A stretch of DNA of 64,000 nt from Candidatus Omnitrophota bacterium. GTDB taxonomy: Bacteria > Omnitrophota > Gorgyraeia > Aquiviventales > Aquiviventaceae. The position numbers and the translations under genes were made by a program. Below the pieces are notes generated by a model. The model made no database searches. It was not told the DNA's origin and saw only the letters and a program-made list of their open reading frames with translations. This document shows positions 1 to 64,000 of this stretch, piece by piece. The stretch lies in the NCBI GenBank assembly GCA_016180575.1, contig JACPAY010000001.1:857-64856 (forward strand), written 5' to 3'. Positions within the stretch are counted from its first letter, which is position 1. Each line of letters starts with the position of its first letter.

Positions 1-576
1 CCACTGGCGCATCGGCCGGCGCTCGACGGGATGGCCCTTGCGCTCGCACTTGCCGTCCACCACCTCCTCGTTCGCCAGGACGGTCCCGCACGCGGGGCAC
101 CACCAGACCGGCGCGTCGGCCTGGTAGGCGAGCCCCCGCTCGAAGAGCTTGAGGAAGATCCACTGCGTCCACTTCACGTAGCCGGGGTCGGTCGTGTCGA
201 TCTCCCGGTCCCAGTCATAGGAGAAGCCCAGGCGCGTGATCTGGCGGCGGAAGGTCTCGATGTTCTTGCGCGTGGTGACGGCCGGGTGGGTCCCGGTCTC
301 GATGGCGTACTGCTCGGCCGGCAGGCCGAAGGCGTCCCATCCCATCGGGTGCAGGACATTGAAGCCCCGCATCCGCCGGTAGCGGGCGACGATGTCGGTC
401 GCGGTGTAGCCCTCCGGATGGCCGACGTGCAGCCCGGCGCCAGACGGATACGGGAACATGTCGAGGAGATAGGCCTTGGGCCTGCGGTCCCCGTCGACGG
501 CCCGGAAGCTCTTGCGCGCCTCCCAGGCGCGCTGCCATTTGGGCTCAATCTGGGCAAACGGATAGCGGTCCGCCAT
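1..576 (-). CDS. leuS: leucyl-tRNA synthetase, N-terminal part (gene continues past window start)
   Basis: Not in the ORF track because it runs off the window edge. My own translation of the minus strand from the ATG at 576 gives [24 protein letters not shown]...[54 protein letters not shown]. This has the class I HIGH-type motif and a typical LeuRS N-terminus. Confidence 0.9.
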
Positions 577-590
577 CGGGGTGACCAGAC

Positions 591-959
591 TTACGGTGTC
601 GGGCTCTGCGGGGGGATGGTCTTAAGGCGGGCGTACAGCATCAGGACCGCGCGGTCCTTCGGGTCGAGCTGCAGGAACTGAATCCCCGCTTCGGCGGCGG
701 CCGACGCCGCGCCGGGGGCCGCATCAACCGGACGGCTCCAGACCACCTCGGCCTGCACCGTCACGGGGCTCTTGCGGTCGGGCAGCATGATCTCCACGGC
801 GATCCGCGTCCCCCCCTCCAGGATCGCCGGCGTGGCAAGACGCATCCCGCCCCCGCTGATGTCCTGCACCATCACCCGCTGCGCCGCAGCGCCTGGACGC
901 GTGATGGTCGCCGGGATCTGCACGGGGAGCCTGCCTGACCGCCGCCGGTCTGGGCTCAT
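591..959 (-). CDS. PilZ domain protein
   Basis: 122 aa. RRRSGR...DISGGG fits the PilZ RxxxR / (D/N)xSxxG signature. It overlaps the upstream ORF by 4 nt. Confidence 0.75.
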
Positions 960-2233
960 GGGGTTTGGGGGGCGCTCGCCAGGCTCGACTTACCCTGCTC
1001 CACGTCGCTGACGTACGCCAGCACGGCCGGCGCGGCGGCGAGCTCGCTGGCCAGTACGCGGGAGAGATGGATGGCGATCCGGTCAAGATGGCTGCCTCTC
1101 AAGCCGGTGAGAGGGGCCGTCACCAGCGACTTGTAGCCGGTCGGTCCCTTCAAGATCCCGGCCTGCCGGCGATTCGTCTGCTCCGCCGACCAGATGACCT
1201 CGCCGCTCCCCGCATCCACGAGCTCCAGCGCCATCCCGGTGGTGACCCAGGACTGCACGACGAGATACGTCCGCCCCCACTTCGTCACCGCGCCGCGCAG
1301 CCACGCATCCGCCCCGAGCTCGCGCGCCACCTCGCCCAGCGGCAGCGCCTCGGGCAGCGGCTGCCCCTCGGTCCATCCCCGCGCCTTGAGCGCCGCGTCG
1401 ATCTGCTGGAGCTCGAGCACCTGGAACGCGCTCTCCTGCAGGCTGGCCACCAGGTGCTCTCGCAGGCTCACCGCGGGAGCGGCCCACGCGGCGCGCTTCG
1501 CCTCCAGCGGGAGCACGGCGAGGCGCACCGTCCGGGCGCCCGACGCCGGCGGAGCGGACGAGCCCGCCGCCAGGGGCGGATTGGGGAACCCTTTCAGCAA
1601 GTGCCGGACCGCCGCATCCGAGATGCGCAGGAACTTCAGGCCCGGATTGAAGCTCCGCGCCTGGTCCTTGAGGAAATCGACCACCTGGCCCTTCTTCATG
1701 AGCGCCCCGCCCCGCTCCGCGACCCGGACCCGCTGGCGCCACAGGACCTCGCCCGAGCCGGCCTCCACCATGCGCAGCGACGCCTGCAGGCTCGTCTCCG
1801 TGTAGAGGGGCGTCGTGAAATGCATGAGCCGGCTGATCTCCCCGTACACCAGCGCGTCAGCCCCCAGCGCCTTCCCGAGCGCCTGCGGCTCGGCCGCGCG
1901 CCACCCGCCCGCGTCGAGCGGTCCCCAGGCGGCGGCCAACCCCTCATCCACCTCGCTCAGCTCCAAATCCTCATACCCGTAGGGGGTCAGGGCGTAATAG
2001 AACGTCTTGCGCAAGACGTCCCGTCCCACTTCATGCGAAGGCGGGATGGCCTGCTCCGCCTCCAGGTCATACGGGTAGGTGATGGCAAACGGCAGGACGG
2101 CGACCCGCCTGGGCGGATGCTCGAGGAACCCCGGGCGCACGTACGGCTTGGGGCCGCTGCAGCCTGCGAGCAGCCCCAGCGACCCCGCCACGATGCCTGT
2201 GACGGCGCACCTCGCGGCGCCGCGTCGGGCCAT
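956..2233 (-). CDS. putative lipoprotein, function unknown
   Basis: 425 aa. The signal peptide ends in the lipobox LLAGC. An internal duplication is visible (RRVAVLPFAI... and VRLAVLPLEA...). I did not recognise an enzyme family. Confidence 0.6.
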   Translation of the reverse strand: MARRGAARCAVTGIVAGSLGLLAGCSGPKPYVRPGFLEHPPRRVAVLPFAITYPYDLEAEQAIPPSHEVGRDVLRKTFYYALTPYGYEDLELSEVDEGLAAAWGPLDAGGWRAAEPQALGKALGADALVYGEISRLMHFTTPLYTETSLQASLRMVEAGSGEVLWRQRVRVAERGGALMKKGQVVDFLKDQARSFNPGLKFLRISDAAVRHLLKGFPNPPLAAGSSAPPASGARTVRLAVLPLEAKRAAWAAPAVSLREHLVASLQESAFQVLELQQIDAALKARGWTEGQPLPEALPLGEVARELGADAWLRGAVTKWGRTYLVVQSWVTTGMALELVDAGSGEVIWSAEQTNRRQAGILKGPTGYKSLVTAPLTGLRGSHLDRIAIHLSRVLASELAAAPAVLAYVSDVEQGKSSLASAPQTP

Positions 2234-3345
2234 CAGCGCGTCGCGGGACTCGGTGCTACGCCCGCGGGAGCGGATTTCGCATCTTCATAAAACCGGAGGT
2301 AGGCCGCCAGCGCGACGAACCCCACGTACAGGCTTGCCAGAATGCCCCCGATGTTCCCGATGAGGCCAAGCGCCACCGCTGCCCCCCCGCCGATGCGGTT
2401 TCCCAGCCACTCCACCAAGGCAAACGGCAGCCACGCGACGTAGGAGATCAGCGCCATGAGCAGCCCCAGCCCGACGAGGCGCCACCAGCGTCCACGGCTC
2501 GCCCTGAAGCTCGCTTTGAATGCCGCAATCGGGCCGAGCCGATCCACCACGATGGCGATGAACCAGAAGGCGAGCCGCACGACCAGCCAGATGAAGCCGA
2601 TGAGGAGTCCGACCGTCACGAGCGTCCCGAGCACGGCGCGCGCCGCCTCCGGGAGGAGGGCCAGCAGCGCCGCGACGAGCGCCAGGATGCCGACGATGGC
2701 CGCCACCCCAGCCAGGCTGAGGGCCCACGCGCCGATGAGCGGGAGGAAGGCCCTGGTCCCGGCCGCCCAGAACTCCGACACGCGCGCTGGCGGGGCGGTC
2801 ACCTGCTTGGCCAGGTAGCCGATCTGCCCGCCGTTCAGCCAGACGTTGCCCGCGGCGGCGAGCAGCAGCGCGATGAGGAGCATCGGCCAGGCGCGTCCGA
2901 ACCATTGCCCGATGACACGCGCGCGCTCCTCATCGGCAGCGGGAACCGGCGCGGCCGGCGCCACAGCGTCCGGCAGAGGAGGGATCGGCTCCGCTGTCGT
3001 TTCATCCAACTCATCGAAGAGCGTGGCCTCGCCTTCGTCGGCGGGCGCCGGCTCCTGCTCGGCAGCGGGCGGCGCGCCCTCCGGTTGCGCAACCGGCTCT
3101 TCCGGCGAAGCGGGGCTCCCCTCCTCTTGGGCGAACGCCGATTCCATCAGCCCGATGGCCGGCAGGGCGGCCTCCGGCTCGGTCGGCTCCTCGAACAGCT
3201 CCGGCGGCGGGTTGGTCGCCATGACGAGGCCGATCGCGAGGACCGTGACCGCGGCCATGCCGGCCGCGAAGAACCCCATGCCCATCACACTCCGGTTGGC
3301 CGCGCGGAACCCCTCCGCGATCGACCGCTTGATGCGAGGTCCCAT
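2233..3345 (-). CDS. integral membrane protein, function unknown
   Basis: 370 aa. It has one N-terminal TM helix, an acidic Pro/Glu/Ala-rich linker, then several hydrophobic helices. GC-rich third codon positions are consistent with coding. Confidence 0.6.
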   Translation of the reverse strand: MGPRIKRSIAEGFRAANRSVMGMGFFAAGMAAVTVLAIGLVMATNPPPELFEEPTEPEAALPAIGLMESAFAQEEGSPASPEEPVAQPEGAPPAAEQEPAPADEGEATLFDELDETTAEPIPPLPDAVAPAAPVPAADEERARVIGQWFGRAWPMLLIALLLAAAGNVWLNGGQIGYLAKQVTAPPARVSEFWAAGTRAFLPLIGAWALSLAGVAAIVGILALVAALLALLPEAARAVLGTLVTVGLLIGFIWLVVRLAFWFIAIVVDRLGPIAAFKASFRASRGRWWRLVGLGLLMALISYVAWLPFALVEWLGNRIGGGAAVALGLIGNIGGILASLYVGFVALAAYLRFYEDAKSAPAGVAPSPATR

Positions 3346-3363
3346 CCAGTCCCTCCTCTTCGC

Positions 3364-3681
3364 TCAGGCAAACGCCTGCTGCAGCGTCCGCTCCACCTGC
3401 GGGACGATCGCGTCCCAACTCGCCTCTGGCGCCTTGGTCACCGAAATGAAGTTGTGCAGCGCGAACACCTGCGTCACCCCGGCAATCCGCAGCAGCGCGC
3501 CGGCCCACGGGGCGTCGGCGCTGGCGGCGTCTCCTGCCTGCGCCGCGCCTGCGGATGCACCCGGCGGCGCGGCAGGCAGACGATACGTCCGCCCCTGCGC
3601 GGCGATGGTCCGGTTGAGGGTGAACTTGACCGCCTGGGGATTAGGCGTCCCCTGCACGCTGATCTCCAGCGCCGCGCCCAT
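3364..3681 (-). CDS. Nfu/NifU N-terminal-like scaffold domain protein
   Basis: 105 aa. GTPNPQAVKFTLNR...GVTQVFALHNFISVTK resembles the Nfu_N domain. It contains palindromic insert copy a (3533-3579). Confidence 0.65.
   Translation of the reverse strand: MGAALEISVQGTPNPQAVKFTLNRTIAAQGRTYRLPAAPPGASAGAAQAGDAASADAPWAGALLRIAGVTQVFALHNFISVTKAPEASWDAIVPQVERTLQQAFA
3533..3579. repeat. intragenic GC-rich palindromic element, copy a (orientation A)
   Basis: CCTGCCTGCGCCGCGCC, a 16-nt spacer, then GGCGCGGCAGGCAG. It lies inside the Nfu-like ORF and encodes LPAAPPGASAGAAQAG. Confidence 0.75.
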
Positions 3682-3687
3682 CAGCCT

Positions 3688-4383
3688 TCACGTCGCCCGC
3701 GGCGCTCGGCGCCGCATCACGGCGAACGGCAGGTAGCAGAGATAGAGCAACGCCAGCGCCGCCGCCTCCATCGCCAGGAGGTACCACGGCCATGGGCCGA
3801 ACGCGTCCAGCAGGCTGGGCTGGCTCGGCTTGCGGGCCAGGTACCCGTAGTTGGTGCCGAAGCCCCAGTTGATGAGCCCAGCGGCGCACGCGTAGCCATT
3901 CGTCAGGAGCCAGGCCCGCCAGACCGACCGATGCGTCGGCGCCACGCGCCCCGTCACCGCGAGGTAGACCGCGCTCAGGACGATCCCCCCATGCGTCAGG
4001 AAGAACTTCAGCCACCAGTAGTCCGGAAACCCCCGCGCGAGGTCCGGCGTCAGGACGGCCTGCAGGCTGCCGGCCAACCCCCAGAAATAGGCCAGCTCGC
4101 TCGCGCCGGCGGGCAGGCTCCAGAGCGCCCACACGGTCAGCGCCAGCGCCAGGTCGCACAGCTGCAACGGCACGCGCGCAACACCCTGCCAGGCCGCGCC
4201 AACCCAGGAAGCCAATTCGTTGCCGAGCAGCGCCGCGGCGACGGCGCGGCGCACCCACGCGTCGCGACGGCCCGCGAGCCGCCTGCGGCTGACGAGCAGC
4301 GCGGCGCAGGCCACGGCCACCACCGCGAGCACCGCGAGGTGATCCGGCCCCAAGAGGACGAACCGGTCCGCCCCCGGCGGCAT
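3688..4383 (-). CDS. integral membrane protein (YwaF/TIGR02206-like, tentative)
   Basis: 231 aa with about 7 hydrophobic helices. The family assignment rests only on general resemblance. Confidence 0.45.
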   Translation of the reverse strand: MPPGADRFVLLGPDHLAVLAVVAVACAALLVSRRRLAGRRDAWVRRAVAAALLGNELASWVGAAWQGVARVPLQLCDLALALTVWALWSLPAGASELAYFWGLAGSLQAVLTPDLARGFPDYWWLKFFLTHGGIVLSAVYLAVTGRVAPTHRSVWRAWLLTNGYACAAGLINWGFGTNYGYLARKPSQPSLLDAFGPWPWYLLAMEAAALALLYLCYLPFAVMRRRAPRAT

Positions 4384-4389
4384 GGCGCG

Positions 4390-5364
4390 TTAGACGGCGA
4401 CCAGCTGCGCCCGTGAGATGCGGGGGAGCCTGTTCGGCCGTGAGCCCGCGCCGTCCTGGGCGAGCCGCCTCACCGTCGCCAAGTTGCGCCGGTCCTCGCG
4501 CTCCCCGGCCCGACTCTCGCTATCGCCGCCCGCCCCGGCATGTGCAACCGGCGGGCCGGGGGGGCGGGCCGTCGTCTTGGGCGTCTCCAGGATGAACGGG
4601 ATGCCGCGCAACCGCGGATGGGTGACAATGCGGCGGAAGGCCTCGCGGCCGATGTGCCCCTCGCCGATGTGCCAGTGGCGGTCGACGCGGGAGTTGAAGG
4701 GCGCTTTGGAATCGTTGAGATGGATGAGCCGCAGGTGCGCAAATCCGACCGCGCGGTCGAACGCGGCCAGCGTCTGCTCGAGCCCCTCGTCGGTCTGGAT
4801 GGGGTAGCCGGCGGCGAAGAGGTGCGCGGTGTCCAGGCAGACGCCGACATGCGCCTTCGCCGGCACCGCCTCGCGGATGGCGGCCAGCTGCTCGAAGGTG
4901 TACCCGAGCCCCTGGCCCGAGCCGGCGGTGTTCTCCAGCAGGATCATCGTCGTGGGCGCGGCACCGTCCAGCGTCCGGCTGACCGCCTCGGCCACCCGCG
5001 CAATCCCGCCCGGTTCCCCCTGCCCCCGGTGGCTCCCGACGTGGGTCACCAGGTATCGGGCCCCCAACGCGGCGGCGCGGGCGTAGTCGTCGCGGTAGAG
5101 CGCCAGCGACCGCTTCCACACCGCGGCCTCCGGCGAGGCCAGGTTGATGATGTACGGCCCGTGCACCGCCAGGGGCTCAAGCCCGGCCGCCCGGCGCTGG
5201 GCGTCGAAGCGCTCGGCCAGCTCGCGCGGGATGGGCAGGGTCTTGCCGCCGCGCGGGCTGCGGCTGAAGATCTGCATGGTCGTGCAGCGAAGCCGCTTGG
5301 CCCGCCCCACCGCCTCGAGGAGGCCGCCGGCGATGGGGACGTGCACGCCGAGGTTGATTGACAT
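4390..5364 (-). CDS. nfo: deoxyribonuclease IV (endonuclease IV)
   Basis: 324 aa. MSINLGVHVPIAGG...LVTHVGSH...ILLENTAGSG...CLDTAHLFAAGY...HLNDSK...DRHWHIGEGHIG matches Nfo metal-binding motifs. There is a ~40 aa C-terminal extension. Confidence 0.9.
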   Translation of the reverse strand: MSINLGVHVPIAGGLLEAVGRAKRLRCTTMQIFSRSPRGGKTLPIPRELAERFDAQRRAAGLEPLAVHGPYIINLASPEAAVWKRSLALYRDDYARAAALGARYLVTHVGSHRGQGEPGGIARVAEAVSRTLDGAAPTTMILLENTAGSGQGLGYTFEQLAAIREAVPAKAHVGVCLDTAHLFAAGYPIQTDEGLEQTLAAFDRAVGFAHLRLIHLNDSKAPFNSRVDRHWHIGEGHIGREAFRRIVTHPRLRGIPFILETPKTTARPPGPPVAHAGAGGDSESRAGEREDRRNLATVRRLAQDGAGSRPNRLPRISRAQLVAV

Positions 5365-5398
5365 GCTCAGGGCCGCAATGTTATAGTCGTCTCGCCGC

Positions 5399-5474
5399 GG
5401 GGCAGTAGCTCAGTTGGGAGAGCGCCACAATGGCATTGTGGAGGTCACGGGTTCGATCCCCGTCTGCTCCACCA
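5399..5474 (+). tRNA. tRNA-Ala (anticodon GGC), CCA encoded
   Basis: Cloverleaf folded by hand. The acceptor stem is GGGGCAG/CTGCTCC with the G3:U70 Ala identity pair. The anticodon loop is ATGGCAT, the T-loop is GGTTCGATCC, and the 3' end is ACCA. Confidence 0.9.
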
Positions 5475-5583
5475 GTTTTCGTTCCTCGCTGACCCCCATC
5501 GTGGCTTTATACTAAGCAAGCCACCGTCGCAAGTCAAGGCGACGCTTGACCTTGCTCCACGTTGACGATAGGATACCACCGGC

Positions 5584-6984
5584 ATGACATTCCTCCGACC
5601 ACTCGCGCGCTCACTCCTCGCCGGCCTGGTGTGGCTCGGCCTTGGCCTCGGCGATCAGGCCCGCGCGGCCCACGTCAACGTCATCGAGCTGGACAACCAG
5701 ATCATCAATCCGGTGACCCAGCAGTACATCACGGACGCCATCGAGCGCTCCGAGGCCGACGGGGCGGTCTGCCTGGTCCTCATGCTGGACACCCCGGGCG
5801 GCCTGCTCGAGTCCACCCGCGCCATCGTCAAGCGCATCATGAACGCCCGCGTGCCGGTCGCCGTCTATGTCGCGCCCTCCGGCTCGCGCGCCGGCTCGGC
5901 CGGCGTCTTCATCACGCTCGCCGCCCACGTCGCCGCCATGGCCCCGTCCACGAACATCGGCGCCGCCCATCCGGTCGCGGTCGGCGAGGGGGGCGGGCCG
6001 ATCAAGCGGCTCGTCCGGCGGATCAAGCGGGAGGCCGGGGAGGAGACCGTCGAGGAGGAGGCGCCCGACCCGATGGCCCAGAAGATCCTCAATGACACCG
6101 TCGCCTGGGTCACCACCATCGCGAAGACCCGCGGGCGCAACGAGACGTGGGCGGCCAAAGCGGTCACGGAAAGCTTCTCCGTCACGGAGCAGGAGGCGGT
6201 CCAGGAGCGGATCGTGGATCTGGTCGCCGCCGACCTCCCGGACCTGCTGGCCAAGAGCCACGGACGGCGCGTCGAGCTGGCCGGCGCCCCCGTGGAGCTG
6301 CAGACGCAGGAGGCGGATCTCGTCAGGCTCCCCATGTCGAGGCGCCAGGAGTTCCTGGCCGTCATCACCAACCCGAACATCGCGTATCTGTTGATGCTGC
6401 TCGGGACGCTCGGCCTCATCTTCGAGTTCACGCACCCCGGGATCGGCTTCCCCGGCATCGCCGGCCTCATCTGCCTCCTGCTTGCGCTCTACGCGTTCCA
6501 GGCGCTGCCGATCAGCTATGCCGCGGTCGCCCTGATCGCGGTGGGGATCGGCCTGCTCGTCGCGGAGGTCAAGGTGACGAGCTACGGGCTGCTGGGCGCC
6601 GGGGGGGTCATTGCGCTCACCCTGGGCAGCCTCATGCTGTTTGAGTCGCCCGACCCGCACCTCCGGGTGTCGCTCCACGTGATCCTCCCGACCGTGGCGA
6701 CCCTGGCCGCCATCATCCTCTTCGTGGTCCAGCGGGCGCTGCGGGCGCAGGCCGTGCCCGTCGCCACGGGCGCGCAAGGGCTCGTCGGCTCGATCGGGGA
6801 GGCGTCAACGGACCTGAACCCCGACGGCCAGGTGTTCGTGCACGGGGAATCCTGGAGCGCGAGCAGCCCACGGCCCGTCCGGCGGGGCGAGAAGGTGCGG
6901 GTGGTGCGCGTCGAGGGGCTGCACCTGCACGTCATCCGGTATCAGATACCGGTAGATAGACCTGGGGATTCGACCGGTATCTGA
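5584..6984 (+). CDS. NfeD family membrane-bound serine protease
   Basis: 466 aa. It has a ClpP-like N-domain (LMLDTPGGLLEST...GSRAGSAGVFI), TM helices and a C-terminal OB-like end (KVRVVRVEGLHLHV). The last 16 codons and the stop lie in hairpin repeat 6936-6990. An SPFH gene follows it. Confidence 0.85.
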   Translation: MTFLRPLARSLLAGLVWLGLGLGDQARAAHVNVIELDNQIINPVTQQYITDAIERSEADGAVCLVLMLDTPGGLLESTRAIVKRIMNARVPVAVYVAPSGSRAGSAGVFITLAAHVAAMAPSTNIGAAHPVAVGEGGGPIKRLVRRIKREAGEETVEEEAPDPMAQKILNDTVAWVTTIAKTRGRNETWAAKAVTESFSVTEQEAVQERIVDLVAADLPDLLAKSHGRRVELAGAPVELQTQEADLVRLPMSRRQEFLAVITNPNIAYLLMLLGTLGLIFEFTHPGIGFPGIAGLICLLLALYAFQALPISYAAVALIAVGIGLLVAEVKVTSYGLLGAGGVIALTLGSLMLFESPDPHLRVSLHVILPTVATLAAIILFVVQRALRAQAVPVATGAQGLVGSIGEASTDLNPDGQVFVHGESWSASSPRPVRRGEKVRVVRVEGLHLHVIRYQIPVDRPGDSTGI

Positions 6985-6990
6985 TACCGG
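6936..6990. repeat. paired palindromes CCGGTATCAGATACCGG / CCGGTATCTGATACCGG
   Basis: Two 17-nt palindromes are separated by 21 nt and are also complementary to each other. The same GTATC(A/T)GATAC word recurs at 61665-61718. Confidence 0.7.
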
Positions 6991-7008
6991 TAACCGTAGG
7001 AGGGGACC

Positions 7009-7773
7009 ATGCCGTTCTTCTTCAGCTGGCTCTCGTTTCCCGTCATCATCGGGTTCTTCTGGCTCCTCAACTGCATCAAGATCCTCAACGAGTACGAGCG
7101 GGGCGTGATCTTCCGGCTCGGGCGCATGACGCCCCAGCCGCTCGGGCCGGGGCTGAAGTTCATCATCTTCCCCATCGACCGGCTGGTCCGCATCAGCCTC
7201 CGCACCATCACCCTCGACGTGCCGCCGCAGGACGTCATCACGAAGGACAACGTCTCCATCAAGGTGAACGCGGTCGTCTACTTCCGCGTCATGGAGCCCA
7301 ACAAGGCGGTCGTGGAGGTGGAGGACTACCTCTTCGCGAGCTCCCAGATGGCCCAGACGACGCTGCGCAGCGTGCTGGGGCAGGTGGAGCTGGACGAGCT
7401 GCTCGCCCATCGCGAGAAGCTGAACCAACAGCTCCAAACGCTCATCGACAAGCAGACCGACCCGTGGGGCGTCAAGGTGTCCGCGGTCGAGATCAAGCAG
7501 GTGGACCTGCCGGAGGAGATCCGGCGGGCCATGGCGCGGCAGGCCGAGGCGGAGCGGGTGCGGCGGGCGAAGATCATCGGTGCCGACGCCGAGTTCCAGG
7601 CCGCGGCGAAGCTGGTGGACGCCGCGCGCCTGATGGCCGAGCAGCCGATGTCGCTGCAGATGCGCTACCTGCAGACGCTGGCAGAGATCGCCACCGAGAA
7701 GAACTCCACGACGATCTTCCCGATCCCCATCGACCTCATCAAGCCCTTCCTCGAAAAACCTCAGAGCGGGTAG
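7009..7773 (+). CDS. SPFH/band 7 (stomatin-like) protein
   Basis: 254 aa. [15 protein letters not shown]...[23 protein letters not shown]...[14 protein letters not shown] is the typical stomatin/slipin pattern. It is the partner of the upstream NfeD. Confidence 0.9.
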
Positions 7774-7844
7774 GGAGAGGAGGGGGACCAGGGAGCCCCA
7801 CCGAGTGGCATGACCATTGAGCTCATTCCATATCGGGGCGACCG

Positions 7845-7872
7845 ATAGGGGGGAACCTGGGTTCCCCCCTAT
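7845..7872. terminator. hairpin downstream of the SPFH gene
   Basis: ATAGGGGGGAAC-ctgg-GTTCCCCCCTAT is a perfect 12-bp stem. There is no U-tract. Confidence 0.4.
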
Positions 7873-7904
7873 GGAGCGTCCCTGGTCTTGGCGATAGACG
7901 CGAC

Positions 7905-7988
7905 GCCGAGGTGGCGGAACTGGCAGACGCGCGGGCCTCAAAAGCCCGTGGCCGCAAGGCCATGAGAGTTCGACCCTCTCCCTCGGCA
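7905..7988 (+). tRNA. tRNA-Leu (anticodon CAA), no encoded CCA
   Basis: The acceptor stem is GCCGAGG/CCTCGGC, the anticodon loop is CTCAAAA, a long variable arm GTGGCCGCAAGGCCAT is present, and the T-arm is GAGAGTTCGACCCTCTC. Confidence 0.85.
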
Positions 7989-7995
7989 TTCAATT

Positions 7996-8050
7996 CGGGA
8001 CCGCTTCCCCTTTCCTTTCGATCGAGCATAGGAAACGGGAAGTGGTCCCG
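7996..8050. repeat. imperfect 21-bp inverted repeat (hairpin)
   Basis: CGGGACCGCTTCCCCTTTCCT ... AGGAAACGGGAAGTGGTCCCG. The flanking word CCCGGGACTATC (8077-8088) recurs at 48265-48276. Confidence 0.55.
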
Positions 8051-8089
8051 GGACAGTCGCAGGAAACAGGGAACCGGACCCGGGACTAT

Positions 8090-9073
8090 CTAAACGGAAT
8101 TAAGCGAGGGGGCAGTCGACTGGGAGGAGCAGACGCCGAGCTTGCGGAACCGTTCGTAGCGCCGCTGGAGCAGCGTGTCGGCCGGCAGGCCGTCGGTGAG
8201 CTTCAGGAACCGCAGGATTGAGGCGCGCAGGCGCTGGGCGACGAACTCGGGATCGCGGTGCGCGCCTCCCAGCGGCTCGTCGATGACCTCATCCACGATC
8301 CCCAGCTGCAGGAGGTCCTGCGCGGTCAGCTTCAAGGCCGCGGCGGCCTCCGGGGCCTTGGCCTTATCCCCGCGCCAGAGGATCGACGCGCAGCCTTCCG
8401 GAGAGATCACCGAGTAGTACGCGTTTTCCAGCATCACGATCCAGTCGCCCACCCCGATCCCCAGCGCGCCGCCTGAGCCGCCTTCGCCGATCACGCAGAC
8501 ATAGACCGGCGTCTTCAGGCGCGCCATCTCCCGGATGTTCTCGGCGATGGAGTGCGCCTGGCCCCGCTCCTCCGCCCCGACGCCCGGGTAGGCGCCCGGC
8601 GTGTCGATGAAGATGAGCACGGGCAGCCGCAGCTTCTCCGCGAGCCGCATCAGGCGCAGCGCCTTGCGGTAGCCCTCGGGATTGGCCATCCCGAAATTCC
8701 GCATGAGGTTGTCCTTCGTGTCCCGGCCCTTCTGATGGCCGAGGACCAGGCACGAGCGCCCCTCGAACGCGCCCAGCCCGCCCACGAGCGCCCGGTCGTC
8801 GCTGAAGAGCCGGTCGCCATGGAGCTGGATGACGTCGCTCAGGAGGAGCCCGATGTAGTCGAGGGTGTAGGGCCGCTGGGGGTGGCGGGCGAGCTGCACG
8901 CGCTGCCAGGGCGTGAGCTCGCCGTACACCTTGCGCTTGAGCTGCTCAAGCTGCGCGACCAGCGCCTTGCGCGCCTCGGGGTGCCGCTCGGCCTCGCCCG
9001 TCTTCTGCAGCTCCTGCAGGCGGTGCTCCAGCTCCGCGATGGGCTTCTCAAAGTCATACCGGTAGCCGTTCAT
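8090..9073 (-). CDS. accA: acetyl-CoA carboxylase carboxyltransferase subunit alpha
   Basis: The track ORF 8090..9313 was trimmed to the ATG at 9073 (MNGYRYDFEKPIAELEHRL...). TPWQRVQLARHPQRPYTLDY...IDTPGAYPGVGAEERGQ is typical AccA. The discarded upstream 80 aa are Arg/Gly-rich junk. Confidence 0.9.
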   Translation of the reverse strand: MNGYRYDFEKPIAELEHRLQELQKTGEAERHPEARKALVAQLEQLKRKVYGELTPWQRVQLARHPQRPYTLDYIGLLLSDVIQLHGDRLFSDDRALVGGLGAFEGRSCLVLGHQKGRDTKDNLMRNFGMANPEGYRKALRLMRLAEKLRLPVLIFIDTPGAYPGVGAEERGQAHSIAENIREMARLKTPVYVCVIGEGGSGGALGIGVGDWIVMLENAYYSVISPEGCASILWRGDKAKAPEAAAALKLTAQDLLQLGIVDEVIDEPLGGAHRDPEFVAQRLRASILRFLKLTDGLPADTLLQRRYERFRKLGVCSSQSTAPSLNSV

Positions 9074-9090
9074 GGACACCCCGGGTGTCA

Positions 9091-10038
9091 TCAGTCGACG
9101 ATCGTCACGTCCGTCCCCACGGGGATGATGTCGAAGAGCTCCTCGACGTCGCTGTTGGTCATCCGCACGCACCCCGCGGTCACGCGCTGCCCGATGGCGT
9201 CGGGGTCCACCGAGCCGTGGATGCCGTAGCCCTTCTTGTCGATGCCGAGCCACCGCGTGCCGAGGATGTTCTCGGGGCTCTCCGGCGGCACCACGGCCCC
9301 CTGCTTGTACCACACGGGGTCCGGGATGCGGTTGACGACCTTGAACGTCCCGACCGGCGTGGGGGAGTCCTCCTTGCCGGTCGCCACGCGGTAGGTCTTC
9401 ACGAACTGGTCGTTTTCGGTCAGGAGCAGCTGGTTCTGCGACTTGTCCACCACGACGCTGAACGTGCCTTTGGGGATCTTCAGCTTCTGGCCGGGGCGGA
9501 TGATGTCGCCCTGGAGCCCGTTGGCCCGCCTGACGAACTCCACCGTCGTCCGGTAGGAGGAAGCGATCTTCCCCAGGGTGTCGCCGGGCCGGACGACGTG
9601 CACCGTGTCGAGCTCCGTCACGATGGGCGAGAACAGGAGGGCGACGTTCACGTTGCCAAGGCGGACCTGCGTCTTGGCCAGCAGCGGCGATTCCGGGAAC
9701 CGCTCCAACAGCATCCGGTACATCGCCCGGGCCTCCACCAGCTGCTGCTGGCCCTCGTAGACCTCGCCGAGCCTCAGGAGCGCGTCATCCGCCCAGGGCG
9801 ACTCCGGAAAGGTGGCGATCAGCTCCTCAAGATGCGCCTGCGCCTCCGGCAGGTTGCCCTGCTGCTGGGCCCAGGACGCCTTCGCGAGCAGCCGCTTCGC
9901 CTTTCCTCCCAGGAATCCCTGCTGGCTGGCGAACACCAGCAGCCCGATGCCGAGCATCGCCGCACCGCCACCCGCCACTCCGATCAGCAACCGTCGACGC
10001 ATTCCGCTCCCCCGTTCCTCCCCCCGCTCCACACTCAC
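9091..10038 (-). CDS. L,D-transpeptidase with LysM and TPR-like regions
   Basis: 315 aa. The LysM domain reads VVRPGDTLGKIASSY...GQKLKIP. The YkuD domain reads YGIHGS...VTAGCVRMTNSDVEEL, containing the catalytic Cys. The GTG start overlaps the upstream stop (GTGA). An alternative ATG lies at 10002. Confidence 0.85.
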   Translation of the reverse strand: MSVERGEERGSGMRRRLLIGVAGGGAAMLGIGLLVFASQQGFLGGKAKRLLAKASWAQQQGNLPEAQAHLEELIATFPESPWADDALLRLGEVYEGQQQLVEARAMYRMLLERFPESPLLAKTQVRLGNVNVALLFSPIVTELDTVHVVRPGDTLGKIASSYRTTVEFVRRANGLQGDIIRPGQKLKIPKGTFSVVVDKSQNQLLLTENDQFVKTYRVATGKEDSPTPVGTFKVVNRIPDPVWYKQGAVVPPESPENILGTRWLGIDKKGYGIHGSVDPDAIGQRVTAGCVRMTNSDVEELFDIIPVGTDVTIVD

Positions 10039-10487
10039 GGCCGCAAGGCCAGCGCCGTCACCACCCCCACCCCCACGCCCGCGAGCACCTCGACCGGCGT
10101 GTGCCCCAGCAGCTCTTTCAGGCGCTGCTCCTGCTGGATCCGGCGCTTGAAATAGATGTCTTCCAGCATCCGGTTCAGGATCCGGGCCTGCAGCCCGCTC
10201 CAGCGGCGGACCCCTTGGGCGTCGAAGAGGGTGATGACGGTGAAGGCGATGGCGGTGGCGAAGAGGGGGGAATCAAAGCCGGCCCGGAGGCCGACGGCCA
10301 GGCTGAGGGCGGTCACCCCGGCGGCGTGGGTGCTGGGCATGCCGCCGGTGCCGATGAGCCAGCGGAAGTCAAAGCGGCGAAGGCGGATGGTCCCCAGGAG
10401 GATCTTGATGCCCTGGGCGAGGAGACAGGCCAACAACCAGGACAGCAACACCTGGTTCGCCCACCAGGCGTTGGGTGTGGAACTCAT
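10035..10487 (-). CDS. divergent PAP2 family membrane protein (DUF212-like)
   Basis: 150 aa. GGMPSTHAAGVTAL...FDAQGVRR...LKELLGHTPVEV matches the acid phosphatase/vanadium-haloperoxidase-related DUF212 pattern. Confidence 0.75.
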   Translation of the reverse strand: MSSTPNAWWANQVLLSWLLACLLAQGIKILLGTIRLRRFDFRWLIGTGGMPSTHAAGVTALSLAVGLRAGFDSPLFATAIAFTVITLFDAQGVRRWSGLQARILNRMLEDIYFKRRIQQEQRLKELLGHTPVEVLAGVGVGVVTALALRP

Positions 10488-10498
10488 GCGCGACTGGA

Positions 10499-11107
10499 CT
10501 ACTGCGACTGCGGCTCCAGGACGTGCACCAGCAGTCTCGGGCTGGCGCCCAGGGTGGATTTGCCCTGCTTGACGACGTAGCCGCGATTGCCGGATGCGAG
10601 CTGGGCCTCATCGCGCTCCCGCTGGCGCTGGGCCCGCGCCCGCCAGTTGGCCCATCGCTCCGCCCACATCTTCTGCTTGACGTCACGAATGGCCAGCCGG
10701 AGCTCCTTCAGAGAGGACAGCTTGGCCTCAAGCGCCTGCTTTTCGCTCGCGGCCTGCTCCAGCTGCGCGGTCAGCGAGGTGTTCTCCTGCCGCAGCTTCG
10801 CATGTTCCCGCTGCAGGGAGGCGATCTGGTCGGTCGTCTCCCGAAGCCGCTCCTGGACGGCCACCAGCTCCACCTGGAGGCTCTGGACGTTGCCCGCCTG
10901 AGTCTCTGTCGTCTGCCGGGCGGTCCCAAGCTCCGAGCTGAGCTGCTCGCGCTCCGCGGTGAGCTGCTGGATGAGCTGCTGCGCCTCTTCGTACGTCTTG
11001 GCGACCTGCAGGCGCTGGCGCTCTGCCGCCGTGGTCCGCCACAGGCTGGCAGCCAACAGGATCCCCAGCACCACTAAGACTACCCGTCCTCTCTGCTGTG
11101 AGGGCAT
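10499..11107 (-). CDS. membrane-anchored coiled-coil protein, unknown function
   Basis: 202 aa. One N-terminal TM helix is followed by a long Gln/Glu/Leu-rich heptad-like region. Confidence 0.55.
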   Translation of the reverse strand: MPSQQRGRVVLVVLGILLAASLWRTTAAERQRLQVAKTYEEAQQLIQQLTAEREQLSSELGTARQTTETQAGNVQSLQVELVAVQERLRETTDQIASLQREHAKLRQENTSLTAQLEQAASEKQALEAKLSSLKELRLAIRDVKQKMWAERWANWRARAQRQRERDEAQLASGNRGYVVKQGKSTLGASPRLLVHVLEPQSQ

Positions 11108-11309
11108 CGGATTCTCCTTGACCTGAAAAGGTCGTTTGTGGTAGCAGAGTATACTCCTCTCCGTCCGGGATTACAAGGATTTTTCACCCCATGCTGGCCC
11201 GGACGACCTCCCACGCCACCATCGCCTGGTCCCGCTAAAAATCTAGACTCATCGATTCGCACGAAGTGACGCGTTTCTGTTGCAGTTCTGCACACCTCCG
11301 AGCCACTTC

Positions 11310-11374
11310 TGTATCATAACTTCACGTTACATATTGTGTATCATAATGTTACGACTACTAAGTATGGTATACTT
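11310..11374. promoter_or_regulatory. candidate operator region: direct repeats plus a 15-bp palindrome
   Basis: TGTATCATAA occurs at 11310-11319 and 11337-11346. The perfect palindrome AAGTAT-GGT-ATACTT lies at 11360-11374, about 25 nt upstream of the REC-REC gene, in an AT-rich 290-bp divergent intergenic region. Confidence 0.35.
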
Positions 11375-11400
11375 CGTACAGGAAAGCTGAGGGGTTGCCC

Positions 11401-12219
11401 ATGCGGAGCAACGGTCTGAGAAAGACCAACCCGAAGCCGACGCGACCGATCCTGGTGGTGGAAGAGGATCTGGGATTGCGTGAGCGGCTGTTCGACGTGC
11501 TGACGCGCTACGGTCACGTCGTGATCACGGTCCATTCCGGCGAGCGCGCCATGGCCGTGCTGAAGCATGACTGGCCTGGCGTCATCCTGGTGGATGCAAC
11601 GCTCTCCGATACGAGCTGCTGGGAGCTTGCCGACCGCATCCATGCCTTCGACGCCCACCTGCCCATCATCTTGCTCGGCGATCCCCACCAGGCGCCGACA
11701 GGGACCCGCGCGGCCCCCGCAGTCCAGGCCGCCCTTCCCCGCGACGTCGCGGAGGACCTCCTCCTCATGGAGATCGACCGGTGGCTCAGCGCCCCGCAGC
11801 CGACCCGGCAGGAGCGCTGGCCGGGCGCCGTGCTCGTCGTGGATGACGAGCCCAAGCTGCGCCACACCCTGCGGGAGTTCCTGGAGCTGCATGGCTTCAC
11901 CGTCCTGACCGCCGCCTCCGGCGAGGATGCGCTGCGCTGCATCGAGCAATCCCCTCCGACCACCGTGCTGCTGGACATCAAAATGCCCGGCATGGACGGC
12001 CTCTTGACCCTCAAGAAGATCAAGTCCCTGCAGCCCAAGGCGGTGGTCATCATGATGACCAGCCTCGAAGAAGAGGCGCTCGTCAAGCAGGCCTTCGCGC
12101 TGGGGGCATCCGACTACTTCCTGAAGCCGTTTGACCTCGAGGGCCTGGAGAGCAACCTCCTGAGCCGGATCCTGCTCGGCGAGTCGGGGACAGGTCCTTG
12201 CGGGACCAGTCCCCTCTAG
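11401..12219 (+). CDS. tandem receiver (REC-REC) response regulator without an output domain
   Basis: The track ORF (TTG at 11395) was trimmed to the ATG at 11401, which follows a GAGGGG SD. The first REC is divergent (ILVVEEDLG...ILVDATL). The second is canonical (VLVVDDEP...LLDIKMPGMDG...MMTS...DYFLKP). Confidence 0.8.
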   Translation: MRSNGLRKTNPKPTRPILVVEEDLGLRERLFDVLTRYGHVVITVHSGERAMAVLKHDWPGVILVDATLSDTSCWELADRIHAFDAHLPIILLGDPHQAPTGTRAAPAVQAALPRDVAEDLLLMEIDRWLSAPQPTRQERWPGAVLVVDDEPKLRHTLREFLELHGFTVLTAASGEDALRCIEQSPPTTVLLDIKMPGMDGLLTLKKIKSLQPKAVVIMMTSLEEEALVKQAFALGASDYFLKPFDLEGLESNLLSRILLGESGTGPCGTSPL

Positions 12220-12228
12220 AGGAGCGCC

Positions 12229-13290
12229 ATGGAGCAGCCCCGCCGCACCGCGTTCTCGTGGTGGCTCCTGAAGCTCTACCGGCAGCCCGCGGCGTTCTTC
12301 GCGCTTCTCCTCGTGATTCCCTCGGCCGCCGTGTGCCTGTGGCTGTACGCGGTGAACGAACGCCAGTGGCGGACCCAGGAAGGGCAGGACCTGCTGGTGG
12401 CCGCCCGGCTGGCGGCCCGGATCATCGAGGAGGAGCTGACGCGGACCCGCGAGATCGCCGACGCCGTCGCGGGGCGGCCCGCGTTCACGGACGCGTTCAG
12501 GCGGCAGGACCGGCCGGCGCTGACCGCCGCCCTGCGCCTCCTGGTGGACGTGACCCCGGCCATCGACCGCGTCATGGCGATCGACCCCGCCGGCCGCCTC
12601 TTGGCCGAGGTCCCGGCGCGCGCCGCCGCGGAGCCGCCCTTCCCGGATCCGTCCGATCAGCCGCCGGCCGACGGGACGCAGCCGGTTTCAGGGGTCTATC
12701 TCCGCGACCAGGCCTCCGGGGAAAAGGTCGTGGGCGTCTCGAGCGTGGTGCGGGAGGGCGAGGACGCGCTTGGCGTCCTTCAGGTGCAATACCGCCTCCA
12801 ACGCCTCTCGCGATGGCTGGAGAAGGTCCGCATTGAGCCGGCCGGGTTCCTCTACGTGGCGGACCGGCAGGGGTTCTTGGTCGCCTATCCGTTCCAGCTG
12901 CTTCCGGGAAAACCCAAGGACGTCTCCGGATGGGCCCCGGTCTCGCGGGAGGTCTCGGCGCAGCGGCCGCTGATCCGGTTTCAGCAGGGGCATCCGGCGC
13001 GCGCGTGGACGGCTGCGGTCGTCGCCATCGATCCCTTCGGGTGGCGGGTCGTGGCCCAGCAGCCCGACGCGGCGATGCTCCAGCCGTTTCGCCACCTCGT
13101 GTGGTCGTTTGGGTGCCTGCTCCTCCTGATCGCGGGCGGATTCGGAAGCCTCGGCTTGCGATGGGCCCGCCTGCACAGGGCGACGCTCCGGTTGGTGGCG
13201 CAGCAGGCGCGGCTCCTGAGCCTCAGCGAGCAGCGCCGCCTGATGGACACCCTTCGTCGATCCGAACCCAAGAGACCCAACGATGCCTAG
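12229..13290 (+). CDS. membrane sensor-like protein (Cache/PDC-like periplasmic domain, no output domain)
   Basis: 353 aa. Two TM helices bracket a ~260 aa extracytoplasmic region with Cache-like segments (GFLYVADRQGFLVAYP...). A short coiled tail follows, and there is no kinase, MCP or GGDEF domain. Confidence 0.5.
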   Translation: MEQPRRTAFSWWLLKLYRQPAAFFALLLVIPSAAVCLWLYAVNERQWRTQEGQDLLVAARLAARIIEEELTRTREIADAVAGRPAFTDAFRRQDRPALTAALRLLVDVTPAIDRVMAIDPAGRLLAEVPARAAAEPPFPDPSDQPPADGTQPVSGVYLRDQASGEKVVGVSSVVREGEDALGVLQVQYRLQRLSRWLEKVRIEPAGFLYVADRQGFLVAYPFQLLPGKPKDVSGWAPVSREVSAQRPLIRFQQGHPARAWTAAVVAIDPFGWRVVAQQPDAAMLQPFRHLVWSFGCLLLLIAGGFGSLGLRWARLHRATLRLVAQQARLLSLSEQRRLMDTLRRSEPKRPNDA

Positions 13291-13858
13291 ACCCCGCGCC
13301 GTGCGCCGCTGCCGCGTCACCCATTGGATCGGGCTGATCGTCTGCGCGGTCTCCTCCGTGATCGCCTGCCAGGAGGCCTTCGGCTTCGAGCGGGCGGTGC
13401 GGACCCGGATCGCCAACTATGAGGAGGCCCCGGTGAGCCTTCGGGCGGCGTCGACCCAGCTCGTCCGGACCTACGACAATCCCAACCAAATCTCCCTCGC
13501 GGCGCTGGAGGGGGGTGACCGGCAGGTGAAGCGCAGCCGGGTGCAGTACATCAACCGGCTCAATCAACAGGCGGCAACGTATCTCCTCGAAGGGGAGCTT
13601 GAGCTGCGCAATCAGACGCGCAAGGACATCGCGGCCCTGCAGATCACCACCGTCTTCCTCAACGCCTTCCGCGAACGGATCGGCACGGAGCGGCAGTCGC
13701 TCTCCGAGCCCCTGCGGCCCGGCCAAACCAAGCAGGTCCGGTGGTCCCGCGGGCTGCCCTATCAGGACGTCTTCGAGCTGTACGTGATCGTCACCGCGGT
13801 CCGGTTCAGCGACGGCACCGTGTGGTCGCCCGCCGACGAGCTGATCCTGCTGCCCTGA
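13283..13858 (+). CDS. putative secreted protein or lipoprotein, unknown function
   Basis: 191 aa. The signal-like N-terminus ends in ...SSVIAC. It overlaps the upstream ORF by 8 nt. Confidence 0.5.
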   Translation: MPRPRAVRRCRVTHWIGLIVCAVSSVIACQEAFGFERAVRTRIANYEEAPVSLRAASTQLVRTYDNPNQISLAALEGGDRQVKRSRVQYINRLNQQAATYLLEGELELRNQTRKDIAALQITTVFLNAFRERIGTERQSLSEPLRPGQTKQVRWSRGLPYQDVFELYVIVTAVRFSDGTVWSPADELILLP

Positions 13859-13888
13859 GGATAAGCCATCCAGACGCTTGACCGGCCG

Positions 13889-15580
13889 GTGGGCCGTGCC
13901 GTAAGATGCGGCCATCGGGGCCTTCACCTGTCGGACACCCACACGACTTCTCACGCCGAAACGATCCGGCGGTTGAGCGGGCTCATCGCGCTGGCCGCCC
14001 TGCTCGTCTTCGCCAACTGCCTGCTGAATGCGTTTGTGTGGGATGACGAGCAGTTTATCGTCAAGAACGCCTTCCTCGGTTCGCCGCGCTTCCTCCTCAA
14101 GCTGCTGACGGAGAACGTCGTCTCGGGGGCGGGCCTCGTGAGCAACCTCTACCGGCCCTTCCAGTCGCTGACCCATTTCTTCGACGTCCAGCTCTGGGGC
14201 TCCCGCGCCTGGGGCCACCACCTGACGACGGTGCTCCTCCACGCCGCGGCCTCCGTTGCCGTCTTCCGGCTCCTCGCGCGGCTCTTCGCCCCGTGGCCGG
14301 CGGCGCTGGCCGCCCTGCTCTTCTCGCTCCACCCGCTCCAGTCCGAGGCGGTCGCGTACACCTGCGGCCGCGGCGACACGCTGGCGATCCTCTTCCTCTG
14401 TCTGGGCTTGCTGGCCTTCCGCGCCCGCCGGGGCTTGAGCCTGGCCTGCGCCGCGCTCTCGGTCGCCTCCAAGGAGCACGGGGTGCTGTTTCCCGCCTTC
14501 CTCTTCCTCTACGACCGCGCCCTGGGGCGTCCGGCGCCCTTCAGGCGGCACCTGCCGTTCTGGCTGCTCTCGGCGGGCTACATCGCCGCCAGGCTGACGG
14601 TCTTGAATTTCAAGGACACGCTGAACTTCTACGGCCAGCCCAACCTCCTGACGGAGCACGTGTCGGTCCGGCTGTACACCTATCTCACGACGCTGGCGAA
14701 GGGGCTTCTGCTGTGGGTCTGGCCGGCCGACCTGCACCATGAACGATCGTGGCCTGTCTTCACGAGCCTCGCCATCCCGCAGGTCTGGCTGTCGCTGCTC
14801 CTGGTGGCCGCCCTGCTCGGGTGGTCGCTGCGGCTGCGCGCGCGCAGCCGGCCGGCCGCGATCGGCCTCTGGTGGTTTGTCATCGCCACGCTGCCCACCT
14901 CGAACCTCATCGTCCTCATCAACGCCGTCTTCTACGATCACTGGTTCATCCTGCCCGGCCTGGGCCTGGCCATGGCGGCCGGCCAGGCGCTGGAGCGGGC
15001 CTTCGCGCGCGGAGGGAGGGTGCGGGGGGCCGCGGCGGCGTTCAGCGTCGGCGCCGTCGTCGCGTGCGCGATGCTCACCGTGCGCGCCAACGGCGTCTGG
15101 CGCGATCCCATCTCGCTCTATACCCACATCCTCTTCTGGGAGCCGCGCTCGGCCAAGATCCACAACAACCTCGCCATGGCCTACAACGAGGCCGGTCGGG
15201 AGCAGGAGGCGATCGCCCTGTACCAGCGGGCGATCGCGTTGAGCGATGCGTACCCGCAGACCCACCACAACCTCGCCAACGCCTATCTCAGGAGGGGGGA
15301 TGAAGACCGCGCCCTGGAAGAGTTCGGGCGGGCGGTCGCGATGGATCCCCACTTCCACCACTCCTGGCTTCAGATCGGCGCTATCCGTCTCAAGGCGGGC
15401 CAGCCTGCGGCGTCGGCCGAGGCCTTCGCGCGGGCCGTCCACGCCTACCCCTATGCCGCCGAGGCCTACCTTGGATTAGCGGAGGCGTACCGGGCGCAAG
15501 GCAAGCCGGACGCCGCCCGGACGGTGCTCGCCTGGGGACGTGCGGCGCTGCCCGACCATCCTGCGCTCCAGGCCCCCTAA
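13889..15580 (+). CDS. polytopic membrane protein with C-terminal TPR repeats (DUF1736/TMTC-like)
   Basis: 563 aa. It reads ...FANCLLNAFVWDDEQFIVKN, has many TM helices, and ends in TPR units (NLAMAYNEAGREQEAIALYQRAIAL...). The GTG start is uncertain. Confidence 0.7.
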   Translation: MGRAVRCGHRGLHLSDTHTTSHAETIRRLSGLIALAALLVFANCLLNAFVWDDEQFIVKNAFLGSPRFLLKLLTENVVSGAGLVSNLYRPFQSLTHFFDVQLWGSRAWGHHLTTVLLHAAASVAVFRLLARLFAPWPAALAALLFSLHPLQSEAVAYTCGRGDTLAILFLCLGLLAFRARRGLSLACAALSVASKEHGVLFPAFLFLYDRALGRPAPFRRHLPFWLLSAGYIAARLTVLNFKDTLNFYGQPNLLTEHVSVRLYTYLTTLAKGLLLWVWPADLHHERSWPVFTSLAIPQVWLSLLLVAALLGWSLRLRARSRPAAIGLWWFVIATLPTSNLIVLINAVFYDHWFILPGLGLAMAAGQALERAFARGGRVRGAAAAFSVGAVVACAMLTVRANGVWRDPISLYTHILFWEPRSAKIHNNLAMAYNEAGREQEAIALYQRAIALSDAYPQTHHNLANAYLRRGDEDRALEEFGRAVAMDPHFHHSWLQIGAIRLKAGQPAASAEAFARAVHAYPYAAEAYLGLAEAYRAQGKPDAARTVLAWGRAALPDHPALQAP

Positions 15581-15659
15581 AAAAGGTACCGGTTCCTATT
15601 TTTCTCTAAGCCATTGCGCCGCAATGGCCAAGTGAAAAATAGGAACCGGTACTATTTTT
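15580..15659. terminator. long nested hairpin between convergent genes
   Basis: AAAAAGGTACCGGTTCCTATTTTT ... AAAAATAGGAACCGGTACTATTTTT, with the inner palindrome GCCATTGCG-C-CGCAATGGC. A/T runs sit on both sides. The right arm overlaps the last codons of cysH. Confidence 0.55.
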
Positions 15660-16377
15660 GGCGCGGTTTTCCCTTTCCGATGTCGTGGATGCCGCACTCG
15701 GTCTTGTCCTGGCCGGCCCAGCGGCCCGAGCGCGGGTTGTTTGGATCGACAGGCGGCTGGGTGTGGAGGGCGCAGCCGATCGAGGTGTAGCCGCGGGCCC
15801 ACAGTGGGTGGAACGGCAGCCGGTGCTCCTCCATGTAGGCGAGAAGCTGCTTGGCGGTCCAGCCGGCGATCGGCGCGACCTTCGTCACCCCGTTTTCGAG
15901 CGCCTCGACGATGGGCGTGTGGCGCCGCGTGGGTGTTTCCTCGCGCATGAGCCCGGTGATCCAGCAGCGCACCCCGGCCAGCGCGCGCTCCGTCGTCTCG
16001 ACCTTGTACTCGCCGCAGCAGTAGCGGTCGTCGATTGGCCGGACGGCGTGCTCCCGCTTGAGCCGGTCGATCTCCTGAGCCGACAGCCGGGTGCGGAACA
16101 CCTGGACGTTCAGTCGGAAGCGGCGCTTCAGGTGCTCCAGGAACTGCAGCGTCTCCGGGAAATGGAAGCCGGTGTCGACGAACCGGATGCTGATGGCGGG
16201 GTCCACCTGGACCGCCATGTGGATGAGCGCGGCGCTGTCCGCGCCGAAGGAGGAGGTGAGCGCCGCGTCCGGGCGGAACGTCTCCACCGCCCACCGGATG
16301 ATCTCGGAGGGGTGGGCGCGCTCAAACGCGGCGTTGCGCCGCTTCAGCTCTTGAGGGGTCATGCGGGATCCACCCAT
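15652..16377 (-). CDS. cysH: phosphoadenosine/adenosine phosphosulfate reductase
   Basis: 241 aa. [12 protein letters not shown]...[10 protein letters not shown]...SIGCALHTQ...KTECGIH shows the PAPS_reduct fold with the conserved C-terminal ECG(I/L)H. Confidence 0.85.
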
Positions 16378-16888
16378 GCCGTTCGAGGTACTCGAGAATC
16401 GCGCGGAGGCTTTCCGCTTCGCTCTGGCGCTCCGAGTCCACGGTGATCTCCGGGTTGAGCGGCGGCTCGTAGGGGTCGGAGATGCCGGTGAAGTTCTTCA
16501 CCTCGCCGGCCAGCGCCTTCTTGTAGAGACCCTTGACGTCGCGGCGCGTCAGCGCCTCGATGGAGCAGGTGACGTACACCTCGATGAACTGGCCGATCTC
16601 GGCGCGGTTGTGGTCGCGGACCTCCCGGTAGGGCGAGATGGCCGCGCTGATGGCGACGACGCCGTTGCGGGTCAGCAGCTTGCAGACATAGCCGATCCGC
16701 TTGATGTTCGTGTCGCGGTCCTCCTTGCTGAAGCCGAGGCCCTTGCTGAGGTTGGTCCGGACCTCATCCCCGTCCAGGATCTCCACGTTCAACCCTCGGC
16801 GCCGCAGCTCCGCGGCCACGTGCTCGGCCAGCGTGGACTTGCCGGCGCCGGATAATCCCGTGAACCACAAGGTGAACCCTTTCTGCAT
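16322..16888 (-). CDS. cysC: adenylylsulfate kinase
   Basis: The track ORF 16322..17293 was trimmed to the ATG at 16888. [21 protein letters not shown] carries the P-loop, and ...[26 protein letters not shown] is typical APS kinase. It overlaps the cysH start by about 40-56 nt. Confidence 0.9.
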
Positions 16889-17002
16889 GGACCGCTCCGC
16901 TCCTTCGCCATCGGTGACGAGCAAGCCGGGACCGACACGCCGATCCCGGCTGACACGGCCTTTATTATAGCACGGCGGGGGGTCGCCAGGTAGAATAGCG
17001 GG

Positions 17003-17242
17003 ATGGATGCCCAGCCCAAGCCCCGCTGGTACTACAACGTCTGGTTCGTGCTCTTCATGCTCTTCTTCGTCGTGGGGCCCTTCGGGCTGCCGCTCGTCTG
17101 GAAGAATCCGAGGATGTCCCGGGGCGTCAAACTCGTCCTGACCGCGGTGATGATAGCCTACACCGTCCTGCTGGTCGACATGACCCGCCGCATGTTCCAG
17201 GCCGTCATGAACGAGTTCAACCAGTTGAATTCGGCCCTGTAG
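17003..17242 (+). CDS. small membrane protein, unknown function
   Basis: 79 aa with two hydrophobic helices. TAGAAT lies at 16991-16996, exactly 6 nt upstream of the ATG. Confidence 0.5.
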
Positions 17243-17654
17243 GTCCCCCGGCGCCGCCATCCTCTTGCGCGGCCAGCGCCAAGGCGCCCTCAATCCTCCG
17301 CAAGAGGTCCTTCGTCTCGAACGGCTTATCGAGGTGGAAGACCGCCCCCAACTTGAAGGACATCGCGATGTCCTGGTCGGATCCTTTGGCCGTCAGCATC
17401 AGGACGGGGATGATCTTGGTGTCGGGGTCGCGCTTGAGGCAACGAAGCGTCTCGTAGCCGTCCATCTTCGGCATCATGATGTCGAGCAGGATGACGTCCG
17501 GGTGCTCCGCCTTGGCCAGGACGAGTCCCTCCTCGCCGCCCGGCGCGGTGAGCACGTGGTAGCCCGAGCGCTCCAGCAGCAGCTTGGTGATCTTCCGGCC
17601 GCTGGCTTCGTCGTCGATCATCAGGACGACCCGCCTGGGCCTGGCCGCTTCCAT
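17217..17654 (-). CDS. single-domain response regulator (CheY-like)
   Basis: 145 aa. VVLMIDDEA...[12 protein letters not shown]...MLTAKG...HLDKPF. Confidence 0.85.
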
Positions 17655-17657
17655 GTC

Positions 17658-18041
17658 CTACCCCTCCGTGCCGTTTGCCAGCGCCTGCTCGATGGTCCGC
17701 AGGAGCTGGGCGTGGTCGATCGGCTTGTTGATGAGGCCGTCGGCTTCCCGCTGGACCGCAGCGGTGATCGCCGTGACGTCGTCGTGGTACACCGAGCACA
17801 GCACGACCGGCGCCTGCGGCCGCATCGCCTTGAGCGAGCGCAGCACCACCCCGCCGTCCATCCCGGGCATGTTGAAATCCGTGATGATGAGGTCGAACAG
17901 CTCGGCCTCGGCCCGCTCCAACCCCTCCGGGCCCGAGTAGGCGACGGCCACGTCGTAGGTCCCGGTCCGCTCGAGGTTGAGCTTCATGACCAGGCACAGG
18001 TCGCGCTCGTCGTCGATCAGCAGGATCCGCTTCTTCGTCAT
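17658..18041 (-). CDS. single-domain response regulator (CheY-like)
   Basis: The track ORF was trimmed to the ATG at 18041 (MTKKRILLIDDERD...IITDFNMPGMDG...INKP). The start overlaps the kinase stop (ATGA). Confidence 0.85.
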   Translation of the reverse strand: MTKKRILLIDDERDLCLVMKLNLERTGTYDVAVAYSGPEGLERAEAELFDLIITDFNMPGMDGGVVLRSLKAMRPQAPVVLCSVYHDDVTAITAAVQREADGLINKPIDHAQLLRTIEQALANGTEG

Positions 18042-19312
18042 CCGGGCACCTCGTGGACGATCGGCAGCACGATGGTGACCGTCGTCCCGCGCCCCTCGTG
18101 GCTCGCGAGGCTGATCCCGCCGCGGTGCTTCTCGACGATGGACCGCGAGATCGCCAACCCGAGGCCCGTCCCCTGGCCCGCCGGCTTCGTCGTGAAGAAC
18201 GGCTCGAACGCCTTCTGGACCTGGTCCGCCGGGATGCCGACGCCGGTGTCGGCGACGTCGCAGCGCACCGCAGCCTCCCCCGGCCGCCACGTCATCAGGG
18301 CCCGCCGAGCCAGCTCCACGGGGAGGCTCTCCGGCGCGGCGGCGGCGGTCCGGAGGGTCAGCTCGCCGCCCTTCGGCATCGCCTGGAGGGCGTTCAGGAT
18401 CACGTTGATGAAGACCTGCTTCATCTGGTTCTCGTCGATGACCACCGGCGGCAGCCCGTCAGCGAACGCCTGCCGCACCGCGATGTTCTGGAGCGCCAGC
18501 TGCTTCTCGACCAGCCCCAGCGAGTCCCGGATGACCTGCGCGATGTCGCAGGGCTTCGGCTCAAGCGGCCGCTGCCGGGAGAAGTTCAGCAGGTCGCGCA
18601 CGATGCGGTCCGACCGCATCACGGCCTCCTTGATCATCCGCAGGACCTCGAACCCCTCGGCGTCCTCCGGGCCGACCCGCCCCTCCAGGTAGTCGACCCC
18701 CTGCAGGATGATGCCCAGGGGGTTCTTGACCTCGTGCGCGACCCCGCTGGCGAGCTGGCCGATCGCCGCCATCTTCTCGGCGTGCACGAGCATCGCCTGC
18801 GTGTTCTTGAGCTCCTTGTAGGCCGTGTCGAGCTCGGCCGCGCGCTTGCGCGCCGCCACGGCCGAGTCGGCCGCCTCGGCGGCGAGCCGCTGCTCTTTCT
18901 CCTCCGCCCGCCGGCGCTCGGTGATGTCGCGGATGGCGACCACCGTGCTCAGCTCCTGCCGGCTGAACTGGACGCGGGCGGCGAACACCTCCAGCACCAC
19001 TGGCTGGCCGCCCCCCCGATATTCATAGCTTCCGATGGCGTTCGGCCGGCCGTTCAGGGCCAGGTGGATCGGATGGGCATGCGGGGGGAGGGGTTTGCCG
19101 CCGTCTTCAAGCGGCAGCAGGTCGACGAGCCGGGCGCCCAGCACTGCGGCGTCCAGCCGGTCCACGAGGCGGCGGAACGGCGCGTTGTACCACTGGACCC
19201 GCCCGTCTCCGTCGAGCCAGACCAGGGCGTCGACGATGGCGCTCAGCGCGACTTCCAGCTTGCCCAGCTTGGTGCGAAGATCGTCCACCCCGGTGAGGGC
19301 CGCTCCCGCCAT
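18038..19312 (-). CDS. PAS-domain sensor histidine kinase
   Basis: The start was set at the ATG at 19312, which follows an AGGAGG SD. It has a PAS-like N-domain, the H-box GVAHEVKNPL, the N-box NVILNALQA, and the G-boxes DTGVGI / GTGLGLAIS. Confidence 0.85.
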   Translation of the reverse strand: MAGAALTGVDDLRTKLGKLEVALSAIVDALVWLDGDGRVQWYNAPFRRLVDRLDAAVLGARLVDLLPLEDGGKPLPPHAHPIHLALNGRPNAIGSYEYRGGGQPVVLEVFAARVQFSRQELSTVVAIRDITERRRAEEKEQRLAAEAADSAVAARKRAAELDTAYKELKNTQAMLVHAEKMAAIGQLASGVAHEVKNPLGIILQGVDYLEGRVGPEDAEGFEVLRMIKEAVMRSDRIVRDLLNFSRQRPLEPKPCDIAQVIRDSLGLVEKQLALQNIAVRQAFADGLPPVVIDENQMKQVFINVILNALQAMPKGGELTLRTAAAAPESLPVELARRALMTWRPGEAAVRCDVADTGVGIPADQVQKAFEPFFTTKPAGQGTGLGLAISRSIVEKHRGGISLASHEGRGTTVTIVLPIVHEVPG

Positions 19313-19340
19313 CCCGCCTCCTGGTTTCCGCAACAAAAAC

Positions 19341-19368
19341 GCCCCTCCCTCGCCGGCGAGGAAGGGGC
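19341..19368. repeat. loopless GC-rich palindrome
   Basis: GCCCCTCCCTCGCC|GGCGAGGAAGGGGC has 14-bp arms with 1 mismatch. It lies in a divergent intergenic region. Confidence 0.55.
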
Positions 19369-19395
19369 ATCGACACCCTTCGGCAGTCCGCCCTT

Positions 19396-19436
19396 CCGGT
19401 GCCTGGCACTTCGCTTCGCGAAGAGCCAGGCACCGG
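19396..19436. repeat. 19-bp-stem hairpin
   Basis: CCGGTGCCTGGCACTTCGC-ttc-GCGAAGAGCCAGGCACCGG (1 mismatch). It lies between divergently transcribed genes, so it is not a conventional terminator position. Confidence 0.6.
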
Positions 19437-19538
19437 ACGCGTGACTTTGCGTCCCCCGGCTTACGCCGGGTCTGCCCGTTCGAGGGTGACTGCGACTTCT
19501 GCTACCTTAATCTTAAGCATAGCATATAATGGAAGAAA

Positions 19539-20357
19539 ATGGCGGCTTCCGGCATCAAGATTCAGGCTCGTCGGGCGTCCCGGTGGGGGGTCCTCTTCGG
19601 GGGGCTGGCGGCTGCGGGCTGCGTCGGCAGCAGCTTCAACCTCGCGACCCAGGAGCAGGAATACACGATCACCTCCACGGAGAAGGAGGTCGAGGTGGGC
19701 CGCAAGGTGGCCCGCCAGGTCATGGACGAAATGGCCGTCGTGGCGGACGAGCCGCTGCAGCGGCGGGTGCGGGAGATCGGGCAGCGCATCGCCGCGGTCT
19801 GCGACCGGCGCGAGCTGGTCTACCAGTTCGCCGTCATCGCGGATGACGATGTCAACGCCTTCTCCCTGCCCGGGGGCTATGTCTTCCTCAACGACGGCCT
19901 GGTGAAGAAGACGGCGAACGACGACGAGCTGGCGGGGGTGGTGGCGCATGAAGTCGCGCACATCGCCGCGCGCCACGCGGTCAAGCGCTATGAGAGCAGC
20001 CTTGGCCTGCAGATCGTGCAGCTGGCGAGCCTCGCGGCCCGGCGGGGCGCGGCGACCGGGGGCCTCAGCGTGGCGGCGCGGGCGGCCCAGCTCGCCTATG
20101 CCAGGCAGGACGAGCTGGAGGCGGACCGCCTCGCGGTGAAGTACCTGCGGGCGGCGGGCTTCGACCCAAAGGCCATCCTGACGTTCCTGGAGAAGCTGCA
20201 CGACCTCCACGGCGACAAGGCCCAGTACCTGCCGCGCGGCGTCGTGCGGCCGCAGTACGCGATGACCCACCCCTTCGTGCCGGAGCGCACCCTCGCGGTC
20301 AAGGAGGCGCTCTACGGCGTCGCCGACTACATCGACTATCTAAACAGTCCAGAGTAG
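19539..20357 (+). CDS. M48 family metallopeptidase lipoprotein (BepA/YcaL-like)
   Basis: 272 aa. It has the lipobox LAAAGC, the zinc site HEVAHIAARH, and a downstream ELEADR. Confidence 0.85.
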   Translation: MAASGIKIQARRASRWGVLFGGLAAAGCVGSSFNLATQEQEYTITSTEKEVEVGRKVARQVMDEMAVVADEPLQRRVREIGQRIAAVCDRRELVYQFAVIADDDVNAFSLPGGYVFLNDGLVKKTANDDELAGVVAHEVAHIAARHAVKRYESSLGLQIVQLASLAARRGAATGGLSVAARAAQLAYARQDELEADRLAVKYLRAAGFDPKAILTFLEKLHDLHGDKAQYLPRGVVRPQYAMTHPFVPERTLAVKEALYGVADYIDYLNSPE

Positions 20358-20361
20358 TCCT

Positions 20362-20394
20362 GAGACATGGGACAGGAGATATGTCCCATGTCTC
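20362..20394. terminator. hairpin between convergent genes
   Basis: GAGACATGGGAC-aggagatat-GTCCCATGTCTC is a perfect 12-bp stem. The related word CATGTCCCCTGTCTC follows it. Confidence 0.45.
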
Positions 20395-20427
20395 ATGTTT
20401 CATGTCCCCTGTCTCAATCCCTGGTCT

Positions 20428-20607
20428 CTATTCCAGTAGCTTGCCTGCCATCGCCCAGTCGGAGCGCCGCACGTCGCGGAAGACGATCCACACCTGCTCC
20501 TTCGACACCTTGGCGACGTCCACGAACGCCTGCGTGATGGCGTCGGCGAGCTCGGCCTTCTGCTGCGGGCTGCGCCCCTCCAGCCACTCCACGGTGATCA
20601 CCGGCAT
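20428..20607 (-). CDS. 4-oxalocrotonate tautomerase family protein
   Basis: 59 aa, below the track cutoff. My own translation gives MPVITVEWLEGRSPQQKAELADAITQAFVDVAKVSKEQVWIVFRDVRRSDWAMAGKLLE. Pro at position 2 (Pro1 after Met removal) and the beta-alpha-beta pattern are typical. A GGAGGA SD lies 4 nt upstream. Confidence 0.75.
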   Translation of the reverse strand: MPVITVEWLEGRSPQQKAELADAITQAFVDVAKVSKEQVWIVFRDVRRSDWAMAGKLLE

Positions 20608-20627
20608 CCCGTCCTCCTAGAGGTTAT

Positions 20628-20823
20628 CCCAAAACCTTTGGGGCGGGTCCTGCCGCCTCCGGCACCCCGCCGTCCGTCCTCGTCCCGCCGATGGCGGGAC
20701 TGCGGTCGGCGGCAGGGGCCCCCCCTCGCCGGGGGCGGCCCCCCTCTGGCTCGCTGACGCTCGCCATCTCCCCCGTCTTGCGGGGGAGTCACCTCCGGCG
20801 TCACCCGCCAGAGGGGTTTTGGG
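20628..20823. repeat. structured intergenic repeat R4 (GGCGGGT...ACCCGCC family)
   Basis: The terminal inverted repeats are CCCAAAACCTTTGGGGCGGGT / ACCCGCCAGAGGGGTTTTGGG. The inner arm is CCTGCCGC..., and the central hairpin GTCCCGCCGATGGCGGGAC is shared with R3. Confidence 0.65.
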
Positions 20824-20830
20824 ACGCCTT

Positions 20831-22243
20831 CTACGCTTCGACCGCAGATTTCCGCGGCCGGACATGCGCCTGGCGGAGCGCGCGCCGCAGCTCGCCGGCC
20901 AGAAACAGCGACCCGGTCACGACGAGCGCGGCCGGGCCGGAGACGGCGTTGAGCAGGTAGGTGTAGGCGTCCGCCGGATCGGACATCACGTGGACGTCGC
21001 GGCAGAACGGGGCGAGGCGGCGCGCCAGCTCCACCGGCTCGAAGGCGCGCGGGTGGCGGCTCCGGGTGCAGGTCACGCTGACCGCGAGCCCGCCCAGCAG
21101 CTCGCCGATCTGCTCAGGGGATTTGTCCGACGACATACCCACGAGCAGGTGGATGGGGCGCCCCGCGCAGAGCTCAAGGAGGGCCTCGCGCAGCGCCGCC
21201 GCCGCCTGCGTGTTATGCGCGCCGTCCAGGAGCACGAGCGGCTCGTCGCTGACGACCTCGATCCGGCCGGGCCACTCGACCTTGGCGAGGCCGCGCTCCA
21301 CGAGCCCGTGCGGGATGCCCGTGCCGGACAGCGCCTCCACGGCGCCGACCGCCAGCGCCGCGTTGAGCGCCTGATGGCGGCCGACGAGCGGCAGCTCCAC
21401 CGACTCATAAATCCCGCGCAGGCCGGTGAGGGTGAGCTGCAGGCCGTCGAGCGTGTGCTGCGCAATCGCGGCCGTCAGGTCGCGTCCGGCGGTCCAGAGC
21501 GGCACCCCGCGCTCCTCGCAGGAGGCGCGCAGCACCGCCGCCACGCCGTCCTGCTGGGGGGCCGTGAGCGCCACCTGGCCGGGCTTGAGGATCGCCGCCT
21601 TTTCCCCGGCGATGCGCGCCGGGTCGGCGCCCAGGATGTCGGCGTGATCCATGTCGATCGGCCCGAAGACCGAGACCGCCTGGTCCACCACATTGACCGC
21701 ATCCAGCCGGCCTCCCATCCCGACCTCCAGCACCGCGACCTCGACCTGCCGCCGGGCGAAATGGACGAAGGCGGCGGCGGTCAGCGCCTCAAAATAGGTG
21801 GGCGGCTCCTCGGGCGCGGCCCGGCGGCACGCCTCCACGGCCGGCCGGAGCTGCTCGATGGCCTCCGCGAAGTCCTCCTCGCTGATCCAGTCATCCCCCG
21901 CCGTCCGCTCGGCGGCGTCGTGGAATCCGCTCCCGTTATGCTCCGTGCCGGGGGGGCCGGTCCAGACTCGGATGCGCTCGCGCAGGTCCTCCAGGTGGGG
22001 AGAGGTGTAGAGCCCCGCGCGCAGCCGGCTCTCCCGCAGCATGGAATACGCCATGGCGGCGATCGAGCCCTTCCCGTTGGTGCCGGCGACCACCACCGTC
22101 CGGAACCGCCGCTGGGGATCCCCCAGCCTCCGGCAGAGCCCCCGCATGCGCGCCAGCTTCACGCCGCGCATGGCCTGTGGCAGGTGGGTGCGCTCGTAAT
22201 TGACGAGCGAATCGAGATATCCGACCGCCTCTTCGTACGTCAT
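20831..22243 (-). CDS. folC: folylpolyglutamate synthase / dihydrofolate synthase
   Basis: 470 aa. VVVAGTNGKGS carries the P-loop, with ...YTSPHL... and LDGAHN motifs. Confidence 0.9.
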   Translation of the reverse strand: MTYEEAVGYLDSLVNYERTHLPQAMRGVKLARMRGLCRRLGDPQRRFRTVVVAGTNGKGSIAAMAYSMLRESRLRAGLYTSPHLEDLRERIRVWTGPPGTEHNGSGFHDAAERTAGDDWISEEDFAEAIEQLRPAVEACRRAAPEEPPTYFEALTAAAFVHFARRQVEVAVLEVGMGGRLDAVNVVDQAVSVFGPIDMDHADILGADPARIAGEKAAILKPGQVALTAPQQDGVAAVLRASCEERGVPLWTAGRDLTAAIAQHTLDGLQLTLTGLRGIYESVELPLVGRHQALNAALAVGAVEALSGTGIPHGLVERGLAKVEWPGRIEVVSDEPLVLLDGAHNTQAAAALREALLELCAGRPIHLLVGMSSDKSPEQIGELLGGLAVSVTCTRSRHPRAFEPVELARRLAPFCRDVHVMSDPADAYTYLLNAVSGPAALVVTGSLFLAGELRRALRQAHVRPRKSAVEA

Positions 22244-22273
22244 CGCCGTCCGCCCATCGTGTGCCTGCCTCCT

Positions 22274-22813
22274 CTAGCCCTGCTGCTGGCGCTTGCGCCA
22301 CTGCTCCAAGATGCGCCGCAGGTCGCCCTCGGCCGACCGGACGACCAGCGCCCCGACGAGCAGCAGCAGCGAGAACTGCCAGGCATCCTCCGGCCCGATC
22401 ACGAGGCCCGTCTTCACGTCCTCGGCCGCCGCCAGCTGAGCGCTGAAATGCTTGATCGCCTGCTGGAGCGAGTCCTCAAAGAGGTCGAGAGAGGAGAGCT
22501 GGTGGCGGTACTTCAGCGACGGGAACTGGATGCCGCGCACCAAGAGCAGCGTCGCCACCGCGTCCTCGCTCACGTGCAGGTCGCTGTCGAACCCGAACCC
22601 CTCGAAGTGGGGCGAGAAGCCGGGCAGGATGATGGCCGGCCGCTCGATGAGCACCTGGCCCCGCCGGACCACCGTGTCGCCGGGGTTCACCGCCGACTCG
22701 GCGAGGAAGAGGTACGGCACCGCCGTCGCCTCGAAGGTCGAGAGGTCCGAGAGGCGCATCCGCAGGATCTCGGTCTGCTTGCGCGCCTTGTCCCACAACG
22801 CCTGGATGTCCAT
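22274..22813 (-). CDS. hypothetical protein
   Basis: The track ORF was trimmed to the ATG at 22813 (MDIQALWDKARKQ...), 1 nt after the purH stop. It is 179 aa with no recognised domain. Confidence 0.5.
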   Translation of the reverse strand: MDIQALWDKARKQTEILRMRLSDLSTFEATAVPYLFLAESAVNPGDTVVRRGQVLIERPAIILPGFSPHFEGFGFDSDLHVSEDAVATLLLVRGIQFPSLKYRHQLSSLDLFEDSLQQAIKHFSAQLAAAEDVKTGLVIGPEDAWQFSLLLLVGALVVRSAEGDLRRILEQWRKRQQQG

Positions 22814-22814
22814 C

Positions 22815-24380
22815 TCAATGCCGGAAATGCCGGATGCCCGTGAGCAGCATCGCCAGGCCCGCCGCATCCGCCGCCGCCGCCGCCTCGGCGTCGCGGACCG
22901 AGCCGCCGGGCTGGATGACCGCGGTGACCCCGGCCTTGGCCAGCAGCTCGATGCTGTCCGGAAACGGGAAGAACCCGTCCGAGGCGGCCACGGCCTTGCG
23001 GGCGCGCCCGCCCGCCTTCTCAAGCGCCAGGCGCACCGCCCCGACGCGGCTGGGCTGCCCTTGCCCGATGCCGACCGTGGCGCGGTCGCTGGCGAGCACG
23101 ATGCCGTTCGATAGGGCGTGCTTGGCCGCGGTCCAGGCAAACACGAGATCGCCCCGCTCGCGCTCGGTCGGCGCGCGCTTCGTCGCGACCCGCAGCGCGT
23201 CGGCGTTCACGGTCGAGGCATCCGGCTCCTGCAGCAGCCAGCTTCCCAGCACGGAGCGCCACTCGGCCCCCGCGGGGAGGCGGGGCGGCCACTCGAGCGT
23301 CACCACGCGCAGGTTGGGCTTCCTGGCGAACACCGCGGCGGCCTCGGCCTCCACCGACGGCGCCACGACGACCTCGAGGAAGGTGGCGGTCAGCTGCTCC
23401 GCCAGCGCCGCGCCGAGCGGCCGGTTGCACCCGACGATCCCGCCGAACGCGGACTCGGGGTCGCAGGCCAGCGCCCGCTGGCAGGCCGCCAGCGGCTCGG
23501 ACGCGCTGGCCAGCCCGCAGGGGGCGCGGTGCTTGACGACGGCGCACGCCGGCTCCTCAAAGTCCAGGAGGCAGCGCAGGACAGCGTCCGCGTCGAGCAG
23601 GTTGTTGTACGAGAGCTCCTTGCCTTGCCGCTGGGTGAGCGTGGCCAACCCCCACACGGCGCCCGCAGGCACGTACCACGCGCCCGGCTGGTGGGGGTTC
23701 TCGCCATACCGCAGCATCTGGCGCCGCCGGACGCTGAGCGACGCGACCTCAGGCAGCGCGCGGGAGCCGGGGCCGGCAGGGGCCGGCGAGATGCCCTCGC
23801 CCGCCCCTGCGAGGTAGGAGCCGATCGATGTGTCATAGCGGCTCGTCAGGCGGAACGCGGCCGCGGCCAGCTCCCGCGCCAATGGGTCAGGCAGGCGGCC
23901 CTGGTCGCGGCGCAGCGATTCGGCCACCGCCGCGTACTGCGACGGCTCGCAGACGGCCGCGACGTGCGCGAAGTTCTTCGCTGCGGCGCGCAGGAGGGCA
24001 ACGCCGCCGATGTCGATCTGCTCGACCGCCTCCGCCACGGACGCCCCGCGCCGGGCCGTCTCCTCAAAGGGGTAGAGGTTGACGACTACCAGGTCGATGA
24101 GGCCGTCCGCGCCGACCGCCCGCACGTGCGCGGGATCGTCGCGGCGCGCCAGGATGCCCGCGTGGATTTTGGGGTGCAGCGTCTTGACTCTCCCGTCGAG
24201 CTGCTCGGTCGCGCCGGTGAACGCCTCGACCGTCTTCACGGACAGGCCCTGCTGCTGCAGGAATGCCGCCGTGCCGCCGGAGGCGATGAGGTCGACGCCG
24301 AGCCCCGCCAACGCCTTGGCGAACGGTCCCAGGTCGCTCTTGTCATGGCAGCTCAGCAGCGCGCGCCGAACGCTAATCAT
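22815..24380 (-). CDS. purH: bifunctional AICAR formyltransferase / IMP cyclohydrolase
   Basis: MISVRRALLSCHDKSDL...DGRVKTLHPKIHAGILARR...LYPFE... is collinear with PurH over its full length. The ATG at 24380 is preferred over the TTG at 24383. Confidence 0.95.
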   Translation of the reverse strand: MISVRRALLSCHDKSDLGPFAKALAGLGVDLIASGGTAAFLQQQGLSVKTVEAFTGATEQLDGRVKTLHPKIHAGILARRDDPAHVRAVGADGLIDLVVVNLYPFEETARRGASVAEAVEQIDIGGVALLRAAAKNFAHVAAVCEPSQYAAVAESLRRDQGRLPDPLARELAAAAFRLTSRYDTSIGSYLAGAGEGISPAPAGPGSRALPEVASLSVRRRQMLRYGENPHQPGAWYVPAGAVWGLATLTQRQGKELSYNNLLDADAVLRCLLDFEEPACAVVKHRAPCGLASASEPLAACQRALACDPESAFGGIVGCNRPLGAALAEQLTATFLEVVVAPSVEAEAAAVFARKPNLRVVTLEWPPRLPAGAEWRSVLGSWLLQEPDASTVNADALRVATKRAPTERERGDLVFAWTAAKHALSNGIVLASDRATVGIGQGQPSRVGAVRLALEKAGGRARKAVAASDGFFPFPDSIELLAKAGVTAVIQPGGSVRDAEAAAAADAAGLAMLLTGIRHFRH

Positions 24381-24394
24381 CAATCCCCGCTTTC

Positions 24395-24490
24395 GCGTAA
24401 TGCGTAATGCGTAACGCGTAATGGAAAAACTTCAGAAGATCGGTTGCGGGACTGGTACTTACATTACGCATTCCGCATTACGCCTTACGC
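24395..24490. repeat. 29-bp-arm inverted repeat built from GCGTAATG words
   Basis: GCGTAATGCGTAATGCGTAACGCGTAATG, 38 nt, then CATTACGCATTCCGCATTACGCCTTACGC. The right arm encodes the last 10 codons of pabC. Confidence 0.7.
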
Positions 24491-25127
24491 AAGACTGCCG
24501 CATTCCTGCTTGACGAGCTGGCGGAACGCCCGGTGCAGCGAAGAGGACGTCGCGCGTGATGCCGGCCAGCAGGCCGAGCCAGCACGGCGGCGTCAGGATG
24601 ACCCCCCGCGACACCGCCCCGAGGTTGCTCGCCGTGCTCTCCGTCACGCCCCCGAGGGCGTCCATGAACAGCGCCTCGTCGACCCCGCGCAGCTGGGAAT
24701 CCGCGACCGCCAGGACGCTGCCGAGTCGCGCCGAGTACTTGGCGCGCGGGTCGATGGAGCCGACGGAGAACTTGCGCGCGGGGACGACGCTCGCCCGGAT
24801 GCCGCTGCGGTAGGCCGACGCGGGCAGGACGCTGGCCGCCTGCACCACGACGCTCGGCTGCGCCGGTTGGTCCCGCCGGGGCAGCAGCGCCACGCGGACG
24901 ACCGCCTCCTGCAGCCGCGAGCGCGACAGCGCCTGCACCAGCTCTCCCCTCAACCGAGCGCGATCGGGAGGCCGCGTCCCCAGGAACTGCGCGGAGGCAT
25001 AGAGCCGCTCGAGGTGCGCGTCCAGCCTGAAGATGCGCCCGCCGTAGGCCCGCATCGTCTCAAAACAGCCGTTGGAGGCCGCCTCGTGCGGCAGGGCCTC
25101 CGCGCGCGGCTCAACGACTCGCGGCAT
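24459..25127 (-). CDS. pabC: class IV aminotransferase-fold protein, aminodeoxychorismate lyase-like, apparently C-terminally truncated
   Basis: 222 aa. CFETMRAY...HLERL...PRAKYSARL...EALFMD..GGVTESTASNL...TPP....LLAGITRDVL is collinear with PabC/IlvE-type proteins. After GITR only 22 unrelated residues follow, partly repeat-encoded. Confidence 0.65.
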   Translation of the reverse strand: MPRVVEPRAEALPHEAASNGCFETMRAYGGRIFRLDAHLERLYASAQFLGTRPPDRARLRGELVQALSRSRLQEAVVRVALLPRRDQPAQPSVVVQAASVLPASAYRSGIRASVVPARKFSVGSIDPRAKYSARLGSVLAVADSQLRGVDEALFMDALGGVTESTASNLGAVSRGVILTPPCWLGLLAGITRDVLFAAPGVPPARQAGMRQSCVRRNAECVM

Positions 25128-26649
25128 CAGAGGCTGTTGGCGCAGTGCCGCCGGCCGAGCGGAGGGCCGCCAGCAGGGCGCCGGCCTTGTCCAGCGTCTC
25201 CCGGTACTCCCGCCCCGGGTCGGAGTCGGCCACGATGCCCGCCCCGACGTGGAACGAGAGCCGGCTTCCCTGAAGCACCATCGTGCGGATGGCGATGTTC
25301 AGGTCCATCGTCCCGTCAAACCCGAGGTAGCCGAGCGAGCCGGTGTAGAGCCCCCGCGGCACCGGCTCGAGCGCCCTGAGGATCTGCATGCAGCGGACCT
25401 TGGGACAGCCGGTGATGGTCCCGCCGGGAAACACCGCGCGGATGACGTCCACCGCGTCCGCGCCCCGGCAAAGCCAGCCCGACACGTCGGAGACGATGTG
25501 GATGACGTGGGAGTACTCCTCCAGGGTCATGAGGTCGCTCACGGCCACCGTTCCGGTCTCGCAGACGCGCCCGAGGTCGTTGCGGGCCAAGTCCACCAGC
25601 ATGATGTGCTCGGCCCGCTCCTTGTCGCTCAGCAGGAGGTCCAGGCTGTTCAGCGCATCCTCCGTCGGCGAGGCACCCCGCGGCCGCGTCCCGGCGATGG
25701 GGCGGGTGTCGATCCGCCCCTCCTGGACGCGGACGAGCCGCTCCGGGGAGCAGCTCACGACCGCCAGGTCCCCGCAGGAGAGGAAGCACGCAAACGGCGA
25801 AGGGTTGACGCGCCGCAGCGCCGCATAGAGCGCAAGCGGGCGGCCGGGCCACGTCGCGGTGAACCGCTGCGAGACGTTCGCCTGAAAGATATCGCCCGCG
25901 CGGATGTGCTCGAGGGCGCGCGCCGCCATCGCTTCAAACTCCGCCTGCGTGCTCGTGGCCTCCACGCCGGGGAAACAGGGCGCCTCCGCCCCGCCCTCCG
26001 CGCCGTCGCGCTGCGCGGCGAGCCGGCCGCTCACGCGCTCCAGGGCCTCGAGCGCCTGGCGGCGGGCCGCCGGCGGGGGGCTGTGCGGGTCGGCGACGCT
26101 GAGCAGCCAGCTCCGTTTCTCGACGTGGTCGACCAGCACGACGATCCGCATGCCGAACCACTGCATCTCCGGCACGGGTGAGCCGCCCTCCTGCGGCGGG
26201 GGCAGCCGCTCGATCCATCGGTTGAGGTCATAGCTCAGGAACCCCATGAGGCCGATCGCCCTGCCTGCCGCGCCGAGGCGGCTGCTGATGGGCGCGGCGC
26301 AGGCAGGCCGCCCATGAGGGGTCCCTCGTCCGGCGGGCGGGGCCGGGGCGCGATAGCGGCGGAGAACCTGGCGAAGCGCCTCAAGCGGATGGGCCCGCCA
26401 GACGTGCGTGGCGGCGCTCGTGCTGAGCTCAATGCGCTCCCCGCGGGCCGTCAGCGCCAGCCAGGGCGCAAACCCCAGCAGCGACCAGCGTCCGGTCACC
26501 GGATGCTGGCGCGCGCTGTCGCACCACATCACCGGCTCATCGGGCGGCAGCCCGCTGATGAGGGCGCGCAGGTCAGGGCATCCTGCAAGCGGCTGGAGGT
26601 AGACGGTGAGCGGGCCGTGTCGGAGCGCGAAGGGGGCGTCCTTGCCCAT
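25111..26649 (-). CDS. pabB: aminodeoxychorismate synthase component I (TrpE/PabB family)
   Basis: 512 aa. SPERLVRV...RPIAGTRPRG...DKERAEHIMLVDLARNDLGRV...VFPGGTITGCPK...YTGSLGY. It overlaps pabC by 17 nt and contains palindromic insert copy b. Confidence 0.85.
   Translation of the reverse strand: MGKDAPFALRHGPLTVYLQPLAGCPDLRALISGLPPDEPVMWCDSARQHPVTGRWSLLGFAPWLALTARGERIELSTSAATHVWRAHPLEALRQVLRRYRAPAPPAGRGTPHGRPACAAPISSRLGAAGRAIGLMGFLSYDLNRWIERLPPPQEGGSPVPEMQWFGMRIVVLVDHVEKRSWLLSVADPHSPPPAARRQALEALERVSGRLAAQRDGAEGGAEAPCFPGVEATSTQAEFEAMAARALEHIRAGDIFQANVSQRFTATWPGRPLALYAALRRVNPSPFACFLSCGDLAVVSCSPERLVRVQEGRIDTRPIAGTRPRGASPTEDALNSLDLLLSDKERAEHIMLVDLARNDLGRVCETGTVAVSDLMTLEEYSHVIHIVSDVSGWLCRGADAVDVIRAVFPGGTITGCPKVRCMQILRALEPVPRGLYTGSLGYLGFDGTMDLNIAIRTMVLQGSRLSFHVGAGIVADSDPGREYRETLDKAGALLAALRSAGGTAPTASDAASR
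26259..26307. repeat. intragenic GC-rich palindromic element, copy b (orientation B)
   Basis: CCTGCCTGCCGCGCC, 16 nt, then GGCGCGGCGCAGGCAGG. It lies inside pabB and encodes RPACAAPISSRLGAAGRA. Confidence 0.75.
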
Positions 26650-26703
26650 CAGAAAATCTATTCTAACACCGGGAAGACGAGGACGCTAGCCGGCGGGTCA
26701 GAG

Positions 26704-26884
26704 GGTGCTGTCTCAATTTGGCGGGTCCTGCCGCGCCGCCACCCCGTCGGCTGTCCTCGGCCTTCGCCTGCGGGCAGGCGACGGGGTCCCCGGCTCTGCG
26801 TCCCGTCGGCTGTCCTCGGCCTTCGCCTGCGGGCAGGCGACGGGGTCCCCGGCTCTGCGTCACCCGCCAAATTGAGACACGACC
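26704..26884. mobile_element. MITE-like structured repeat R1
   Basis: The 23-bp TIRs are GGTGCTGTCTCAATTTGGCGGGT / ACCCGCCAAATTGAGACACGACC. A perfect 8-bp direct repeat GGTCAGAG flanks the element at 26696-26703 and 26885-26892. An internal 59-bp tandem duplication spans 26744-26802 and 26803-26861. There is no coding capacity. Confidence 0.6.
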
Positions 26885-26886
26885 GG

Positions 26887-27471
26887 TCAGAGCTTGATGA
26901 GGAGCAGCTTGAGCTTGAGCAGCCGCACGTGCTCCCGCATGGCGGCCAGCTCCTGGTCGAGGCGGGCGGCGTCGCGGGCCATCTCATCCAGCTGGGCCTG
27001 CTGGCGGGAGCGCTCCTGCGGGGTCAGGACGACGTCCTGCTGGCCGAGCGATTTGCCAAGCTGCGCGATTGAGCGGCCGAGGCTCGCCCGCTGGGCGCGC
27101 TTGGCGCGCAGCTCCTCGGCGGCCAGCGAGAGGCTGAGCGCCAGCCTCTCGCGCTCCGGCTGGAGCCGGTTCTTCGCCTCGAGCGTCTTGCTGCGGACGG
27201 AGGCTGCGGCGGCCGCCAGGTCCTTGCGCAGGAGGGCGATGGTGTCCTCGACCGTCTTGCGCTTGAGGGCCAGCTCCTGCCGGTAGGTCTCCATGCGGTT
27301 GGCGAGCTCCCGGTGCTTGTCGAGCACCGACGCGAAGGCGGGATCGGCGGCAACGACCTCGCGGGCCAGCTGGTCGCGGTCGGCCGGGGCGCAGCCGCCC
27401 GGGCCGGCGGCGAGGAGCGCCAGCAGGATGCGGCCGGCGACCCGCGCCGCCCTCACGCGCCCATCAGCCAT
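26887..27471 (-). CDS. coiled-coil lipoprotein, unknown function
   Basis: 194 aa. The signal peptide carries AAGPGGC, followed by a long Ala/Leu/Arg/Glu coiled-coil region. It starts 4 nt after the kamA stop. Confidence 0.55.
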   Translation of the reverse strand: MADGRVRAARVAGRILLALLAAGPGGCAPADRDQLAREVVAADPAFASVLDKHRELANRMETYRQELALKRKTVEDTIALLRKDLAAAAASVRSKTLEAKNRLQPERERLALSLSLAAEELRAKRAQRASLGRSIAQLGKSLGQQDVVLTPQERSRQQAQLDEMARDAARLDQELAAMREHVRLLKLKLLLIKL

Positions 27472-27474
27472 GCC

Positions 27475-28650
27475 CTACCGGATCAGCACGTACGAGGGCT
27501 CGACGCTCGCCGCGCGCGAGCCTGCGCCGTTTGGCTGCTCTTCCCGGTACGTGAAGAGCTTGCCGGCGAAGTTGCGCAGCGTCCACACGCCGTCCTTGCA
27601 GGCGACGACGTAGTTCGGCATCAGCGGGATCTTCCCGCCGCCGCCCGGGCCGTCGACGACGAAGGTCGGGACCGCGTAGCCGCTCGTGTGCCCCCGCAGC
27701 TTCTCGATGATCGAAAGGCCGACCGCCACCGGCGTGCGGAAGTGCGCGGTGCCCTTGACCGGGTCGCACTGGTAGATGTAGTACGGCCGCACGCGGATCT
27801 TCAGCAGCTCATGGAACAGCTTCTTCATGATGGCGGGCCGGTCGTTGACGCCCTTCATGAGCACCGTCTGCGAGCCGAGCGGCACGCCGCTGTCCGCCAG
27901 CATCCCGCACGCCCGCTGGACGGGCGGGGTGACCTCCTTGGGATGGTTGAAGTGCAGGCTCATCCACACCGGCTTGTGCTTCCTGAGGACCGCGCAGAGC
28001 GACTCGGTCACGCGGTAGGGCAGCGTCACCGGGTTGCGCGTTCCGATCCGCACGAACTCGACGTGGGGGATGCTTTTCAGCTTCGTGAGGACCTCGTCCA
28101 GCCGCTCGTCGGACAGCGTGAGCGGGTCCCCGCCCGAGATGAGGACATCCCGGATCTTCCGGTGCGCGCGGATGTAGTCGATCGCCTGATCGATGTTCGC
28201 CGAGCGGCTGTAGCCGGCCGTCGTCCCCACGACGCGGCTGCGCGTGCAGAACCGGCAGTACATCGAGCACACCTCGACCACCAGCAGCAGGACCCGGTCC
28301 GGGTAGCGGTGGACGAGCCCGGGCACGGGCATGTGGCTGTCCTCGCCCAGCGGGTCGATCATGTCGTTGGGGCTGAGCCTGTACTCCTCCTCCACCGGAA
28401 CCGCCTGGCGCCGGATCGGGCACGTCGGGTCCTCCGGGTCCATCAGGGCCGCCCAGTACGGCGGGATGCCCATGATGAAGCGGCCGGACTTCCGCGTCAC
28501 CGCGCGCTCCTCCGAGGGGGTCAGCCGGATGACCTCCCGCAGCTGCTCCACCGTTTGGAGCCGGTTGGTCATCTGCCACCGGTAGGTCTCCCACTGCTCC
28601 AGCGGCACATCCTTCCAGATCGGGATCCGTCGAAACGCTTCCCAGCTCAC
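27475..28650 (-). CDS. kamA: lysine 2,3-aminomutase (radical SAM, KamA family)
   Basis: The track ORF was trimmed to the GTG at 28650, which follows an AAGGAGGAG SD. The radical SAM motif is CSMYCRFCTR. ...ISGGDPL...QTVLMKGVND...YIYQCDPVKGTAHFR is collinear with KamA. Confidence 0.9.
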   Translation of the reverse strand: MSWEAFRRIPIWKDVPLEQWETYRWQMTNRLQTVEQLREVIRLTPSEERAVTRKSGRFIMGIPPYWAALMDPEDPTCPIRRQAVPVEEEYRLSPNDMIDPLGEDSHMPVPGLVHRYPDRVLLLVVEVCSMYCRFCTRSRVVGTTAGYSRSANIDQAIDYIRAHRKIRDVLISGGDPLTLSDERLDEVLTKLKSIPHVEFVRIGTRNPVTLPYRVTESLCAVLRKHKPVWMSLHFNHPKEVTPPVQRACGMLADSGVPLGSQTVLMKGVNDRPAIMKKLFHELLKIRVRPYYIYQCDPVKGTAHFRTPVAVGLSIIEKLRGHTSGYAVPTFVVDGPGGGGKIPLMPNYVVACKDGVWTLRNFAGKLFTYREEQPNGAGSRAASVEPSYVLIR

Positions 28651-28678
28651 CGCGCTCCTCCTTCTTGCGTCCCGTTCC

Positions 28679-29776
28679 TCACGGAGCCGCCTGGCTCGCC
28701 GCGAGCGCCCTTGCAGGGAGGGGCTCCGGAGGAGGGACCGTGGCGCGCCCTGCTCGGCGCGCGTGCTGCGCATAGCGGCCCATGGCCAATGCCACGATCC
28801 GCTGGATGAGGGCTTCATGCGAGATGCCGGCTGCCGCCGTCATGACGGGGAAGTTGCTGTCCCACGGGCTGAGGCCCGGCAGCGGGTTGACCTCCAGCAC
28901 GAACGGGGTCCCGTCGGCGCGGAGGCGGATGTCGGTGCGCGAGAGGTCCACGCACCCCAGCGCCCGGTGCGCGCGCCGCGCGACGTCGCGGACCGCCGCC
29001 GCGGTCGGCTCGGGCAGGCGCGCCGGGCAGTGCAGCGTCGGGACCAGGCCCATCGCCGCGTTGCCCTGGAACTCCTTCATCCGCCAGGAATAGAAAAACT
29101 CCGCCGAGGCCTGGCAGGGGGAGAAGTCGATCTCCAGGATCGGCAGCATCTCCTCGCCGATGACGCCGGCGGTCAGCTCGACGCCGTCGATGAATTCCTC
29201 CACGAGCGCCTCCTGGTGGTAGCGGGCGTTCACCGCCTCCACCTGCCGGCGCAGCGCCGGTTCGTCCCCCACGACGCTCTCCCGCCAGATCCCTTTGCTG
29301 GACCCCTCGCGGTTGGGCTTCACGATGAGCGGGAACTCAAGCTGCCGGTTGAGCGGGGTGTCGGCGTTCGGGAAGAGCTGCCACCGGGGCGTCGGGATGC
29401 CTTCGGAGCTGAGGATCTGCTTGGTCTTGGCCTTGTCGAGCGCCAGGGCCAGGGTGATGCTGCCCGAGCCCGTGAACGGCACGCCGAGCGATTCGAGGAT
29501 CGCGGGCACCTGCGACTCCCGGTGCTCGCCGTGGATCCCCTCCGCGATGTTGAACGCCAGGTCCACGCGGTGGGCGAGGAACCAGTGGGGCAGCTCGTCG
29601 GTGGCTTCGACGAGATGGACCGCGTGGCCGGCCGCGCGCAGCGCCGTCACGATCGTCTCAATCGTCTTGGGGGTGTCGAACTCCGATTCGCGGTCGCAGG
29701 GGGCGGCGTCCCGTCCCGTCACGGCCGCGCCGCGCGGGTCGAGGGCCTGGCGCTTGAGGTTGTAGGTCAGCGCGAT
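28679..29776 (-). CDS. ATP-grasp ligase, D-alanine--D-alanine ligase family (paralog 2); start codon unresolved
   Basis: The Ddl-like pattern is LAFNIAEGIHGEHRESQVPAILE...DKAKTKQIL...PLIVKPNREGSSKGI...LEVNPLPGL. The conserved N-terminal strand IALTYNLKRQ lies upstream of the first canonical start (GTG 29722). The frame is open back to the stop at 29807-29809, with only ATC/CTG candidates. Confidence 0.75.
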   Translation of the reverse strand: MALTYNLKRQALDPRGAAVTGRDAAPCDRESEFDTPKTIETIVTALRAAGHAVHLVEATDELPHWFLAHRVDLAFNIAEGIHGEHRESQVPAILESLGVPFTGSGSITLALALDKAKTKQILSSEGIPTPRWQLFPNADTPLNRQLEFPLIVKPNREGSSKGIWRESVVGDEPALRRQVEAVNARYHQEALVEEFIDGVELTAGVIGEEMLPILEIDFSPCQASAEFFYSWRMKEFQGNAAMGLVPTLHCPARLPEPTAAAVRDVARRAHRALGCVDLSRTDIRLRADGTPFVLEVNPLPGLSPWDSNFPVMTAAAGISHEALIQRIVALAMGRYAQHARRAGRATVPPPEPLPARALAASQAAP

Positions 29777-30801
29777 TGTGTAGGGGTCGATAGGGAGCTC
29801 GCGTCGTCACGGGCCTTCAGGCCCGTCCGCACCAGCGCCGCCTCCAGGATGCGCTGGATGATCCGGTAGTGCGTCATGCCTTTGGTCTTCGCGATGTAGC
29901 TGAAGACGTCCTCGGTGGACAGCGACGGCAGCGGGTTGATCTCAAGGACGTACGGCTTGCCCTTGCGGTCCACCCGGAAGTCAACCCGGCCGAAGTCGCG
30001 GCAGTCCACCGCGCGATAGGTGTGCAGGGCCAGCTCCTGCATCTGCCGGCTCAACCCCTCGGGGATGGGCGCCGGGCAGAGGTAGTCGGAGCCGGTGCGC
30101 AGGTACGCGAACGTGAAGAACTTCCGGCCCAGGTCCGTGACGCCGTCGAGCACGATCTGGCACGCCGGGTAGACGTCCGGCGCGTCGTTGCCGATGACGG
30201 CCACCGTGAATTCCTGCCCCTCGATGAACTCCTCGACGAACACCGAGGCGCCCCGGTAGGTCTCCAGGAGCCAGTGCGCCTGGCGGCGCAGCTCCTGGGG
30301 GGTGTTGACGAGCGACTTGTCGCTCAGGCCCTTGCTTGAGCCCTCGCAGCGGAGCTTGACGATGAGGGGATAGGCGAGGTCGACCTGCCAGAGCTTGTCG
30401 GGGTCGGCGACTTCGGCGTAGCGCGGGGTCGGGATGCCCTCGGCAATGAGGACCTTCTTCGTCAGCACCTTGTCGAGGGTCAGGCCCAGGGTGAGCCCGT
30501 CGGCGCCCACGAAGGGCACGCGCAGCATCTCGAGGAGGATCGGCACCTGCGACTCGCGGTTGCGCCCCTCGTAGCCCTCCGCGATGTTGAAGACGATGTC
30601 GACGTCGAGCTTGCCCCTCCGCTCGAGGAGCTGGCGGGCGTTGCCGATCCGGACGACCTCATGCCCCGCCTCCCGCAGCGCCTTCTCGATGTGGGCGACC
30701 GTCTCCTCATGGTCGAACTCAGCGATGAGGTCCGGCGGGTCCTCCGGCTTGAGGACGTACTCGCCCTTCACGTTGTAGGTGAGCCCCACGCGGAACGCCA
30801 T
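29767..30801 (-). CDS. ATP-grasp ligase, D-alanine--D-alanine ligase family (paralog 1)
   Basis: The start was set at the ATG at 30801 (MAFRVGLTYNVKGEY...). VFNIAEGYEGRNRESQVPILLE...DKVLTKKVL...PLIVKLRCEGSSKGL...LEINPLPSL. Confidence 0.8.
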   Translation of the reverse strand: MAFRVGLTYNVKGEYVLKPEDPPDLIAEFDHEETVAHIEKALREAGHEVVRIGNARQLLERRGKLDVDIVFNIAEGYEGRNRESQVPILLEMLRVPFVGADGLTLGLTLDKVLTKKVLIAEGIPTPRYAEVADPDKLWQVDLAYPLIVKLRCEGSSKGLSDKSLVNTPQELRRQAHWLLETYRGASVFVEEFIEGQEFTVAVIGNDAPDVYPACQIVLDGVTDLGRKFFTFAYLRTGSDYLCPAPIPEGLSRQMQELALHTYRAVDCRDFGRVDFRVDRKGKPYVLEINPLPSLSTEDVFSYIAKTKGMTHYRIIQRILEAALVRTGLKARDDASSLSTPTQSR

Positions 30802-31076
30802 CAGCGTCCCCCGCCGGAAAAAAGAACAAGGGACCCGCACGTGTCGAGTCCCTGGACCGACCTGCTAAGTTGTGTCACGGGTGACGCGCCAGTCCTCAAC
30901 GTCCCTGCCGCGGTCCGCCGCAGACCGCGCAGGTGGTTGAAGACTGAAACCACATCACAAGTGTGTGCATTGTCACTATATTTCGTACCACACCGCGCAT
31001 GGGGTGTCAAGAACATGTGATGAAAAATGTTCGCGCGGCATGAAAAACGTCCGCGGCTGTGCTACCATCAATCGCC

Positions 31077-31721
31077 ATGGGCACGCTCGTGTTGATCCGC
31101 CACGGACAATCGCAGTGGAACCTGGAGAACCGGTTCACCGGCTGGGTGGACATCCCGCTCACCGAGGCCGGGCGCGAGGAGGCCCGGCGGGGTGCCGAGC
31201 TGATCCGGCACCTCCGGTTTGACCGCGCGTTCACCTCGGTCCTCCGGCGCGCCCAGGAGACGCTGGACATCGTGCTGGAAGTCCTCGGGCAGCGGGACAT
31301 CCCGATTGAGCGGGACCAGGCGCTGAACGAGCGGCACTACGGCGCTCTCCAGGGGCTCAACAAGGCGGAGATGGCGAAGAAGTTCGGGGAGCGGCAGGTC
31401 CACATCTGGCGGCGCAGCTACGATGTGGCGCCGCCGAAGGACAAGACGGAATGGAACCCGGACGGCACCAGCGAGAGCCTCAAGGACACCGCCGCGCGCA
31501 CCCTGCCCTACTTCAACGCGAAGATCCTGCCCCTGGTGAAGGCGGGGCAACACATCCTCGTCGTCGCGCACGGCAACAGCCTCCGCGCGATCGTCATGCA
31601 CCTGGACCGGCTGACGAAGGAGCAGGTCCTCGAGCTCAACATCGCCACCGGCCCGCCGATCCTCTACGAGATCGGCGCCGACGGCGCGATCCTCAAGAAA
31701 GTCGTCCACGCGCTGTCCTGA
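31077..31721 (+). CDS. gpmA: 2,3-bisphosphoglycerate-dependent phosphoglycerate mutase
   Basis: MGTLVLIRHGQSQWNLENRFTGWVDIPLTE...ERHYGALQG...VVAHGNSLRA. The ATG at 31077 is preferred over the GTG at 31059. Confidence 0.9.
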   Translation: MGTLVLIRHGQSQWNLENRFTGWVDIPLTEAGREEARRGAELIRHLRFDRAFTSVLRRAQETLDIVLEVLGQRDIPIERDQALNERHYGALQGLNKAEMAKKFGERQVHIWRRSYDVAPPKDKTEWNPDGTSESLKDTAARTLPYFNAKILPLVKAGQHILVVAHGNSLRAIVMHLDRLTKEQVLELNIATGPPILYEIGADGAILKKVVHALS

Positions 31722-32586
31722 TGTCGTGGTAGAGGTACTGCTGCGCGTAGCCCGCGTAGGGGCCGAAGTGGCGCCGCGCGTAGTCGTGCAGGGCCTTGCG
31801 CGTCATGCGCCGGTGCCGGAAGTAGTAGCGCATCGCCCGCTCCATCCAGACGTCGATCGGGAACGCCTCGTACTTCTCAAAGCCGAAGAGTGCCACGCAG
31901 TCCGCCACCTTGTCCCCCACCCCGTCGCAGCCTAAGAGCGCCTGCTTCGCCGCGTCGTAGCCCACCCGCCGCAGGTGCTCCGTGGGCAGCCCCCCGTCCG
32001 CGACGAGCCGCGCCGTCGCCTTCAGGTAGGGCGCGCGGTAGCCGAGGCCCAGGCTGCGCAGCCGCCGCTCAGAGGCGCCGGCAATCGTCTCCGGCCGCGG
32101 AAAGCTGAACCCGCGGAAGCCGTTGAGGGCAACTGGCTCCCCGTACGCCTGGCAGAGCCGCTCGAGCATCCCCTCGATGCGCTTGATGTTGTTGAACGAG
32201 GCGCAGATGAACGACGCCAGCGTCTCCCAGCCGTCCTGCCGCAGCACCCGCAGCCCCCGGTGTCGGCGGATCGCCTGGTGGACCTGCATGTCCACGTTGA
32301 TGGAGGAGAGGATCGCGGGGAGGTCGAGGTCGAGGGCGAAGTAGCGGCGGATCCGGTCAGGGGTGAGGGCGGGGTCGGAGGTCTCGCAGAGGAGCCGGCC
32401 GCCCTCCTGCCGGACCTTCACGACGGACGGCCCGATGAGCCCGTAGAACCACCCGTCGCCTGCCTGCCGCGCCTCGTCCGCTCCAGAGTCGCGCGGCGCA
32501 GGCAGGTGCGCTTTCCACCGGAAGGCCTGGCCGGAGGAGAGGCTCGCCTGGAGGGAGAAGTCCGGCGCGGCAACCTCGAACATCAA
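31693..32586 (-). CDS. ogg: 8-oxoguanine DNA glycosylase / AP lyase (OGG1 family, HhH-GPD)
   Basis: 297 aa. GQAFRW...SFICASFNNIKRI...LLGCDGVGDKVADCV...PIDVW. It contains palindromic insert copy f in the N-terminal domain. Confidence 0.8.
   Translation of the reverse strand: MMFEVAAPDFSLQASLSSGQAFRWKAHLPAPRDSGADEARQAGDGWFYGLIGPSVVKVRQEGGRLLCETSDPALTPDRIRRYFALDLDLPAILSSINVDMQVHQAIRRHRGLRVLRQDGWETLASFICASFNNIKRIEGMLERLCQAYGEPVALNGFRGFSFPRPETIAGASERRLRSLGLGYRAPYLKATARLVADGGLPTEHLRRVGYDAAKQALLGCDGVGDKVADCVALFGFEKYEAFPIDVWMERAMRYYFRHRRMTRKALHDYARRHFGPYAGYAQQYLYHDIRTARGRLS
32459..32506. repeat. intragenic GC-rich palindromic element, copy f (orientation B)
   Basis: CCTGCCTGCCGCGCC, 17 nt, then GCGCGGCGCAGGCAGG. 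It lies inside ogg and encodes LPAPRDSGADEARQAG. Confidence 0.75.
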
Positions 32587-32611
32587 AATCTACAATCCAA
32601 AATGCGCCTCG

Positions 32612-33220
32612 TCAGACTTTCGGCAGCGTGATGCCCTGCTGGCCCTGGTACTTGCCCTTGCGGTCGGCGTACGACACCTCCGGCAGCGAGCCGGCCTCGA
32701 AGAACAGGACCTGCGCGATCCCCTCGAAGGAGTAGATGCGCGCCGGCAGCGGCGTCGTGTTGGAGATCTCGATCGTCAGGTGCCCTTCCCAGCCCGGCTC
32801 AAGCGGCGTGATGTTCACGACGATGCCGCAGCGCGCGTAGCTCGACTTGCCGAGGCACAGGCCCAGCACCGAGCGCGGCATCCGGAAGTACTCCACCGAG
32901 CGCGCCAGCGCGAAGGAGTTGGGCGGCACGATGCACACCGGCCCCTTGAAGTCCACGAAGGAGTCCGGCGAGAACTGTTTCGGGTCCACCACCGCCTGCT
33001 TGAGGTTCGTGAAGACCTTGAACTCATCGGTCACCCGGATGTCGTAGCCCATCGAGGAGAGGCCGTAGGAAATGACCCCGTCTCTTTTTAAATGTTCTTC
33101 GAAGGGCTCCAACATCCGGAACTTTTTCACGTACTCGCGGATTTCCCAGTCGACCAGGATGCGGCCGGTCGACTTGATGTGCTCGGGCAGCTCGCTCAGC
33201 TTCGTCTGCGCCTCAAACAT
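32612..33220 (-). CDS. dcd: dCTP deaminase
   Basis: 202 aa. ...[12 protein letters not shown]...[33 protein letters not shown]... is typical Dcd. Confidence 0.9.
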
Positions 33221-33461
33221 GCCGGGCTCCTTTCTTTTCGGTGGAGAGCGCGAGGTGAATGCGGTTGACCGTGCCGATGACCGAGATCAACGGCAGCTTC
33301 TTCTGCTGTTTGCGCCGCAGCTGCTTCAGGTGCGGGTTGGCCTCATGGCGCACCCAGCTCACCGGACGCTCCATGACCTCTTCCAGCCCGTCCTTGCCCC
33401 AGTGTGCCATGACGAACTTCCGGCACTTCTTCGAGAGCTCAGGCGTCGCGAACCATCCCAT
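33213..33461 (-). CDS. small hypothetical protein
   Basis: 82 aa with GC-rich third positions. A strong SD (AAGGAAGGAGGG) lies 4 nt upstream of the ATG. It overlaps the dcd start by 8 nt. Confidence 0.45.
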
Positions 33462-33496
33462 CTGGCCCTCCTTCCTTGGTCAGCTTCCTACGGTGG

Positions 33497-34192
33497 CTAG
33501 ACCTTCTGCCGGAGCAGGTCTTCCACGATGCTACTGCAGGTGGGCTGCCGCATTTCGAAGTAGTCGAACATTCCAAACAATTCACTCGTGACCTGATACG
33601 TCAGGTCACTTATAGCCGGTGCGATGGTCGCCACGGCCACTACCAGTAACTTGTCCACTTGGTCGACGTGGCATTTCCACCCACCGTGCATCAATCTATT
33701 CCGGTCGGCAACTCCTAACTCCCGCCCTTTCAGGGCATCATGCGAAAATCGAATCGAAACCTCATCAGCAGAGTCCAGACCCAAGTTATTCACGAGCCGT
33801 GAGCAGTAGAGGAATGCTTCCGCAACTCGCCGAATCCTCGTGTCAACATGCAGTTGAGTCCGAGCGGGCCCCTCCCAGACAGTATCCTCTTCATAAGATC
33901 TCATAAAGAACAACCGACCATCACGGAAAAGCTTCCAGTAGTCAACGGTGTCTCGGAGGGAGGTGGCCTGATCCCGCAGGTCAATCAGTGCCTCGATGCC
34001 ATCCTCAACGGGTTTCGGCGAATACTCTGGGCGCGTCATGGTAACGCCAATGGGCCATCCAGTAACTCGGCATTCTGCTGCCTCGGCTATCCTCAGAAGC
34101 TCTCGGTGACCAATAAGACCAAGCTTTCGATTCGGTTTGAACGTAAACTCAAAGGTTCCAAATTCGGCAGGTTTGGGTGCCTGACTAGACAT
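33497..34192 (-). CDS. hypothetical protein, partner of the AlbA_2-like protein (low-GC island)
   Basis: The track ORF was trimmed to the ATG at 34192 (MSSQAPKPAEFGTFEF...), which follows a GGAGG SD. The start overlaps the upstream stop by 8 nt (ATGTCTAG). It is 231 aa with no recognised domain. Confidence 0.55.
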   Translation of the reverse strand: MSSQAPKPAEFGTFEFTFKPNRKLGLIGHRELLRIAEAAECRVTGWPIGVTMTRPEYSPKPVEDGIEALIDLRDQATSLRDTVDYWKLFRDGRLFFMRSYEEDTVWEGPARTQLHVDTRIRRVAEAFLYCSRLVNNLGLDSADEVSIRFSHDALKGRELGVADRNRLMHGGWKCHVDQVDKLLVVAVATIAPAISDLTYQVTSELFGMFDYFEMRQPTCSSIVEDLLRQKV

Positions 34193-34862
34193 TCCGACCT
34201 CCGCTGCTTTGGAGTCGCTTGAGTACTGACATACGTACCTCTTCAATCCACTGGTCCGGAGTCGCATCGGCGCCACGCAGATCGAGCTTCACGTAGGGCT
34301 CTAGTGCAACCTTGAGAGCTTTAATAAACTCGCCCCGCTTGGCCACAATGCAACTCTCGATGAGGGCCCTCCAAGCTACTGGCCCTGCAACAATTGTGGT
34401 CTTTGCTTCCCTATCGCGAACGTAGACCGCACCTTGCCGCAAGATTTCCTCACGATCGCTGAGATAGATGGTCTTCCCACAGAAGACCGGCTGCTCTGAA
34501 AAAGGCCTTATGCTAATGATCGGATATCTTCGTCCCTCGTGCTCGATCTTGTAAATCGTCATGTCGATTGAGTCCTGACCAGCGAGGAACGAATTAACAT
34601 GTTGCGCAACTCGTGTTACATCATAGGATTTGACCACCGCTTCCGACAGGTCGGGATCGGGCCGTGGGTGTCCATCATCGCCCTCGCGAAACCCAAGAAC
34701 AATGTATCCACCACCGCTATTCGTGAAGCCCTGGCAATGTTTTGCGAGCTTAAGGGCAAAGTCTGACTTCTCGTCGAATGCGACCCCAGCCTTATAATCA
34801 ACGCGTGCCGACTCTCCAGGGTGCTTGAGGAAGGATTGTAAAAGTTCTGGCGCCTCGTTCAT
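34185..34862 (-). CDS. AlbA_2 / Schlafen-like (divergent AAA_4) domain protein
   Basis: 225 aa. GESARVDYKAG....LKLAKHCQGFTNSGGGYIVLGFRE fits the AlbA_2 pattern (E..x(E/D)(F/Y)K ... (A/F)xNxxGGxhhhG). The C-terminal ~100 aa are unassigned. Confidence 0.6.
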   Translation of the reverse strand: MNEAPELLQSFLKHPGESARVDYKAGVAFDEKSDFALKLAKHCQGFTNSGGGYIVLGFREGDDGHPRPDPDLSEAVVKSYDVTRVAQHVNSFLAGQDSIDMTIYKIEHEGRRYPIISIRPFSEQPVFCGKTIYLSDREEILRQGAVYVRDREAKTTIVAGPVAWRALIESCIVAKRGEFIKALKVALEPYVKLDLRGADATPDQWIEEVRMSVLKRLQSSGGRNV

Positions 34863-34883
34863 TGTAGAGGTATCAAAATTCTC

Positions 34884-35186
34884 CTAAGGATGCGAGTGAT
34901 TGCTTTTTTTATAAGCGTACACGTAGGCGCTGGCTCGATCGCCTCCACCAGATCCACCATCAGTACCAAGCGTGCTGACAAGGTGGGCTTCGGCACGTCG
35001 CGCCTCTTCGCTTGAAAGAGCTTGTCTAAAAATCCAAGCATCACCCTGTCTTAAAACGCCGTGATCGTTGAAAAGTCGGTTGGTAGGCTCCTTGGCGATA
35101 CCCACATACCAAGTGCTGGGGGGACCCCCGCACTGATGCATATACTCCATAATTTCTGCAACGATTTGACTCGCCGGCCTAAACAT
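34884..35186 (-). CDS. small GIY-YIG-like protein (tentative)
   Basis: 100 aa. WYVGIAKEPTNRLFNDH...EEARRAEAHL...GGSGGGD...YVYAYKK resembles GIY-YIG/Uri-type small proteins. This is a weak call. Confidence 0.4.
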   Translation of the reverse strand: MFRPASQIVAEIMEYMHQCGGPPSTWYVGIAKEPTNRLFNDHGVLRQGDAWIFRQALSSEEARRAEAHLVSTLGTDGGSGGGDRASAYVYAYKKSNHSHP

Positions 35187-35306
35187 TTCAACCTCCCATC
35201 TTTCAACCGGTGGCAGCGCGACGGTTATCGTGGTGCTCTCTTACCGGTTGAGGCTACGCTCCACGCACGCGGCCTGGCTGTAATGTGGCCGCTATAGTTC
35301 GTTGAT

Positions 35307-35564
35307 TCACGCGAGCAAACCTGCTTGCCTTCGAACGTTGTTGTGCCAATTGAGCGGACGTAGATTGGTCAACGAATCGCTTCCGCCGAGGGACTGTGGA
35401 ACGATGTGGTCAATTTCCCAGCCGTAGAGGGAGTCCCTGTTGCCGTACTGTTTCCGCTCGATCAAAGTTCCGTACGCGTCCATGCGAACGTAATTAGGGT
35501 CGAAACCAAGCGCCAAGCGGCCCTTTGCCCAGACCAACTGCTCGAGGAGGAAGCTGAAGTCCAT
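35307..35564 (-). CDS. small HNH endonuclease-like protein
   Basis: 85 aa. GWEIDHIVPQSLGGSDSLTNLRPLNWHNN is an HNH core. Confidence 0.75.
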   Translation of the reverse strand: MDFSFLLEQLVWAKGRLALGFDPNYVRMDAYGTLIERKQYGNRDSLYGWEIDHIVPQSLGGSDSLTNLRPLNWHNNVRRQAGLLA

Positions 35565-35752
35565 CCCTCGTCACCTTTTTAATGCACTGGTAGCCAACGT
35601 CTCAGTATGAGGTGTCCGTGGTTCCAGTTGCAGCAACAAAGCTGGTAAGCGATCGCACTGAGTCTTGCAGCACCTTACGACCACTAGCCTAAAACTGACA
35701 CCCCCCTTCGCTGCGAATTAACTAAGCTCGAACGTTAGTCGGCCAGGCTACG

Positions 35753-38551
35753 TTACGAGCAGCCTGAAGTGCAACCACAGTTCAGACATTTGTAACACGC
35801 GGCGTTGCGCACCATCAGCGAGCCGCACTCCGGGCAGGCCGGGGCGTCCGCCTGGGCGACGAACGTGACCTTCTCCTGCTGCTCGAACGGATTGACCGCC
35901 GCCGCCTGCGGGGCGGGCTTCGGCGCGCCTGCCTGCGCCGCGCCGGGCGCGGCAGGCAGGCCGTTGGCGGGCTTGGCGCCGGGCGGCTCGGTGACCTTGA
36001 AGTGCTGCGCCTCCTCCGCCGGCAGGAACTTCAGCGCCATCCAGCGGAAGATGTAGTCGATGATCGACTTGGCGAACCGGATGTCCTTGTTGTTCGTGAC
36101 CCCGGAGGGCTCGAACCGCACGTGCGAGAACTTGTTCACGAGCACCTTGAGCGGGACGCCGTACTGGAGGGCAAGCGAGACCATCGTGGCGAAGGCGTCC
36201 ATGAGGCCGGAGAGGGTCGAGCCTTCCTTCGAGATCGTGATGAAGATCTCGCCGGGTGAGCCGTCCTCGAAGAGGCCGACGGTCAGGTACCCCTCGTGCC
36301 CGCCGACCGAGAACTTGTGCGTGATCGCCTGCCGCTCATCCGCGAGCCGCCGGCGGTAGGGCGTGCCGGCCGGGGCCTTCTTGGCGGCGCCCTTCTCCTC
36401 TTTGCTCGTCGAGAGCGGCTGGACCCGCTTGGAGCCGTCGCGGTAGATGGCGATCGCCTTGATGCCCAGGCGCCAGGCCTCGGTGTAGGCCTGGCAGATG
36501 TCCTCGACCGCGGCCTCCGGCGGCAGGTTCACCGTCTTTGAAATCGCCCCGCTGATGAACGGCTGCACCGCGCCCATCATCCGCACGTGGCCCATGTAGT
36601 GGATGGAGCGCGTGCCGTTGATGGGGCGAAACGCGCAGTCGAAGATCGGGAGGTGCTCCGGTTTCAGCCCCGGGGCGCCTTCAATCGTGTCCTTCTCGTT
36701 GATGTGCTTGAGGATCAGTTCGACCTCGGACGCCTCATAGCCCAGCTTCGCGAGCGCCTTCCGGACGGTCTGGTTGACGATCTTGAGCACCCCGCCGCCC
36801 ACCAGCCGCTTGTACTTCACGAGCGCGATGTCCGGCTCGACCCCGGTCGTGTCGCAGTCCATGAGGAAGGCGATGGTCCCGGTCGGCGCGATGACGCTCA
36901 TCTGCGAGTTGCGCACCCCGGCGCGCTCGCCGAGCGTGATCGCCTCATCCCACGCGCGGGCGGCCGCCTGGAGGAGCGGCGGCGGCACCAGGCGGTGGTT
37001 CACCTTGTCCACCTGGGCGCGGTGCTTGCGCAGGACGCGCAGCTGCGGCTCGCGGTTGCGCGCAAAGCCCGCGTACGGCCCGAGCTGCTCGGCGAGCTGG
37101 CCGGACACCTCGTAGGCGTGGCCGGTCATGAGCGCGCTGACCGCCCCGGACCAGGCCCGCCCTTCCTCCGAGTCGTACGCGACGCCGAGCGACATCAGCA
37201 GCGCCCCGAGGTTCGCGTAGCCGAGGCCCAGCTCCCGGTAGTCGCGGGCGTTGTGCGCGATCTTCTCGGTGGGGTAGGAGGAGTTGTCGATGACGATGTC
37301 CTGCGCGATGATGAGGATCCGCACCGCGTACTTGAACTGCTCGATGAGGAAGTTGCCCTCGTCATCGAGGAATTTCAGGAGGTTGATGCTGGCGAGGTTG
37401 CAGGCGGAGTTGTCCAGGTGCATGTACTCGCTGCAGGGGTTGGAGGCGTTGATCCGGCCGGTGTTGGGGCAGGTGTGCCAGTCGTTGATCGTGGTGTCGA
37501 ACTGCATCCCCGGGTCGCCGCAGTGCCAGGTCGCCTCGGCGATGAGCCGCAGGAGGTCGCGCGCCTTGACCCGCTCCATGATCTCGCCCGTCGTCACCGC
37601 CTTGAGGTCCCATTCCTCATCGGCGAGCGCGCGCTTCATGAACTCGTCGGTCGCGCGCACCGAGTTGTTCGCGTTCTGGAAGAAGACCGAGCCGTACGCC
37701 TCCCCGTCGATCGCGGCGTCGTAGCCGACGTCGATGAGCTTGTGCGCCTTCTCCTCCTCCTTCCACTTGCAGAGGATGAAGAGCCTGACGTCCGGGTGGT
37801 CGGCGTTGAGGACCACCATCTTGGCCGCGCGCCGCGTCTTGCCGCCGGACTTGATGACGCCCGCGGAGGCGTCCGCCGCCCGCATGAACGACACCGGCCC
37901 CGAGGCGGTCCCGCCGCCGGCGAGCCGCTCGCGCGAGGAGCGCAGGTTCGACACGTTCAGGCCGGAGCCTGAGCCGTACTTGAAGATCATCCCCTCGTTG
38001 CGGTACCACTCGAGGATGGAGTCCATCGTGTCGTCCACCGAGAGGATGAAGCACGCGCTGCACTGGGGGCGGGGCTCGATGCCGACGTTGAACCACACCG
38101 GCGAGTTGAACGCGGCGTACTGGTGGACGAGCAGGTAGGTGAGCTCCGCGCGGAACGCCTCGGCGTCCTCGGCGGAGGCGAAGTAGCCGTCCTTGATGCC
38201 CCAGTCGGCAATCGTGTTGGCGACGCGGCCGATGAGCTGCTTGACGCTCCGCTCCCGCTGCGGGGTGCCGAGCGCGCCGCGGAAATACTTCGACACCACC
38301 ACGTTGGTGGCCAGCTGGCTCCAGAAGGCGGGCACCTCCACGTCCTTCTGCTCGAAGACCACCCCGCCCTTCTCGTTGCCGATGGTCGCGGTGCGCAGCT
38401 CCCAGGTGATCTCGTCGAAGGGGTGAACGGCCGGACGGGTCCAGCGCCTGGAAACGGTCAACCCCCCGAGCACCGCCTGCGCCTCCCCCGACTTCAGCGC
38501 TGCCGTCGCCGCCTGGCCCGACCCGTGCTGCGCGGTCACCTCACCCATCAC
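35753..38551 (-). CDS. nrdJ: adenosylcobalamin-dependent (class II) ribonucleotide reductase
   Basis: 932 aa. ...SACFIL...NPCSEYMHLDNSACNLASINL...GLGYANL... shows the class II active-site pattern, with a C-terminal Cys4 finger CPECG...CYKCLNCG. The start is GTG 38551 or ATG 38548, after a GAGGAGGA SD. It contains palindromic insert copy d. Confidence 0.9.
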   Translation of the reverse strand: MMGEVTAQHGSGQAATAALKSGEAQAVLGGLTVSRRWTRPAVHPFDEITWELRTATIGNEKGGVVFEQKDVEVPAFWSQLATNVVVSKYFRGALGTPQRERSVKQLIGRVANTIADWGIKDGYFASAEDAEAFRAELTYLLVHQYAAFNSPVWFNVGIEPRPQCSACFILSVDDTMDSILEWYRNEGMIFKYGSGSGLNVSNLRSSRERLAGGGTASGPVSFMRAADASAGVIKSGGKTRRAAKMVVLNADHPDVRLFILCKWKEEEKAHKLIDVGYDAAIDGEAYGSVFFQNANNSVRATDEFMKRALADEEWDLKAVTTGEIMERVKARDLLRLIAEATWHCGDPGMQFDTTINDWHTCPNTGRINASNPCSEYMHLDNSACNLASINLLKFLDDEGNFLIEQFKYAVRILIIAQDIVIDNSSYPTEKIAHNARDYRELGLGYANLGALLMSLGVAYDSEEGRAWSGAVSALMTGHAYEVSGQLAEQLGPYAGFARNREPQLRVLRKHRAQVDKVNHRLVPPPLLQAAARAWDEAITLGERAGVRNSQMSVIAPTGTIAFLMDCDTTGVEPDIALVKYKRLVGGGVLKIVNQTVRKALAKLGYEASEVELILKHINEKDTIEGAPGLKPEHLPIFDCAFRPINGTRSIHYMGHVRMMGAVQPFISGAISKTVNLPPEAAVEDICQAYTEAWRLGIKAIAIYRDGSKRVQPLSTSKEEKGAAKKAPAGTPYRRRLADERQAITHKFSVGGHEGYLTVGLFEDGSPGEIFITISKEGSTLSGLMDAFATMVSLALQYGVPLKVLVNKFSHVRFEPSGVTNNKDIRFAKSIIDYIFRWMALKFLPAEEAQHFKVTEPPGAKPANGLPAAPGAAQAGAPKPAPQAAAVNPFEQQEKVTFVAQADAPACPECGSLMVRNAACYKCLNCGCTSGCS
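35928..35960. repeat. intragenic GC-rich palindromic element, copy d (orientation A, minimal spacer)
   Basis: CCTGCCTGCGCCGCGCC-g-GGCGCGGCAGGCAGG lies in the C-terminal linker of nrdJ and encodes LPAAPGAAQAG. Confidence 0.75.
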
Positions 38552-38626
38552 GCTGATCCTCCTCTACACCCAAGCTGTTGACCTGTTCCCAGAAATATCC
38601 ACAAGCCGTAGGGGTTCCTCAACCCC

Positions 38627-38654
38627 ACTGTAGCACAGGGTCAACCCTTGTCAA
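38627..38654 (-). promoter_or_regulatory. candidate sigma70-type promoter of nrdJ
   Basis: The minus strand reads TTGACA-16 nt-TACAGT, about 75 nt upstream of the start. The palindrome GGGGTTCCTCAACCCC (38611-38626) lies just downstream. Confidence 0.4.
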
Positions 38655-38674
38655 GCCCAAAAATTGGACTCAAA

Positions 38675-38731
38675 ACACCACCTGTTGTGTAAAAACCGTA
38701 GCGTGGCTCTAAGGGTTGAGGTATCTGGTGT
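38675..38731. promoter_or_regulatory. possible NrdR-box-like palindromes
   Basis: ACACCACCTGTTGTGT (38675-38690) has ACAC...GTGT ends over 16 nt. A weaker half-site TTGAGGTATCTGGTGT lies at 38716-38731, with centres 41 nt apart, upstream of the -35. Confidence 0.25.
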
Positions 38732-38754
38732 TTTTACGACGGTGATGGGGTCTG

Positions 38755-39174
38755 TTAGAGCGTAAATCGCTCTCCCCGGGGCTGGAGCTTCGGCGGCAGC
38801 GCGGGTTTGTTGACGGTGACCTCGATCGGCTCCGTCTCGAATGTGGCTCCGTCACGCGTGACGGTGAACGGCCCCAGCCGGAAGGTTCCGGCCCGCTGCG
38901 CCGCCAGGACGTAGGAGAGGGTGAGCGACCGCTCCATGGCGCCGGCCCTGAGGGAGAAGTTCGTCGCCTGGCTGCGCGCGGCAATCGTGAAGCCTTCCGG
39001 CGGCTCGATGGCGGGGAGCTCCACGCCCTCAAGGTTGCCGCTCAGCGTGAGGACGAGCTGGAGCGGCTCGCCGAGCTCCAGGGTGATCCTGTCCACCTTC
39101 GCCGAGAACGCGAAGTCCTGCGCGAAGGCGAGCGCCGAGACGCTGAGCGCCGCCGGCCAGGCCAGCCAGCGCAT
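38755..39174 (-). CDS. secreted protein with BatD-like N-terminal domain (tentative)
   Basis: 139 aa. The signal peptide ends AFAQD. KVDRITLELGEPLQLVLTLSG...GTFRLGPFTV looks Ig-like. It starts 1 nt after the htpX stop. Confidence 0.45.
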   Translation of the reverse strand: MRWLAWPAALSVSALAFAQDFAFSAKVDRITLELGEPLQLVLTLSGNLEGVELPAIEPPEGFTIAARSQATNFSLRAGAMERSLTLSYVLAAQRAGTFRLGPFTVTRDGATFETEPIEVTVNKPALPPKLQPRGERFTL

Positions 39175-39175
39175 G

Positions 39176-40027
39176 CTACAGCCGCATGCCCCGCAGGCGG
39201 CGGACGCGCTCCTCGATGGGCGGGTGCGTCGAGAAGAGCTTCGCGATCGCGTCCGCGCGCAGCGGGTTCACGATGAACAGGTGCGCCGTCGCCGGGTTGG
39301 CATTCTGCAGGGGACGCGCCCGGACCGCGGCGTGCAGCTTCTCCAGCGCGCTCGCGAGGCCGTGGGGGTTGCCGGTCAAGCGCGCGCCGGTCTCATCCGC
39401 CCCGTACTCCCGCGTCCGGGAGATCGCCAGCTGAATCAGCATCGCGGCGATCGGGGCCAGGATCGCGATGATCAGGAGCGCCACCAGCTGCACCGCCGCG
39501 TTGCTGTTGCGCCGGTCGCTGCGCCCCCCGAACATCAACCCCCAGCGGGCCCAGCTGGCCAGCATGGAGATCGCGCCGGCCACCGCCGCGGCGATGGACA
39601 TGACCAGCGTGTCGCGGTTCTTCACGTGGCTGAGCTCATGCGCGAGGACCCCTTTGAGCTCTTCCTCGCTCATCAGCTCCAGAAGCCCGGAGGTCACCGC
39701 GACCGCGGCGTGCTTGGGGCTGCGGCCGGTGGCGAAGGCGTTGGGCATCGCGGTCGGCAGCTGGTAGAGCTTCGGCATCGGGATGCGCTCGCGTGTCGCC
39801 AGCTCGCGCACCGCGCGGTAGACCTGCGGCGCTTCGGATTCGCCGAGCGGCTTGGCCCGGTACATCGCGAGCACGATCCGGTCGCTGAACCAGTAGGCGC
39901 CCAGGTTCATCAGCAGGGCGAAGGCGAACGCCATCGTCGCTCCCTGGGCGCCGCCGATGACCTGGCCGACGAAGACGAGCAGCACCGTCAGCAGCGCGAG
40001 CAGAAACCCGGTCCTCAACACGTTCAT
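39176..40027 (-). CDS. htpX: protease HtpX (M48 family)
   Basis: 283 aa. It has 4 TM helices, the HELSHV zinc motif, and ...REYGADETGA.... Confidence 0.9.
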   Translation of the reverse strand: MNVLRTGFLLALLTVLLVFVGQVIGGAQGATMAFAFALLMNLGAYWFSDRIVLAMYRAKPLGESEAPQVYRAVRELATRERIPMPKLYQLPTAMPNAFATGRSPKHAAVAVTSGLLELMSEEELKGVLAHELSHVKNRDTLVMSIAAAVAGAISMLASWARWGLMFGGRSDRRNSNAAVQLVALLIIAILAPIAAMLIQLAISRTREYGADETGARLTGNPHGLASALEKLHAAVRARPLQNANPATAHLFIVNPLRADAIAKLFSTHPPIEERVRRLRGMRL

Positions 40028-40083
40028 CTGATGGTCCTCCTGTGGTGGGGGTCGTGGCAGACTACGCTGTAGGTGACGTCTTT

Positions 40084-40111
40084 ATTATAGACCCCCCGTC
40101 CAGGCTGTCAA
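40084..40111 (-). promoter_or_regulatory. candidate sigma70-type promoter of htpX
   Basis: The minus strand reads TTGACA-16 nt-TATAAT, followed by a ~56-nt leader with an AGGAGGA SD. The -35 abuts the flank of repeat R2. Confidence 0.55.
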
Positions 40112-40117
40112 AGCGGG

Positions 40118-40245
40118 GGTGCTGTCTCAATTTGGCGGGTGACGCAGAGCCGGGGACCCCGTCGCCTGCCCGCAGGCGAAGGCCGAGGACAGCCGACGGG
40201 GTGGCGGCGCGGCAGCGGCAGGACCCGCCAAATTGAGACACGACC
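40118..40245. mobile_element. MITE-like structured repeat R2 (core inverted relative to R1)
   Basis: It has the same TIRs as R1, in the same left/right configuration (GGTGC... left, ...CGACC right). The internal ~82 bp is the reverse complement of the R1 core. The flanking 8-mers AAAGCGGG / AAAATGGG match at 6 of 8 positions. Confidence 0.6.
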
Positions 40246-40259
40246 AAAATGGGGGCTGG

Positions 40260-41057
40260 TCAGAGGCGGAACGAGGCGAGGTCGCGCGCGAGCGTCAGGC
40301 GGCCGCGGAAGGCGCGGCGCACCCGCCGCCGGATGTCGTAGCCCTTGAACACGGGGTAGAAATGGGTCAGCACGAGATGCCGGCAGTTGGCCGACGCTGC
40401 GATGCGGCCGCACTCGGTCGGGGTGAGGTGGCCTGCCACCTTGCGCTCATCGGGCACGGAGCACTCGAGGATGAGCAGGTGGGTGTCGCGGCCGAGCTCG
40501 ACGATGGCGTCGCAGAGGTCCGTGTCGCCCGAATAGGCGATGCGCTTCCCGTCGGCCTCCAGCCGGTAGCCGAGGGCGGGCGCTGAGTGGCGCATCCAGC
40601 GCGCGCGCATCGTCCCCTTCCCCAGCTTCACCATCGCCTCCTTGATCTCCTTCAGCCGGAGCGCGTAGCCCCGCGGGGTGAGCCAGCCGTTGAGCGCGCT
40701 GTTGAGCCGCCGGTAGAGCCGCTTCAGGCCCGGCGGCCCGTAGACGGCGAGCGGCGCGCGCGGCGGGCGGTCGGGGATGCCTGCCTGCGCCGCGCCTATC
40801 GAACGACTCTTCGGCGCGGCAGGCAGGCGCAGGGCGAAGAGGAGGCTGGCCAGATCCAGGCAGTGGTCGAGGTGGTAGTGGGTGAGGAACACGCGGTCGA
40901 GCGTGAAGAGGTTCCCGCCGGCCGCGTGCAGCCGCTGGAGCGTCCCCGGCCCGGCATCAATGAGCAGCCGCTCGCCGGCCGCCTCGATGAAGAGGCCGGA
41001 TGGGCTGCGGTCCCGCGCGGGGATCGCCGTCCCGGCGCCGAGGATGGTCACCCGCAT
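40260..41057 (-). CDS. MBL-fold metallo-hydrolase (RNase Z/BN-like)
   Basis: 265 aa. LIDAGPG...LTHYHLDHCLDL...YSGDT.... It contains palindromic insert copy c. Confidence 0.8.
   Translation of the reverse strand: MRVTILGAGTAIPARDRSPSGLFIEAAGERLLIDAGPGTLQRLHAAGGNLFTLDRVFLTHYHLDHCLDLASLLFALRLPAAPKSRSIGAAQAGIPDRPPRAPLAVYGPPGLKRLYRRLNSALNGWLTPRGYALRLKEIKEAMVKLGKGTMRARWMRHSAPALGYRLEADGKRIAYSGDTDLCDAIVELGRDTHLLILECSVPDERKVAGHLTPTECGRIAASANCRHLVLTHFYPVFKGYDIRRRVRRAFRGRLTLARDLASFRL
40780..40827. repeat. intragenic GC-rich palindromic element, copy c (orientation A)
   Basis: CCTGCCTGCGCCGCGCC, 16 nt, then GGCGCGGCAGGCAGG. It lies inside the MBL hydrolase and encodes LPAAPKSRSIGAAQAG. Confidence 0.75.
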
Positions 41058-41061
41058 CGCG

Positions 41062-41886
41062 TCACTCCGCGACGGCGGTCGGCACGAAGTCCGGGGGGAT
41101 CGTGTAGCGCTCCCAGGTCGGTTTGATGTCGATGATGCGGTCGATGCGGAACTGCCGCAGGTCCTTCCGGAAGTGGCAGAAGCCCTCGAAGTAGGGGTCG
41201 CGGATGGCGTAGACGTCCACGCAGCGCACGCGCTGGGGCGACTCCCCGCTCGCCACGCTCTGCGAGAGGTACTCGATCTCCACCTGGAGCCGCTTCTCGA
41301 ACGCCTCGGCCAGCATCCTCGCGATGGCGCCGGCGTCCCGCTTGCGCTCGGGCCAGAAGACCGGGATCTGCAGCTTCTCGCTCCCGAAGCGGCTCGTGGC
41401 GAAGAGCCGCCCGTGCTGCTTGCCGTAGTCGTAGAGCTCCTTCGTCAGCTTCACGTCGTCCAGGCAGTACGCCGTGATCAGGTCGAAGCGCCCCTCCTTG
41501 AACCACCGCAGCGCGTCAAGCCCGCTGCCGGACTTGCCGCGGCCGAGCGTCGCCTGCGCGAGCGCATCGAGGCTGAGCCGGTGGCCGAGGTTCTTGACGA
41601 CCTCCTCCATGATGTCGAGCACCGGCAGCGTCGTGACGGGATACGGCAGGTAGGGCGTGAGAACCGGCAGGTCGAAGCGCCGGATGTTGAAGCCGATGAG
41701 GAGCTCTGCGGCCTGGAGGCGCGAGGCAAGCTTCGCAGCGAGATCCGCTTCCAGGTACGCCTCGTAGCGGTCCTCCTGGTAGCTGTAGATGCCGACGCAG
41801 GAAACGCCCAGCAGCTCCGGCTTGCGCCCCTCCACCTCGGCGAACTCCCGCTGCGTCTCAAGATCCAGCACGAGCCGCTCACCCAT
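41062..41886 (-). CDS. DEDDy-type 3'-5' exonuclease fused to a C-terminal WYL domain
   Basis: 274 aa. Exo I is LVLDLET, Exo II is GFNIRRFDLPVL, and Exo III is YCLDDVKLTKELY. The C-terminus VEIEYLSQ...RVRCVDVYAI...YFEGFCHFRKDLRQFRIDRIIDIKPT fits the WYL pattern. Confidence 0.7.
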   Translation of the reverse strand: MGERLVLDLETQREFAEVEGRKPELLGVSCVGIYSYQEDRYEAYLEADLAAKLASRLQAAELLIGFNIRRFDLPVLTPYLPYPVTTLPVLDIMEEVVKNLGHRLSLDALAQATLGRGKSGSGLDALRWFKEGRFDLITAYCLDDVKLTKELYDYGKQHGRLFATSRFGSEKLQIPVFWPERKRDAGAIARMLAEAFEKRLQVEIEYLSQSVASGESPQRVRCVDVYAIRDPYFEGFCHFRKDLRQFRIDRIIDIKPTWERYTIPPDFVPTAVAE

Positions 41887-41899
41887 GAGCGATATTATA

Positions 41900-43153
41900 T
41901 CAGAGCTTGGCGCGCACGAAGATCATGAAGGAGAACGGGGTGTCGTCGTAGGCCGACTCCACGCGGTCGGGCAGGAAGTGGAGGCTGCCGAGGCCGCCGA
42001 TCCCCCACTGCACCGCAGACCGCTCAGGAAAGTCATAGAGGTAGCCCGCGCTCGCCTTGTGGACCATGAATGGCTTGCCATGGAGCGGGTCCCCCTCCGG
42101 AAACAGCTCATTCTTCTCGACGCTCTCGATCCGCCCAAAGAGGGTATGCATCTTCCGGACGTTCAGCAGCGTTTCAACGAGGAAGCCATCCAGGTCCCGC
42201 CCCGGATCGCTGCGGTTTCGCCCCCACGCGGCGGTCGTCTGCCAGTGCCGCCCCTCCCGGGTCCAATGGTAGCTCGCTGATCCCGTGAAGCGGTCCGTGT
42301 CCACTTCCGGTTCCAGTTGCTCCGGGCTGTCCAGATGGCCGTAGCTCGCCTGGAGCGCCCAGGCCGGCGTGGGATTGTAGGAAACCCGGGCGGCAGAGGA
42401 ATCGAAGCGGGGGGCTTCGATGTCCCACCGGTCTTCGTCCGGCTCCCGCCCGGTAAACACCGAGCCTTCGAGCTTGACCCTCTTCCAGATATAGCCGAGC
42501 GTGCCAACGCCGAAGCTGATATGCGTGGAATCCAGCCAGTGATGGGTGAGCGGCGCTTCAGGGTTATCTATCCCGGAGAACCGATGCATGAATGCCGGCG
42601 GCCCCAGCGCCGGCTCGCCGGGCAGCCCGACGTAGCCAAACCACGATCCCTCCGCTCCGACCGGCAGGCTGTAGGTCGCGGCAAGCTCCATGAAGAGGTC
42701 GTGGGGATGCTGGCGGTCGATGAGCGGCGTCTTGCCGTCGGCCGTCTCGCCGGTTTGCAGGAGGAGCGGATAGCCCTTCCGTCCGATGGTGAGCGGCTCA
42801 AGCGACCACATGCCCCGCGCCCCCAGCGTCCCCTGTCCAAGCGGCCGGTCGGCCATCAGCATGAGCATGTTGCTGCTGAACACCTTCCGGTCCCCCCGCC
42901 CCCCGCCCTGGTTGTCGTAGACCGCATTGGCAAACCCGTGCGCCATCAGCATCCACTCGCCGGACATGGCGTGGACCCCCTCGTGCGGTGTTGCGTCAGG
43001 CTGCCAACTCGTCCCAGAGGCTTCACGCGTCCTCGGATAGCGGCCCAACAAGGCGCGCAGGGGTCTCTCGCCGCGGGCTTCGTGGTGGTGCTCTTGGGCT
43101 TCGGACATGGCCGGCAACGTGACGACCATGGCGACGGCCAGGAGCGTCCGCAT
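41900..43153 (-). CDS. putative outer-membrane beta-barrel protein, unknown family
   Basis: 417 aa. It has a signal peptide, a His-rich start (QEHHHE), and alternating amphipathic strands through to the C-terminus. Confidence 0.45.
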   Translation of the reverse strand: MRTLLAVAMVVTLPAMSEAQEHHHEARGERPLRALLGRYPRTREASGTSWQPDATPHEGVHAMSGEWMLMAHGFANAVYDNQGGGRGDRKVFSSNMLMLMADRPLGQGTLGARGMWSLEPLTIGRKGYPLLLQTGETADGKTPLIDRQHPHDLFMELAATYSLPVGAEGSWFGYVGLPGEPALGPPAFMHRFSGIDNPEAPLTHHWLDSTHISFGVGTLGYIWKRVKLEGSVFTGREPDEDRWDIEAPRFDSSAARVSYNPTPAWALQASYGHLDSPEQLEPEVDTDRFTGSASYHWTREGRHWQTTAAWGRNRSDPGRDLDGFLVETLLNVRKMHTLFGRIESVEKNELFPEGDPLHGKPFMVHKASAGYLYDFPERSAVQWGIGGLGSLHFLPDRVESAYDDTPFSFMIFVRAKL

Positions 43154-43156
43154 GGA

Positions 43157-43315
43157 TCAGGGCTGGAGCTGTCGCGGATGCTTGAGCGGAGGGCCGCGCC
43201 GCCGGCGCGGTTTCTGTTTCTTCTGACGCTTCATGAGCGACCGGCGGACCGGCTCATCAGGCATCGCGATCGGGTGGGGCGGCCGGCGGGCCGCGTGACC
43301 GGCGGCCCGTGTCAT
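43157..43315 (-). CDS. possible small basic protein (52 aa)
   Basis: Its ATG overlaps the msrB stop (ATGA), and its stop lies 3 nt before the start of the downstream beta-barrel gene. The sequence is MTRAAGHAARRPPHPIAMPDEPVRRSLMKRQKKQKPRRRRGPPLKHPRQLQP. The support is positional only. Confidence 0.3.
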   Translation of the reverse strand: MTRAAGHAARRPPHPIAMPDEPVRRSLMKRQKKQKPRRRRGPPLKHPRQLQP

Positions 43316-43794
43316 CGCTGGAACAGGGCGAGGTAGTCGCCGTAGCCCTCGGCCCTGAGCTGCTCGACCGGGACAAACCGCAGGGCGGCGGAGTTGATGC
43401 AGTAGCGCTGGCCGGTCGGCGGCGGGCCGTCGTCGAAGACGTGCCCGAGGTGCGAGTTGCTGCGCGCGGCGCGCACCTCGGTCCGGACCATGCCGTGGCC
43501 GGTGTCCGTCACGAGCTTCAGGCGCTCCCGGTCGATGGGCTCGGTGAAGCTCGGCCAGCCGGTCTTGGAGTCGAACTTGTGCGTCGAGGCGAAGAGCGGC
43601 TCGCCCGTCACGATGTCCACATAGATCCCGGGCTGCTTGTTGTTCCAGTGCGCGTTGTGGAACGGCCGCTCGGTGCCCTGCTCGCGCACGATGGCGTACT
43701 GCTCGGGCGTGAGCAGGCGGCGCAGCTCCGCGTCCGTCGGGATCGGGCAGGTCTTCCATGCGGCCGGCGTCGCCGGTTCCTGATGCGCGCTCAT
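43312..43794 (-). CDS. msrB: peptide-methionine (R)-S-oxide reductase
   Basis: The track ORF was trimmed to the ATG at 43794. The protein is 160 aa. GIYVDIVTGEPLF...KFDSKTGWPSF...RTEVRAARSNSHLGHVFDDGP...RYCINS. Confidence 0.9.
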   Translation of the reverse strand: MSAHQEPATPAAWKTCPIPTDAELRRLLTPEQYAIVREQGTERPFHNAHWNNKQPGIYVDIVTGEPLFASTHKFDSKTGWPSFTEPIDRERLKLVTDTGHGMVRTEVRAARSNSHLGHVFDDGPPPTGQRYCINSAALRFVPVEQLRAEGYGDYLALFQR

Positions 43795-43849
43795 GACATC
43801 CTCCTTGCCTTCCCGGCATCCGAGCACCAAGAGCCCAAACAGGAAAAAG

Positions 43850-43890
43850 GGAACCGGTGCCATTTTAACAAAAGGAACCGGTGCCATTTT
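43850..43890. repeat. direct repeat of the GGAACCGGTGCCATTTT word
   Basis: Two 17-nt copies lie at 43850-43866 and 43874-43890. The same word family occurs at 15580-15659 and 45318-45339. Confidence 0.65.
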
Positions 43891-43894
43891 TCTC

Positions 43895-45292
43895 TCAATG
43901 CACCCAGAGCGCGGGGAGGAGGCCGCCGCCGCGGGAGACGTTGACGACCGGCAGCCCGGAGAACCGCCCGACGAGGCCGATCCCCGACGAGCTGAAGAAG
44001 AAGCCGGACACGACGGAGCGCTCCTGCCACCGGATGCCGCCGCCGGTGAGCCGCGGGAAGGCGTCGGACGGGATGGGCGCAAGCGCCTGGACGACGTACC
44101 GCGTGCGGCCGCGGAGCGCGCGGGCGAGCTCCTGCTCCCACGCGCGCTGGCTCACCGTCCGGCCGATGACCACCCCCTCCCCGCCGAAGAGCGTGTTGGG
44201 CTTCAGGACAAGCCGCGCGCGGTGGCGGCGGATGAACGCCGGCAGGTCCACCCGGCGGCCGCCGGGGTCCGAGACGCGGGCCTCGCGCACCAGGCGCGTC
44301 CACAGCAGGTGCTCGCGGAAGAGCCGCCGCTCGGCCGCGGTGAAGTGCCGGGCATAGGCCGCATCGGTGAAGATCTCCCACGCCGATTTCTGGTCGAACT
44401 CCCACGTGAGGCCGGAGATGAGCCGCCCCTCGCGGACCGCTTGGCGCAGCGCGGCGAGGCGGCGCCCGCCGCGCTCCATCGCCACGAACTCAGCCAGCTC
44501 CGAGTCCCGGTAGACCAGGTCCACCTCGCGGCCCCTGGCCGTCAACCGGCCGCGCGAGAGCCGCAGGTCGCGCGGGTCCGCCACGACGGCGCGCAGCCCC
44601 CGCTGGGTGAGGTCGCGGGCCAGCTCCTGGAACTCGTCCGTCCCCGTCGTGAAGTCCGTGTTCTCGATGAGCGCGACGCCGCGCAGCGGGCGGCCGAGGC
44701 GCCCGGCGACCGCGCGCAGCTCGTCCACCAGCAATTGCCGCGGGTCCGGGGTCGCGGTGATGGCGCGCCCGGGGAGCGCCTGCGTGAGCAGGTCGCCGAC
44801 GACGTCCAGCGCGATGGAGCAGGCGGCCGGGGCGTAGTGCACGCCGCCGACGCCCACGGCGTTGGGCTCCAGCATCCGGAAGCCCGTCCGCCAGCGCGCG
44901 TGGTCGTAGACCGCCGTGGAGTCGAGGCGCCCGATGACGGCGAGCGGGCGGCTGCGCGGGTGGGCGCAGAGCCGCATCCAGGCCTCGCGCTCCGGCTCGA
45001 AGCGCACGATGTCGCGGACGGCGGGCACGCGGGCGTGGAGGTGCGCGAGGCGGAGCAGCGCCTCGCTCAGCAGCCGCGCGACGCGGTGGAAGCGGAGGAG
45101 CTGGCCGCTCGTGAGGACCCAGGGCTTGAGGGCGATGTCGATGGTCCGGGATCGGCCGGCGTCGTCGAAGTAGCGCATGCCCCGCACGCCGGCGAGGGCG
45201 CGCACGGCGTGCAGCCGGTCGAGCAGCTCGCGCCGCCCCAGGCGGCGGAACGGCGCGTCCAGGACGCTGCGGGGGACATAGTCCAGGGGCAT
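43895..45292 (-). CDS. circularly permuted ATP-grasp / glutathionylspermidine-synthase-like protein (tentative)
   Basis: The start was set at the ATG at 45292 (MPLDYVPR...). The protein is ~465 aa. ...RMLEPNAVGVGG...LVLKPNTLFGGEGVVIG... resembles COG2308-type proteins. The family call is moderate. Confidence 0.5.
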   Translation of the reverse strand: MPLDYVPRSVLDAPFRRLGRRELLDRLHAVRALAGVRGMRYFDDAGRSRTIDIALKPWVLTSGQLLRFHRVARLLSEALLRLAHLHARVPAVRDIVRFEPEREAWMRLCAHPRSRPLAVIGRLDSTAVYDHARWRTGFRMLEPNAVGVGGVHYAPAACSIALDVVGDLLTQALPGRAITATPDPRQLLVDELRAVAGRLGRPLRGVALIENTDFTTGTDEFQELARDLTQRGLRAVVADPRDLRLSRGRLTARGREVDLVYRDSELAEFVAMERGGRRLAALRQAVREGRLISGLTWEFDQKSAWEIFTDAAYARHFTAAERRLFREHLLWTRLVREARVSDPGGRRVDLPAFIRRHRARLVLKPNTLFGGEGVVIGRTVSQRAWEQELARALRGRTRYVVQALAPIPSDAFPRLTGGGIRWQERSVVSGFFFSSSGIGLVGRFSGLPVVNVSRGGGLLPALWVH

Positions 45293-45317
45293 CACCTCTA
45301 TACTACACGATGAGCGG

Positions 45318-45339
45318 AAAAATGGAACCGGTACCATTT
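45318..45339. repeat. near-palindrome AAAAATGGAACCGGTACCATTT
   Basis: This is the third locus of the GGAACCGGT(A/G)CCATTT word. It lies in a divergent promoter region. Confidence 0.55.
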
Positions 45340-45379
45340 GCTTGAGGCGGGGACGGGGGTTGTGGTACAGTGAGCCTCC

Positions 45380-46843
45380 ATGAGCGACCCCTCAGCCCCG
45401 CGCGACCTCGTCGCCGGGCTCACCCGCCAGCTCAAGCGGCGGGGCGTGGACTACGCGGACGTGCGCCACGAGCACCTCCTCCACGAGCATCTCGTGGCGG
45501 AAGACGGCCGGGTGACCTCCATCAGCCTGTCCGAAAGCGCGGGGGTGGGGGTCCGCGTCCTCCACCGCGGCTCATGGGGCTTCGCCGCGACGCCGCACCT
45601 CGCGCGGGCCGCCCTCGCCCGGACCGCCGGGCAGGCGCTGGCGCTGGCCCGCGCCGCCGCGACGGTCAACCGGTCGCCCCGGCCGCTCGCGCCGGTCGCG
45701 CCCGCCCGCGCCCGCCACGCCTCCCGCTGCGCCATCGATCCCTTCGACGTGCCGCTCGCCAAGAAGCTGGACTACCTGCTCTGGGCGAACACGACGCTCC
45801 TCGGCCCCGACGCAGTGCAGCGGGCGACCGCCCACATGGACTTCTACAAGCGCCGGAAGCTCTTCTGCTCCACCGAGGGCTCGGTGATCGACCAGCTCCT
45901 CATCGAGAGCGGCGCGGGCCTCGAGGTCGTCGTCCAAAGCGGCGATGAGGTCCAGGTCCGCAGCTACCCCAACTCCCACCACGGCGCCCTCGCGCAGGGC
46001 GGGTTCGAGTACGTCAAGCAGCTCGACCTTGTGGGGGGCGCCTCGACCGCCCGCGAGGAGGCGCTGCAGCTGCTCCGCGCCAAGCCCCCCCGCGCAGGCG
46101 AGACGACGCTCATCCTCGATCCCTCCCAGGTCGTCATGCAGCTCCATGAGTCGTGCGGCCACCCGGCGGAGCTGGACCGGGCGCTGGGCCAGGAGCTCAG
46201 CTACGCGGGCGGCAGCTTCCTCACGCCGGAGGGCCTGGGCCGCGTGCGCTACGGCTCGCCGCAGGTCACCATCGTCGCGGACGCGACGATCCCGGGCGGG
46301 GTGGGCAGCTTCGGGTTCGACGACGAGGGGGTGCCGGCGCAGCGGGTGGACCTCGTGCGCGAGGGGTATTTCGTCGGCTACCTCAGCTCCCGCGAGTCGG
46401 CCTCGCGCATCGGGCTCTCCGCAAGCGGAGGGGCGATGCGCGCGGAGGGCTGGGATGTGCCGCCGCTTGTGCGGATGACGAACGTCAACCTGGAGCCGGG
46501 GACCGCCACGCTCGAGGAGCTGTGCCGGGGCGTGCGGCACGGCTACCTGCTCGCCACGAACAAGAGCTGGTCCATCGACGACCGGAGGCTGAACTTCCAG
46601 TTCACGACGGAGATCGGCTGGGAGATCGTTGACGGCCGGCGGGGCGCGGTCGTCAAGAACCCGCTCTACACCGGCATCACGCCGGTCTTCTGGGGCCGGT
46701 GCACCGGCGTGGGCCGGCGGGAGGACTGGCGGCTGTGGGGGATCCCCAACTGCGCGAAGGGCGAGCCGATGCAGTCGATGCACGTCGGCCACGGCGCCTC
46801 CTACGCCCGGTTCGACGGCGTGACCGCCGCCCCTGCGACATGA
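45380..46843 (+). CDS. tldD: TldD family metalloprotease
   Basis: 487 aa. ...GVGVRVL..GSWGFA... with the HESCGHPAELD (HExxxH) motif and a Gly-rich C-terminal half. Confidence 0.85.
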   Translation: MSDPSAPRDLVAGLTRQLKRRGVDYADVRHEHLLHEHLVAEDGRVTSISLSESAGVGVRVLHRGSWGFAATPHLARAALARTAGQALALARAAATVNRSPRPLAPVAPARARHASRCAIDPFDVPLAKKLDYLLWANTTLLGPDAVQRATAHMDFYKRRKLFCSTEGSVIDQLLIESGAGLEVVVQSGDEVQVRSYPNSHHGALAQGGFEYVKQLDLVGGASTAREEALQLLRAKPPRAGETTLILDPSQVVMQLHESCGHPAELDRALGQELSYAGGSFLTPEGLGRVRYGSPQVTIVADATIPGGVGSFGFDDEGVPAQRVDLVREGYFVGYLSSRESASRIGLSASGGAMRAEGWDVPPLVRMTNVNLEPGTATLEELCRGVRHGYLLATNKSWSIDDRRLNFQFTTEIGWEIVDGRRGAVVKNPLYTGITPVFWGRCTGVGRREDWRLWGIPNCAKGEPMQSMHVGHGASYARFDGVTAAPAT

Positions 46844-46859
46844 CCGCTGTTCCCTGCCC

Positions 46860-48212
46860 ATGATCGACGAAGACCGGCTGCTCACCGCGCTCGCGAAGCT
46901 GCTGAAGCGGACGAAGGCCGACGGGGCCAGCGTGTGCGCCCACGCGACGGTCCGCCGGGTGTTCCGGTTCGCCTACGGCGCGATCCACCAGAGCCTCGTC
47001 CAGGAGGGCGTCAACGTCATCGTGAAGGTGATCCGGGACCGCCGCGTGGGGATCGCCAGCGCCGACACGCTGGAGCCGCAGGGGTTGAGCCGGTGCGTGC
47101 GCGCCGCCGAGCAGATCGCCCGGTACTCGCCGCCCCAGGAGCACCTCGCCCCCTTGCCGGCGCGGCACCGCCTCACGGCGACGGCGGACCACGTGCCGGC
47201 CACGCTCCGCGTGACACCCGAATCGCTCGTCGGGTCGCTCAAGCGGCTCTTCCACCTCTGCCAGGGCGCCGGGGCGTCGCTCGCCGGGTCGCTGGTGACC
47301 GGCGAGGACGAGTTTGCCGTGGCGAACTCAGCCGGCGTCCGCTGCTACGCCGCCTCCACCGTCGCCGGCGCCAAGCTCGTCACGATGTTCGGCCGGCTCT
47401 CCGGCTACGCGAGCGGCGTGCACCGGGACGTGCGCCGGCTCGACCTCGACGCCCTCCTCAAGCGGTCGCTCAGCCAGTCGCTCCACCGGCGGGAACCGGT
47501 GACGCCGCCGCTTGGCGTCTACGAAGTGATCCTGGAGCCGGAGGCGGTCGGCGAGCTGATGGCGTGGCTCGGCAGTATTGCATTCGGGGCGAAGAGCCTG
47601 GCGGAGCGGACCAGCTTCCTCGCGGGACGCCTGGGGGAGCGGGTCTGCGACCGGCAGCTCACCATCTACGACGACGGCAATGACCCAAGCGGCCTGCGGA
47701 TGCCGTTCGACTTCGAGGGGACGCCGAAACAGCGCACCGTGCTCATCGACCGCGGCCGCGCAGCCGGCGTGGTGTACGATACGGCCTACGGGGCGCGCTT
47801 CGGCCGCTCCTCGACCGGCCACGCCTTGCCGTACGACGAAACTGAGGGGCCGCTGCCGCTCCACCTGGGCCTCGCGCCCGGCCGGACCACCGTCGCCCGC
47901 ATGATCCGCGCCTGCCGGCGCGGCCTGCTCATCCCCCGCTTCCATTACGTCAACGGGCTCCTCAACCCGCGGGAGGCGCTGATGACCGGCCTCACGCGCG
48001 AAGGGGCGTTCCTCATCGAGGACGGCCGCGTGACCGCGCCGGTCACGACCCTGCGCTTCACCCAGGGGCTGCTCGAGGCGTTCAGCCGCGTGCGCGGGAT
48101 CTCCCGCGAGCGCCGGCTCGTCGCCGACCCCGGCCAGGAGCTGGGCAGTGCTGTGCTGCCGACGCTCCACCTCGCTGCGTTCAGGTTCACCGGCCGCTCG
48201 GAACACAAATGA
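46860..48212 (+). CDS. pmbA: PmbA/TldE family protein
   Basis: 450 aa. It is a paralog of the upstream TldD but lacks HExxxH, the typical TldD/TldE pair arrangement. Confidence 0.8.
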   Translation: MIDEDRLLTALAKLLKRTKADGASVCAHATVRRVFRFAYGAIHQSLVQEGVNVIVKVIRDRRVGIASADTLEPQGLSRCVRAAEQIARYSPPQEHLAPLPARHRLTATADHVPATLRVTPESLVGSLKRLFHLCQGAGASLAGSLVTGEDEFAVANSAGVRCYAASTVAGAKLVTMFGRLSGYASGVHRDVRRLDLDALLKRSLSQSLHRREPVTPPLGVYEVILEPEAVGELMAWLGSIAFGAKSLAERTSFLAGRLGERVCDRQLTIYDDGNDPSGLRMPFDFEGTPKQRTVLIDRGRAAGVVYDTAYGARFGRSSTGHALPYDETEGPLPLHLGLAPGRTTVARMIRACRRGLLIPRFHYVNGLLNPREALMTGLTREGAFLIEDGRVTAPVTTLRFTQGLLEAFSRVRGISRERRLVADPGQELGSAVLPTLHLAAFRFTGRSEHK

Positions 48213-48225
48213 GGAGGACTGGTCT

Positions 48226-48256
48226 ATTTTTGCCAGCGGACGAAGGAGGCAAAAAT
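48226..48256. repeat. hairpin ATTTTTGCC...GGCAAAAAT
   Basis: A 9-bp stem with a 13-nt loop containing GGAGG. It is followed by the CCCGGGACTATC word also seen at 8077-8088. Confidence 0.45.
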
Positions 48257-48280
48257 GGACCTGTCCCCGGGACTATCGCG

Positions 48281-49399
48281 ATGCGGCTGATCGCTGATAG
48301 CTGTGTGCTGATCGCTCTCGCGGGCTGCGCGGTGCTCACGCACGTCCCGCGGCTGGCGAGCCCGCTCGGGCAGGCGCCGGCGCACGCGCTCGATGACGGC
48401 TACGAGGACCACGCGGGCGTCATCCATATCCACACGACCTACTCGCATGACGCGCATGGGCGGTTCGAGGATGCGGTCCGCGTCGCCAATGCCCAAGGGC
48501 TTGACTACCTCCTCTTCACGGAGCACAACACGCTCCAGCCGCTGCGGGAGGGCCGCGGGGGCTGGTACGGCGGGGTGCTCGCCCTCATCGGGATGGAGAT
48601 CTCAACGCGCGGCGGCCACTACCTGGCGCTGAACGTGACGGAGGAGATTGACCGCCACCAGCTCACCGCCCAGCAGGTCATCGACGAGGTCAACCGGCAG
48701 GGGGGCTTTGGGTTCATCGCCCATCCCTACTTCAAGAAGGCGCGGTGGACGGATTGGTCCGTGACGGGCTTCACCGGCGTCGAGGCCTACAACGTCGCCC
48801 ACGACACGCTCGACGAGAACCGGCTCCGGCTCGTCCTCTGGACGCTCACCGCGGCGGCCGAACCCTTCTACCTCTCGCTCCTTGACCGGCCCTACGACCC
48901 GCTGGCGACGTGGGACGAGCTCATCAGCCGGCACGGACGGGTCGTGGGCATCGGCTCCTCCGACGCCCATGAGTTCCATGTTGGCGGGCTGAAGTTCGCG
49001 CCGTATGAGGTCATGTTCCAGATGGCCCGCACGCACGTCCTGGTCCCGCCGGGCGAGCTGACCGACCAGGCGATCTACGCGGCGCTCCGCCAGGGGCACG
49101 CGTATCTCTCCATGGAGCTGGCCGTCCCGGCGAAGGGGTTCCAGTTCGCGGCGATGGCCGATGGGAAGGCGGCAGGGATCATGGGTGATGAGGTCGCCCT
49201 GGCGCCCGGCCTGCGTCTCGTCGCCTCGTTGCCCGCGCCCGCTCAGCTTTCGCTGTTCAAGGACGGCCGGCGCATCGCGTCGACGACGGATACGGCGTGG
49301 GAGATCCCCGTCACGCAGCCCGGCGCCTACCGCCTCGAGGCGATGCGGCACAACAAACCCTGGATCTTCTCGAACCCCATCTATGTTCGCGAACGATAG
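48281..49399 (+). CDS. PHP-domain (CehA/McbA-like) metallophosphoesterase lipoprotein
   Basis: The start was set at the ATG at 48281 (MRLIADSCVLIALAGC, containing a lipobox). GVIHIHTTYSHD...LLFTEHN...IAHP...SSDAHE are PHP metal ligands. Confidence 0.75.
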   Translation: MRLIADSCVLIALAGCAVLTHVPRLASPLGQAPAHALDDGYEDHAGVIHIHTTYSHDAHGRFEDAVRVANAQGLDYLLFTEHNTLQPLREGRGGWYGGVLALIGMEISTRGGHYLALNVTEEIDRHQLTAQQVIDEVNRQGGFGFIAHPYFKKARWTDWSVTGFTGVEAYNVAHDTLDENRLRLVLWTLTAAAEPFYLSLLDRPYDPLATWDELISRHGRVVGIGSSDAHEFHVGGLKFAPYEVMFQMARTHVLVPPGELTDQAIYAALRQGHAYLSMELAVPAKGFQFAAMADGKAAGIMGDEVALAPGLRLVASLPAPAQLSLFKDGRRIASTTDTAWEIPVTQPGAYRLEAMRHNKPWIFSNPIYVRER

Positions 49400-49413
49400 C
49401 GCGACCCAGCTCG

Positions 49414-49544
49414 CTGGGCCGCGGGTGACGCGGAGCCGGGGCCCCCGCCGCCTGCCCGCAGTCCCGCCGATGGCGGGACGAGGACAGCCGGCGGGGTGGC
49501 GGCGCGGCACGGCGGGGTGGCGGCGCGGCAGGACCCGCGGCCAG
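49414..49544. repeat. structured intergenic repeat R3 (GCGGGT...ACCCGC family)
   Basis: The TIRs are CTGGGCCGCGGGT / ACCCGCGGCCAG. The core is collinear with R2 (GACGC(G/A)GAGCCGGGG...GAGGACAGCCG(G/A)CGGGGTGGCGGCGCGGCA). The central hairpin GTCCCGCCGATGGCGGGAC matches R4. There is an internal 20-nt duplication. Confidence 0.65.
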
Positions 49545-50501
49545 ACGGGTGCCGTCTGCCTGCTGATCGCCGCCAGCGGCTGCGCGTCGCTGCCGATGCG
49601 CGGCCAGACCCCAGCGCCCCTGCCGCTGCCGCCCGAGGTGTCGGCGTACTACGAGTACCCGCGCCGCGCGCACGGGACGACGGTCCTCCTCCTTGGCGAG
49701 CGGCCAGGCCTTCGCGAGTTCCTGGTGCGGTTCCCGCTGGCGGCGGAGGAGGGTATCGCGCTCACCGAGCCGGTGGTCGAAGTCGAGTGGTTCGAGGCGA
49801 CGGCGACTGGCCGGCGGGCCGCCATCCTCTTCAACCCCATCCTCGGGGGCGACTATCCGCTCGAGCGCGGCATCTGCCGCTTCCTTGCCGCCCACGGCTT
49901 CCACGTCGCGCTGGTGCACCGCAAGACGCTCAAGCTCTCGCCGGAGCACCCCGTGGCCCACATCGAGGTCCTGCTCCGCCAGGGGGTGCTGCGCATCCGG
50001 CAGGTGGTTGACTGGATGAGCACGCACGAGCGGGTCGATCCGGAGCGGCTGGGCAGCTTCGGCATCAGCATGGGGGGCATCGCGAGCGTCGTGGCCGCCG
50101 CCGTGGAGCCGCGCCTGCGCGCGCATGTGGTCGCCCTCGCCGGCGGCAGCGTCCCGGACATCCTCGTCGCGTCGCCCGACCGGCTGCTGGCTCAACCCCG
50201 CGCGCAGTACCTCGCGCGCAACCACCTGGACCTGGCGGCGCTGGAGGCGCGGCTGCGGCAGGAAGTGCGCACGGACCCGCTGCGCCTGGCCCCGTACGTG
50301 GATGCCGGGGACCTGTTCATGATCATCGCGGTCTTCGACCGCACCATCGGGCGGGAACGCGCCCTGCGGCTCTGGCGGGCGCTCGGACGGCCCCGCGTGA
50401 CGCTCCTCCCCCTCGGCCACTACACCGCTTACCTCGCGCTTCCCTACGTGAAGGCCGCCAGCCTCCGCTTCTTCCGCGAGCGCCTCGCCCCGCAAGCTTG
50501 A
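49470..50501 (+). CDS. alpha/beta hydrolase lipoprotein
   Basis: The frame of track ORF 49161..50501 was trimmed to the ATG at 49470, inside the R3 hairpin. MAGRGQPAGWRRGTAGWRRGRTRGQTGAVCLLIAASGC is a signal peptide with a lipobox, and GISMGG is the nucleophile elbow. No other canonical start precedes the lipobox. Confidence 0.6.
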   Translation: MAGRGQPAGWRRGTAGWRRGRTRGQTGAVCLLIAASGCASLPMRGQTPAPLPLPPEVSAYYEYPRRAHGTTVLLLGERPGLREFLVRFPLAAEEGIALTEPVVEVEWFEATATGRRAAILFNPILGGDYPLERGICRFLAAHGFHVALVHRKTLKLSPEHPVAHIEVLLRQGVLRIRQVVDWMSTHERVDPERLGSFGISMGGIASVVAAAVEPRLRAHVVALAGGSVPDILVASPDRLLAQPRAQYLARNHLDLAALEARLRQEVRTDPLRLAPYVDAGDLFMIIAVFDRTIGRERALRLWRALGRPRVTLLPLGHYTAYLALPYVKAASLRFFRERLAPQA

Positions 50502-50527
50502 AGCGGACGAGGCTCCTCCTCTATAAT
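50498..50527 (+). promoter_or_regulatory. candidate promoter of ispH (leaderless geometry)
   Basis: TTGAAG-18 nt-TATAAT, with the -10 ending 6 nt before the ATG at 50534. Confidence 0.45.
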
Positions 50528-50533
50528 GATCCC

Positions 50534-51466
50534 ATGCCACTTGAGCGGGTCATCCTGTCCAAGCCCCGCGGGTTCTGCGCCGGGGTCGAGCGGGCGATCG
50601 AGGTCGTCGAGCAGGCGCTGGAGCGCTTCCCGGGACCGGTCTACGTCCGCAAGGAGATCGTCCACAACCGCCACGTCGTCAACGCGCTGCGCGAGAAGGG
50701 CGCGGTCTTCGTCGAGGAGCTGACCGACGTGCCGGAGGGCGCGACGGCCATCTTTAGCGCCCACGGCGTCTCCCCGGCGGTCCACGCCGCGGCCAAGGCG
50801 CGCCGCCTCAACGTGGTGGACGCCACCTGCCCCCTCGTGACCAAGGTCCACGTCGAGGCGGCGCGGTTCGCGCGGGAGGGCTATACCCTCCTCCTCATCG
50901 GCCACCAGGGCCATGAGGAGGTCGAGGGGACCATGGGGGAGGCGCCGGAACACATCCGCCTGATCCAGACCGTCGAGGACGCGCGCGCCGTCTCGGTGCC
51001 GGACCCCGACAAGGTCGCCGTCATCACGCAGACCACGCTGAGCGTCGATGACACCCGCGCCATCATCGAGGCGCTGAAGGCCCGCTTCCCGAAGCTCGTG
51101 GCGCCGCGCAAGGACGACATCTGCTACGCCACGCAGAACCGGCAGAACGCCGTCAAGGCGATCGCCCGGGAGGTCGAGGTGGTCCTCGTCATCGGCGCTG
51201 CGAACAGCTCCAACTCCATCCGGCTCACCGAGGTCGCCGAGGACGCGGGCCGGCGGGCCTACCTCATCAACGACGCGAGCGAGATCTCCCCCGCCTGGTT
51301 CGACGGGGTGCGCTGCGTCGGGGTGACCTCCGGCGCCTCGGCGCCCGAGCACCTGGTCCAGGAGGTCGTGGACGCGCTCCGGCGCCTCGGGGCCACGCAG
51401 GTGGAGGAGTGGGAGCTCGTGCGCGAAGACGTCAGCTTCGGCCTCCCCGCCGAACTCGTCCAGTAA
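50534..51466 (+). CDS. ispH: 4-hydroxy-3-methylbut-2-enyl diphosphate reductase
   Basis: [22 protein letters not shown]...VHNRHVV...SAHGVSP...[11 protein letters not shown]...ICYATQNRQ. The ATG at 50534 is preferred over the TTG at 50498. Confidence 0.9.
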
Positions 51467-51489
51467 CACGCGCCAGGCGCGTTGTCCGC

Positions 51490-51903
51490 ATGCGGCATCT
51501 GACCGAGTACCTCTGGTTCAACCTCCCCAAGCGCCAGGACCTGGTCAACATCACGGACACCCTCGAAGGACTCGTGAAGAAAAGCGGGGTCAAGGAAGGG
51601 CTCTGCCTCGTGTCGGCGATGCACATCACGGCGAGCATCTGGGTCAACGACGACGAGGAGGGGCTGTGGGAGGACTTCTGGGAGTGGCTTGAGCGGCTCG
51701 CCCCCTCAGGGAAAGACTACAAGCACCACCTGACGGGCGAGGATAACGGGGACGCGCACCTGAAGCGCACGCTCGTCGGCCACCAGGCGCTGCTGCCCAT
51801 CACGAAGGGCAAGCTGGACCTCGGCCCGTGGGAGCAGGTGTTCTACGCGGAGTTCGACGGCCGGCGCAAGAAGCGGGTCGTCGTGAAGATCATCGGCGAG
51901 TAG
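51490..51903 (+). CDS. YjbQ/UPF0047 family protein (secondary thiamine-phosphate synthase-like)
   Basis: The track ORF was trimmed to the ATG at 51490. The protein is 137 aa. ...[20 protein letters not shown]...[10 protein letters not shown]......[19 protein letters not shown]. Confidence 0.8.
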
Positions 51904-51925
51904 TGCTGGAGAAAGAACGTGTGCG

Positions 51926-51986
51926 GTCACAAGGTCACAGGGTCACCATGTCACACGTGTGACGTTGTGACGTGTGACTTTGTGAC
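51926..51986. terminator. 30-bp-arm imperfect hairpin built from GTCAC/GTGAC words, between convergent genes
   Basis: GTCACAAGGTCACAGGGTCACCATGTCACAC|GTGTGACGTTGTGACGTGTGACTTTGTGAC. Confidence 0.5.
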
Positions 51987-51990
51987 TCCG

Positions 51991-53208
51991 TTAGTCGGGG
52001 GACACGAAGAGTTCCTCAACGTTCAGATGATAGTACGTTGTCTGCGCGGCGGGGGTGGTACCGTTCGCGTTGGCGATCCACGCCTTCGGCCAGGCGAAGA
52101 CCACGCTCTGGATGTTGGAGCTCGGCGCGACCGCCTGCGCAATTTCCCTGGCAGCCGCGGCGTCCAGCGCGCCGAACCGCGCATGGAGGCCCGCCGCTTG
52201 GCCCAGGTAGCGCACCTCGTAGGCGGAGCCTGACGGGGCCTCAAGCCCGGCTCGTCGCGGATCGCCCCCTGAGGCGGTCTGGCGCTCGCGGATGTCCGGG
52301 TCCATCGCGGTGTCGGCGCGGAACACCGCGTCCGCCATCGGCCGCGCGTAGGCCACCCCGCGCTCCCCCGGGTCATCCGCCTCGAACACCCGGACATGGC
52401 GGCGCGTCGTCTCGATGGCGACCGCGCGCTTCGCCCGCGCATCCGCCACGACGTAGTTGACCCCCACCGTCCGGCGCGCCTGCCGGATCAGCGAGGCGGC
52501 CTCATCCACGGTGCCCGCTTCCTCGAGGACGCGCCGCATCACGAAGACCATCGGCTCCCCGCGAAAGGTCGCATCCACGGTCTCGGCCCCGATCTGGCCG
52601 ATGGAGAGCCCCGCGTCGTTCGCGCCGGTGAGGACGCCGATGAACCCCGCCCACCCCACGTTCACAAAGGCCCGCTTGCCGCTCGGCCGCACCACGAACA
52701 CGACCGGGAACCGCTGGATCCCCGCCCCGATGTTCCAGTCGAGATTGCGGACGTGGATGAGCCGTCCGCCGGCGGTCGCGCGGCCCCACGCGGCGAAGTT
52801 GGAGCAGGAATAGGTGCGGTCCGGGATGGCGTGGAGCCTGAACAGCTCGCGGAGCGGCACCCCGGAGCCGTCGGCAAGCCCCCGAAGCTCCTCCAGGGCA
52901 TCGGCCGGCACAAAAGGAACGGCCTGGGCCCACGCGCGGTCCAGCCACCAGTTCACCGCCAGCCCGCCCGCCCAGGGGACCTTGAGGTAGCCGCGGAAGA
53001 AGCCCAGCACTTGAGCCACGGACGCGCGGACCTCCTCGCGCAGCGCGTCCCCGTGCTGGCGGCCCAGCTCGTACGGCGTGCCTGAGAGCTCCACAATCCG
53101 TAACCCGTCGTCAGAAGCAACTGCGGCACAGGGCTGAGACAAGAGACAGGAGACGAGAGACAGGAGCAGGCCAGGAATCAGGAGCGATGCACGCACGCCG
53201 TTCGTCAT
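51991..53208 (-). CDS. C45 family peptidase / acyl-CoA:6-APA acyltransferase-like Ntn hydrolase
   Basis: 405 aa. It has a signal peptide, the candidate nucleophile in ...TYSCSNFAAWG..., and ...HVRNLDW...GWAGFIGVLTG.N..GLS.... Confidence 0.75.
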   Translation of the reverse strand: MTNGVRASLLIPGLLLSLVSCLLSQPCAAVASDDGLRIVELSGTPYELGRQHGDALREEVRASVAQVLGFFRGYLKVPWAGGLAVNWWLDRAWAQAVPFVPADALEELRGLADGSGVPLRELFRLHAIPDRTYSCSNFAAWGRATAGGRLIHVRNLDWNIGAGIQRFPVVFVVRPSGKRAFVNVGWAGFIGVLTGANDAGLSIGQIGAETVDATFRGEPMVFVMRRVLEEAGTVDEAASLIRQARRTVGVNYVVADARAKRAVAIETTRRHVRVFEADDPGERGVAYARPMADAVFRADTAMDPDIRERQTASGGDPRRAGLEAPSGSAYEVRYLGQAAGLHARFGALDAAAAREIAQAVAPSSNIQSVVFAWPKAWIANANGTTPAAQTTYYHLNVEELFVSPD

Positions 53209-53253
53209 CTGCTCCGTGACCTGTCCCCTGTCTCCTGTCCCCTGTCTCCTCTC
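53136..53253. repeat. inverted low-complexity GAGACAG / CTGTCTC arms straddling a gene junction
   Basis: The left arm 53136-53166 (GAGACAAGAGACAGGAGACGAGAGACAGGAG) encodes part of the C45 signal peptide. The right arm 53221-53253 (CTGTCCCCTGTCTCCTGTCCCCTGTCTCCTCTC) encodes the ceramidase-like C-terminal tail RGDRGQETGDR. Confidence 0.6.
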
Positions 53254-54509
53254 ACGAGTTGATCAAGCATATCCTTCAGATGATTCACGAGGAGCTCGCC
53301 TGCCCGGGGGCCGTTGAACGCCATGGACGATTCGTACTGTTTCGCGCGGTAGAGCGCTTCGGGCACGCAGTAGCCGATGTAGTCGCTGGCAAACCCGATG
53401 AGCAGGGGGCGCAGCCCACGGTCCTGCGCGGCGCGCTTGAGCCGCATCCCCAGCTCGGCGCTGAGGTCGCACGGCGCCCCGAGGAACGCGACCTCGCCGG
53501 CCGTCACGACGGAGAGCGTCGCATCGTCATCGACGAGCCGCTGGCCGATCCCGCGCGGCAGCGTCAGCCGCCCGAGGCGGACCTCGGCGGGAGGCAAGGG
53601 CGCACGCACCTGCGCCGCTCCAAGGCCCCCCGGCGGCGTTGGGCGCGACGCGCCGAGGAGGTCGGCGGCGTGCCGGGCAAGCGCCAATCCGATCCGCTCC
53701 GCCCGCTCGAATCCATCGCCGGACTTCACCGGTCCCTGATCGGCGACCGCGCCCGCAAAGAACAAGGCCGTCGCGCCTGGGAGCCGCTCCTCCAGTTCCC
53801 GCACGGCGACACCGGGGTAGTCCGCGGAGAGTTGCCGGTTCCAGGCGCCCAGGGTGGTGGGATGCGCCGCGAAGCTGAGAAGGACAGCGAACGGTTCGCG
53901 CTGGCCGGGCCGGTAGCAGGCGACCACGGCGAGCTCCGGGTCCACCGGTCCGTTCGCCTCCACCCGGTTCTGCACAAGGCCATCGGTCTGCGCGGTCCCG
54001 TACGCGAGCTCGACGGGCGCAAGCGCCGTCTTGGCGCGGCCCACGGCGCGGACAACGGTCTGCACGAGCATCGTGAAGACCTGCGGGTCGAAGTGGCCCA
54101 TGGAGAGCTTCTCGAAGAACCGCTGCCCGTAGCCCCCCGGACCCGAGTGCGTGTGCGTCGCGGCCAGCATGAGGACGAGGTCCTGCGGCAGGCCGGCGTC
54201 CAAGAGGCCTCGATGGACGGCGTCAAAGAGCCGCTCATCGACGATGAGCAGATCACAGCTGACGAGCACCGCCGTCGTGTCTCCGTCCCGGAAGACCAAC
54301 GCCCGGACGCCGACCGGATCATGGACGCCGGTGGAGGGCTTCCCTTTCCGCCGGCTGTAGCCGGCAAGCGGAACTCCGGCGGGGAGGCTGAAAGGCTCAT
54401 AGGCGGCGCCGGCCAGCACCTCATCCGCCGCCCCCTCGTTTGGCTCGGCCCACGCGATGACGCCGAGCAGACAGCCGCAGAGCAGGAGTACAAGCGGTGG
54501 CCGCATCAA
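53205..54509 (-). CDS. neutral/alkaline ceramidase-like hydrolase (N-terminal domain family)
   Basis: 434 aa. It has a signal peptide. ...AGYSRRKGKPSTGVHDPVGVRALVF...VSCDLL...LAATHTHSGPGGY.... Confidence 0.7.
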   Translation of the reverse strand: MMRPPLVLLLCGCLLGVIAWAEPNEGAADEVLAGAAYEPFSLPAGVPLAGYSRRKGKPSTGVHDPVGVRALVFRDGDTTAVLVSCDLLIVDERLFDAVHRGLLDAGLPQDLVLMLAATHTHSGPGGYGQRFFEKLSMGHFDPQVFTMLVQTVVRAVGRAKTALAPVELAYGTAQTDGLVQNRVEANGPVDPELAVVACYRPGQREPFAVLLSFAAHPTTLGAWNRQLSADYPGVAVRELEERLPGATALFFAGAVADQGPVKSGDGFERAERIGLALARHAADLLGASRPTPPGGLGAAQVRAPLPPAEVRLGRLTLPRGIGQRLVDDDATLSVVTAGEVAFLGAPCDLSAELGMRLKRAAQDRGLRPLLIGFASDYIGYCVPEALYRAKQYESSMAFNGPRAGELLVNHLKDMLDQLVRGDRGQETGDRSRSR

Positions 54510-55979
54510 CTAGCGGGTCTGCTCCTGCGCGAGCAGCTCCCGCGCGAGCCCCAGCGCCTCATCCGCGCTGCGAATGCGCCCCTCGGCCTGGGCCTCCTCG
54601 ATCGCCCCGAGCAGCGCGCCGATGCGCGGGCCCGGCGAGAGGCGGAAGGCCTGCATCAGCTGGTGGCCGGTCACCAGGCGCGGCGGTTTCACGACCTCCT
54701 CCGCCCGGAAGAAGTAGGCGTGCAGCAATTCCTCCAGCCGGCTGCGCTGCAGGTCGATCTGATCGACCCGGGATTTGGACCCGCGCGTCGCCAGCCGGTC
54801 GGCCCACCAGGTGAGCAGGCAGGCGGGGCCGTGCTCCCCCAGCTCCTTGAAGAATCGGTAGGTCGCGCGGCGCGTGAGCTGCGGCTCGCGGCTCAGGAAT
54901 CCGGGGCGCAGGTGGTGGAGCACCACCTGGCACACGAGATCCGCCTCGCGGTTGGACAGGCGCAGCCGCTTGACGATGTCCACCGCCAGCGCCGCACCGG
55001 TCTGCTCATGGCCGCGGAACCAGATCTCCCCGTCCGGCTCCACCGTGCGGCGGGCGGGCTTGCCGACGTCGTGCAGCAGCCCGGCCAGCTTGATCAGCCC
55101 CTTGCGCGAGCGATGCTCCACCAGCTCCTCGGCGCAGTAGCGGCTCATCGGCTCGCGCAGCGGCGGCGAGAACTCCTCGAACGCCGCGAGGAACCGGTCC
55201 GCCTGCGCGACGGTCTCCAGCTGGTGCCCGAGGACGTCCAGGTGATGGAACGACCCCTGGTCCAGCCCGCGGCCGGGCGCCAGCTCCGGAAACAGGACAT
55301 CGAGCGCCCCGAGCGCGTTCAGCGCGCGGATGGCGGAGGCGGCGCGGTCGGTCTCGAAGATGGCAAGGCACTCGTCCCGCACCCGCTCGCCGGAGACGCG
55401 CGCCAACTGCGGCAGGGCGCCGGCCATCAGCGGGGCCGCGGCGGGATCCAGGGTGAAGTCGAGCTCCGCGACGAACCGGAACGCCCGCAGGATGCGCAGT
55501 GGATCCTCCGCAAACGTCCCGGGGAAACAGGGGATGAGGCGCCGCGCGGCGAGCGCCTCGCGGCCGCCGAGCGGGTCGATGAGCGGCGGCGCCTGCGGCG
55601 TCCGCAGCCACTCGTCCAGCCGCGCGGCCATCGCGTTGATCGTGAAGTCCCTCCGGCGCAGGTCCGCGTCGAGCGTCGGGCCGCGGAACGCGCTCACATC
55701 CAGCTCGATGCGCGCGCCCTCGGCCGTCACGACGATCCGCGCCGTGCCCCACGCCTCATCGAGCGGCACGAACGCCGCGCCAAGCTGCGCGGCCAGCGCG
55801 CGCGAGGCCTCGAGCGATTCCGACGGCACCGCCAGGTCCACGTTCAGGCCGCGCCGCGTGCGCGAGAGGCACTGGTCGCGCAGCAATCCGCCGACGAGAT
55901 ACCACGGCGCGCCCCGCGACCGCGCGAATGCCTCCACGCGGGTCAGCGTCGCGATGAGCGCCGGCGGGATATCAGGCAT
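54510..55979 (-). CDS. cca: CCA-adding tRNA nucleotidyltransferase with HD domain
   Basis: 489 aa. YLVGGLLRD...NVDLAV...RRDFTINAMA...DPLRILRAFRF..., with HD region HHLDVLGH...LLHDVGKP. Confidence 0.85.
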   Translation of the reverse strand: MPDIPPALIATLTRVEAFARSRGAPWYLVGGLLRDQCLSRTRRGLNVDLAVPSESLEASRALAAQLGAAFVPLDEAWGTARIVVTAEGARIELDVSAFRGPTLDADLRRRDFTINAMAARLDEWLRTPQAPPLIDPLGGREALAARRLIPCFPGTFAEDPLRILRAFRFVAELDFTLDPAAAPLMAGALPQLARVSGERVRDECLAIFETDRAASAIRALNALGALDVLFPELAPGRGLDQGSFHHLDVLGHQLETVAQADRFLAAFEEFSPPLREPMSRYCAEELVEHRSRKGLIKLAGLLHDVGKPARRTVEPDGEIWFRGHEQTGAALAVDIVKRLRLSNREADLVCQVVLHHLRPGFLSREPQLTRRATYRFFKELGEHGPACLLTWWADRLATRGSKSRVDQIDLQRSRLEELLHAYFFRAEEVVKPPRLVTGHQLMQAFRLSPGPRIGALLGAIEEAQAEGRIRSADEALGLARELLAQEQTR

Positions 55980-56036
55980 GCGAAGAACCGCTTGACATTC
56001 GAAGCGCGTCTGTCACAATAGGATTAATCATTCAGC

Positions 56037-56489
56037 GTGCGACCGTCATCATTCATGCCGCGACGTTCCAAATCCGTTGAACTCCTCGAGTTCGAAATCT
56101 CCTTCTACGAGAAGCTCCTCCAGGCCTACCCCGACTTCGTCGACGTCCTCATCCCGCTGGGCGGCGCCTACACGCGGCGCGGCCTCCATGAGAAGGGGCT
56201 GGCCGTCGACCTCAAGCTGACGCGGCTGCGCGGGGACGACCCGCTGACGTGGTACAACCTCGCCTGCAGCTACTCCCTGCTGAAGCGGGTGGAGGACGCG
56301 ATGAGCGCGCTGCGGCGGTCGTTCGAGCTCGGCTACACGGACGTGCGCCACCTGCAGCAGGATCCGGACCTGGTGAACCTGCGCCACTCCCAGCAGTACC
56401 GCCAGTTCCTCGAATCGTTTGCCTCGACCGCCGCGGCCAAAGCGCCGCAGGCCCAGCCCGGCGCCGGCCCGGTTCCCCCCGCCGCCTAA
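56037..56489 (+). CDS. TPR-repeat protein
   Basis: 150 aa. TPR-like units (PLGGAYTRRGLHEKGLAV..., TWYNLACSYSLLKRVEDAMSAL...). The start may be the ATG at 56055. Confidence 0.55.
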   Translation: MRPSSFMPRRSKSVELLEFEISFYEKLLQAYPDFVDVLIPLGGAYTRRGLHEKGLAVDLKLTRLRGDDPLTWYNLACSYSLLKRVEDAMSALRRSFELGYTDVRHLQQDPDLVNLRHSQQYRQFLESFASTAAAKAPQAQPGAGPVPPAA

Positions 56490-57028
56490 TCCGCCTTCCA
56501 TAAGCCGCGCCGGTCCCGGCGCGCCGCCTCGGCCAGCCCGCGGAACAGCTCCGCATGCCGCACGTTGGGCGGGATGGTCAGCGGCTGCGCGAGGCCCGCC
56601 CGCAGGAGTTCGGCGTTCGCCATCGCCTCGCGCTCGCCATCCGGCGAGACGTAGACATAGGCGAGGAGCCGGCCGAACCGGTCGTGCGTCTGGACATCGA
56701 ACTCCAACCGCACGGGCCTGCCTTCCACGAGGCGCCGGTTGAACTCCGTCGCCTCGCGCCCCATCGGCTCGGGGTCCTCGACCCACCCCCCGCCCTTCCG
56801 CCGGCGCACCTCCGGCGTATCGATCCCGATGTACCGCACGAGCCGCCCGTCGGCCAGCTCCACCGTGTCCCCGTCCACAACCCGCCGGACGCTGGAACGC
56901 TCGGGCAGCGACACGCCGCAGCTCGCCGCGGCGAGGACAAGGGCGCTCAGCAGAGATGAGAGATGAAGACGGCGGACCACGAAAAGCAGGAGGCTACTTC
57001 CTGAGCGGCTTGCCGACCTTGGCCTCAA
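56486..57028 (-). CDS. thermonuclease (staphylococcal nuclease homolog) lipoprotein
   Basis: 180 aa. It has the lipobox LAAASC and VVDGDTVEL.....VRYIGIDTPE...GREA...RFGRLLAYVY. The start is uncertain. Confidence 0.8.
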   Translation of the reverse strand: MRPRSASRSGSSLLLFVVRRLHLSSLLSALVLAAASCGVSLPERSSVRRVVDGDTVELADGRLVRYIGIDTPEVRRRKGGGWVEDPEPMGREATEFNRRLVEGRPVRLEFDVQTHDRFGRLLAYVYVSPDGEREAMANAELLRAGLAQPLTIPPNVRHAELFRGLAEAARRDRRGLWKAD

Positions 57029-57308
57029 GCGACTGGACCTTCTGGGTGATGCGGCCGGTCCCGGGCTTGTCCTTGCGGTCGTCGATGCGGATCGTCGTCA
57101 TGACCCGGCTGCAGGACGCCAGCATCGCCTGGTGGCATTGCTTCGCGAGCGTCATGAGGCGGTCCCAGTCCCCTTCCACCACCGTGCCCATGGGCCCGAC
57201 GCGGTAGTCCAGGCCGCTCTTGTCGATGAGCTTGGCGACCTCGGCCAGCTGCGCGCTGATGCTGGCGTGCTGGGTGCCGATCGGAATGATCTCAAGCTCC
57301 GCGAGCAT
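56994..57308 (-). CDS. MTH1187/YkoF family (UPF0045) thiamine-binding-like protein
   Basis: 104 aa. ELEIIPIGT...SISAQLAEVAKLIDKSGLDYRVGPMGTVVEGDWD.... Confidence 0.7.
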   Translation of the reverse strand: MLAELEIIPIGTQHASISAQLAEVAKLIDKSGLDYRVGPMGTVVEGDWDRLMTLAKQCHQAMLASCSRVMTTIRIDDRKDKPGTGRITQKVQSLEAKVGKPLRK

Positions 57309-57338
57309 TGCTGCCTCCTGCAGGATATCTTAGCTTAC

Positions 57339-57405
57339 AAAATCGGGGACAGCCACTAATTTCCCCCCTGGGCACTCAAGGAAATTAGTGGCTGTCCCCG
57401 ATTTT
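57339..57405. repeat. perfect 26-bp-arm hairpin
   Basis: AAAATCGGGGACAGCCACTAATTTCC, 15 nt, then GGAAATTAGTGGCTGTCCCCGATTTT. The right arm contains the last 6 codons and the stop of the upstream M48 gene (EKIGDSH*). Confidence 0.7.
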
Positions 57406-58500
57406 CTCGGCGGCCTGGACGCGCTCCATGATGGGGGGATGGTCATAGAACAGCCGCACGATCCAGCGCGGGGGGCTCGGGTCGGCGAGGTTCAGCGAGC
57501 CGAGCCGCCGCAGGGCCGCGGCATACGCGCGCGGATCCGTCATCGCGACGGCAAAATGGTCCGCCTCCCATTCAAAGACGCGCGACAGCCCGTTCTGCAG
57601 CGGCAGGCTGACCAGCCCCAGGACCGAGAGCCAGAGCAGGAGCACCGGCAGCCCCGCGATGTCGTCAAGCCCGCGCAGGCCGAGGGGGCTCATCCAACGC
57701 TGCCCGACGAGGTCGGTCAGCCAGAAGGCGAGCCACGAGCCGACCGCGGTGATGACGAGCAGCTTGGTGATGTGGTGGTAGCGATGGTGCGCCAGCTCGT
57801 GCGCCAGGACCCCCTCGATCTCCTCCGGTGGGAACTCCTCGATCAGCGTATCGGCGAGCAGGACACGCCTGGTCTTCCCGAGCCCGGCCAGCGCGGCGTT
57901 CGCCTTCCGGGTCTCGGCGCCGAGGTTGAACCGGAACACCCCCAGGGCGGTGAGGCCGATGCGCCGGCAGAGCGCGAGCAGCCGGCGGGCCAGCTCCTCA
58001 TCCTGCAGCGGGACCGTCTTGTAGAAGATCGGGAGGAGCACCGTCGGGAACACGCGGGCCATCACGACGCTGAATCCGACCCACGCCATCGCGGCCCACA
58101 GCGGCCAGCTGGCCGGGACGTGGCGCAGGAGCGCGTAGAGCGCCTCCAGCACCACCGCGCCCAAGACTGCGCTGACGCCGAGCGCTTTCACCTGCCGGAT
58201 CCCCCATGCCTTGAGCGTCATCCGGGAGAGCCCGAACCGATGCTCCAGGCGGAACGAGCCGTAGAAGTCCAGCGGCAGCATGACCAGGGCATAGGCCGTC
58301 CCGAACACCGCAAGAAAACCCAGGAGCCGCAGCGGCTCCGACGCGGCGCGGTCCGCCCACCACGCGGCGAGCTGCCGCGAGGCGCCGGACCACTGGAAGG
58401 CCGCCAGGAACGCCAGGGCCGCCGCCAGGTTGAGGAACAGGAGCCGATAGCGGATGCGCGCGTAGGCCCGCGCCGCCGCGTGGGTGTCGGTCGCTGTCAT
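57385..58500 (-). CDS. M48 family metalloprotease, polytopic (Ste24-like)
   Basis: 371 aa. It has TM helices, the zinc motif HELAHHRYHH, and a downstream EWEADHFA. Confidence 0.8.
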   Translation of the reverse strand: MTATDTHAAARAYARIRYRLLFLNLAAALAFLAAFQWSGASRQLAAWWADRAASEPLRLLGFLAVFGTAYALVMLPLDFYGSFRLEHRFGLSRMTLKAWGIRQVKALGVSAVLGAVVLEALYALLRHVPASWPLWAAMAWVGFSVVMARVFPTVLLPIFYKTVPLQDEELARRLLALCRRIGLTALGVFRFNLGAETRKANAALAGLGKTRRVLLADTLIEEFPPEEIEGVLAHELAHHRYHHITKLLVITAVGSWLAFWLTDLVGQRWMSPLGLRGLDDIAGLPVLLLWLSVLGLVSLPLQNGLSRVFEWEADHFAVAMTDPRAYAAALRRLGSLNLADPSPPRWIVRLFYDHPPIMERVQAAEKIGDSH

Positions 58501-60128
58501 GCGACGGCTGCGGGCGCGGGAACCGAGCTGCTTCGGAACGCGAGGCCCCGCGCAAGAAACTGGCGGTACGCCTCCACCTGGTGCTCCACGGGAGCGCCGG
58601 CGGCCCCCGCGTACCGCTGGAAGAGCCCTGTCACCGTCGAGAGCGCATCGAGCCCCTGGCAGGAGCTCCAGGCGATCCGCGTCCGCCGGGCCAGCACATC
58701 GGTCACCGTGCAGGCGAACTCCTGCGTGATGGCGTGCGCCAGCTCCGCCTCAAGATAGTCGTGATGCGGGCAGAGCGGCTGCGCGAGCGACGGCTCGCGG
58801 TCAATCAGCCGCAGGATCGACAGGGCGCCGACGCCATACCGGACGAGCAGCCGGGAGAGCGCCTCCGGGTCCACGGCGCGCGTCAGCTCCTGCCAGAGCG
58901 CCGGCGAGGCCGCCCCCATCGCCTCCAGGAGGCTCACCTGGTCCGTCAGGCACCGGTCCGCCTTGACCCGGAGCCTGGCGACCAGCAGGTCCACCGCCTC
59001 CTGCGCCATTCGGCGGTACGTCGTGAACTTCCCGCCCATGACGCTCACCAGACCCCACCGGTCCACCTCGATCGCGTGCTCGCGCGAGGCGCCGGTCGCA
59101 GCGCCGGTGAACGCCAGGAGCGGACGGGCGCCGGCGAAGGTGGCGATGACGTCATCCGCATCCAGATGGAGTCCCGGGAGCACCCGGTTGACCCCGTCGA
59201 GCAGGTAGCCGACCTCCTCGGCGTCGGCGGCCAGCGCGTCCAGCGGGCCGCGCACGGGGCCCTCCGTCGTTCCGACCAGCGAGTGGTCGCCCCACGGCAG
59301 GATGAACAGCATCCGCGCATCGGTGTGCCCCTGCACGAAGAGCGCCTGCCGCGCGAGGCGCGGGAGGACGAGATGGATCCCCTTGGTGGGCGCGAGGCGC
59401 GCGGGGGCGCCGGCGACGCTCAGGTGGCGGACCGCATCCGCCCATGGCCCGGCCGCGTTGACGACGGCCCGCGCCTGCACGTCAAACGCGCGGCCGGTCA
59501 GGAGATCCTCGACGGCGCCTCCGCAGACGCGCTGGCCCGTCTTGAGCAGCGCGCGCACCCGGACGTAGTTGGCGCAGGCGGCGCCCAGGCTGAGCGCCTG
59601 GAGGACGTTGGCCAGGCACAGCCGCGCGTCGTCCATCTGGCAGTCGGCGTAGAGGCCGGCCGCCCGCAGCCCGTCGAGCCGCAGGCCGGGCTCGAGCGCG
59701 GCCGCGCGCCGGGCGGAGAGCAGGCTGTGGGGCCTGATGTTCCATCCCCAGGCGAGCCGGTCGTAGAGCCACAGGCCGGCGCGGATCTTCCACACCGGCC
59801 GCCGGTCGCCCGCGTAGATCGGCAGCAGCAGGGAGAGCGGATGGACCACTCCCGGCGCGATGGCGCGCAGGATGCCGCGCTCCCGCAGGCTCTCGAATAC
59901 GAGGCGCAGGTGCCCGTGCTCAAGGTACCGCAGGCCGCCATGGATCAGCTTGGAGGTCTTGGAGCTCGTCCCGCCGCCGAAATCGCCCTGCTCGACGAGC
60001 GCCACGGAGAGCCCGCGCATCGCGGCATCCCGCGCGATACCGGCGCCGACGATCCCGCCGCCGATGACGAGCACGTCGAACATCCGCGCCCGCAGACGAG
60101 CAAGCAGCGCCTCGCGCGGGCTGATCAT
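58497..60128 (-). CDS. glpD: FAD-dependent glycerol-3-phosphate dehydrogenase
   Basis: The track ORF was trimmed to the ATG at 60128 (MISPREALL...), which overlaps the glpK stop (ATGA). DVLVIGGGIVGAGIARDAAMRG...GTSSKTSKLIHGGLRYL. Confidence 0.85.
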   Translation of the reverse strand: MISPREALLARLRARMFDVLVIGGGIVGAGIARDAAMRGLSVALVEQGDFGGGTSSKTSKLIHGGLRYLEHGHLRLVFESLRERGILRAIAPGVVHPLSLLLPIYAGDRRPVWKIRAGLWLYDRLAWGWNIRPHSLLSARRAAALEPGLRLDGLRAAGLYADCQMDDARLCLANVLQALSLGAACANYVRVRALLKTGQRVCGGAVEDLLTGRAFDVQARAVVNAAGPWADAVRHLSVAGAPARLAPTKGIHLVLPRLARQALFVQGHTDARMLFILPWGDHSLVGTTEGPVRGPLDALAADAEEVGYLLDGVNRVLPGLHLDADDVIATFAGARPLLAFTGAATGASREHAIEVDRWGLVSVMGGKFTTYRRMAQEAVDLLVARLRVKADRCLTDQVSLLEAMGAASPALWQELTRAVDPEALSRLLVRYGVGALSILRLIDREPSLAQPLCPHHDYLEAELAHAITQEFACTVTDVLARRTRIAWSSCQGLDALSTVTGLFQRYAGAAGAPVEHQVEAYRQFLARGLAFRSSSVPAPAAVA

Positions 60129-61633
60129 CCCCCCGCCCCCGACCGCACCCGGGCCACGGCCGCCTGCCATCCCGCATACCGCCGCGCCCGCTCGGAGGGG
60201 CGCATGCGCGGGTGGAACGTCCGCTCGGGGCGGCCGACGAACCGCTCGAGATCTCGCGGCGTCCACCACCCGATGCCGATGCCCGCCAGCAGCGCAGCGC
60301 CCCGTCCGGTGTTGGCGACCGAGGCGGGCCGCACGACCGGGATGCCGAGGAGATCGGCCTGGAACTGCATGAGCCAGTCGTTCCGCGCGGCGCCCCCGTC
60401 GACGCGCAGCGCCCGCAGGCGGATGCGGCTGTCGCGCGCCATCGCCTCGACGACGTCTCGCGTCTGATAGGCGAGCGACTCCAGCGTCGCCCGCACGAGG
60501 ATGCGGCGGTCGGAGCCGCGCGTGAGGCCGATGATGGCCCCGCGCGCGCCCATGTCCCAGTACGGCGCGCCCAGGCCCACGAACGCCGGCACCACGTACA
60601 CGCCGCCGGTGTCCGGCACCGCGCGCGCGATCGCGTCGGTCTCAGAGGCCCGCCGGATCAGGCCCAGCTCATCCCGCAGCCACTGGATGGCCGCCCCGGC
60701 GATGAACACGCTGCCTTCCAGCGCGTAGGCGGGCCGCCCGGTCCCGCTGTAGACGCGGGTCGTGAGCAGGCCATGGCGGCTCGGCACCAGGCGCGAGCCG
60801 GTGTGCAGGAGGAGGAAGCAGCCGGTGCCGTAGGTGTTCTTCGCGGTGCCGGGCGAGAGGCATCCGTGCCCCACCATCGAGGCCTGCTGGTCCCCGGCAA
60901 CACCGGTGATGGGGATGCCGGCAGGCAGCGGGCCGGCCGCTGTCGTCCTGCCGAAGGATGCGCTGGAGGGCAGCACGCGGGGGAGCAACGAACCCGGCAC
61001 TCCGAAGAGCCGCGCCAGCGACAGGTCCCACCGGCCGGTCCGGATGTTGTAGAGCAGCGTGCGGGAGGCGTTCGTCTCGTCCGTGGCATGGACCCGGCCG
61101 CCGGTCAGGTGCCAGATGAGCCAGCTGTCGACCGTCCCGAAGGCGAGCGAGCCGCGCTGGCTCAGCCGCCGCGCGCCGGGCACATGGTCCAGGAGCCACC
61201 GGATCTTCGTGCCGGAAAAGTACGCGTCGAGCACCAGGCCGGTCTTGCGCCGGACCGCCGGCTCGGCGCCCCGCCGCTTGAGCCGGTCGCACAGCCCGGC
61301 CGTGCGGCGGCACTGCCAGACGATCGCGTTGGCGATCGGCCATCCGGTGCGGCGGTCCCAGACGATCGTCGTCTCCCGCTGGTTGGTGATCCCGACCGCC
61401 TGGACCCGGCGGCCGCTCACCCGGCCGTCGGCCAGCGCCCGGCGGATGACCGACCAGGTCACCCGGAGGATCTCCTGCGGACGGTGCTCCACCCAGCCGG
61501 GACGCGGGTAGTGCTGCGGCAGCTCCGCGTAGGCGGAGGACACCAGCCGGGCGCGCCGGTCCATCACCAAGACGGTGGTGCCCGTCGTGCCCTGGTCGAC
61601 CGCCAGAATCACGCCCTTCCCTGTCGGGCTCAT
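60125..61633 (-). CDS. glpK: glycerol kinase
   Basis: The track ORF 60125..62263 was trimmed to the ATG at 61633 (MSPTGKGVILAVDQGTTGT...). ITNQRETTIVWD...GDQQASMVG...NTYGTGCF...VDGGAARN. Confidence 0.9.
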   Translation of the reverse strand: MSPTGKGVILAVDQGTTGTTVLVMDRRARLVSSAYAELPQHYPRPGWVEHRPQEILRVTWSVIRRALADGRVSGRRVQAVGITNQRETTIVWDRRTGWPIANAIVWQCRRTAGLCDRLKRRGAEPAVRRKTGLVLDAYFSGTKIRWLLDHVPGARRLSQRGSLAFGTVDSWLIWHLTGGRVHATDETNASRTLLYNIRTGRWDLSLARLFGVPGSLLPRVLPSSASFGRTTAAGPLPAGIPITGVAGDQQASMVGHGCLSPGTAKNTYGTGCFLLLHTGSRLVPSRHGLLTTRVYSGTGRPAYALEGSVFIAGAAIQWLRDELGLIRRASETDAIARAVPDTGGVYVVPAFVGLGAPYWDMGARGAIIGLTRGSDRRILVRATLESLAYQTRDVVEAMARDSRIRLRALRVDGGAARNDWLMQFQADLLGIPVVRPASVANTGRGAALLAGIGIGWWTPRDLERFVGRPERTFHPRMRPSERARRYAGWQAAVARVRSGAGG

Positions 61634-61664
61634 GCGGCTACAAGTATACACCGTCGCCCGCCTC

Positions 61665-61718
61665 CGCGTATCTGATACGGTACATGCTATAATGTTTGGA
61701 TGCCGTATCAGATACGCG
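61665..61718. repeat. hairpin CGCGTATCTGATACGG ... CCGTATCAGATACGCG
   Basis: The arms are 16 bp and the 22-nt loop contains TATAAT (61688-61693). The word is the same as at 6936-6990. It lies in the divergent glpK/suhB promoter region. Confidence 0.65.
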
Positions 61719-62506
61719 ACATGGAGCCGCTGCCGTACTATGCTGAGGCGGCATCGCGCGCCGCAACGGCCGCCGGCGCGCTGCTCATCCAACAGCTGGG
61801 CCGCCACGGCCCGGTCAAGACCAAGCGCAGCGCGATCGACCTCGTGACCCGCGTGGATCGCGCCTCCGAGCGCCTCATCCGCCGCCTCCTCCTGCGCGCC
61901 GACCCGCGGATCGGCTTCCTGGGCGAGGAGCGCGGGGCGCGCAACCGCGCCGCGGCCTGCCGCTGGATCGTGGACCCGCTGGATGGCACGACCAACTTCG
62001 TGCACGGGCTGCCCCTGTTCGGCGTCTCCATCGGGCTGCAGGAGGCGGGGACGATTCGGGTCGGCGTCATCTACGACCCGGTGCGCCGGGAGCTGTTCGC
62101 CGCGACGAAGGGCGGCGGGGCGTTCCTCAATGGCCGGCGCATCTGCGTCTCGGCGGCGAGCCGGCTGTCCCGCAGCCTGCTCTCGACGGGGTTCTCGTCC
62201 AGGTTCCTGGCGCACAACCAGCCCTATGCCGGCTGGTTCCGGACGCTGCAGCGCCATTCGCACGGCGTGCGGCGGATCGGCTCAAGCGTCTGGTGCCTGG
62301 CCGCCGTGGCGGCCGGCCGGCTGGAGGGGTTCTACGAGCGGGATCTCTGGCCGTGGGACATGGCGGCGGGGGTGCTGCTGGTGGCGGAGGCGGGCGGGAC
62401 CGTCACGGACCTGGCCGGACATCCTCCGGTCCTGGAACGCGGCCGGCTCGTCGCGACGAACGGCCGCATCCACCGCGAGCTGCTGCGCGCCCTATCGCTC
62501 AAGTAG
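61700..62506 (+). CDS. suhB: inositol monophosphatase family protein
   Basis: 268 aa. ...FLGEE...WIVDPLDGTTNFVHG...WDMAAG.... The ATG at 61700 lies 6 nt after TATAAT. An alternative ATG lies at 61721. Confidence 0.85.
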   Translation: MPYQIRDMEPLPYYAEAASRAATAAGALLIQQLGRHGPVKTKRSAIDLVTRVDRASERLIRRLLLRADPRIGFLGEERGARNRAAACRWIVDPLDGTTNFVHGLPLFGVSIGLQEAGTIRVGVIYDPVRRELFAATKGGGAFLNGRRICVSAASRLSRSLLSTGFSSRFLAHNQPYAGWFRTLQRHSHGVRRIGSSVWCLAAVAAGRLEGFYERDLWPWDMAAGVLLVAEAGGTVTDLAGHPPVLERGRLVATNGRIHRELLRALSLK

Positions 62507-63775
62507 CGCGAAGGTTTCCAGGTGGTTGGTCTGCGGGAACATGTCAAACGCCTGGAGCGCGGCGAGCCGGTAGCGGGGGAAGCCCGTGCACAACATCCCC
62601 AGGTCGCGGACGAGCGACTGGACGTTGCAGGAGAGGTAGGCGATCTGGAGGGGTCGGGCGGCGAGGATGGACGCGATGGCCTGGGGATGCAGGCCGGCGC
62701 GCGGGGGATCCGCCACGATGACATCCGGTCTTGCCTCCTGGAGCCAGAACCGGCGGTCCAGGAGCAACGCTTCCACCTTCCCTGCCCGGAACTCCACGTT
62801 GCGCATCCCGTTCAGCGACGCGTTCAGCGCCGCCAGCTCCAGGTGGTGCGGCTCCCCGTCGATCCCATAGACCTTCCGCATCCGTGAGGCGAGGTAGAAC
62901 GCGATGAGCCCGAGGCCGCAGTAGAGGTCCCACGCCACTCCGCCCGCGCCGGGACGGAGGCGCTCGCACACCGTCGCGTACATCCGGTCCGCCTGGGCGG
63001 TGTTCGGCTGCAGGAAGCTCAGCGGGTGCAGCTTGATGCGGAACGGGCCCATCCGCTCCTCCAGGTGAGGGGTGCCCTCCAGCAGGATCAATTCCTCCGG
63101 GACCGCGATGTCCGCCACGCGGCCCGTCAGGCCCCAGTAGAAGCTGCCGATCGCCGGATGGCGCGCCGCCACGTCATGGGCCAGCCCCTCCACGACAGCG
63201 CGCACATCCGCGCCATTCCCTGTCGCCCCATGAGCGGAGGCGGGCCTGCCTGCCGCGCCGCCCTCAGGTGACCGCGCGGCGCAGGCAGGCGATGTCATCA
63301 GGCATACCAGGAGGCGGCCCGTCGCGCGGCTGATGCGCACGAGGAGGTGCCGGAAAAAACCCTGATGGGTGCGCGGATGGTAGGGTGGAAGGCCGGTCCG
63401 GGCGGCGGCGTCCCGGACGTCGCGCAGCACGCGGGCCGCCGGCTCAGGCACGAGCAGGCAATCGTCGAGATCCACCACGCGCCAGAAGGAGCGCGCGGCA
63501 TGGTAGCCCAGCGCCAGCCGGCCGTCCTGCTCCCCGAAGGTGAACTCGGCCTTGTTCCGGTACCGCCAGGGATCCTCCAATCCGATGAGCTCCACCGACG
63601 GGACGTCACCCAGCGCCGCGAGGGCGCGGCCGAGCCGCTCACGCTTCAGCACAAGCTGATCCGGGTAAGCCACATCCTGCAGGGCGCATCCCCCGCACGC
63701 GCCGAAATACGGACAGGGCGGCTCCACGCGCGGGAACGCCGCTTTCTCCTGCACGAGCAGCTGCTCAGTGCGCAT
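62492..63775 (-). CDS. 23S rRNA (uracil-5)-methyltransferase RlmD/RumA-like
   Basis: 427 aa. The Fe-S Cys motif is CPYFGACGGCALQ. The SAM site is DLYCGLGLI, followed by ...DPPRAG... and the nucleophile region YLSCN. It contains palindromic insert copy e. Confidence 0.8.
   Translation of the reverse strand: MRTEQLLVQEKAAFPRVEPPCPYFGACGGCALQDVAYPDQLVLKRERLGRALAALGDVPSVELIGLEDPWRYRNKAEFTFGEQDGRLALGYHAARSFWRVVDLDDCLLVPEPAARVLRDVRDAAARTGLPPYHPRTHQGFFRHLLVRISRATGRLLVCLMTSPACAARSPEGGAAGRPASAHGATGNGADVRAVVEGLAHDVAARHPAIGSFYWGLTGRVADIAVPEELILLEGTPHLEERMGPFRIKLHPLSFLQPNTAQADRMYATVCERLRPGAGGVAWDLYCGLGLIAFYLASRMRKVYGIDGEPHHLELAALNASLNGMRNVEFRAGKVEALLLDRRFWLQEARPDVIVADPPRAGLHPQAIASILAARPLQIAYLSCNVQSLVRDLGMLCTGFPRYRLAALQAFDMFPQTNHLETFALLER
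63245..63289. repeat. intragenic GC-rich palindromic element, copy e (orientation B)
   Basis: CCTGCCTGCCGCGCC, 14 nt, then GCGCGGCGCAGGCAGG. It lies inside the RlmD-like gene and encodes PACAARSPEGGAAGR. Confidence 0.75.
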
Positions 63776-63778
63776 CGC

Positions 63779-64000
63779 TCACCAGCGTCGGCGCGGGCGA
63801 AGGAGCAGGATGCCCAGCATCCCGCTGACGAACCCGCCGATATGGGCCCAGAACGCGATGCCGCCGACGTCGGCGACCTGACCCAACGCCGTCAACCCCT
63901 GCACCCACTGCAGCAAGAACCAGAGTCCCAAAAACAGAAAGGCCGGCAGCTCCACCCGCTCCCAGAACAACCCGAGCGGCACCAGCGTCACGATGCGCGC
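63779..64000 (-). CDS. rhomboid family intramembrane protease, C-terminal part (gene continues past window end)
   Basis: It ends in TM helices with the rhomboid His motif ...FWAHIGGFVSG.... The catalytic Ser region would lie beyond position 64000. Confidence 0.6.
   Translation of the reverse strand, partial: ARIVTLVPLGLFWERVELPAFLFLGLWFLLQWVQGLTALGQVADVGGIAFWAHIGGFVSGMLGILLLRPRRRW

What the first reader, a model, noticed from the sequence alone, without database searches (positions are those of the whole stretch)
3533..3579. A short GC-rich palindromic element sits in-frame inside six unrelated enzyme genes (family description; copy a)
The same imperfect palindrome occurs at six places. The arms are CCTGCCTGC(G)CCGCGCC and GGCGCGGC(GC)AGGCAGG. 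They are separated by an unrelated spacer of 14-17 nt in five copies and about 1 nt in one copy. The copies lie at 3533-3579 (Nfu-like), 26259-26307 (pabB), 32459-32506 (ogg), 35928-35960 (nrdJ), 40780-40827 (MBL hydrolase) and 63245-63289 (RlmD-like). Every copy lies inside an ORF whose flanks are recognisable conserved enzyme sequence, and none breaks the reading frame. Both orientations occur (a, c, d versus b, e, f). The element is read in at least three phases, giving Ala/Gly/Pro-rich peptides: LPAAP..GAAQAG, RPACAAP..GAAGRA and LPAPR..ARQAG. The arms also resemble the inner arms (GGTCCTGCCGCGCCGCC) of the larger intergenic repeats R1-R4. This behaviour matches that described for Rickettsia palindromic elements, which are selfish DNA tolerated inside coding sequence. 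Six copies in 64 kb would imply a very large genome-wide family.
Basis: partly seen in the sequence, partly recalled or inferred. Interest (0 to 1): 0.78.

Follow-up and report, generated by a model that had tools for sequence, protein, structure and literature searches.

The report
Tiny hairpin DNA parasite inside genes
A 33-60-base GC-rich hairpin sequence has been copied, always in multiples of three bases, into the middle of many unrelated and often essential enzyme genes of uncultured Omnitrophota and related bacteria. There it is read as a short Ala/Pro/Gly-rich loop, which makes it a new free-living counterpart of the Rickettsia palindromic elements.

Summary
Six copies of an imperfect palindrome lie in-frame in six unrelated genes (Nfu, PabB/TrpE-like, Ogg, NrdJ, MBL hydrolase, RlmD) of an Omnitrophota MAG. 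The arms are CCTGCCTGC-GC-CGCGCC and GGCGCG-GCAGGCAGG, so one arm carries a 2-nt bulge. Shuffled sequence gives about 0.04 arm hits where 6 are seen.

Close orthologues of the MBL and Ogg genes lack exactly the 48 nt, with no target duplication longer than 2 nt. An AlphaFold model places the MBL insert in a low-confidence loop.

Across MAGs labelled Planctomycetes, Omnitrophota, Verrucomicrobia and others I found 42 distinct canonical copies. Forty have lengths that are multiples of 3 (33-60 nt; p=3e-17), and the two exceptions show no coding signal. Hosts include RpoC, DnaE, AtpD, PGK and RadA. Reading frames are strongly biased towards LPAAP..AAQAG. This implies the element is translated and that Arg/Cys-rich frames are purged. 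The outer stem and GC bulge are invariant, the inner stem covaries, and loops vary.

Best reading: a non-autonomous, selfish hairpin mobile element that behaves like RPEs or intragenic REPs but belongs to neither family. Its mobilising enzyme is unknown, and no transposase lies in the window. The claimed kinship to the larger intergenic repeats and the genome-wide family size remain unverified.

The parts
3533..3580 (+). Copy a. 48 nt, 17-nt arm first on the + strand. It is antisense to its host gene, the Nfu_N ORF at 3364-3681 (-), and is read as LPAAPPGASAGAAQAG.
26260..26307 (-). Copy b. 48 nt, sense to its host gene, the PabB/TrpE-like ORF at 25111-26649 (-). It is read as PACAAPISSRLGAAGR and lies just before the conserved G-x-x-GFLSYD block.
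32459..32506 (-). Copy c. 48 nt, sense to its host gene, the Ogg ORF at 31693-32586 (-). It is read as LPAPRDSGADEARQAG. It is absent from orthologues L029, L031 and L207.
35928..35960 (+). Copy d, the minimal 33-nt form. It is antisense to its host gene, the NrdJ ORF at 35753-38551 (-), and is read as LPAAPGAAQAG in the variable linker before the Cys-rich C-terminal tail.
40780..40827 (+). Copy e. 48 nt, antisense to its host gene, the MBL-fold hydrolase ORF at 40260-41057 (-). It is read as LPAAPKSRSIGAAQAG. It is absent from the closest orthologues and lies in a predicted loop.
63245..63289 (-). Copy f. 45 nt, sense to its host gene, the RlmD-like ORF at 62492-63775 (-). It is read as PACAARSPEGGAAGR. 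It lies in a segment where the solved homologue 5xj1 has 8 residues and this protein has 34.

Best explanation
This is a family of very small, non-autonomous mobile DNA hairpins. The basic unit is 33 nt: a 9-bp outer stem CCTGCCTGC/GCAGGCAGG, a GC dinucleotide bulge on one arm, a 4-6-bp inner stem and a 1-5-nt loop. Longer forms of 36-60 nt carry extra or nested sequence at the apex.

Shown:
- Copies enter chromosomal DNA as a precise block, without a target-site duplication longer than 2 nt.
- Copies occur in both orientations and in many unrelated genes.
- The sequence has no stop codon in any frame.
- Canonical copies have lengths that are multiples of 3, except two that show no coding signal.
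- Inside genes the element is read mostly in the frames that give small, flexible Ala/Pro/Gly/Leu/Gln peptides. The modelled MBL insert lies in a loop.

Inferred:
- The element is selfish.
- Insertions that shift the frame or encode Arg/Cys-rich peptides are removed by selection.
- Mobilisation is done in trans by an enzyme encoded elsewhere. That enzyme would recognise the invariant base of the stem plus the bulge, probably on folded single-stranded DNA, as the REP/RAYT, IS200/IS605 and integron attC systems do.
- The same arms in MAGs labelled as several phyla reflect horizontal spread of that machinery.
For: Insertion polymorphism at nucleotide resolution:
- MBL gene: the empty allele in L028 reads CTG CGC ATC CCC. 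The window reads CTG CG[C CTG...48 nt...GCA GG]C ATC CCC.
- Ogg gene: the empty allele in L207 reads CAC GAG GGG. The window reads CAC[48 nt]GAC GGG. L029 and L031 are also empty.
- 109 of 120 Ogg orthologues and most MBL orthologues lack the insert.
- Filled and empty alleles are interleaved in the MBL tree.

Lineage-specific expansion:
- The window has 3 copies in the 10-kb region that is syntenic with L029 (1 copy) and L031 (0 copies).
- One Planctomycetales MAG carries three copies of its own 57-nt subfamily in different genes, including LpxK and RadA.

Sequence that is foreign to its hosts:
- Identical 32-nt arms occur in genomes of 50-70% GC.
- The arms use the codons CCT and GCA, which make up only 4.1% of Pro codons and 2.3% of Ala codons in the window's genes.

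Evidence for translation and selection:
- 40 of 42 canonical copies have lengths that are multiples of 3 (p=3e-17). The two exceptions have no coding signal.
- Frame counts are 16/6/4/1/0/0 across the six possible frames (p=7e-8).

Essential hosts include RpoC, DnaE, AtpD, PGK and RadA.

The structure is conserved. The outer stem and GC bulge are invariant, and the inner stem shows compensatory changes. The covariation score is 0.123 against 0.050 in shuffles, with 0 of 500 shuffles reaching it.

Location in the protein: the AF2 model puts the MBL insert in a stretch with pLDDT 52-64, directly after helix 63-77.
Against: - No mobilising gene was found. None of about 50 window ORFs hits a transposase or integrase family. 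No long element bounded by the same arms appeared in about 200 fetched loci.
- No conserved target motif or tag flanks the copies.
- Orientation in the window is 3:3 on what looks like a single replichore. This does not fit the strong lagging-strand bias expected for IS200/IS605-type transposition.
- Loops are mostly dissimilar between copies. Recent copy-and-paste is therefore not directly visible in the window.
- The same codon boundary is occupied in diverged MBL and Ogg orthologues. This could mean one old insertion followed by repeated precise loss or allele exchange, rather than repeated transposition.
- The phylum labels are only MAG record titles.
Confidence: 0.68

Rival explanations
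1. There were few ancient insertions and no ongoing transposition. Each site was hit once in an ancestor. The patchy pattern then comes from hairpin-stimulated precise deletion and from homologous recombination of alleles between related populations. The arms stay intact because any indel in them shifts the reading frame.
For: - The same nucleotide position is occupied in diverged orthologues. For MBL these are the window, L029 and L030. For Ogg these are the window and L205.
- The loop of window copy e resembles the inverted loop of the L029 copy (p about 0.006), which suggests common descent with an in-place flip.
- Arm divergence between the window and L029 is not clearly lower than that of the flanking codons.
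Against: - This does not explain identical arms in dozens of unrelated genes and in genomes of 50-70% GC.
- It does not explain a genome-specific 57-nt subfamily found in three different genes.
- It does not explain the retention of the rare codons CCT and GCA.
- It would require many independent precise losses: 109 of 120 Ogg orthologues are empty, including the closest ones.
Confidence: 0.14
2. The hairpin is a host-selected cis-acting signal at the DNA or RNA level. It could be a pause or processing site in mRNA, a protein-binding or uptake/recombination site in DNA, or similar. It would spread because it is useful or because of biased uptake (molecular drive).
For: - The hairpin shape and GC bulge are conserved, with compensatory changes in the inner stem.
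- The predicted stems are very stable, at -26 to -35 kcal/mol.
- DNA uptake sequences are also known to sit in genes in preferred frames (my own knowledge, not tested here).
Against: - There is no positional regularity within genes or operons.
- Presence is patchy even among close orthologues.
- Copies decay towards host codon usage: CCT has become CCC in L029.
- No Rfam family matches the elements.
- Other, unrelated 33-nt hairpin families occupy the same protein loops. This looks like tolerance rather than function.
Confidence: 0.1
3. The inserts are not translated. They would be removed from the mRNA or skipped by the ribosome, like the yeast mitochondrial 'byp' elements or phage T4 gene 60.
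For: Short GC-rich hairpins sit inside essential genes such as rpoC and atpD. This resembles mitochondrial bypass elements (my own knowledge).
Against: - Removal would free the length and the reading frame from constraint. Yet 40 of 42 copies are multiples of 3, and frames are strongly biased towards benign peptides.
- There are no stop codons in the frame used.
- No matching take-off and landing codons flank the copies.
Confidence: 0.04
4. The pattern is a chance or compositional artefact of GC-rich Ala/Gly/Pro codon usage, or of local low-complexity expansion.
For: The window is about 70% GC. Single arms do occur by chance in GC-rich viral contigs.
Against: - Codon shuffles give 0.04 hits against 6 observed.
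- The chance single-arm occurrences never have a partner arm.
- An identical element sits in a 50% GC genome, inside a SET-domain gene.
Confidence: 0.01

Closest known systems
Rickettsia palindromic elements (RPE; Ogata et al. 2000, 2002, as summarised in PMC10969869 and PMC3733652)
   Same: - It is a repeated palindromic element inserted in-frame into many unrelated, functional and often essential genes.
- It is translated as an extra peptide.
- It is lineage-specific relative to orthologues.
- The modelled MBL insert lies in a loop.
- No mobilising enzyme is known.
   Different: - This element is 33-60 nt (11-20 aa), whereas RPEs are about 100-150 nt.
- It is about 85% GC rather than AT-rich.
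- It has no CGTC terminal tag.
- Its loop is variable, whereas RPEs encode a conserved peptide.
- Its hosts are uncultured Omnitrophota and other MAGs from environmental samples, not obligate intracellular alphaproteobacteria.
- The same arms are seen in MAGs labelled as several phyla.
REP elements and RAYT transposases, including the intragenic GTAG/CGTC REPs reported by Di Nocera et al. 2013 (PMC3733652)
   Same: - It is a 20-40-nt imperfect GC-rich stem-loop.
- The base of the stem is conserved and the apex is variable.
- It has no target-site duplication.
- Some REPs are known to lie within ORFs.
   Different: - It has no GTAG or CGTC tag.
- Copies are single rather than inverted pairs (REPIN/BIME).
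- Most copies lie inside genes rather than between them.
- No RAYT gene was seen.
- Lengths are quantised in codons.
Bacterial MITEs (Correia/NEMIS, ERIC, Nezha and others)
   Same: It is a non-coding, non-autonomous repeat with inverted-repeat ends. MITEs occasionally make in-frame fusions with host ORFs (PMC10969869).
   Different: - It is several times smaller than typical MITEs of 70-300 bp.
- It has no target-site duplication.
- No parent insertion sequence with matching terminal repeats was found.
Yeast mitochondrial GC clusters and 'byp' elements; coding palindromes of Nematomorpha mitochondria (PMC6649704, abstract only; the rest is my own knowledge)
   Same: They are short GC-rich palindromic mobile clusters that land inside protein-coding genes.
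   Different: - They are organellar.
- Byps are skipped by the ribosome and are not restricted to multiples of 3. Here the length and frame constraints indicate translation.
Integron attC sites and IS200/IS605 terminal hairpins
   Same: They are imperfect hairpins. Extrahelical bases and the stem base are the recognised features, and the apical region varies freely in sequence and length. They act as folded single strands and integrate without a target-site duplication.
   Different: - This element has no GTTRRRY core sites, no cassette array and no intI.
- It has no conserved tetranucleotide 5' of the insertion point.
- It shows no strand bias in the window.
- This comparison is a mechanistic lead, not a claim of membership.

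Membership tests
Rickettsia palindromic elements (RPE) | Palindromic repeat inserted in-frame in unrelated functional ORFs | tested here: met
   Six of six window copies are in-frame in Pfam-identified genes. Twenty-seven further copies have a confident coding frame.
Rickettsia palindromic elements (RPE) | Element length of about 100-150 bp, encoding a conserved peptide of 30-50 aa | tested here: not met
   Lengths are 33-60 nt. Only the arm-encoded residues are conserved, and the loops vary.
Rickettsia palindromic elements (RPE) | CGTC terminal tag (per PMC3733652) and sequence relationship to the RPE-1 to RPE-10 families of Rickettsia | tested here: not met
   The ends are CCTG...CAGG, and the flanks show no conserved tetranucleotide. 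I did not make a direct alignment to RPE consensus sequences, which were not available in the tools.
REP / RAYT system | Imperfect GC-rich stem-loop of 20-40 nt present in many copies | tested here: met
   The basic unit is a 33-nt hairpin of -26 kcal/mol. There are 42 distinct canonical copies.
REP / RAYT system | Conserved GTAG (or CGTC) tetranucleotide at one end | tested here: not met
   The flanks of 33 copies show no such motif.
REP / RAYT system | Predominantly extragenic location, often as inverted pairs (REPIN/BIME) | tested here: not met
   All six window copies and most others lie inside genes, and all are single copies.
REP / RAYT system | A RAYT (Y1 HUH transposase) gene in the genome, flanked by REPs | not testable with these tools
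   No such Pfam hit occurs among about 50 ORFs of the 64-kb window. The rest of the genome could not be scanned.
MITE | Terminal inverted repeats | tested here: met
   The arms are 15 and 17 nt long and complementary.
MITE | Target-site duplication flanking each copy | tested here: not met
   Comparison of filled and empty sites shows a gain of exactly 48 nt, with at most a 1-2-nt ambiguity at the junction.
MITE | A parent insertion sequence with the same terminal repeats | tested here: inconclusive
   No arm pair at 0.1-4 kb that encloses a transposase was found in the fetched loci. One multicopy repeat at contig ends carries the hairpin about 35 nt from its end, but its gene is cut off.
Integron attC | R''/R' core sites (RYYYAAC / GTTRRRY) and a position in a cassette array next to intI | tested here: not met
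   The arm sequences differ, the copies lie inside housekeeping genes, and no integrase is present in the window.
IS200/IS605-type single-strand transposition | Conserved target tetra- or pentanucleotide immediately 5' of every insertion, and orientation bias to the lagging-strand template | tested here: not met
   There is no conserved 5' flank. Orientation is 3:3 in a window with monotonic GC skew. Selection on the encoded peptide could mask a bias.
Ribosomal bypass elements (byp / T4 gene 60 type) | The insert is not translated: its length is unconstrained, it contains in-frame stops, and it has matching take-off and landing codons | tested here: not met
   Forty of 42 copies are multiples of 3, the frames are open, and the frame distribution is biased. 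The flanking codons do not match.

The most novel reading that the evidence does not exclude
This could be a previously undescribed class of 'codon-quantised' mobile hairpins. The unit would be 33 nt, the smallest mobile DNA known to me. It would be specialised for life inside protein-coding genes through three properties: a length that is a multiple of 3, no stop codon in any of the six frames, and a benign Ala/Pro/Gly coding potential. It would move by precise insertion and excision catalysed by an unknown hairpin- and bulge-recognising enzyme, and it would be exchanged horizontally among Omnitrophota, Planctomycetota, Verrucomicrobiota and others. Several unrelated 33-nt families (this one, a CCCCGG...CCGGGG family and a CCTGCCCGCCC family) target the same protein loops, which hints at a shared length-measuring mechanism.
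Probability: 0.3. Interest if true: 0.8.

Novelty: new variant of a known kind. Interest (0 to 1): 0.62.

Why it matters
In-frame selfish palindromes have long been regarded as a peculiarity of Rickettsia. Here the same lifestyle appears in abundant, uncultured environmental bacteria. The element is three to four times smaller than an RPE and sits in core genes such as rpoC, dnaE, atpD and pgk.

The family offers three things:
- It is a natural experiment on which protein loops tolerate 11-20 extra residues.
- It is a source of lineage-specific indels that will confuse orthology, phylogeny and gene calling in MAGs.
- It is a clean sequence handle (outer stem plus GC bulge) with which to hunt for the still-unknown enzyme that moves such hairpins. 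That question is also unsolved for RPEs.

Tried and rejected
- Search for a parent insertion sequence. I looked for long-range arm pairs in about 200 loci and found nothing convincing. The multicopy contig-end repeat in CAZYTX01 carries the hairpin near its end, but its outward-facing gene is truncated after 15 codons.
- Search for a mobiliser in the window. Pfam scans of about 50 ORFs found no transposase or integrase.
- Known RNA families. Rfam matched only two tRNAs and a c-di-GMP-I riboswitch, and nothing on the elements.
- Cultured plasmids and phages. I found only weak partial matches. Viral contigs gave only chance single-arm hits.
- Peptide search with GLPAAPGAAQAG.
- Target-site motif and target-site duplication. 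I inspected the flanks of 33 copies. There is only a weak G...C preference that extends the palindrome by 1 bp.
- Kinship with the large intergenic palindromes (R1-R4). Only an 11-mer is shared, and they have a different architecture of 130-190 nt with AT-containing termini, so I rejected this as unsupported.
- DNA for several filled orthologues (P0008, P0009, P0041) could not be fetched because the files were too large.
It cannot be used for abundance estimates.
- Literature searches for the arm sequence and for intragenic palindromes in Omnitrophota or Planctomycetes found no description of this family.

Full report

Yes. The 17-nt arm CCTGCCTGCGCCGCGCC occurs six times in the window with 0-1 mismatch. 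Whole-window dinucleotide shuffles give a mean of 3.8 hits even when up to 3 mismatches are allowed. Each occurrence faces the 15-nt arm GGCGCGGCAGGCAGG.

Reading the copies shows that the palindrome is asymmetric. One arm carries two extra bases, GC, between a 9-bp outer stem (CCTGCCTGC/GCAGGCAGG) and a 6-bp inner stem (CGCGCC/GGCGCG). Orientation can therefore be defined. Copies a (3533-3580), d (35928-35960) and e (40780-40827) have the 17-nt arm first on the + strand. Copies b (26260-26307), c (32459-32506) and f (63245-63289) have it first on the - strand.

The lengths are 48, 48, 48, 33, 48 and 45 nt, all multiples of three.

Codon-shuffling the six host genes gives 0.04 arm hits against 6 observed. 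In viral contigs the 17-mer occurs 48 times by chance, and none of those has a partner arm. Chance and codon usage are excluded.

**2. Host genes and frames**

All six copies lie in ORFs on the - strand. Pfam and NCBIfam identify these as Nfu_N, a PabB/TrpE-like chorismate-binding enzyme, Ogg, class II ribonucleotide reductase NrdJ, an MBL-fold/RNase Z-like hydrolase and RlmD.

The element is read as follows:
- LPAAP..GAAQAG in copies a, d and e, where it is antisense to the gene.
- PACAAP..GAAGR in copies b and f, where it is sense.
- LPAPR..ARQAG in copy c, where it is sense in a second phase.

The window comes from a Candidatus Omnitrophica MAG, because the MBL protein is 100% identical to an NCBI MAG protein. 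Pfam scans of about 50 window ORFs show ordinary housekeeping genes and no transposase or integrase.

**3. Are the inserts lineage-specific?**

Yes, and this can be seen at nucleotide resolution.

- MBL gene. Most MBL orthologues are 249 aa, against 265 aa in the window. The empty allele in L028 (84% aa identity) reads CTG CGC ATC CCC. The window reads CTG CG[C CTG CCT ... GCA GG]C ATC CCC. This is a gain of exactly 48 nt with only a 1-2-nt junction ambiguity, so there is no real target-site duplication.
- Ogg gene. For Ogg, 109 of 120 orthologues are empty in this region. Locus L207 (85% aa identity) reads CAC GAG GGG where the window reads CAC[48 nt]GAC GGG. The syntenic relatives L029 and L031 lack exactly the 16 residues.
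- NrdJ gene. This copy sits in a variable Ala/Pro linker.
- RlmD gene. This copy lies where the solved homologue 5xj1 has 8 residues and this protein has 34.
- PabB gene. This copy lies immediately before the conserved GFLSYD block, where alignments to solved PabB/TrpE structures begin.
- Structure. An AlphaFold2 model of the MBL protein (mean pLDDT 87) places the insert directly after helix 63-77, in the only stretch of low confidence (pLDDT 52-64).

**4. The family beyond the window**

An exact two-arm pattern scan of one genome per species found 27 loci. The MAGs are labelled Planctomycetales, Omnitrophota, Verrucomicrobia, Victivallales, Methylomirabilota, Deltaproteobacteria, Bacillota and unclassified, and their GC content ranges from 50 to 70%.

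I pooled these with the window, the orthologue loci and the canonical hits of a relaxed metagenome scan. This gives 42 distinct canonical copies.

- Forty of the 42 have lengths that are multiples of 3 (33, 36, 39, 42, 45, 48, 51, 54, 57 or 60 nt; binomial p=3e-17). The two exceptions (56 and 44 nt) show no coding signal.
- I used GC3 periodicity to call frames, a method that recovers the six known window frames. Among 27 copies with a confident frame, the counts are 16 LPAAP..AAQAG, 6 PACAAP..GAAGR, 4 LPAPR..ARQAG and 1 CLPRR, with none in the remaining two Arg/Cys-rich frames (chi-square p=7e-8).
- Hosts identified by Pfam include RNA polymerase beta', DNA polymerase III alpha, ATP synthase beta, RadA, phosphoglycerate kinase, a ClpB-like ATPase, LpxK, an SNF2 helicase, a radical SAM enzyme, a type I restriction R subunit and a SET-domain protein.

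The length and frame constraints together show that the element is translated and that selection removes unfavourable frames.

**5. Anatomy and conservation**

Among 33-nt hairpins that share the outer stem, 22 of 30 distinct sequences keep GC at positions 10-11. The inner stem meanwhile changes with compensation. For example, CGCGAC/GTCGCG occurs in one copy and CTACC/GGTAG occurs in L205, which sits at the same Ogg codon boundary as the window's copy. Pair counting gives a covariation score of 0.123 against 0.050 in shuffles, with 0 of 500 shuffles reaching it. Five of the six inner pairs change on both sides.

Loops are mostly dissimilar, but there is an excess of related pairs: 11 at score 14 or more, against 3.6 expected. 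Two patterns stand out:
- One Planctomycetales MAG has a genome-specific 57-nt subfamily (ATGACGC...CATC) in three different genes.
- The loop of window copy e matches the loops of L029 and L021 in inverted orientation (p about 0.006). This suggests that the apex can flip between the arms.

The long forms contain a second, diverged hairpin nested at the apex (L002, L003, L005, L020). The predicted stems are very stable, at -26 to -35 kcal/mol.

The arms use the codons CCT and GCA, which make up 4.1% of Pro codons and 2.3% of Ala codons in the window's genes. In the older-looking L029 copy, CCT has become CCC. Copies therefore arrive as foreign sequence and then decay.

**6. Dynamics**

The window carries three copies in the 10-kb stretch that is syntenic with L029 (one copy) and L031 (none). 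This indicates expansion in the window's lineage.

In the MBL tree, filled and empty alleles are interleaved. The same nucleotide position holds the element in both orientations (window versus L030).

Other hairpin families occupy the same loops:
- A 33-nt CCCCGG...CCGGGG element sits two codons downstream in the MBL gene (L201).
- A longer element with a GTCGGCAGCC/GGCTGCCGAC stem occurs in the MBL gene of L031.
- In Ogg there are a 'PSTR..LARDS' family and a 33-nt CCTGCCCGCCC family.

Either these loops are insertion hot spots, or they are the few places where such inserts are tolerated. I cannot separate recurrent site-specific insertion from a single old insertion followed by precise loss or allele exchange.

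**7. Mechanism**

Shown:
- The element is gained as a precise block, without a target-site duplication.
- It occurs in both orientations.
- Canonical copies have lengths that are multiples of 3, apart from two that show no coding signal.
- It is translated.
- The base of the stem and the bulge are conserved, and the apex is free to vary.

Inferred:
- The element is selfish and non-autonomous.
- It is mobilised in trans by an enzyme that reads the stem base and the bulge on folded DNA.

This architecture is shared with REP/RAYT, the IS200/IS605 ends and integron attC sites, but the defining features of each of those systems are not met. There is no GTAG or CGTC tag, no conserved 5' target motif, no strand bias (3:3 in a window with monotonic GC skew), no core sites and no integrase.

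Removal from the mRNA or ribosomal bypass is made unlikely by the length and frame constraints.

**8. Comparison with what is known, and novelty**

The behaviour matches that of Rickettsia palindromic elements (PMC10969869, PMC3733652) and of the occasional intragenic REPs (PMC3733652). Membership in either family fails on size, tag and sequence.

I found no description of this family in the literature library, in Rfam, or among cultured plasmids and phages.

I class it as a new variant of a known kind. It is a much smaller, codon-quantised relative of the RPE/REP lifestyle that is found in MAGs labelled as several phyla of uncultured environmental bacteria. The mobiliser is unknown, which is the main open question.

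Noticed in passing
window 26704-26884, 40118-40245, 49421-49538, 20649-20723: These are large (about 100-190 nt), highly self-complementary intergenic repeats. Three have the termini GTGTCTCAATTTGGCGGGT...ACCCGCCAAATTGAGACAC. The copy at 26743-26860 contains a perfect 59-nt tandem duplication. They form a MITE-like family distinct from the in-gene hairpin, with which they share only the 11-mer CCTGCCGCGCC.
   Followed up: partly
window 33500-35750: A lower-GC stretch (about 59% against 68-72%) lies between the dCTP deaminase and nrdJ genes. Its ORFs lack the high GC3 of the rest of the window, and one has a Schlafen AlbA_2 domain. The syntenic loci L029 and L031 have only an 81-aa ORF here, so this looks like an acquired island.
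   Followed up: partly
window 19379-19486 (-): A c-di-GMP-I riboswitch (Rfam, 45.6 bits) lies directly upstream of a PAS/HisKA/HATPase histidine kinase gene at 18038-19336 (-).
   Followed up: no
L201:36-818; L031:10001-10810; L206:43-960; proteins P0138, P0146, P0155, P0172, P0200: Other short hairpin insert families occupy the same MBL and Ogg loops in related Omnitrophota. They are a 33-nt CCCCGG...CCGGGG element (peptide IPR..RRGG), a roughly 60-nt element with a GTCGGCAGCC/GGCTGCCGAC stem (peptide PPVGSPSAADTSSAARTVP, nearly identical in two distant orthologues), a 33-nt CCTGCCCGCCC... element (peptide PARP..GGG), and a 22-35-aa 'PSTR..LARDS' insert.
   Followed up: partly
L006:1-175, L015:1-215, L024:1-166, L013:5199-5353: In one MAG (CAZYTX01) a 39-nt copy of the hairpin lies about 35 nt inside the end of a multicopy repeat that terminates four contig ends. 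It is followed by a second hairpin (CCCACACAGC..GCTGTGTGGG) and sits about 85 nt upstream of an outward-facing gene that starts MTDITDLQMNTIKFF. This may be an insertion sequence that carries the hairpin in its end, but the gene is cut off.
   Followed up: partly
L002:2855-6610: A 1252-aa SNF2/NOV_C helicase in a Verrucomicrobia MAG carries at least three element-derived peptides. One is a nested 60-nt copy (GLPAAPGLPVRGTQTGAAQAG). The other two are decayed copies (GLPAGAAQAG and GLPAEDAAQAG).
   Followed up: no
window 6936-6990 and 61665-61718; 57339-57405; 15579-15659: Other intergenic palindromes are present. Two share the core GTATCAGATAC (CCGGTATCAGATACCGG and CGCGTATCTGATACGG). There is also a perfect 26-nt inverted repeat and an AT-rich 40-nt inverted repeat. 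They may be operators or terminators.
   Followed up: no
window 28679-30840: Two adjacent paralogous D-Ala-D-Ala ligase-like ATP-grasp genes share a 183-nt stretch at 72% identity. The same pair is present in L029 and L031.
   Followed up: no
L090, L092, L100, L111, L130, L139 and others (metagenome loci): A common 38-41-nt nested palindrome, CCTGCCTGCCGCCTGCCTGCCGGTAGGCAGGGCAGGCAGG, shares the outer stem but its length is not a multiple of 3. It probably represents a related intergenic family. I did not examine its context.
   Followed up: no

Follow-up and report, generated by a model that had tools for sequence, protein, structure and literature searches.

The nearest solved relatives of the ligases described here are the D-alanine--D-alanine ligases (Ddl) and the Van ligases (EC 6.3.2.4), which have a three-domain ATP-grasp fold. 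The AblA/AblB pathway, which makes N-epsilon-acetyl-beta-lysine, occurs in methanogens and some bacteria, and in the EpmB/EpmA system a KamA-family enzyme supplies the beta-lysine that modifies EF-P in E. coli. In pyrrolysine biosynthesis, a radical-SAM enzyme that does not belong to the KamA family (PylB) rearranges lysine, after which an ATP-grasp ligase of the Ddl superfamily (PylC) joins the product to an amine. Glutathionylspermidine and trypanothione synthetases, likewise ATP-grasp-type ligases, attach acyl groups to the amines of polyamines, one enzyme for each of two additions, while Ngg, of the NAGGN osmolyte pathway, uses a GNAT and an ATP-grasp domain to produce an N-acetylated dipeptide solute. 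The original prediction for the locus studied here could not place its combination of KamA and two Ddl-like ligases in any characterized pathway, and no paper in the literature that we could search describes it either.

The 64,000-nt stretch of DNA that we analyzed (hereafter, the window), from an uncultivated Omnitrophota bacterium, carries, as had been predicted, four closely packed genes in the same orientation, all on the minus strand. AG1 (29767-30801, 344 aa) and AG2 (28679-29791) both encode Ddl-fold ATP-grasp ligases of the type A clade, identified with Pfam and NCBIfam and, for AG2, delimited by an analysis of start codons. They are followed by a lysine 2,3-aminomutase of the KamA family (27475-28650, 391 aa from GTG 28650), identified by its matches to PDB 2A5H and TIGR00238, and by a clade-specific coiled-coil lipoprotein (26887-27471, 194 aa), recognized from its lipobox Cys and its AlphaFold2 model. 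The predicted spacing of about 30 nt or less holds between AG2 and KamA (28-nt gap) and between KamA and the lipoprotein (3-nt gap); AG1 and AG2 either overlap by 25 nt, if AG2 starts at AUC, or are 44 nt apart, if it starts at GTG. The high-GC Omnitrophota loci that extend far enough (L001-L022) retain the four-gene order, and the link between ligase and aminomutase recurs in independent lineages, so the arrangement goes beyond chance. We take the four genes to be a single operon, with KamA and the two ligases as its conserved core, and give this view, jointly with the beta-lysine amide reading set out below, somewhat better than even confidence. The window contains no efp, epmA, GNAT, type B ligase or polyamine genes, and PADLOC returned no defence-system matches in it.

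Two of the starts required revision. The 447-aa KamA ORF beginning at ATG 28818 was rejected, as it would run 140 nt into AG2 and conservation is lacking over its first 56 residues; KamA instead starts at GTG 28650, which has AAGGAGG in front of it. The first canonical start of AG2 is GTG 29722 (347 aa). Upstream of it and in frame lies the conserved first beta-strand of the protein, TIALTYNLK, and no ATG, GTG or TTG is available to include it. The position equivalent to 29791 is ATC in 18 of 19 orthologous loci and ATA in the other (L004), and a purine-rich, Shine-Dalgarno-like stretch precedes it. This conservation suggests that AG2 probably starts at a non-canonical AUC at 29791, giving a predicted 370-aa protein that overlaps the 3' end of AG1. 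The lack of a canonical start codon in AG2 counts against our preferred reading.

The aminomutase has the Radical_SAM and LAM_C domains of Pfam and the CSMYCRFC motif reported in the original prediction. It aligns without gaps to PDB 2A5H (E 3.6e-136) and, in this comparison, keeps C125, C129 and C132 (CxxxCxxC), R134, D293, D330 and K337; the Fe-S cluster, PLP and lysine-binding residues of the Clostridium lysine 2,3-aminomutase are all present. The window protein has R in place of the Zn ligand C268 and lacks the C-terminal Cys cluster. These key residues are kept in 77-78 of the 78 module-linked KamA sequences. The protein reaches 361 bits on TIGR00238 (cut-off 199) and 500.3 bits on TIGR03820, below the cut-off of 525.4, and scores best against AblA/KamA models (500 bits), far from EpmB (245 bits, cut-off 369). 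We infer from these comparisons a lysine-type aminomutase that would convert L-lysine to beta-lysine. The resemblance to AblA/AblB extends to a GNAT gene that adjoins the module in most relatives. However, this GNAT is RimI-like (158-175 aa), has no AblB-type model among its NCBIfam matches and is absent from the window, and the module adds two ATP-grasp ligases that AblA/AblB do not need. As in EpmB/EpmA, a KamA-family enzyme would supply the beta-lysine, but EpmA forms an acyl-adenylate in the manner of aminoacyl-tRNA synthetases, whereas an acyl-phosphate is proposed for the ligases of the module. KamA requires PLP. According to a passage in PMC10407285, which cites another study on this point, PLP biosynthesis is absent or only partial throughout the Omnitrophota, and this gap counts against our preferred reading.

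The two ligases are paralogs, as predicted: they are 39% identical and both match Dala_Dala_lig_C of Pfam (E 1.6e-33 for AG1, 1.4e-32 for AG2). The AlphaFold2 model of AG1 (pLDDT 89.5) has Ddl or Van structures as all of its 50 best Foldseek matches in the PDB (TM 0.69-0.85), and residues for ATP, Mg and catalysis are identical to those of Ddl. K97, K144, E180, E187, R255, D257, E270 and N272 (DdlB numbering) are invariant in the family, such that both AG1 and AG2 retain the complete ATP-grasp catalytic set. Unlike Ddl, the module ligases lack a match to the Dala_Dala_lig_N Pfam domain, are only 25-32% identical to E. coli DdlB and do not reach the cut-offs of TIGR01205 and PRK01372, with 152-197 bits where 243-246 are needed; no Ddl or Van cut-off of NCBIfam is met. 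At the Ddl substrate site, D replaces E15 and E replaces H63 across the family, the E15 assignment depending on how MAFFT aligned the divergent N-terminal domain; Y216 is not conserved, and S281 and L282 are replaced, with type A ligases carrying an acidic residue at 280-282. In the tree, a long branch separates the ligases from E. coli DdlB, the only Ddl included. Outside the clade, AG1 is closest to the type A ligases of L081 and L083 (44-45% identity) and AG2 to an Anaerolineae ligase adjoining KamA (45%). With the ligase profile as query, Ddl is the nearest solved family in the PDB (E 1e-48) and cyanophycin synthetase is remote (E about 2e-6); together with the low scores and the altered substrate site, this satisfied the requirement of the original prediction that the enzymes be neither ordinary Ddl nor cyanophycin-type.

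The neighbourhood of kamA with two Dala_Dala_lig_C genes, on whose conservation the original prediction depended, recurs widely. A scan seeded with the type B ligase alone gave 80 loci. Among the metagenomic loci, 19 were informative, with at least 2.5 kb on each side (GC 0.42-0.67): two ligases are present in 19/19, KamA in 17/19 and a GNAT in 11/19. The widespread form is ligase A, ligase B, a small GNAT and KamA, whereas the window has two type A ligases. The ligase adjoins KamA in Anaerolineae (L025, L087), an unclassified MAG (L027), low-GC Omnitrophota (L028) and the L081/L083 lineage. Ligase-ligase fusions make up 35 of the 150 best representatives of 50%-identity clusters, and another of these representatives (P0443) fuses a type A ligase to a KamA-family aminomutase. 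In the remaining 2 of the 19 informative loci, KamA is replaced by arginine decarboxylase with genes of agmatinase and/or deoxyhypusine synthase (DHS). Two operons with polyamine genes were read from end to end: that of L128 encodes a DHS fragment, agmatinase, pyruvoyl arginine decarboxylase, ligases A and B and a methyltransferase, and that of L150 a full-length DHS, arginine decarboxylase, another ATP-grasp protein besides ligases A and B (the third), those two ligases, a GNAT, a methyltransferase and another GNAT; agmatinase was not found in the L150 operon. By tblastn, agmatinase and arginine decarboxylase also adjoin the ligase pair in L135 and L144. Recurring translation-related neighbours are an RlmI-like methyltransferase, AspRS, LysRS, MnmE and a baeRF protein, and in Anaerolineae a Gmad2/Germane protein lies between the two ligases. 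As anticipated, efp and epmA were found neither in the window nor beside the module in relatives, where the only class II aminoacyl-tRNA synthetase-like matches were full-length synthetases of the LysRS type and, by the Pfam annotation of L083, of the AspRS type. The other expected absences, of kamDE, kdd, kce and an ablB-type GNAT, also held.

The reading that we prefer, and to which we give slightly more credence than to all else, is that KamA would make beta-lysine and that two sequential ATP-dependent ligations would build it into a small cationic, polyamine-like or solute-like amide. Each ligase would make a single amide bond by way of an acyl-phosphate, giving a product of two or three components. 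Beta-lysine would most likely be the activated acyl donor and the acceptor another amine, such as a diamine or polyamine, lysine or a second beta-lysine; it could also be that beta-lysine is the amine acceptor instead. The positions that in Ddl hold the amino group of D-Ala and the carboxylate of D-Ala2 are mostly replaced by acidic residues, which fits substrates bearing extra amino groups. The predicted ligation of beta-lysine gains support from the conserved neighbourhood, the non-Ddl character of the ligases, the missing EF-P context and the lysine-binding residues of KamA, while the product is still an inference. Substrates, order of ligations and product are all inferred without chemistry, which counts against this reading. 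By analogy, the logic is that of PylB/PylC, lysine rearrangement followed by ATP-grasp ligation, but the ligase profile does not have PylC in the top 60 of its 103 PDB matches, PylD is missing and there are two ligases rather than one. The module operons that carry polyamine genes or a GNAT similarly recall glutathionylspermidine and trypanothione synthetases and Ngg; we claim a resemblance in pathway logic only, and no sequence relationship.

The fourth gene is less general. The lipoprotein had been predicted as part of the operon, where it is indeed present with its lipobox, but it is not a member of the widespread module. It has no Pfam or NCBIfam match. All 18 aligned orthologues share the signal peptide and the lipobox Cys without change, and the AlphaFold2 model (pLDDT 92), a helix of about 100 residues bent back into a hairpin, has no significant match in the PDB. 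Of 203 homologues, the 120 listed are 53-100% identical, and all organism names given are Omnitrophica or Omnitrophota. Judged by these homologues it is a clade-restricted orphan outside the conserved module, and would be a lineage-specific passenger or accessory. Between its stop and the pabB start lies a structured repeat element (26711-26877, minus strand; fold z-score -4.6). It contains a 59-bp unit twice in tandem (26744-26861), with inverted repeats of about 16 bp on either side; the unit occurs once more at 40141-40199 on the plus strand. The element may act as the operon boundary. The occurrence of secreted or envelope proteins in two cluster versions, the lipoprotein here and Gmad2/Germane in Anaerolineae, counts against our preferred reading and could point to the envelope instead.

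An envelope role, in which the ligases would produce a dipeptide containing beta-lysine, or would attach beta-lysine or a diamine to a precursor of the cell wall, and the lipoprotein or Gmad2/Germane protein would bind or act on the modified envelope, seems to us unlikely. Ddl is the closest solved family, the lipoprotein is translationally coupled to KamA in the window, the Gmad2/Germane gene sits between ligases and a faint Peptidase_M15 match lies two genes upstream of one fused ligase. However, no mur, dcw or fts genes adjoin any version of the module, in line with the predicted lack of cell-wall context, the lipoprotein is limited to a single clade, most loci have no envelope gene, the Ddl residues that bind the D-Ala2 carboxylate are not kept, and we know of no peptidoglycan containing beta-lysine.

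Upstream of AG1, also on the minus strand, a promoter-like element (30982-31010) consists of TTGACA (31010-31005), 17 nt and TACGAA (30987-30982), preceded by TGG. Most of the 22 aligned Omnitrophota loci preserve both hexamers and the distance between them; a strict sigma-70 consensus scan did not call the element, and its promoter function is inferred from sequence alone. It is followed by a conserved structured 5' leader (30863-30961), a long irregular hairpin with elements P1 (GUGAUG/CGUCAC), P2 and P3. RNAalifold gave 35 pairs, of which 13 show compensatory changes. In a pair count, pairing held in 92.9% of cells, versus 27-46% with the partner slid, and 11 pairs changed on both sides; 0 of 500 shuffles matched this. 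The leader has no Rfam family at E<=5, and its covariance model (R1) matches only upstream of AG1 orthologues. Within it, a 24-codon small ORF (30896-30970, MHTLVMWFQSSTTCAVCGGPRQGR), whose ATG is about 11 nt past the -10 element, is intact and ungapped in 18/18 aligned orthologues, with a pN/pS of 0.69 in frame versus 1.0-1.2 in other frames and the highest entropy at third positions. This coding signal is weak and confounded by RNA structure, and the ORF possibly encodes a leader peptide. A terminator scan identified an intrinsic-terminator-like hairpin with a U-run (30818-30853, AGGGACUC...GGGUCCCU; -14.9 kcal/mol), conserved with covariation across 20 loci and ending about 17 nt ahead of the AG1 start codon, which is a candidate attenuator. 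Transcription attenuation via leader hairpin, small ORF and terminator would probably control the operon in this clade of Omnitrophota. Upstream of KamA, the L081-type loci of a sister lineage have a leader ORF with a run of Lys codons (QRKKKKRC) that ends in a terminator, which we read as lysine-linked regulation; the peptide of this leader is unrelated in sequence to that of the 24-codon ORF.

A conserved small ORF and a terminator ahead of the enzymes is an arrangement also known for precursor-peptide genes, and PGM1 is an ATP-grasp ligase that acts on a ribosomal peptide in pheganomycin biosynthesis. A ligase could attach beta-lysine to the 24-residue peptide or, replacing EpmA, to EF-P or another translation factor, for which speak the identity of the E. 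coli EF-P modifier, the translation-related genes recurring nearby and the DHS genes in the place of KamA in some operons. We consider either target doubtful, to the same degree as an envelope role: the ORF overlaps the covarying hairpin and is under weak coding selection, the leader motif was found only in this clade of Omnitrophota, the L081-type leader peptide is a different sequence, no module has efp nearby, EF-P lysylation needs less than two ligases and a GNAT, and we know of no Ddl-type ATP-grasp enzyme that modifies proteins. A little less plausible still is an oligo- or poly-(beta-lysine), or a cyanophycin-like branched polyamide with one ligase extending the backbone and the other adding side chains. 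Beta-lysine has two amines and one carboxylate, the ligases are paired and often fused and have acidic substrate pockets, and streptothricins carry epsilon-linked beta-lysine chains, but cyanophycin synthetase is only remotely similar, the conserved neighbours of the module include no exporter, hydrolase or primer-related gene, and Ddl-type enzymes are typically single-turnover dipeptide ligases. Finally, an ordinary cell-wall Ddl adjoining an unrelated KamA that serves catabolism, osmolyte synthesis or EF-P modification, as the fold, the catalytic residues and the public annotation of many family members as 'D-alanine--D-alanine ligase' might suggest, is largely refuted and very improbable given the sub-cut-off scores, the changed substrate site, the long branch, the two copies per locus, the linkage and fusion to KamA and the missing partner genes.

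Returning to the small beta-lysine amide, its details may vary among lineages. The operons with a polyamine context and no KamA imply that the ligase pair does not strictly depend on an adjoining supply of beta-lysine, and at these few loci arginine decarboxylase, with agmatinase and/or DHS genes, would supply a different amine. In most other lineages, the small GNAT would additionally N-acetylate the product. Since the window has two type A ligases and lacks type B and GNAT, the compound made here may not be the one that the common module makes. The product would be retained in the cytoplasm as a cationic, polyamine-like or compatible-solute-like compound. The recurrence of KamA with two ligases in many unrelated anaerobes points to an undescribed pathway that would ligate beta-lysine into a small amide.

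The operon runs along the minus strand from 30801 to 26887, where four genes follow in succession, in a Candidatus Omnitrophota MAG with a GC content of about 70%. The first two, AG1 (29767-30801) and AG2 (28679-29722 from its first canonical start, or to 29791), are 39% identical and both have a Dala_Dala_lig_C ATP-grasp domain. They are followed by KamA (27475-28650), a radical-SAM/PLP aminomutase of the KamA family, and, 3 nt further, by a fourth gene without family match that ends the operon at 26887. A protein 100% identical to AG1 is available as MBI2103983.1 (on a 140-kb contig), and its counterpart in a sister MAG is 92% identical. The upstream side has gpmA (divergent), ogg, and dcd, the downstream side pabB, pabC, purH, and folC, and none of these flanking genes is a known partner of beta-lysine metabolism. 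Between the fourth gene and pabB (26711-26877, minus strand), a 59-bp unit is present twice in tandem, with inverted repeats of about 16 bp on either side, and a third identical copy lies 13 kb away (40141-40199, plus strand); the fold of the element is strong (z -4.6), and it resembles dispersed elements of the REP/MITE type. Between dcd and the gene of a class II ribonucleotide reductase, a stretch at ~33300-35700 has a GC content of ~0.55 vs ~0.70 elsewhere and encodes a Schlafen/AlbA_2 protein, an HNH endonuclease, and orphan ORFs. It probably represents a small acquired island. As PADLOC found no match to any defence system, we dropped a reading of that kind.

Two gene starts required attention. 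From the ATG at 28818, the KamA ORF shares 140 nt with AG2, with no conservation over its first 56 residues. From the GTG at 28650, which is preceded by an AAGGAGG box, the product has 391 aa and the gap after AG2 is of 28 nt. As for AG2, its conserved first strand (TIALTYNLK) is encoded in frame upstream of GTG 29722, the first canonical start, and no ATG, GTG, or TTG is available in the region where homology requires the start (29770-29791, minus strand). The codon at 29791 is ATC in the orthologous loci (n=19), with ATA in the relative locus L004, and a purine-rich, Shine-Dalgarno-like stretch lies 6-10 nt upstream. Because homology needs a start there, no canonical codon exists, and the ATC is conserved, we infer that AG2 starts at a non-canonical AUC (29791), overlapping the 3' end of AG1 by 25 nt.

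The association of KamA with two such ligases extends well beyond this genome. Within the high-GC Omnitrophota clade, synteny extends over the entire neighbourhood, which alone says little. A protein search with AG1 gave only close relatives of the same clade, and we used instead a profile of distant ligases and a metagenome scan seeded with one of the two clades of the ligase family (type B). In Anaerolineae the order is GNAT, KamA, ligase A, a Gmad2/Germane protein, and ligase B; in an unclassified MAG and in a low-GC Omnitrophota KamA is followed by ligase A. In a further lineage (loci L081, L083, and L089-L120), ligase A comes first, separated from KamA and ligase B by a PAS kinase, a sigma-54 regulator, and further genes. 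The metagenome scan, seeded with type B ligases only, returned 80 loci, most of undetermined taxonomy. Among those that were informative, i.e., with at least 2.5 kb on both sides (n=19; GC 0.42-0.67), two ligases are present in all 19, KamA in 17, and a small GNAT in 11. Together with the Anaerolineae, they bear out the original prediction that a neighbourhood of KamA and two Dala_Dala_lig_C genes would be conserved. All-against-all clustering of the neighbouring ORFs in 36 loci identified no conserved partner beyond the ligases, KamA, and GNAT, and in particular no conserved transporter or hydrolase.

The ligases are themselves abundant. The metagenome collection has more than 590 relatives of the type B ligase alone, and 897 protein clusters (50% identity) match AG1 at E<=1e-30 in a search of 1.84 billion cluster representatives. 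Among the best 150 of these 897 clusters, 35 are ligase-ligase fusions (18 A+A, 16 A+B, and 1 B+A). The same 150 include P0443, a cluster representative of 695 aa in which a type A ligase is joined, in one reading frame, to a KamA-family aminomutase. The latter has Q at the position of D293, hence its substrate may differ if the fusion is true; a gene-calling artefact cannot be excluded. The linkage between KamA and the ligases is conserved and independent of local synteny.

KamA aligns without gaps to the lysine 2,3-aminomutase of Clostridium subterminale (PDB 2A5H; E 3.6e-136). It keeps CxxxCxxC (the three cluster cysteines), R134, D293, D330, and the PLP lysine K337, in agreement with the initial assignment of the third gene to the radical-SAM KamA enzymes. 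D293 and D330 are the two aspartates holding the epsilon-amine of lysine, and the lysine-binding residues are kept in 77-78 of the 78 KamA genes adjoining these ligases. The score on TIGR03820, the AblA/KamA equivalog, is just under the cut-off (500.3 vs 525.4 bits), and that on the subfamily model TIGR00238 is well above it (361 vs 199.2 bits). The models of glutamate and arginine aminomutases score lower, far below their own cut-offs, and with both aspartates kept we could rule out a glutamate or arginine 2,3-aminomutase. KamA has lost the structural Zn site found in the clostridial enzyme: R stands in place of C268, no C-terminal Cys cluster is present, and LAM_C is truncated (positions 1-59 of 127 matched). 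Cys268 is equally absent from 76 of the 78 module-linked relatives and present in only 2. Judged by sequence, KamA is a predicted lysine-type aminomutase. PMC10407285, citing another study, describes PLP biosynthesis as missing or incomplete across Omnitrophota, in which case KamA activity would require PLP salvage.

AG1 and AG2 have the Ddl fold, but they are not Ddl. On TIGR01205 (cut-off 245.65 bits) and PRK01372 (cut-off 243), AG1 scores 152 and 172 and AG2 159 and 197, and both fall below every Ddl and Van NCBIfam cut-off. The ATP, Mg, and catalytic residues K97, K144, E180, E187, R255, D257, E270, and N272 (numbering of E. coli DdlB) are invariant in 98 family sequences. The D-Ala-site residues changed across the same 98 members: E15 became D, H63 became E, and Y216 became R, E, S, or W. 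Neither S281 nor L282 is kept, an acidic residue being found at 280-282 in most members (type A ligases), and S150, which forms a triad with E15 and Y216, is kept in only part of the family. The alignment of the N-terminal domain to DdlB is uncertain, which bears on the position of E15. In a neighbour-joining tree, the family lies on a long branch from DdlB and splits into two clades, type A and type B. AG1 and AG2 are both of type A, AG1 being nearest the ligases of L081/L083, the unclassified MAG, and the low-GC Omnitrophota, and AG2 nearest the Anaerolineae ligase adjoining KamA. Public annotations of the family read only 'ATP-grasp domain-containing protein' or 'D-alanine--D-alanine ligase'.

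The two informative metagenomic loci without KamA (L128 and L150) have polyamine genes instead, in tight co-directional operons. In the operon of L128 (6757-11882), a fragment of deoxyhypusine synthase (DHS), an arginase-family agmatinase, and a pyruvoyl-dependent arginine decarboxylase are followed by ligases A and B and then a methyltransferase. In that of L150 (3482-10108), a DHS homologue, which is full-length and passes the NCBIfam cut-off, and an arginine decarboxylase precede a third ATP-grasp protein and the two ligases (A and B), after which come two GNATs separated by a methyltransferase; agmatinase was not found in it. In L135 and L144, tblastn identified agmatinase and arginine decarboxylase adjoining the ligase pair. 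Structurally, beta-lysine (3,6-diaminohexanoate) is putrescine with an added carboxymethyl group. This likeness and the swap between KamA and polyamine genes suggest, by inference, that the ligase pair handles di- or polyamine-like substrates.

The reading we prefer, with moderate confidence and no chemistry done, is that KamA would make beta-lysine from lysine and that the two ligases would then form two amide bonds in sequence, via acyl-phosphate intermediates, to give a small beta-lysine-containing amide. The GNAT would N-acetylate this product afterwards in most lineages. The shorter Asp that replaces E15 and the Glu that replaces H63 would suit an acyl donor with beta-amino and epsilon-amino groups, and the acidic residue replacing the D-Ala2 carboxylate site would suit an amine-rich acceptor. 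Given these acidic residues (D15, E63, and 280-282), the donor that we favour is beta-lysine, and the acceptor would be lysine, beta-lysine, or a di- or polyamine. The parts belong to known superfamilies and, by analogy, the logic of their combination is close to that of three known pathways: in AblAB, KamA works with a GNAT, in PylB/PylC, a lysine mutase is coupled to a Ddl-type ligase, and the glutathionylspermidine and trypanothione synthetases are two ligases working on one polyamine. The module nevertheless fails the test for an AblB-type acetyltransferase. No GNAT, and thus no AblB-type acetyltransferase next to KamA, was found in the window, and the GNAT of the relatives matches only RimI-like models, below their cut-offs.

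A role in the envelope or in peptidoglycan is an unlikely alternative to this small amide. The product of the fourth gene meets the sequence criteria of a lipoprotein, with a signal peptide and a lipobox (L-[AS]-G-C-[AGS]) whose Cys is invariant in 18 aligned orthologues. It is modelled confidently as a long helical hairpin (pLDDT 92), for which the fold search gave no meaningful structural match, only generic coiled-coil ones. We found 203 homologues; among the 120 listed, identities are 53-100%, and the organism names given are all Omnitrophica or Omnitrophota. The lipoprotein is a lineage-specific addition. Hence, of the four-gene operon initially proposed, KamA and the two ligases stand as a conserved unit and the lipoprotein falls outside it. 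None of the loci examined has a mur or fts gene next to it, and the lack of a mur/ddl cell-wall context noted at the outset holds across the relatives examined.

Modification of a peptide or protein, including a leader peptide or EF-P, seems to us no less doubtful. KamA reaches 245 bits on the EpmB equivalog vs a cut-off of 369.3, and the module also differs from EpmAB in lacking efp/epmA adjacency: tblastn with E. coli EF-P and EpmA found nothing in the window, and its only matches around the module in relatives are class II synthetases of full length. The absence of an efp/epmA context in the window and beside the module was thus confirmed. An oligomer or polymer as the product is improbable; the ligase-family profile matches Ddl at 1e-48 and the L-amino-acid ligase BL00235 at 5e-19 among PDB entries, and cyanophycin synthetase only at ~2e-6. 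Finally, an ordinary Ddl beside an unrelated KamA is largely refuted. AG1 and AG2 share the ATP-grasp catalytic residues of Ddl, and the AlphaFold2 model of AG1 (pLDDT 89.5) has only Ddl/Van among its top 50 PDB matches (TM 0.69-0.85), but they differ in family score, D-Ala-site residues, and mur/dcw context.

The region upstream of AG1 (30818-31010, minus strand) is conserved and includes a promoter-like element, a hairpin, a small ORF, and a terminator. The conserved promoter-like element (TTGACA-17-TACGAA) is followed by a leader of ~170 nt, with an intrinsic-terminator-like hairpin and U-run ending ~17 nt before the AG1 start codon. RNAalifold identified 13 compensatory pairs over the full leader. 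Covariation supports a 99-nt hairpin domain, where 92.9% of cells are paired vs 27-46% in slid controls and both sides change in 11 pairs, a result matched by none of 500 shuffles. A 24-codon small ORF begins ~11 nt after the -10 element and is intact in 18/18 orthologues; its coding signal is weak (pN/pS 0.69 vs 1.0-1.2 in other frames). No known riboswitch was identified, the lysine riboswitch included: Rfam 15 gave no family match in 30802-31058 at the gathering score or at E<=5. The leader is therefore, from its sequence alone, an unclassified structured element. Our covariance model of it (R1) found it only upstream of AG1 orthologues and not elsewhere, which leaves no other regulated genes from which to infer a ligand. 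It is a candidate for a new regulatory RNA, either a riboswitch or a leader-peptide attenuator.

Two other leaders were observed. The locus L081 (~10290-10535) and its equivalents in L089-L120 have a conserved leader ORF, unrelated to the AG1 leader, with a run of Lys codons (QRKKKKRC), synonymous third-position variation, and a variable start codon (ATG, GTG, or ATT). Upstream of KamA it closes with a terminator, missed by a simple terminator scan and confirmed by folding. This leader looks like a lysine-codon attenuator, for now a candidate, and its lysine-codon run fits lysine as the pathway input. In the window, a c-di-GMP-I riboswitch (19379-19486, minus strand; 45.6 bits vs a gathering score of 35) sits directly upstream of a PAS/HisKA/HATPase histidine kinase gene (18059-19279).

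Few fates of beta-lysine are known: lysine fermentation, the osmolyte N-epsilon-acetyl-beta-lysine, EF-P modification, and some antibiotics. In the literature open to our search, we found no paper on the combination of KamA with two ligases. The module would add another fate, and it is not the curiosity of one genome, as it occurs in lineages of very different GC. Its analysis also brings out, within the 'D-alanine--D-alanine ligase' family, a large branch that is misannotated, and the interchange of KamA with genes for arginine decarboxylase, agmatinase, and DHS suggests an unexpected link between beta-lysine and polyamines. A bolder reading, which we put forward only tentatively and regard as rather doubtful, is that the module, whether or not a small GNAT accompanies it, would be a widespread, unrecognised pathway of uncultivated anaerobes for a new class of polycationic metabolites, with, in this clade, a new cis-regulatory leader and an AUC-started AG2. 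The class would comprise amino-acyl amides based on beta-lysine and, in some lineages, on agmatine or putrescine, acting as polyamine analogues or solutes, and the leader would be a riboswitch or a leader-peptide attenuator. The module offers a testable entry into the metabolism of small molecules in Omnitrophota, Anaerolineae, and other uncultivated anaerobes.
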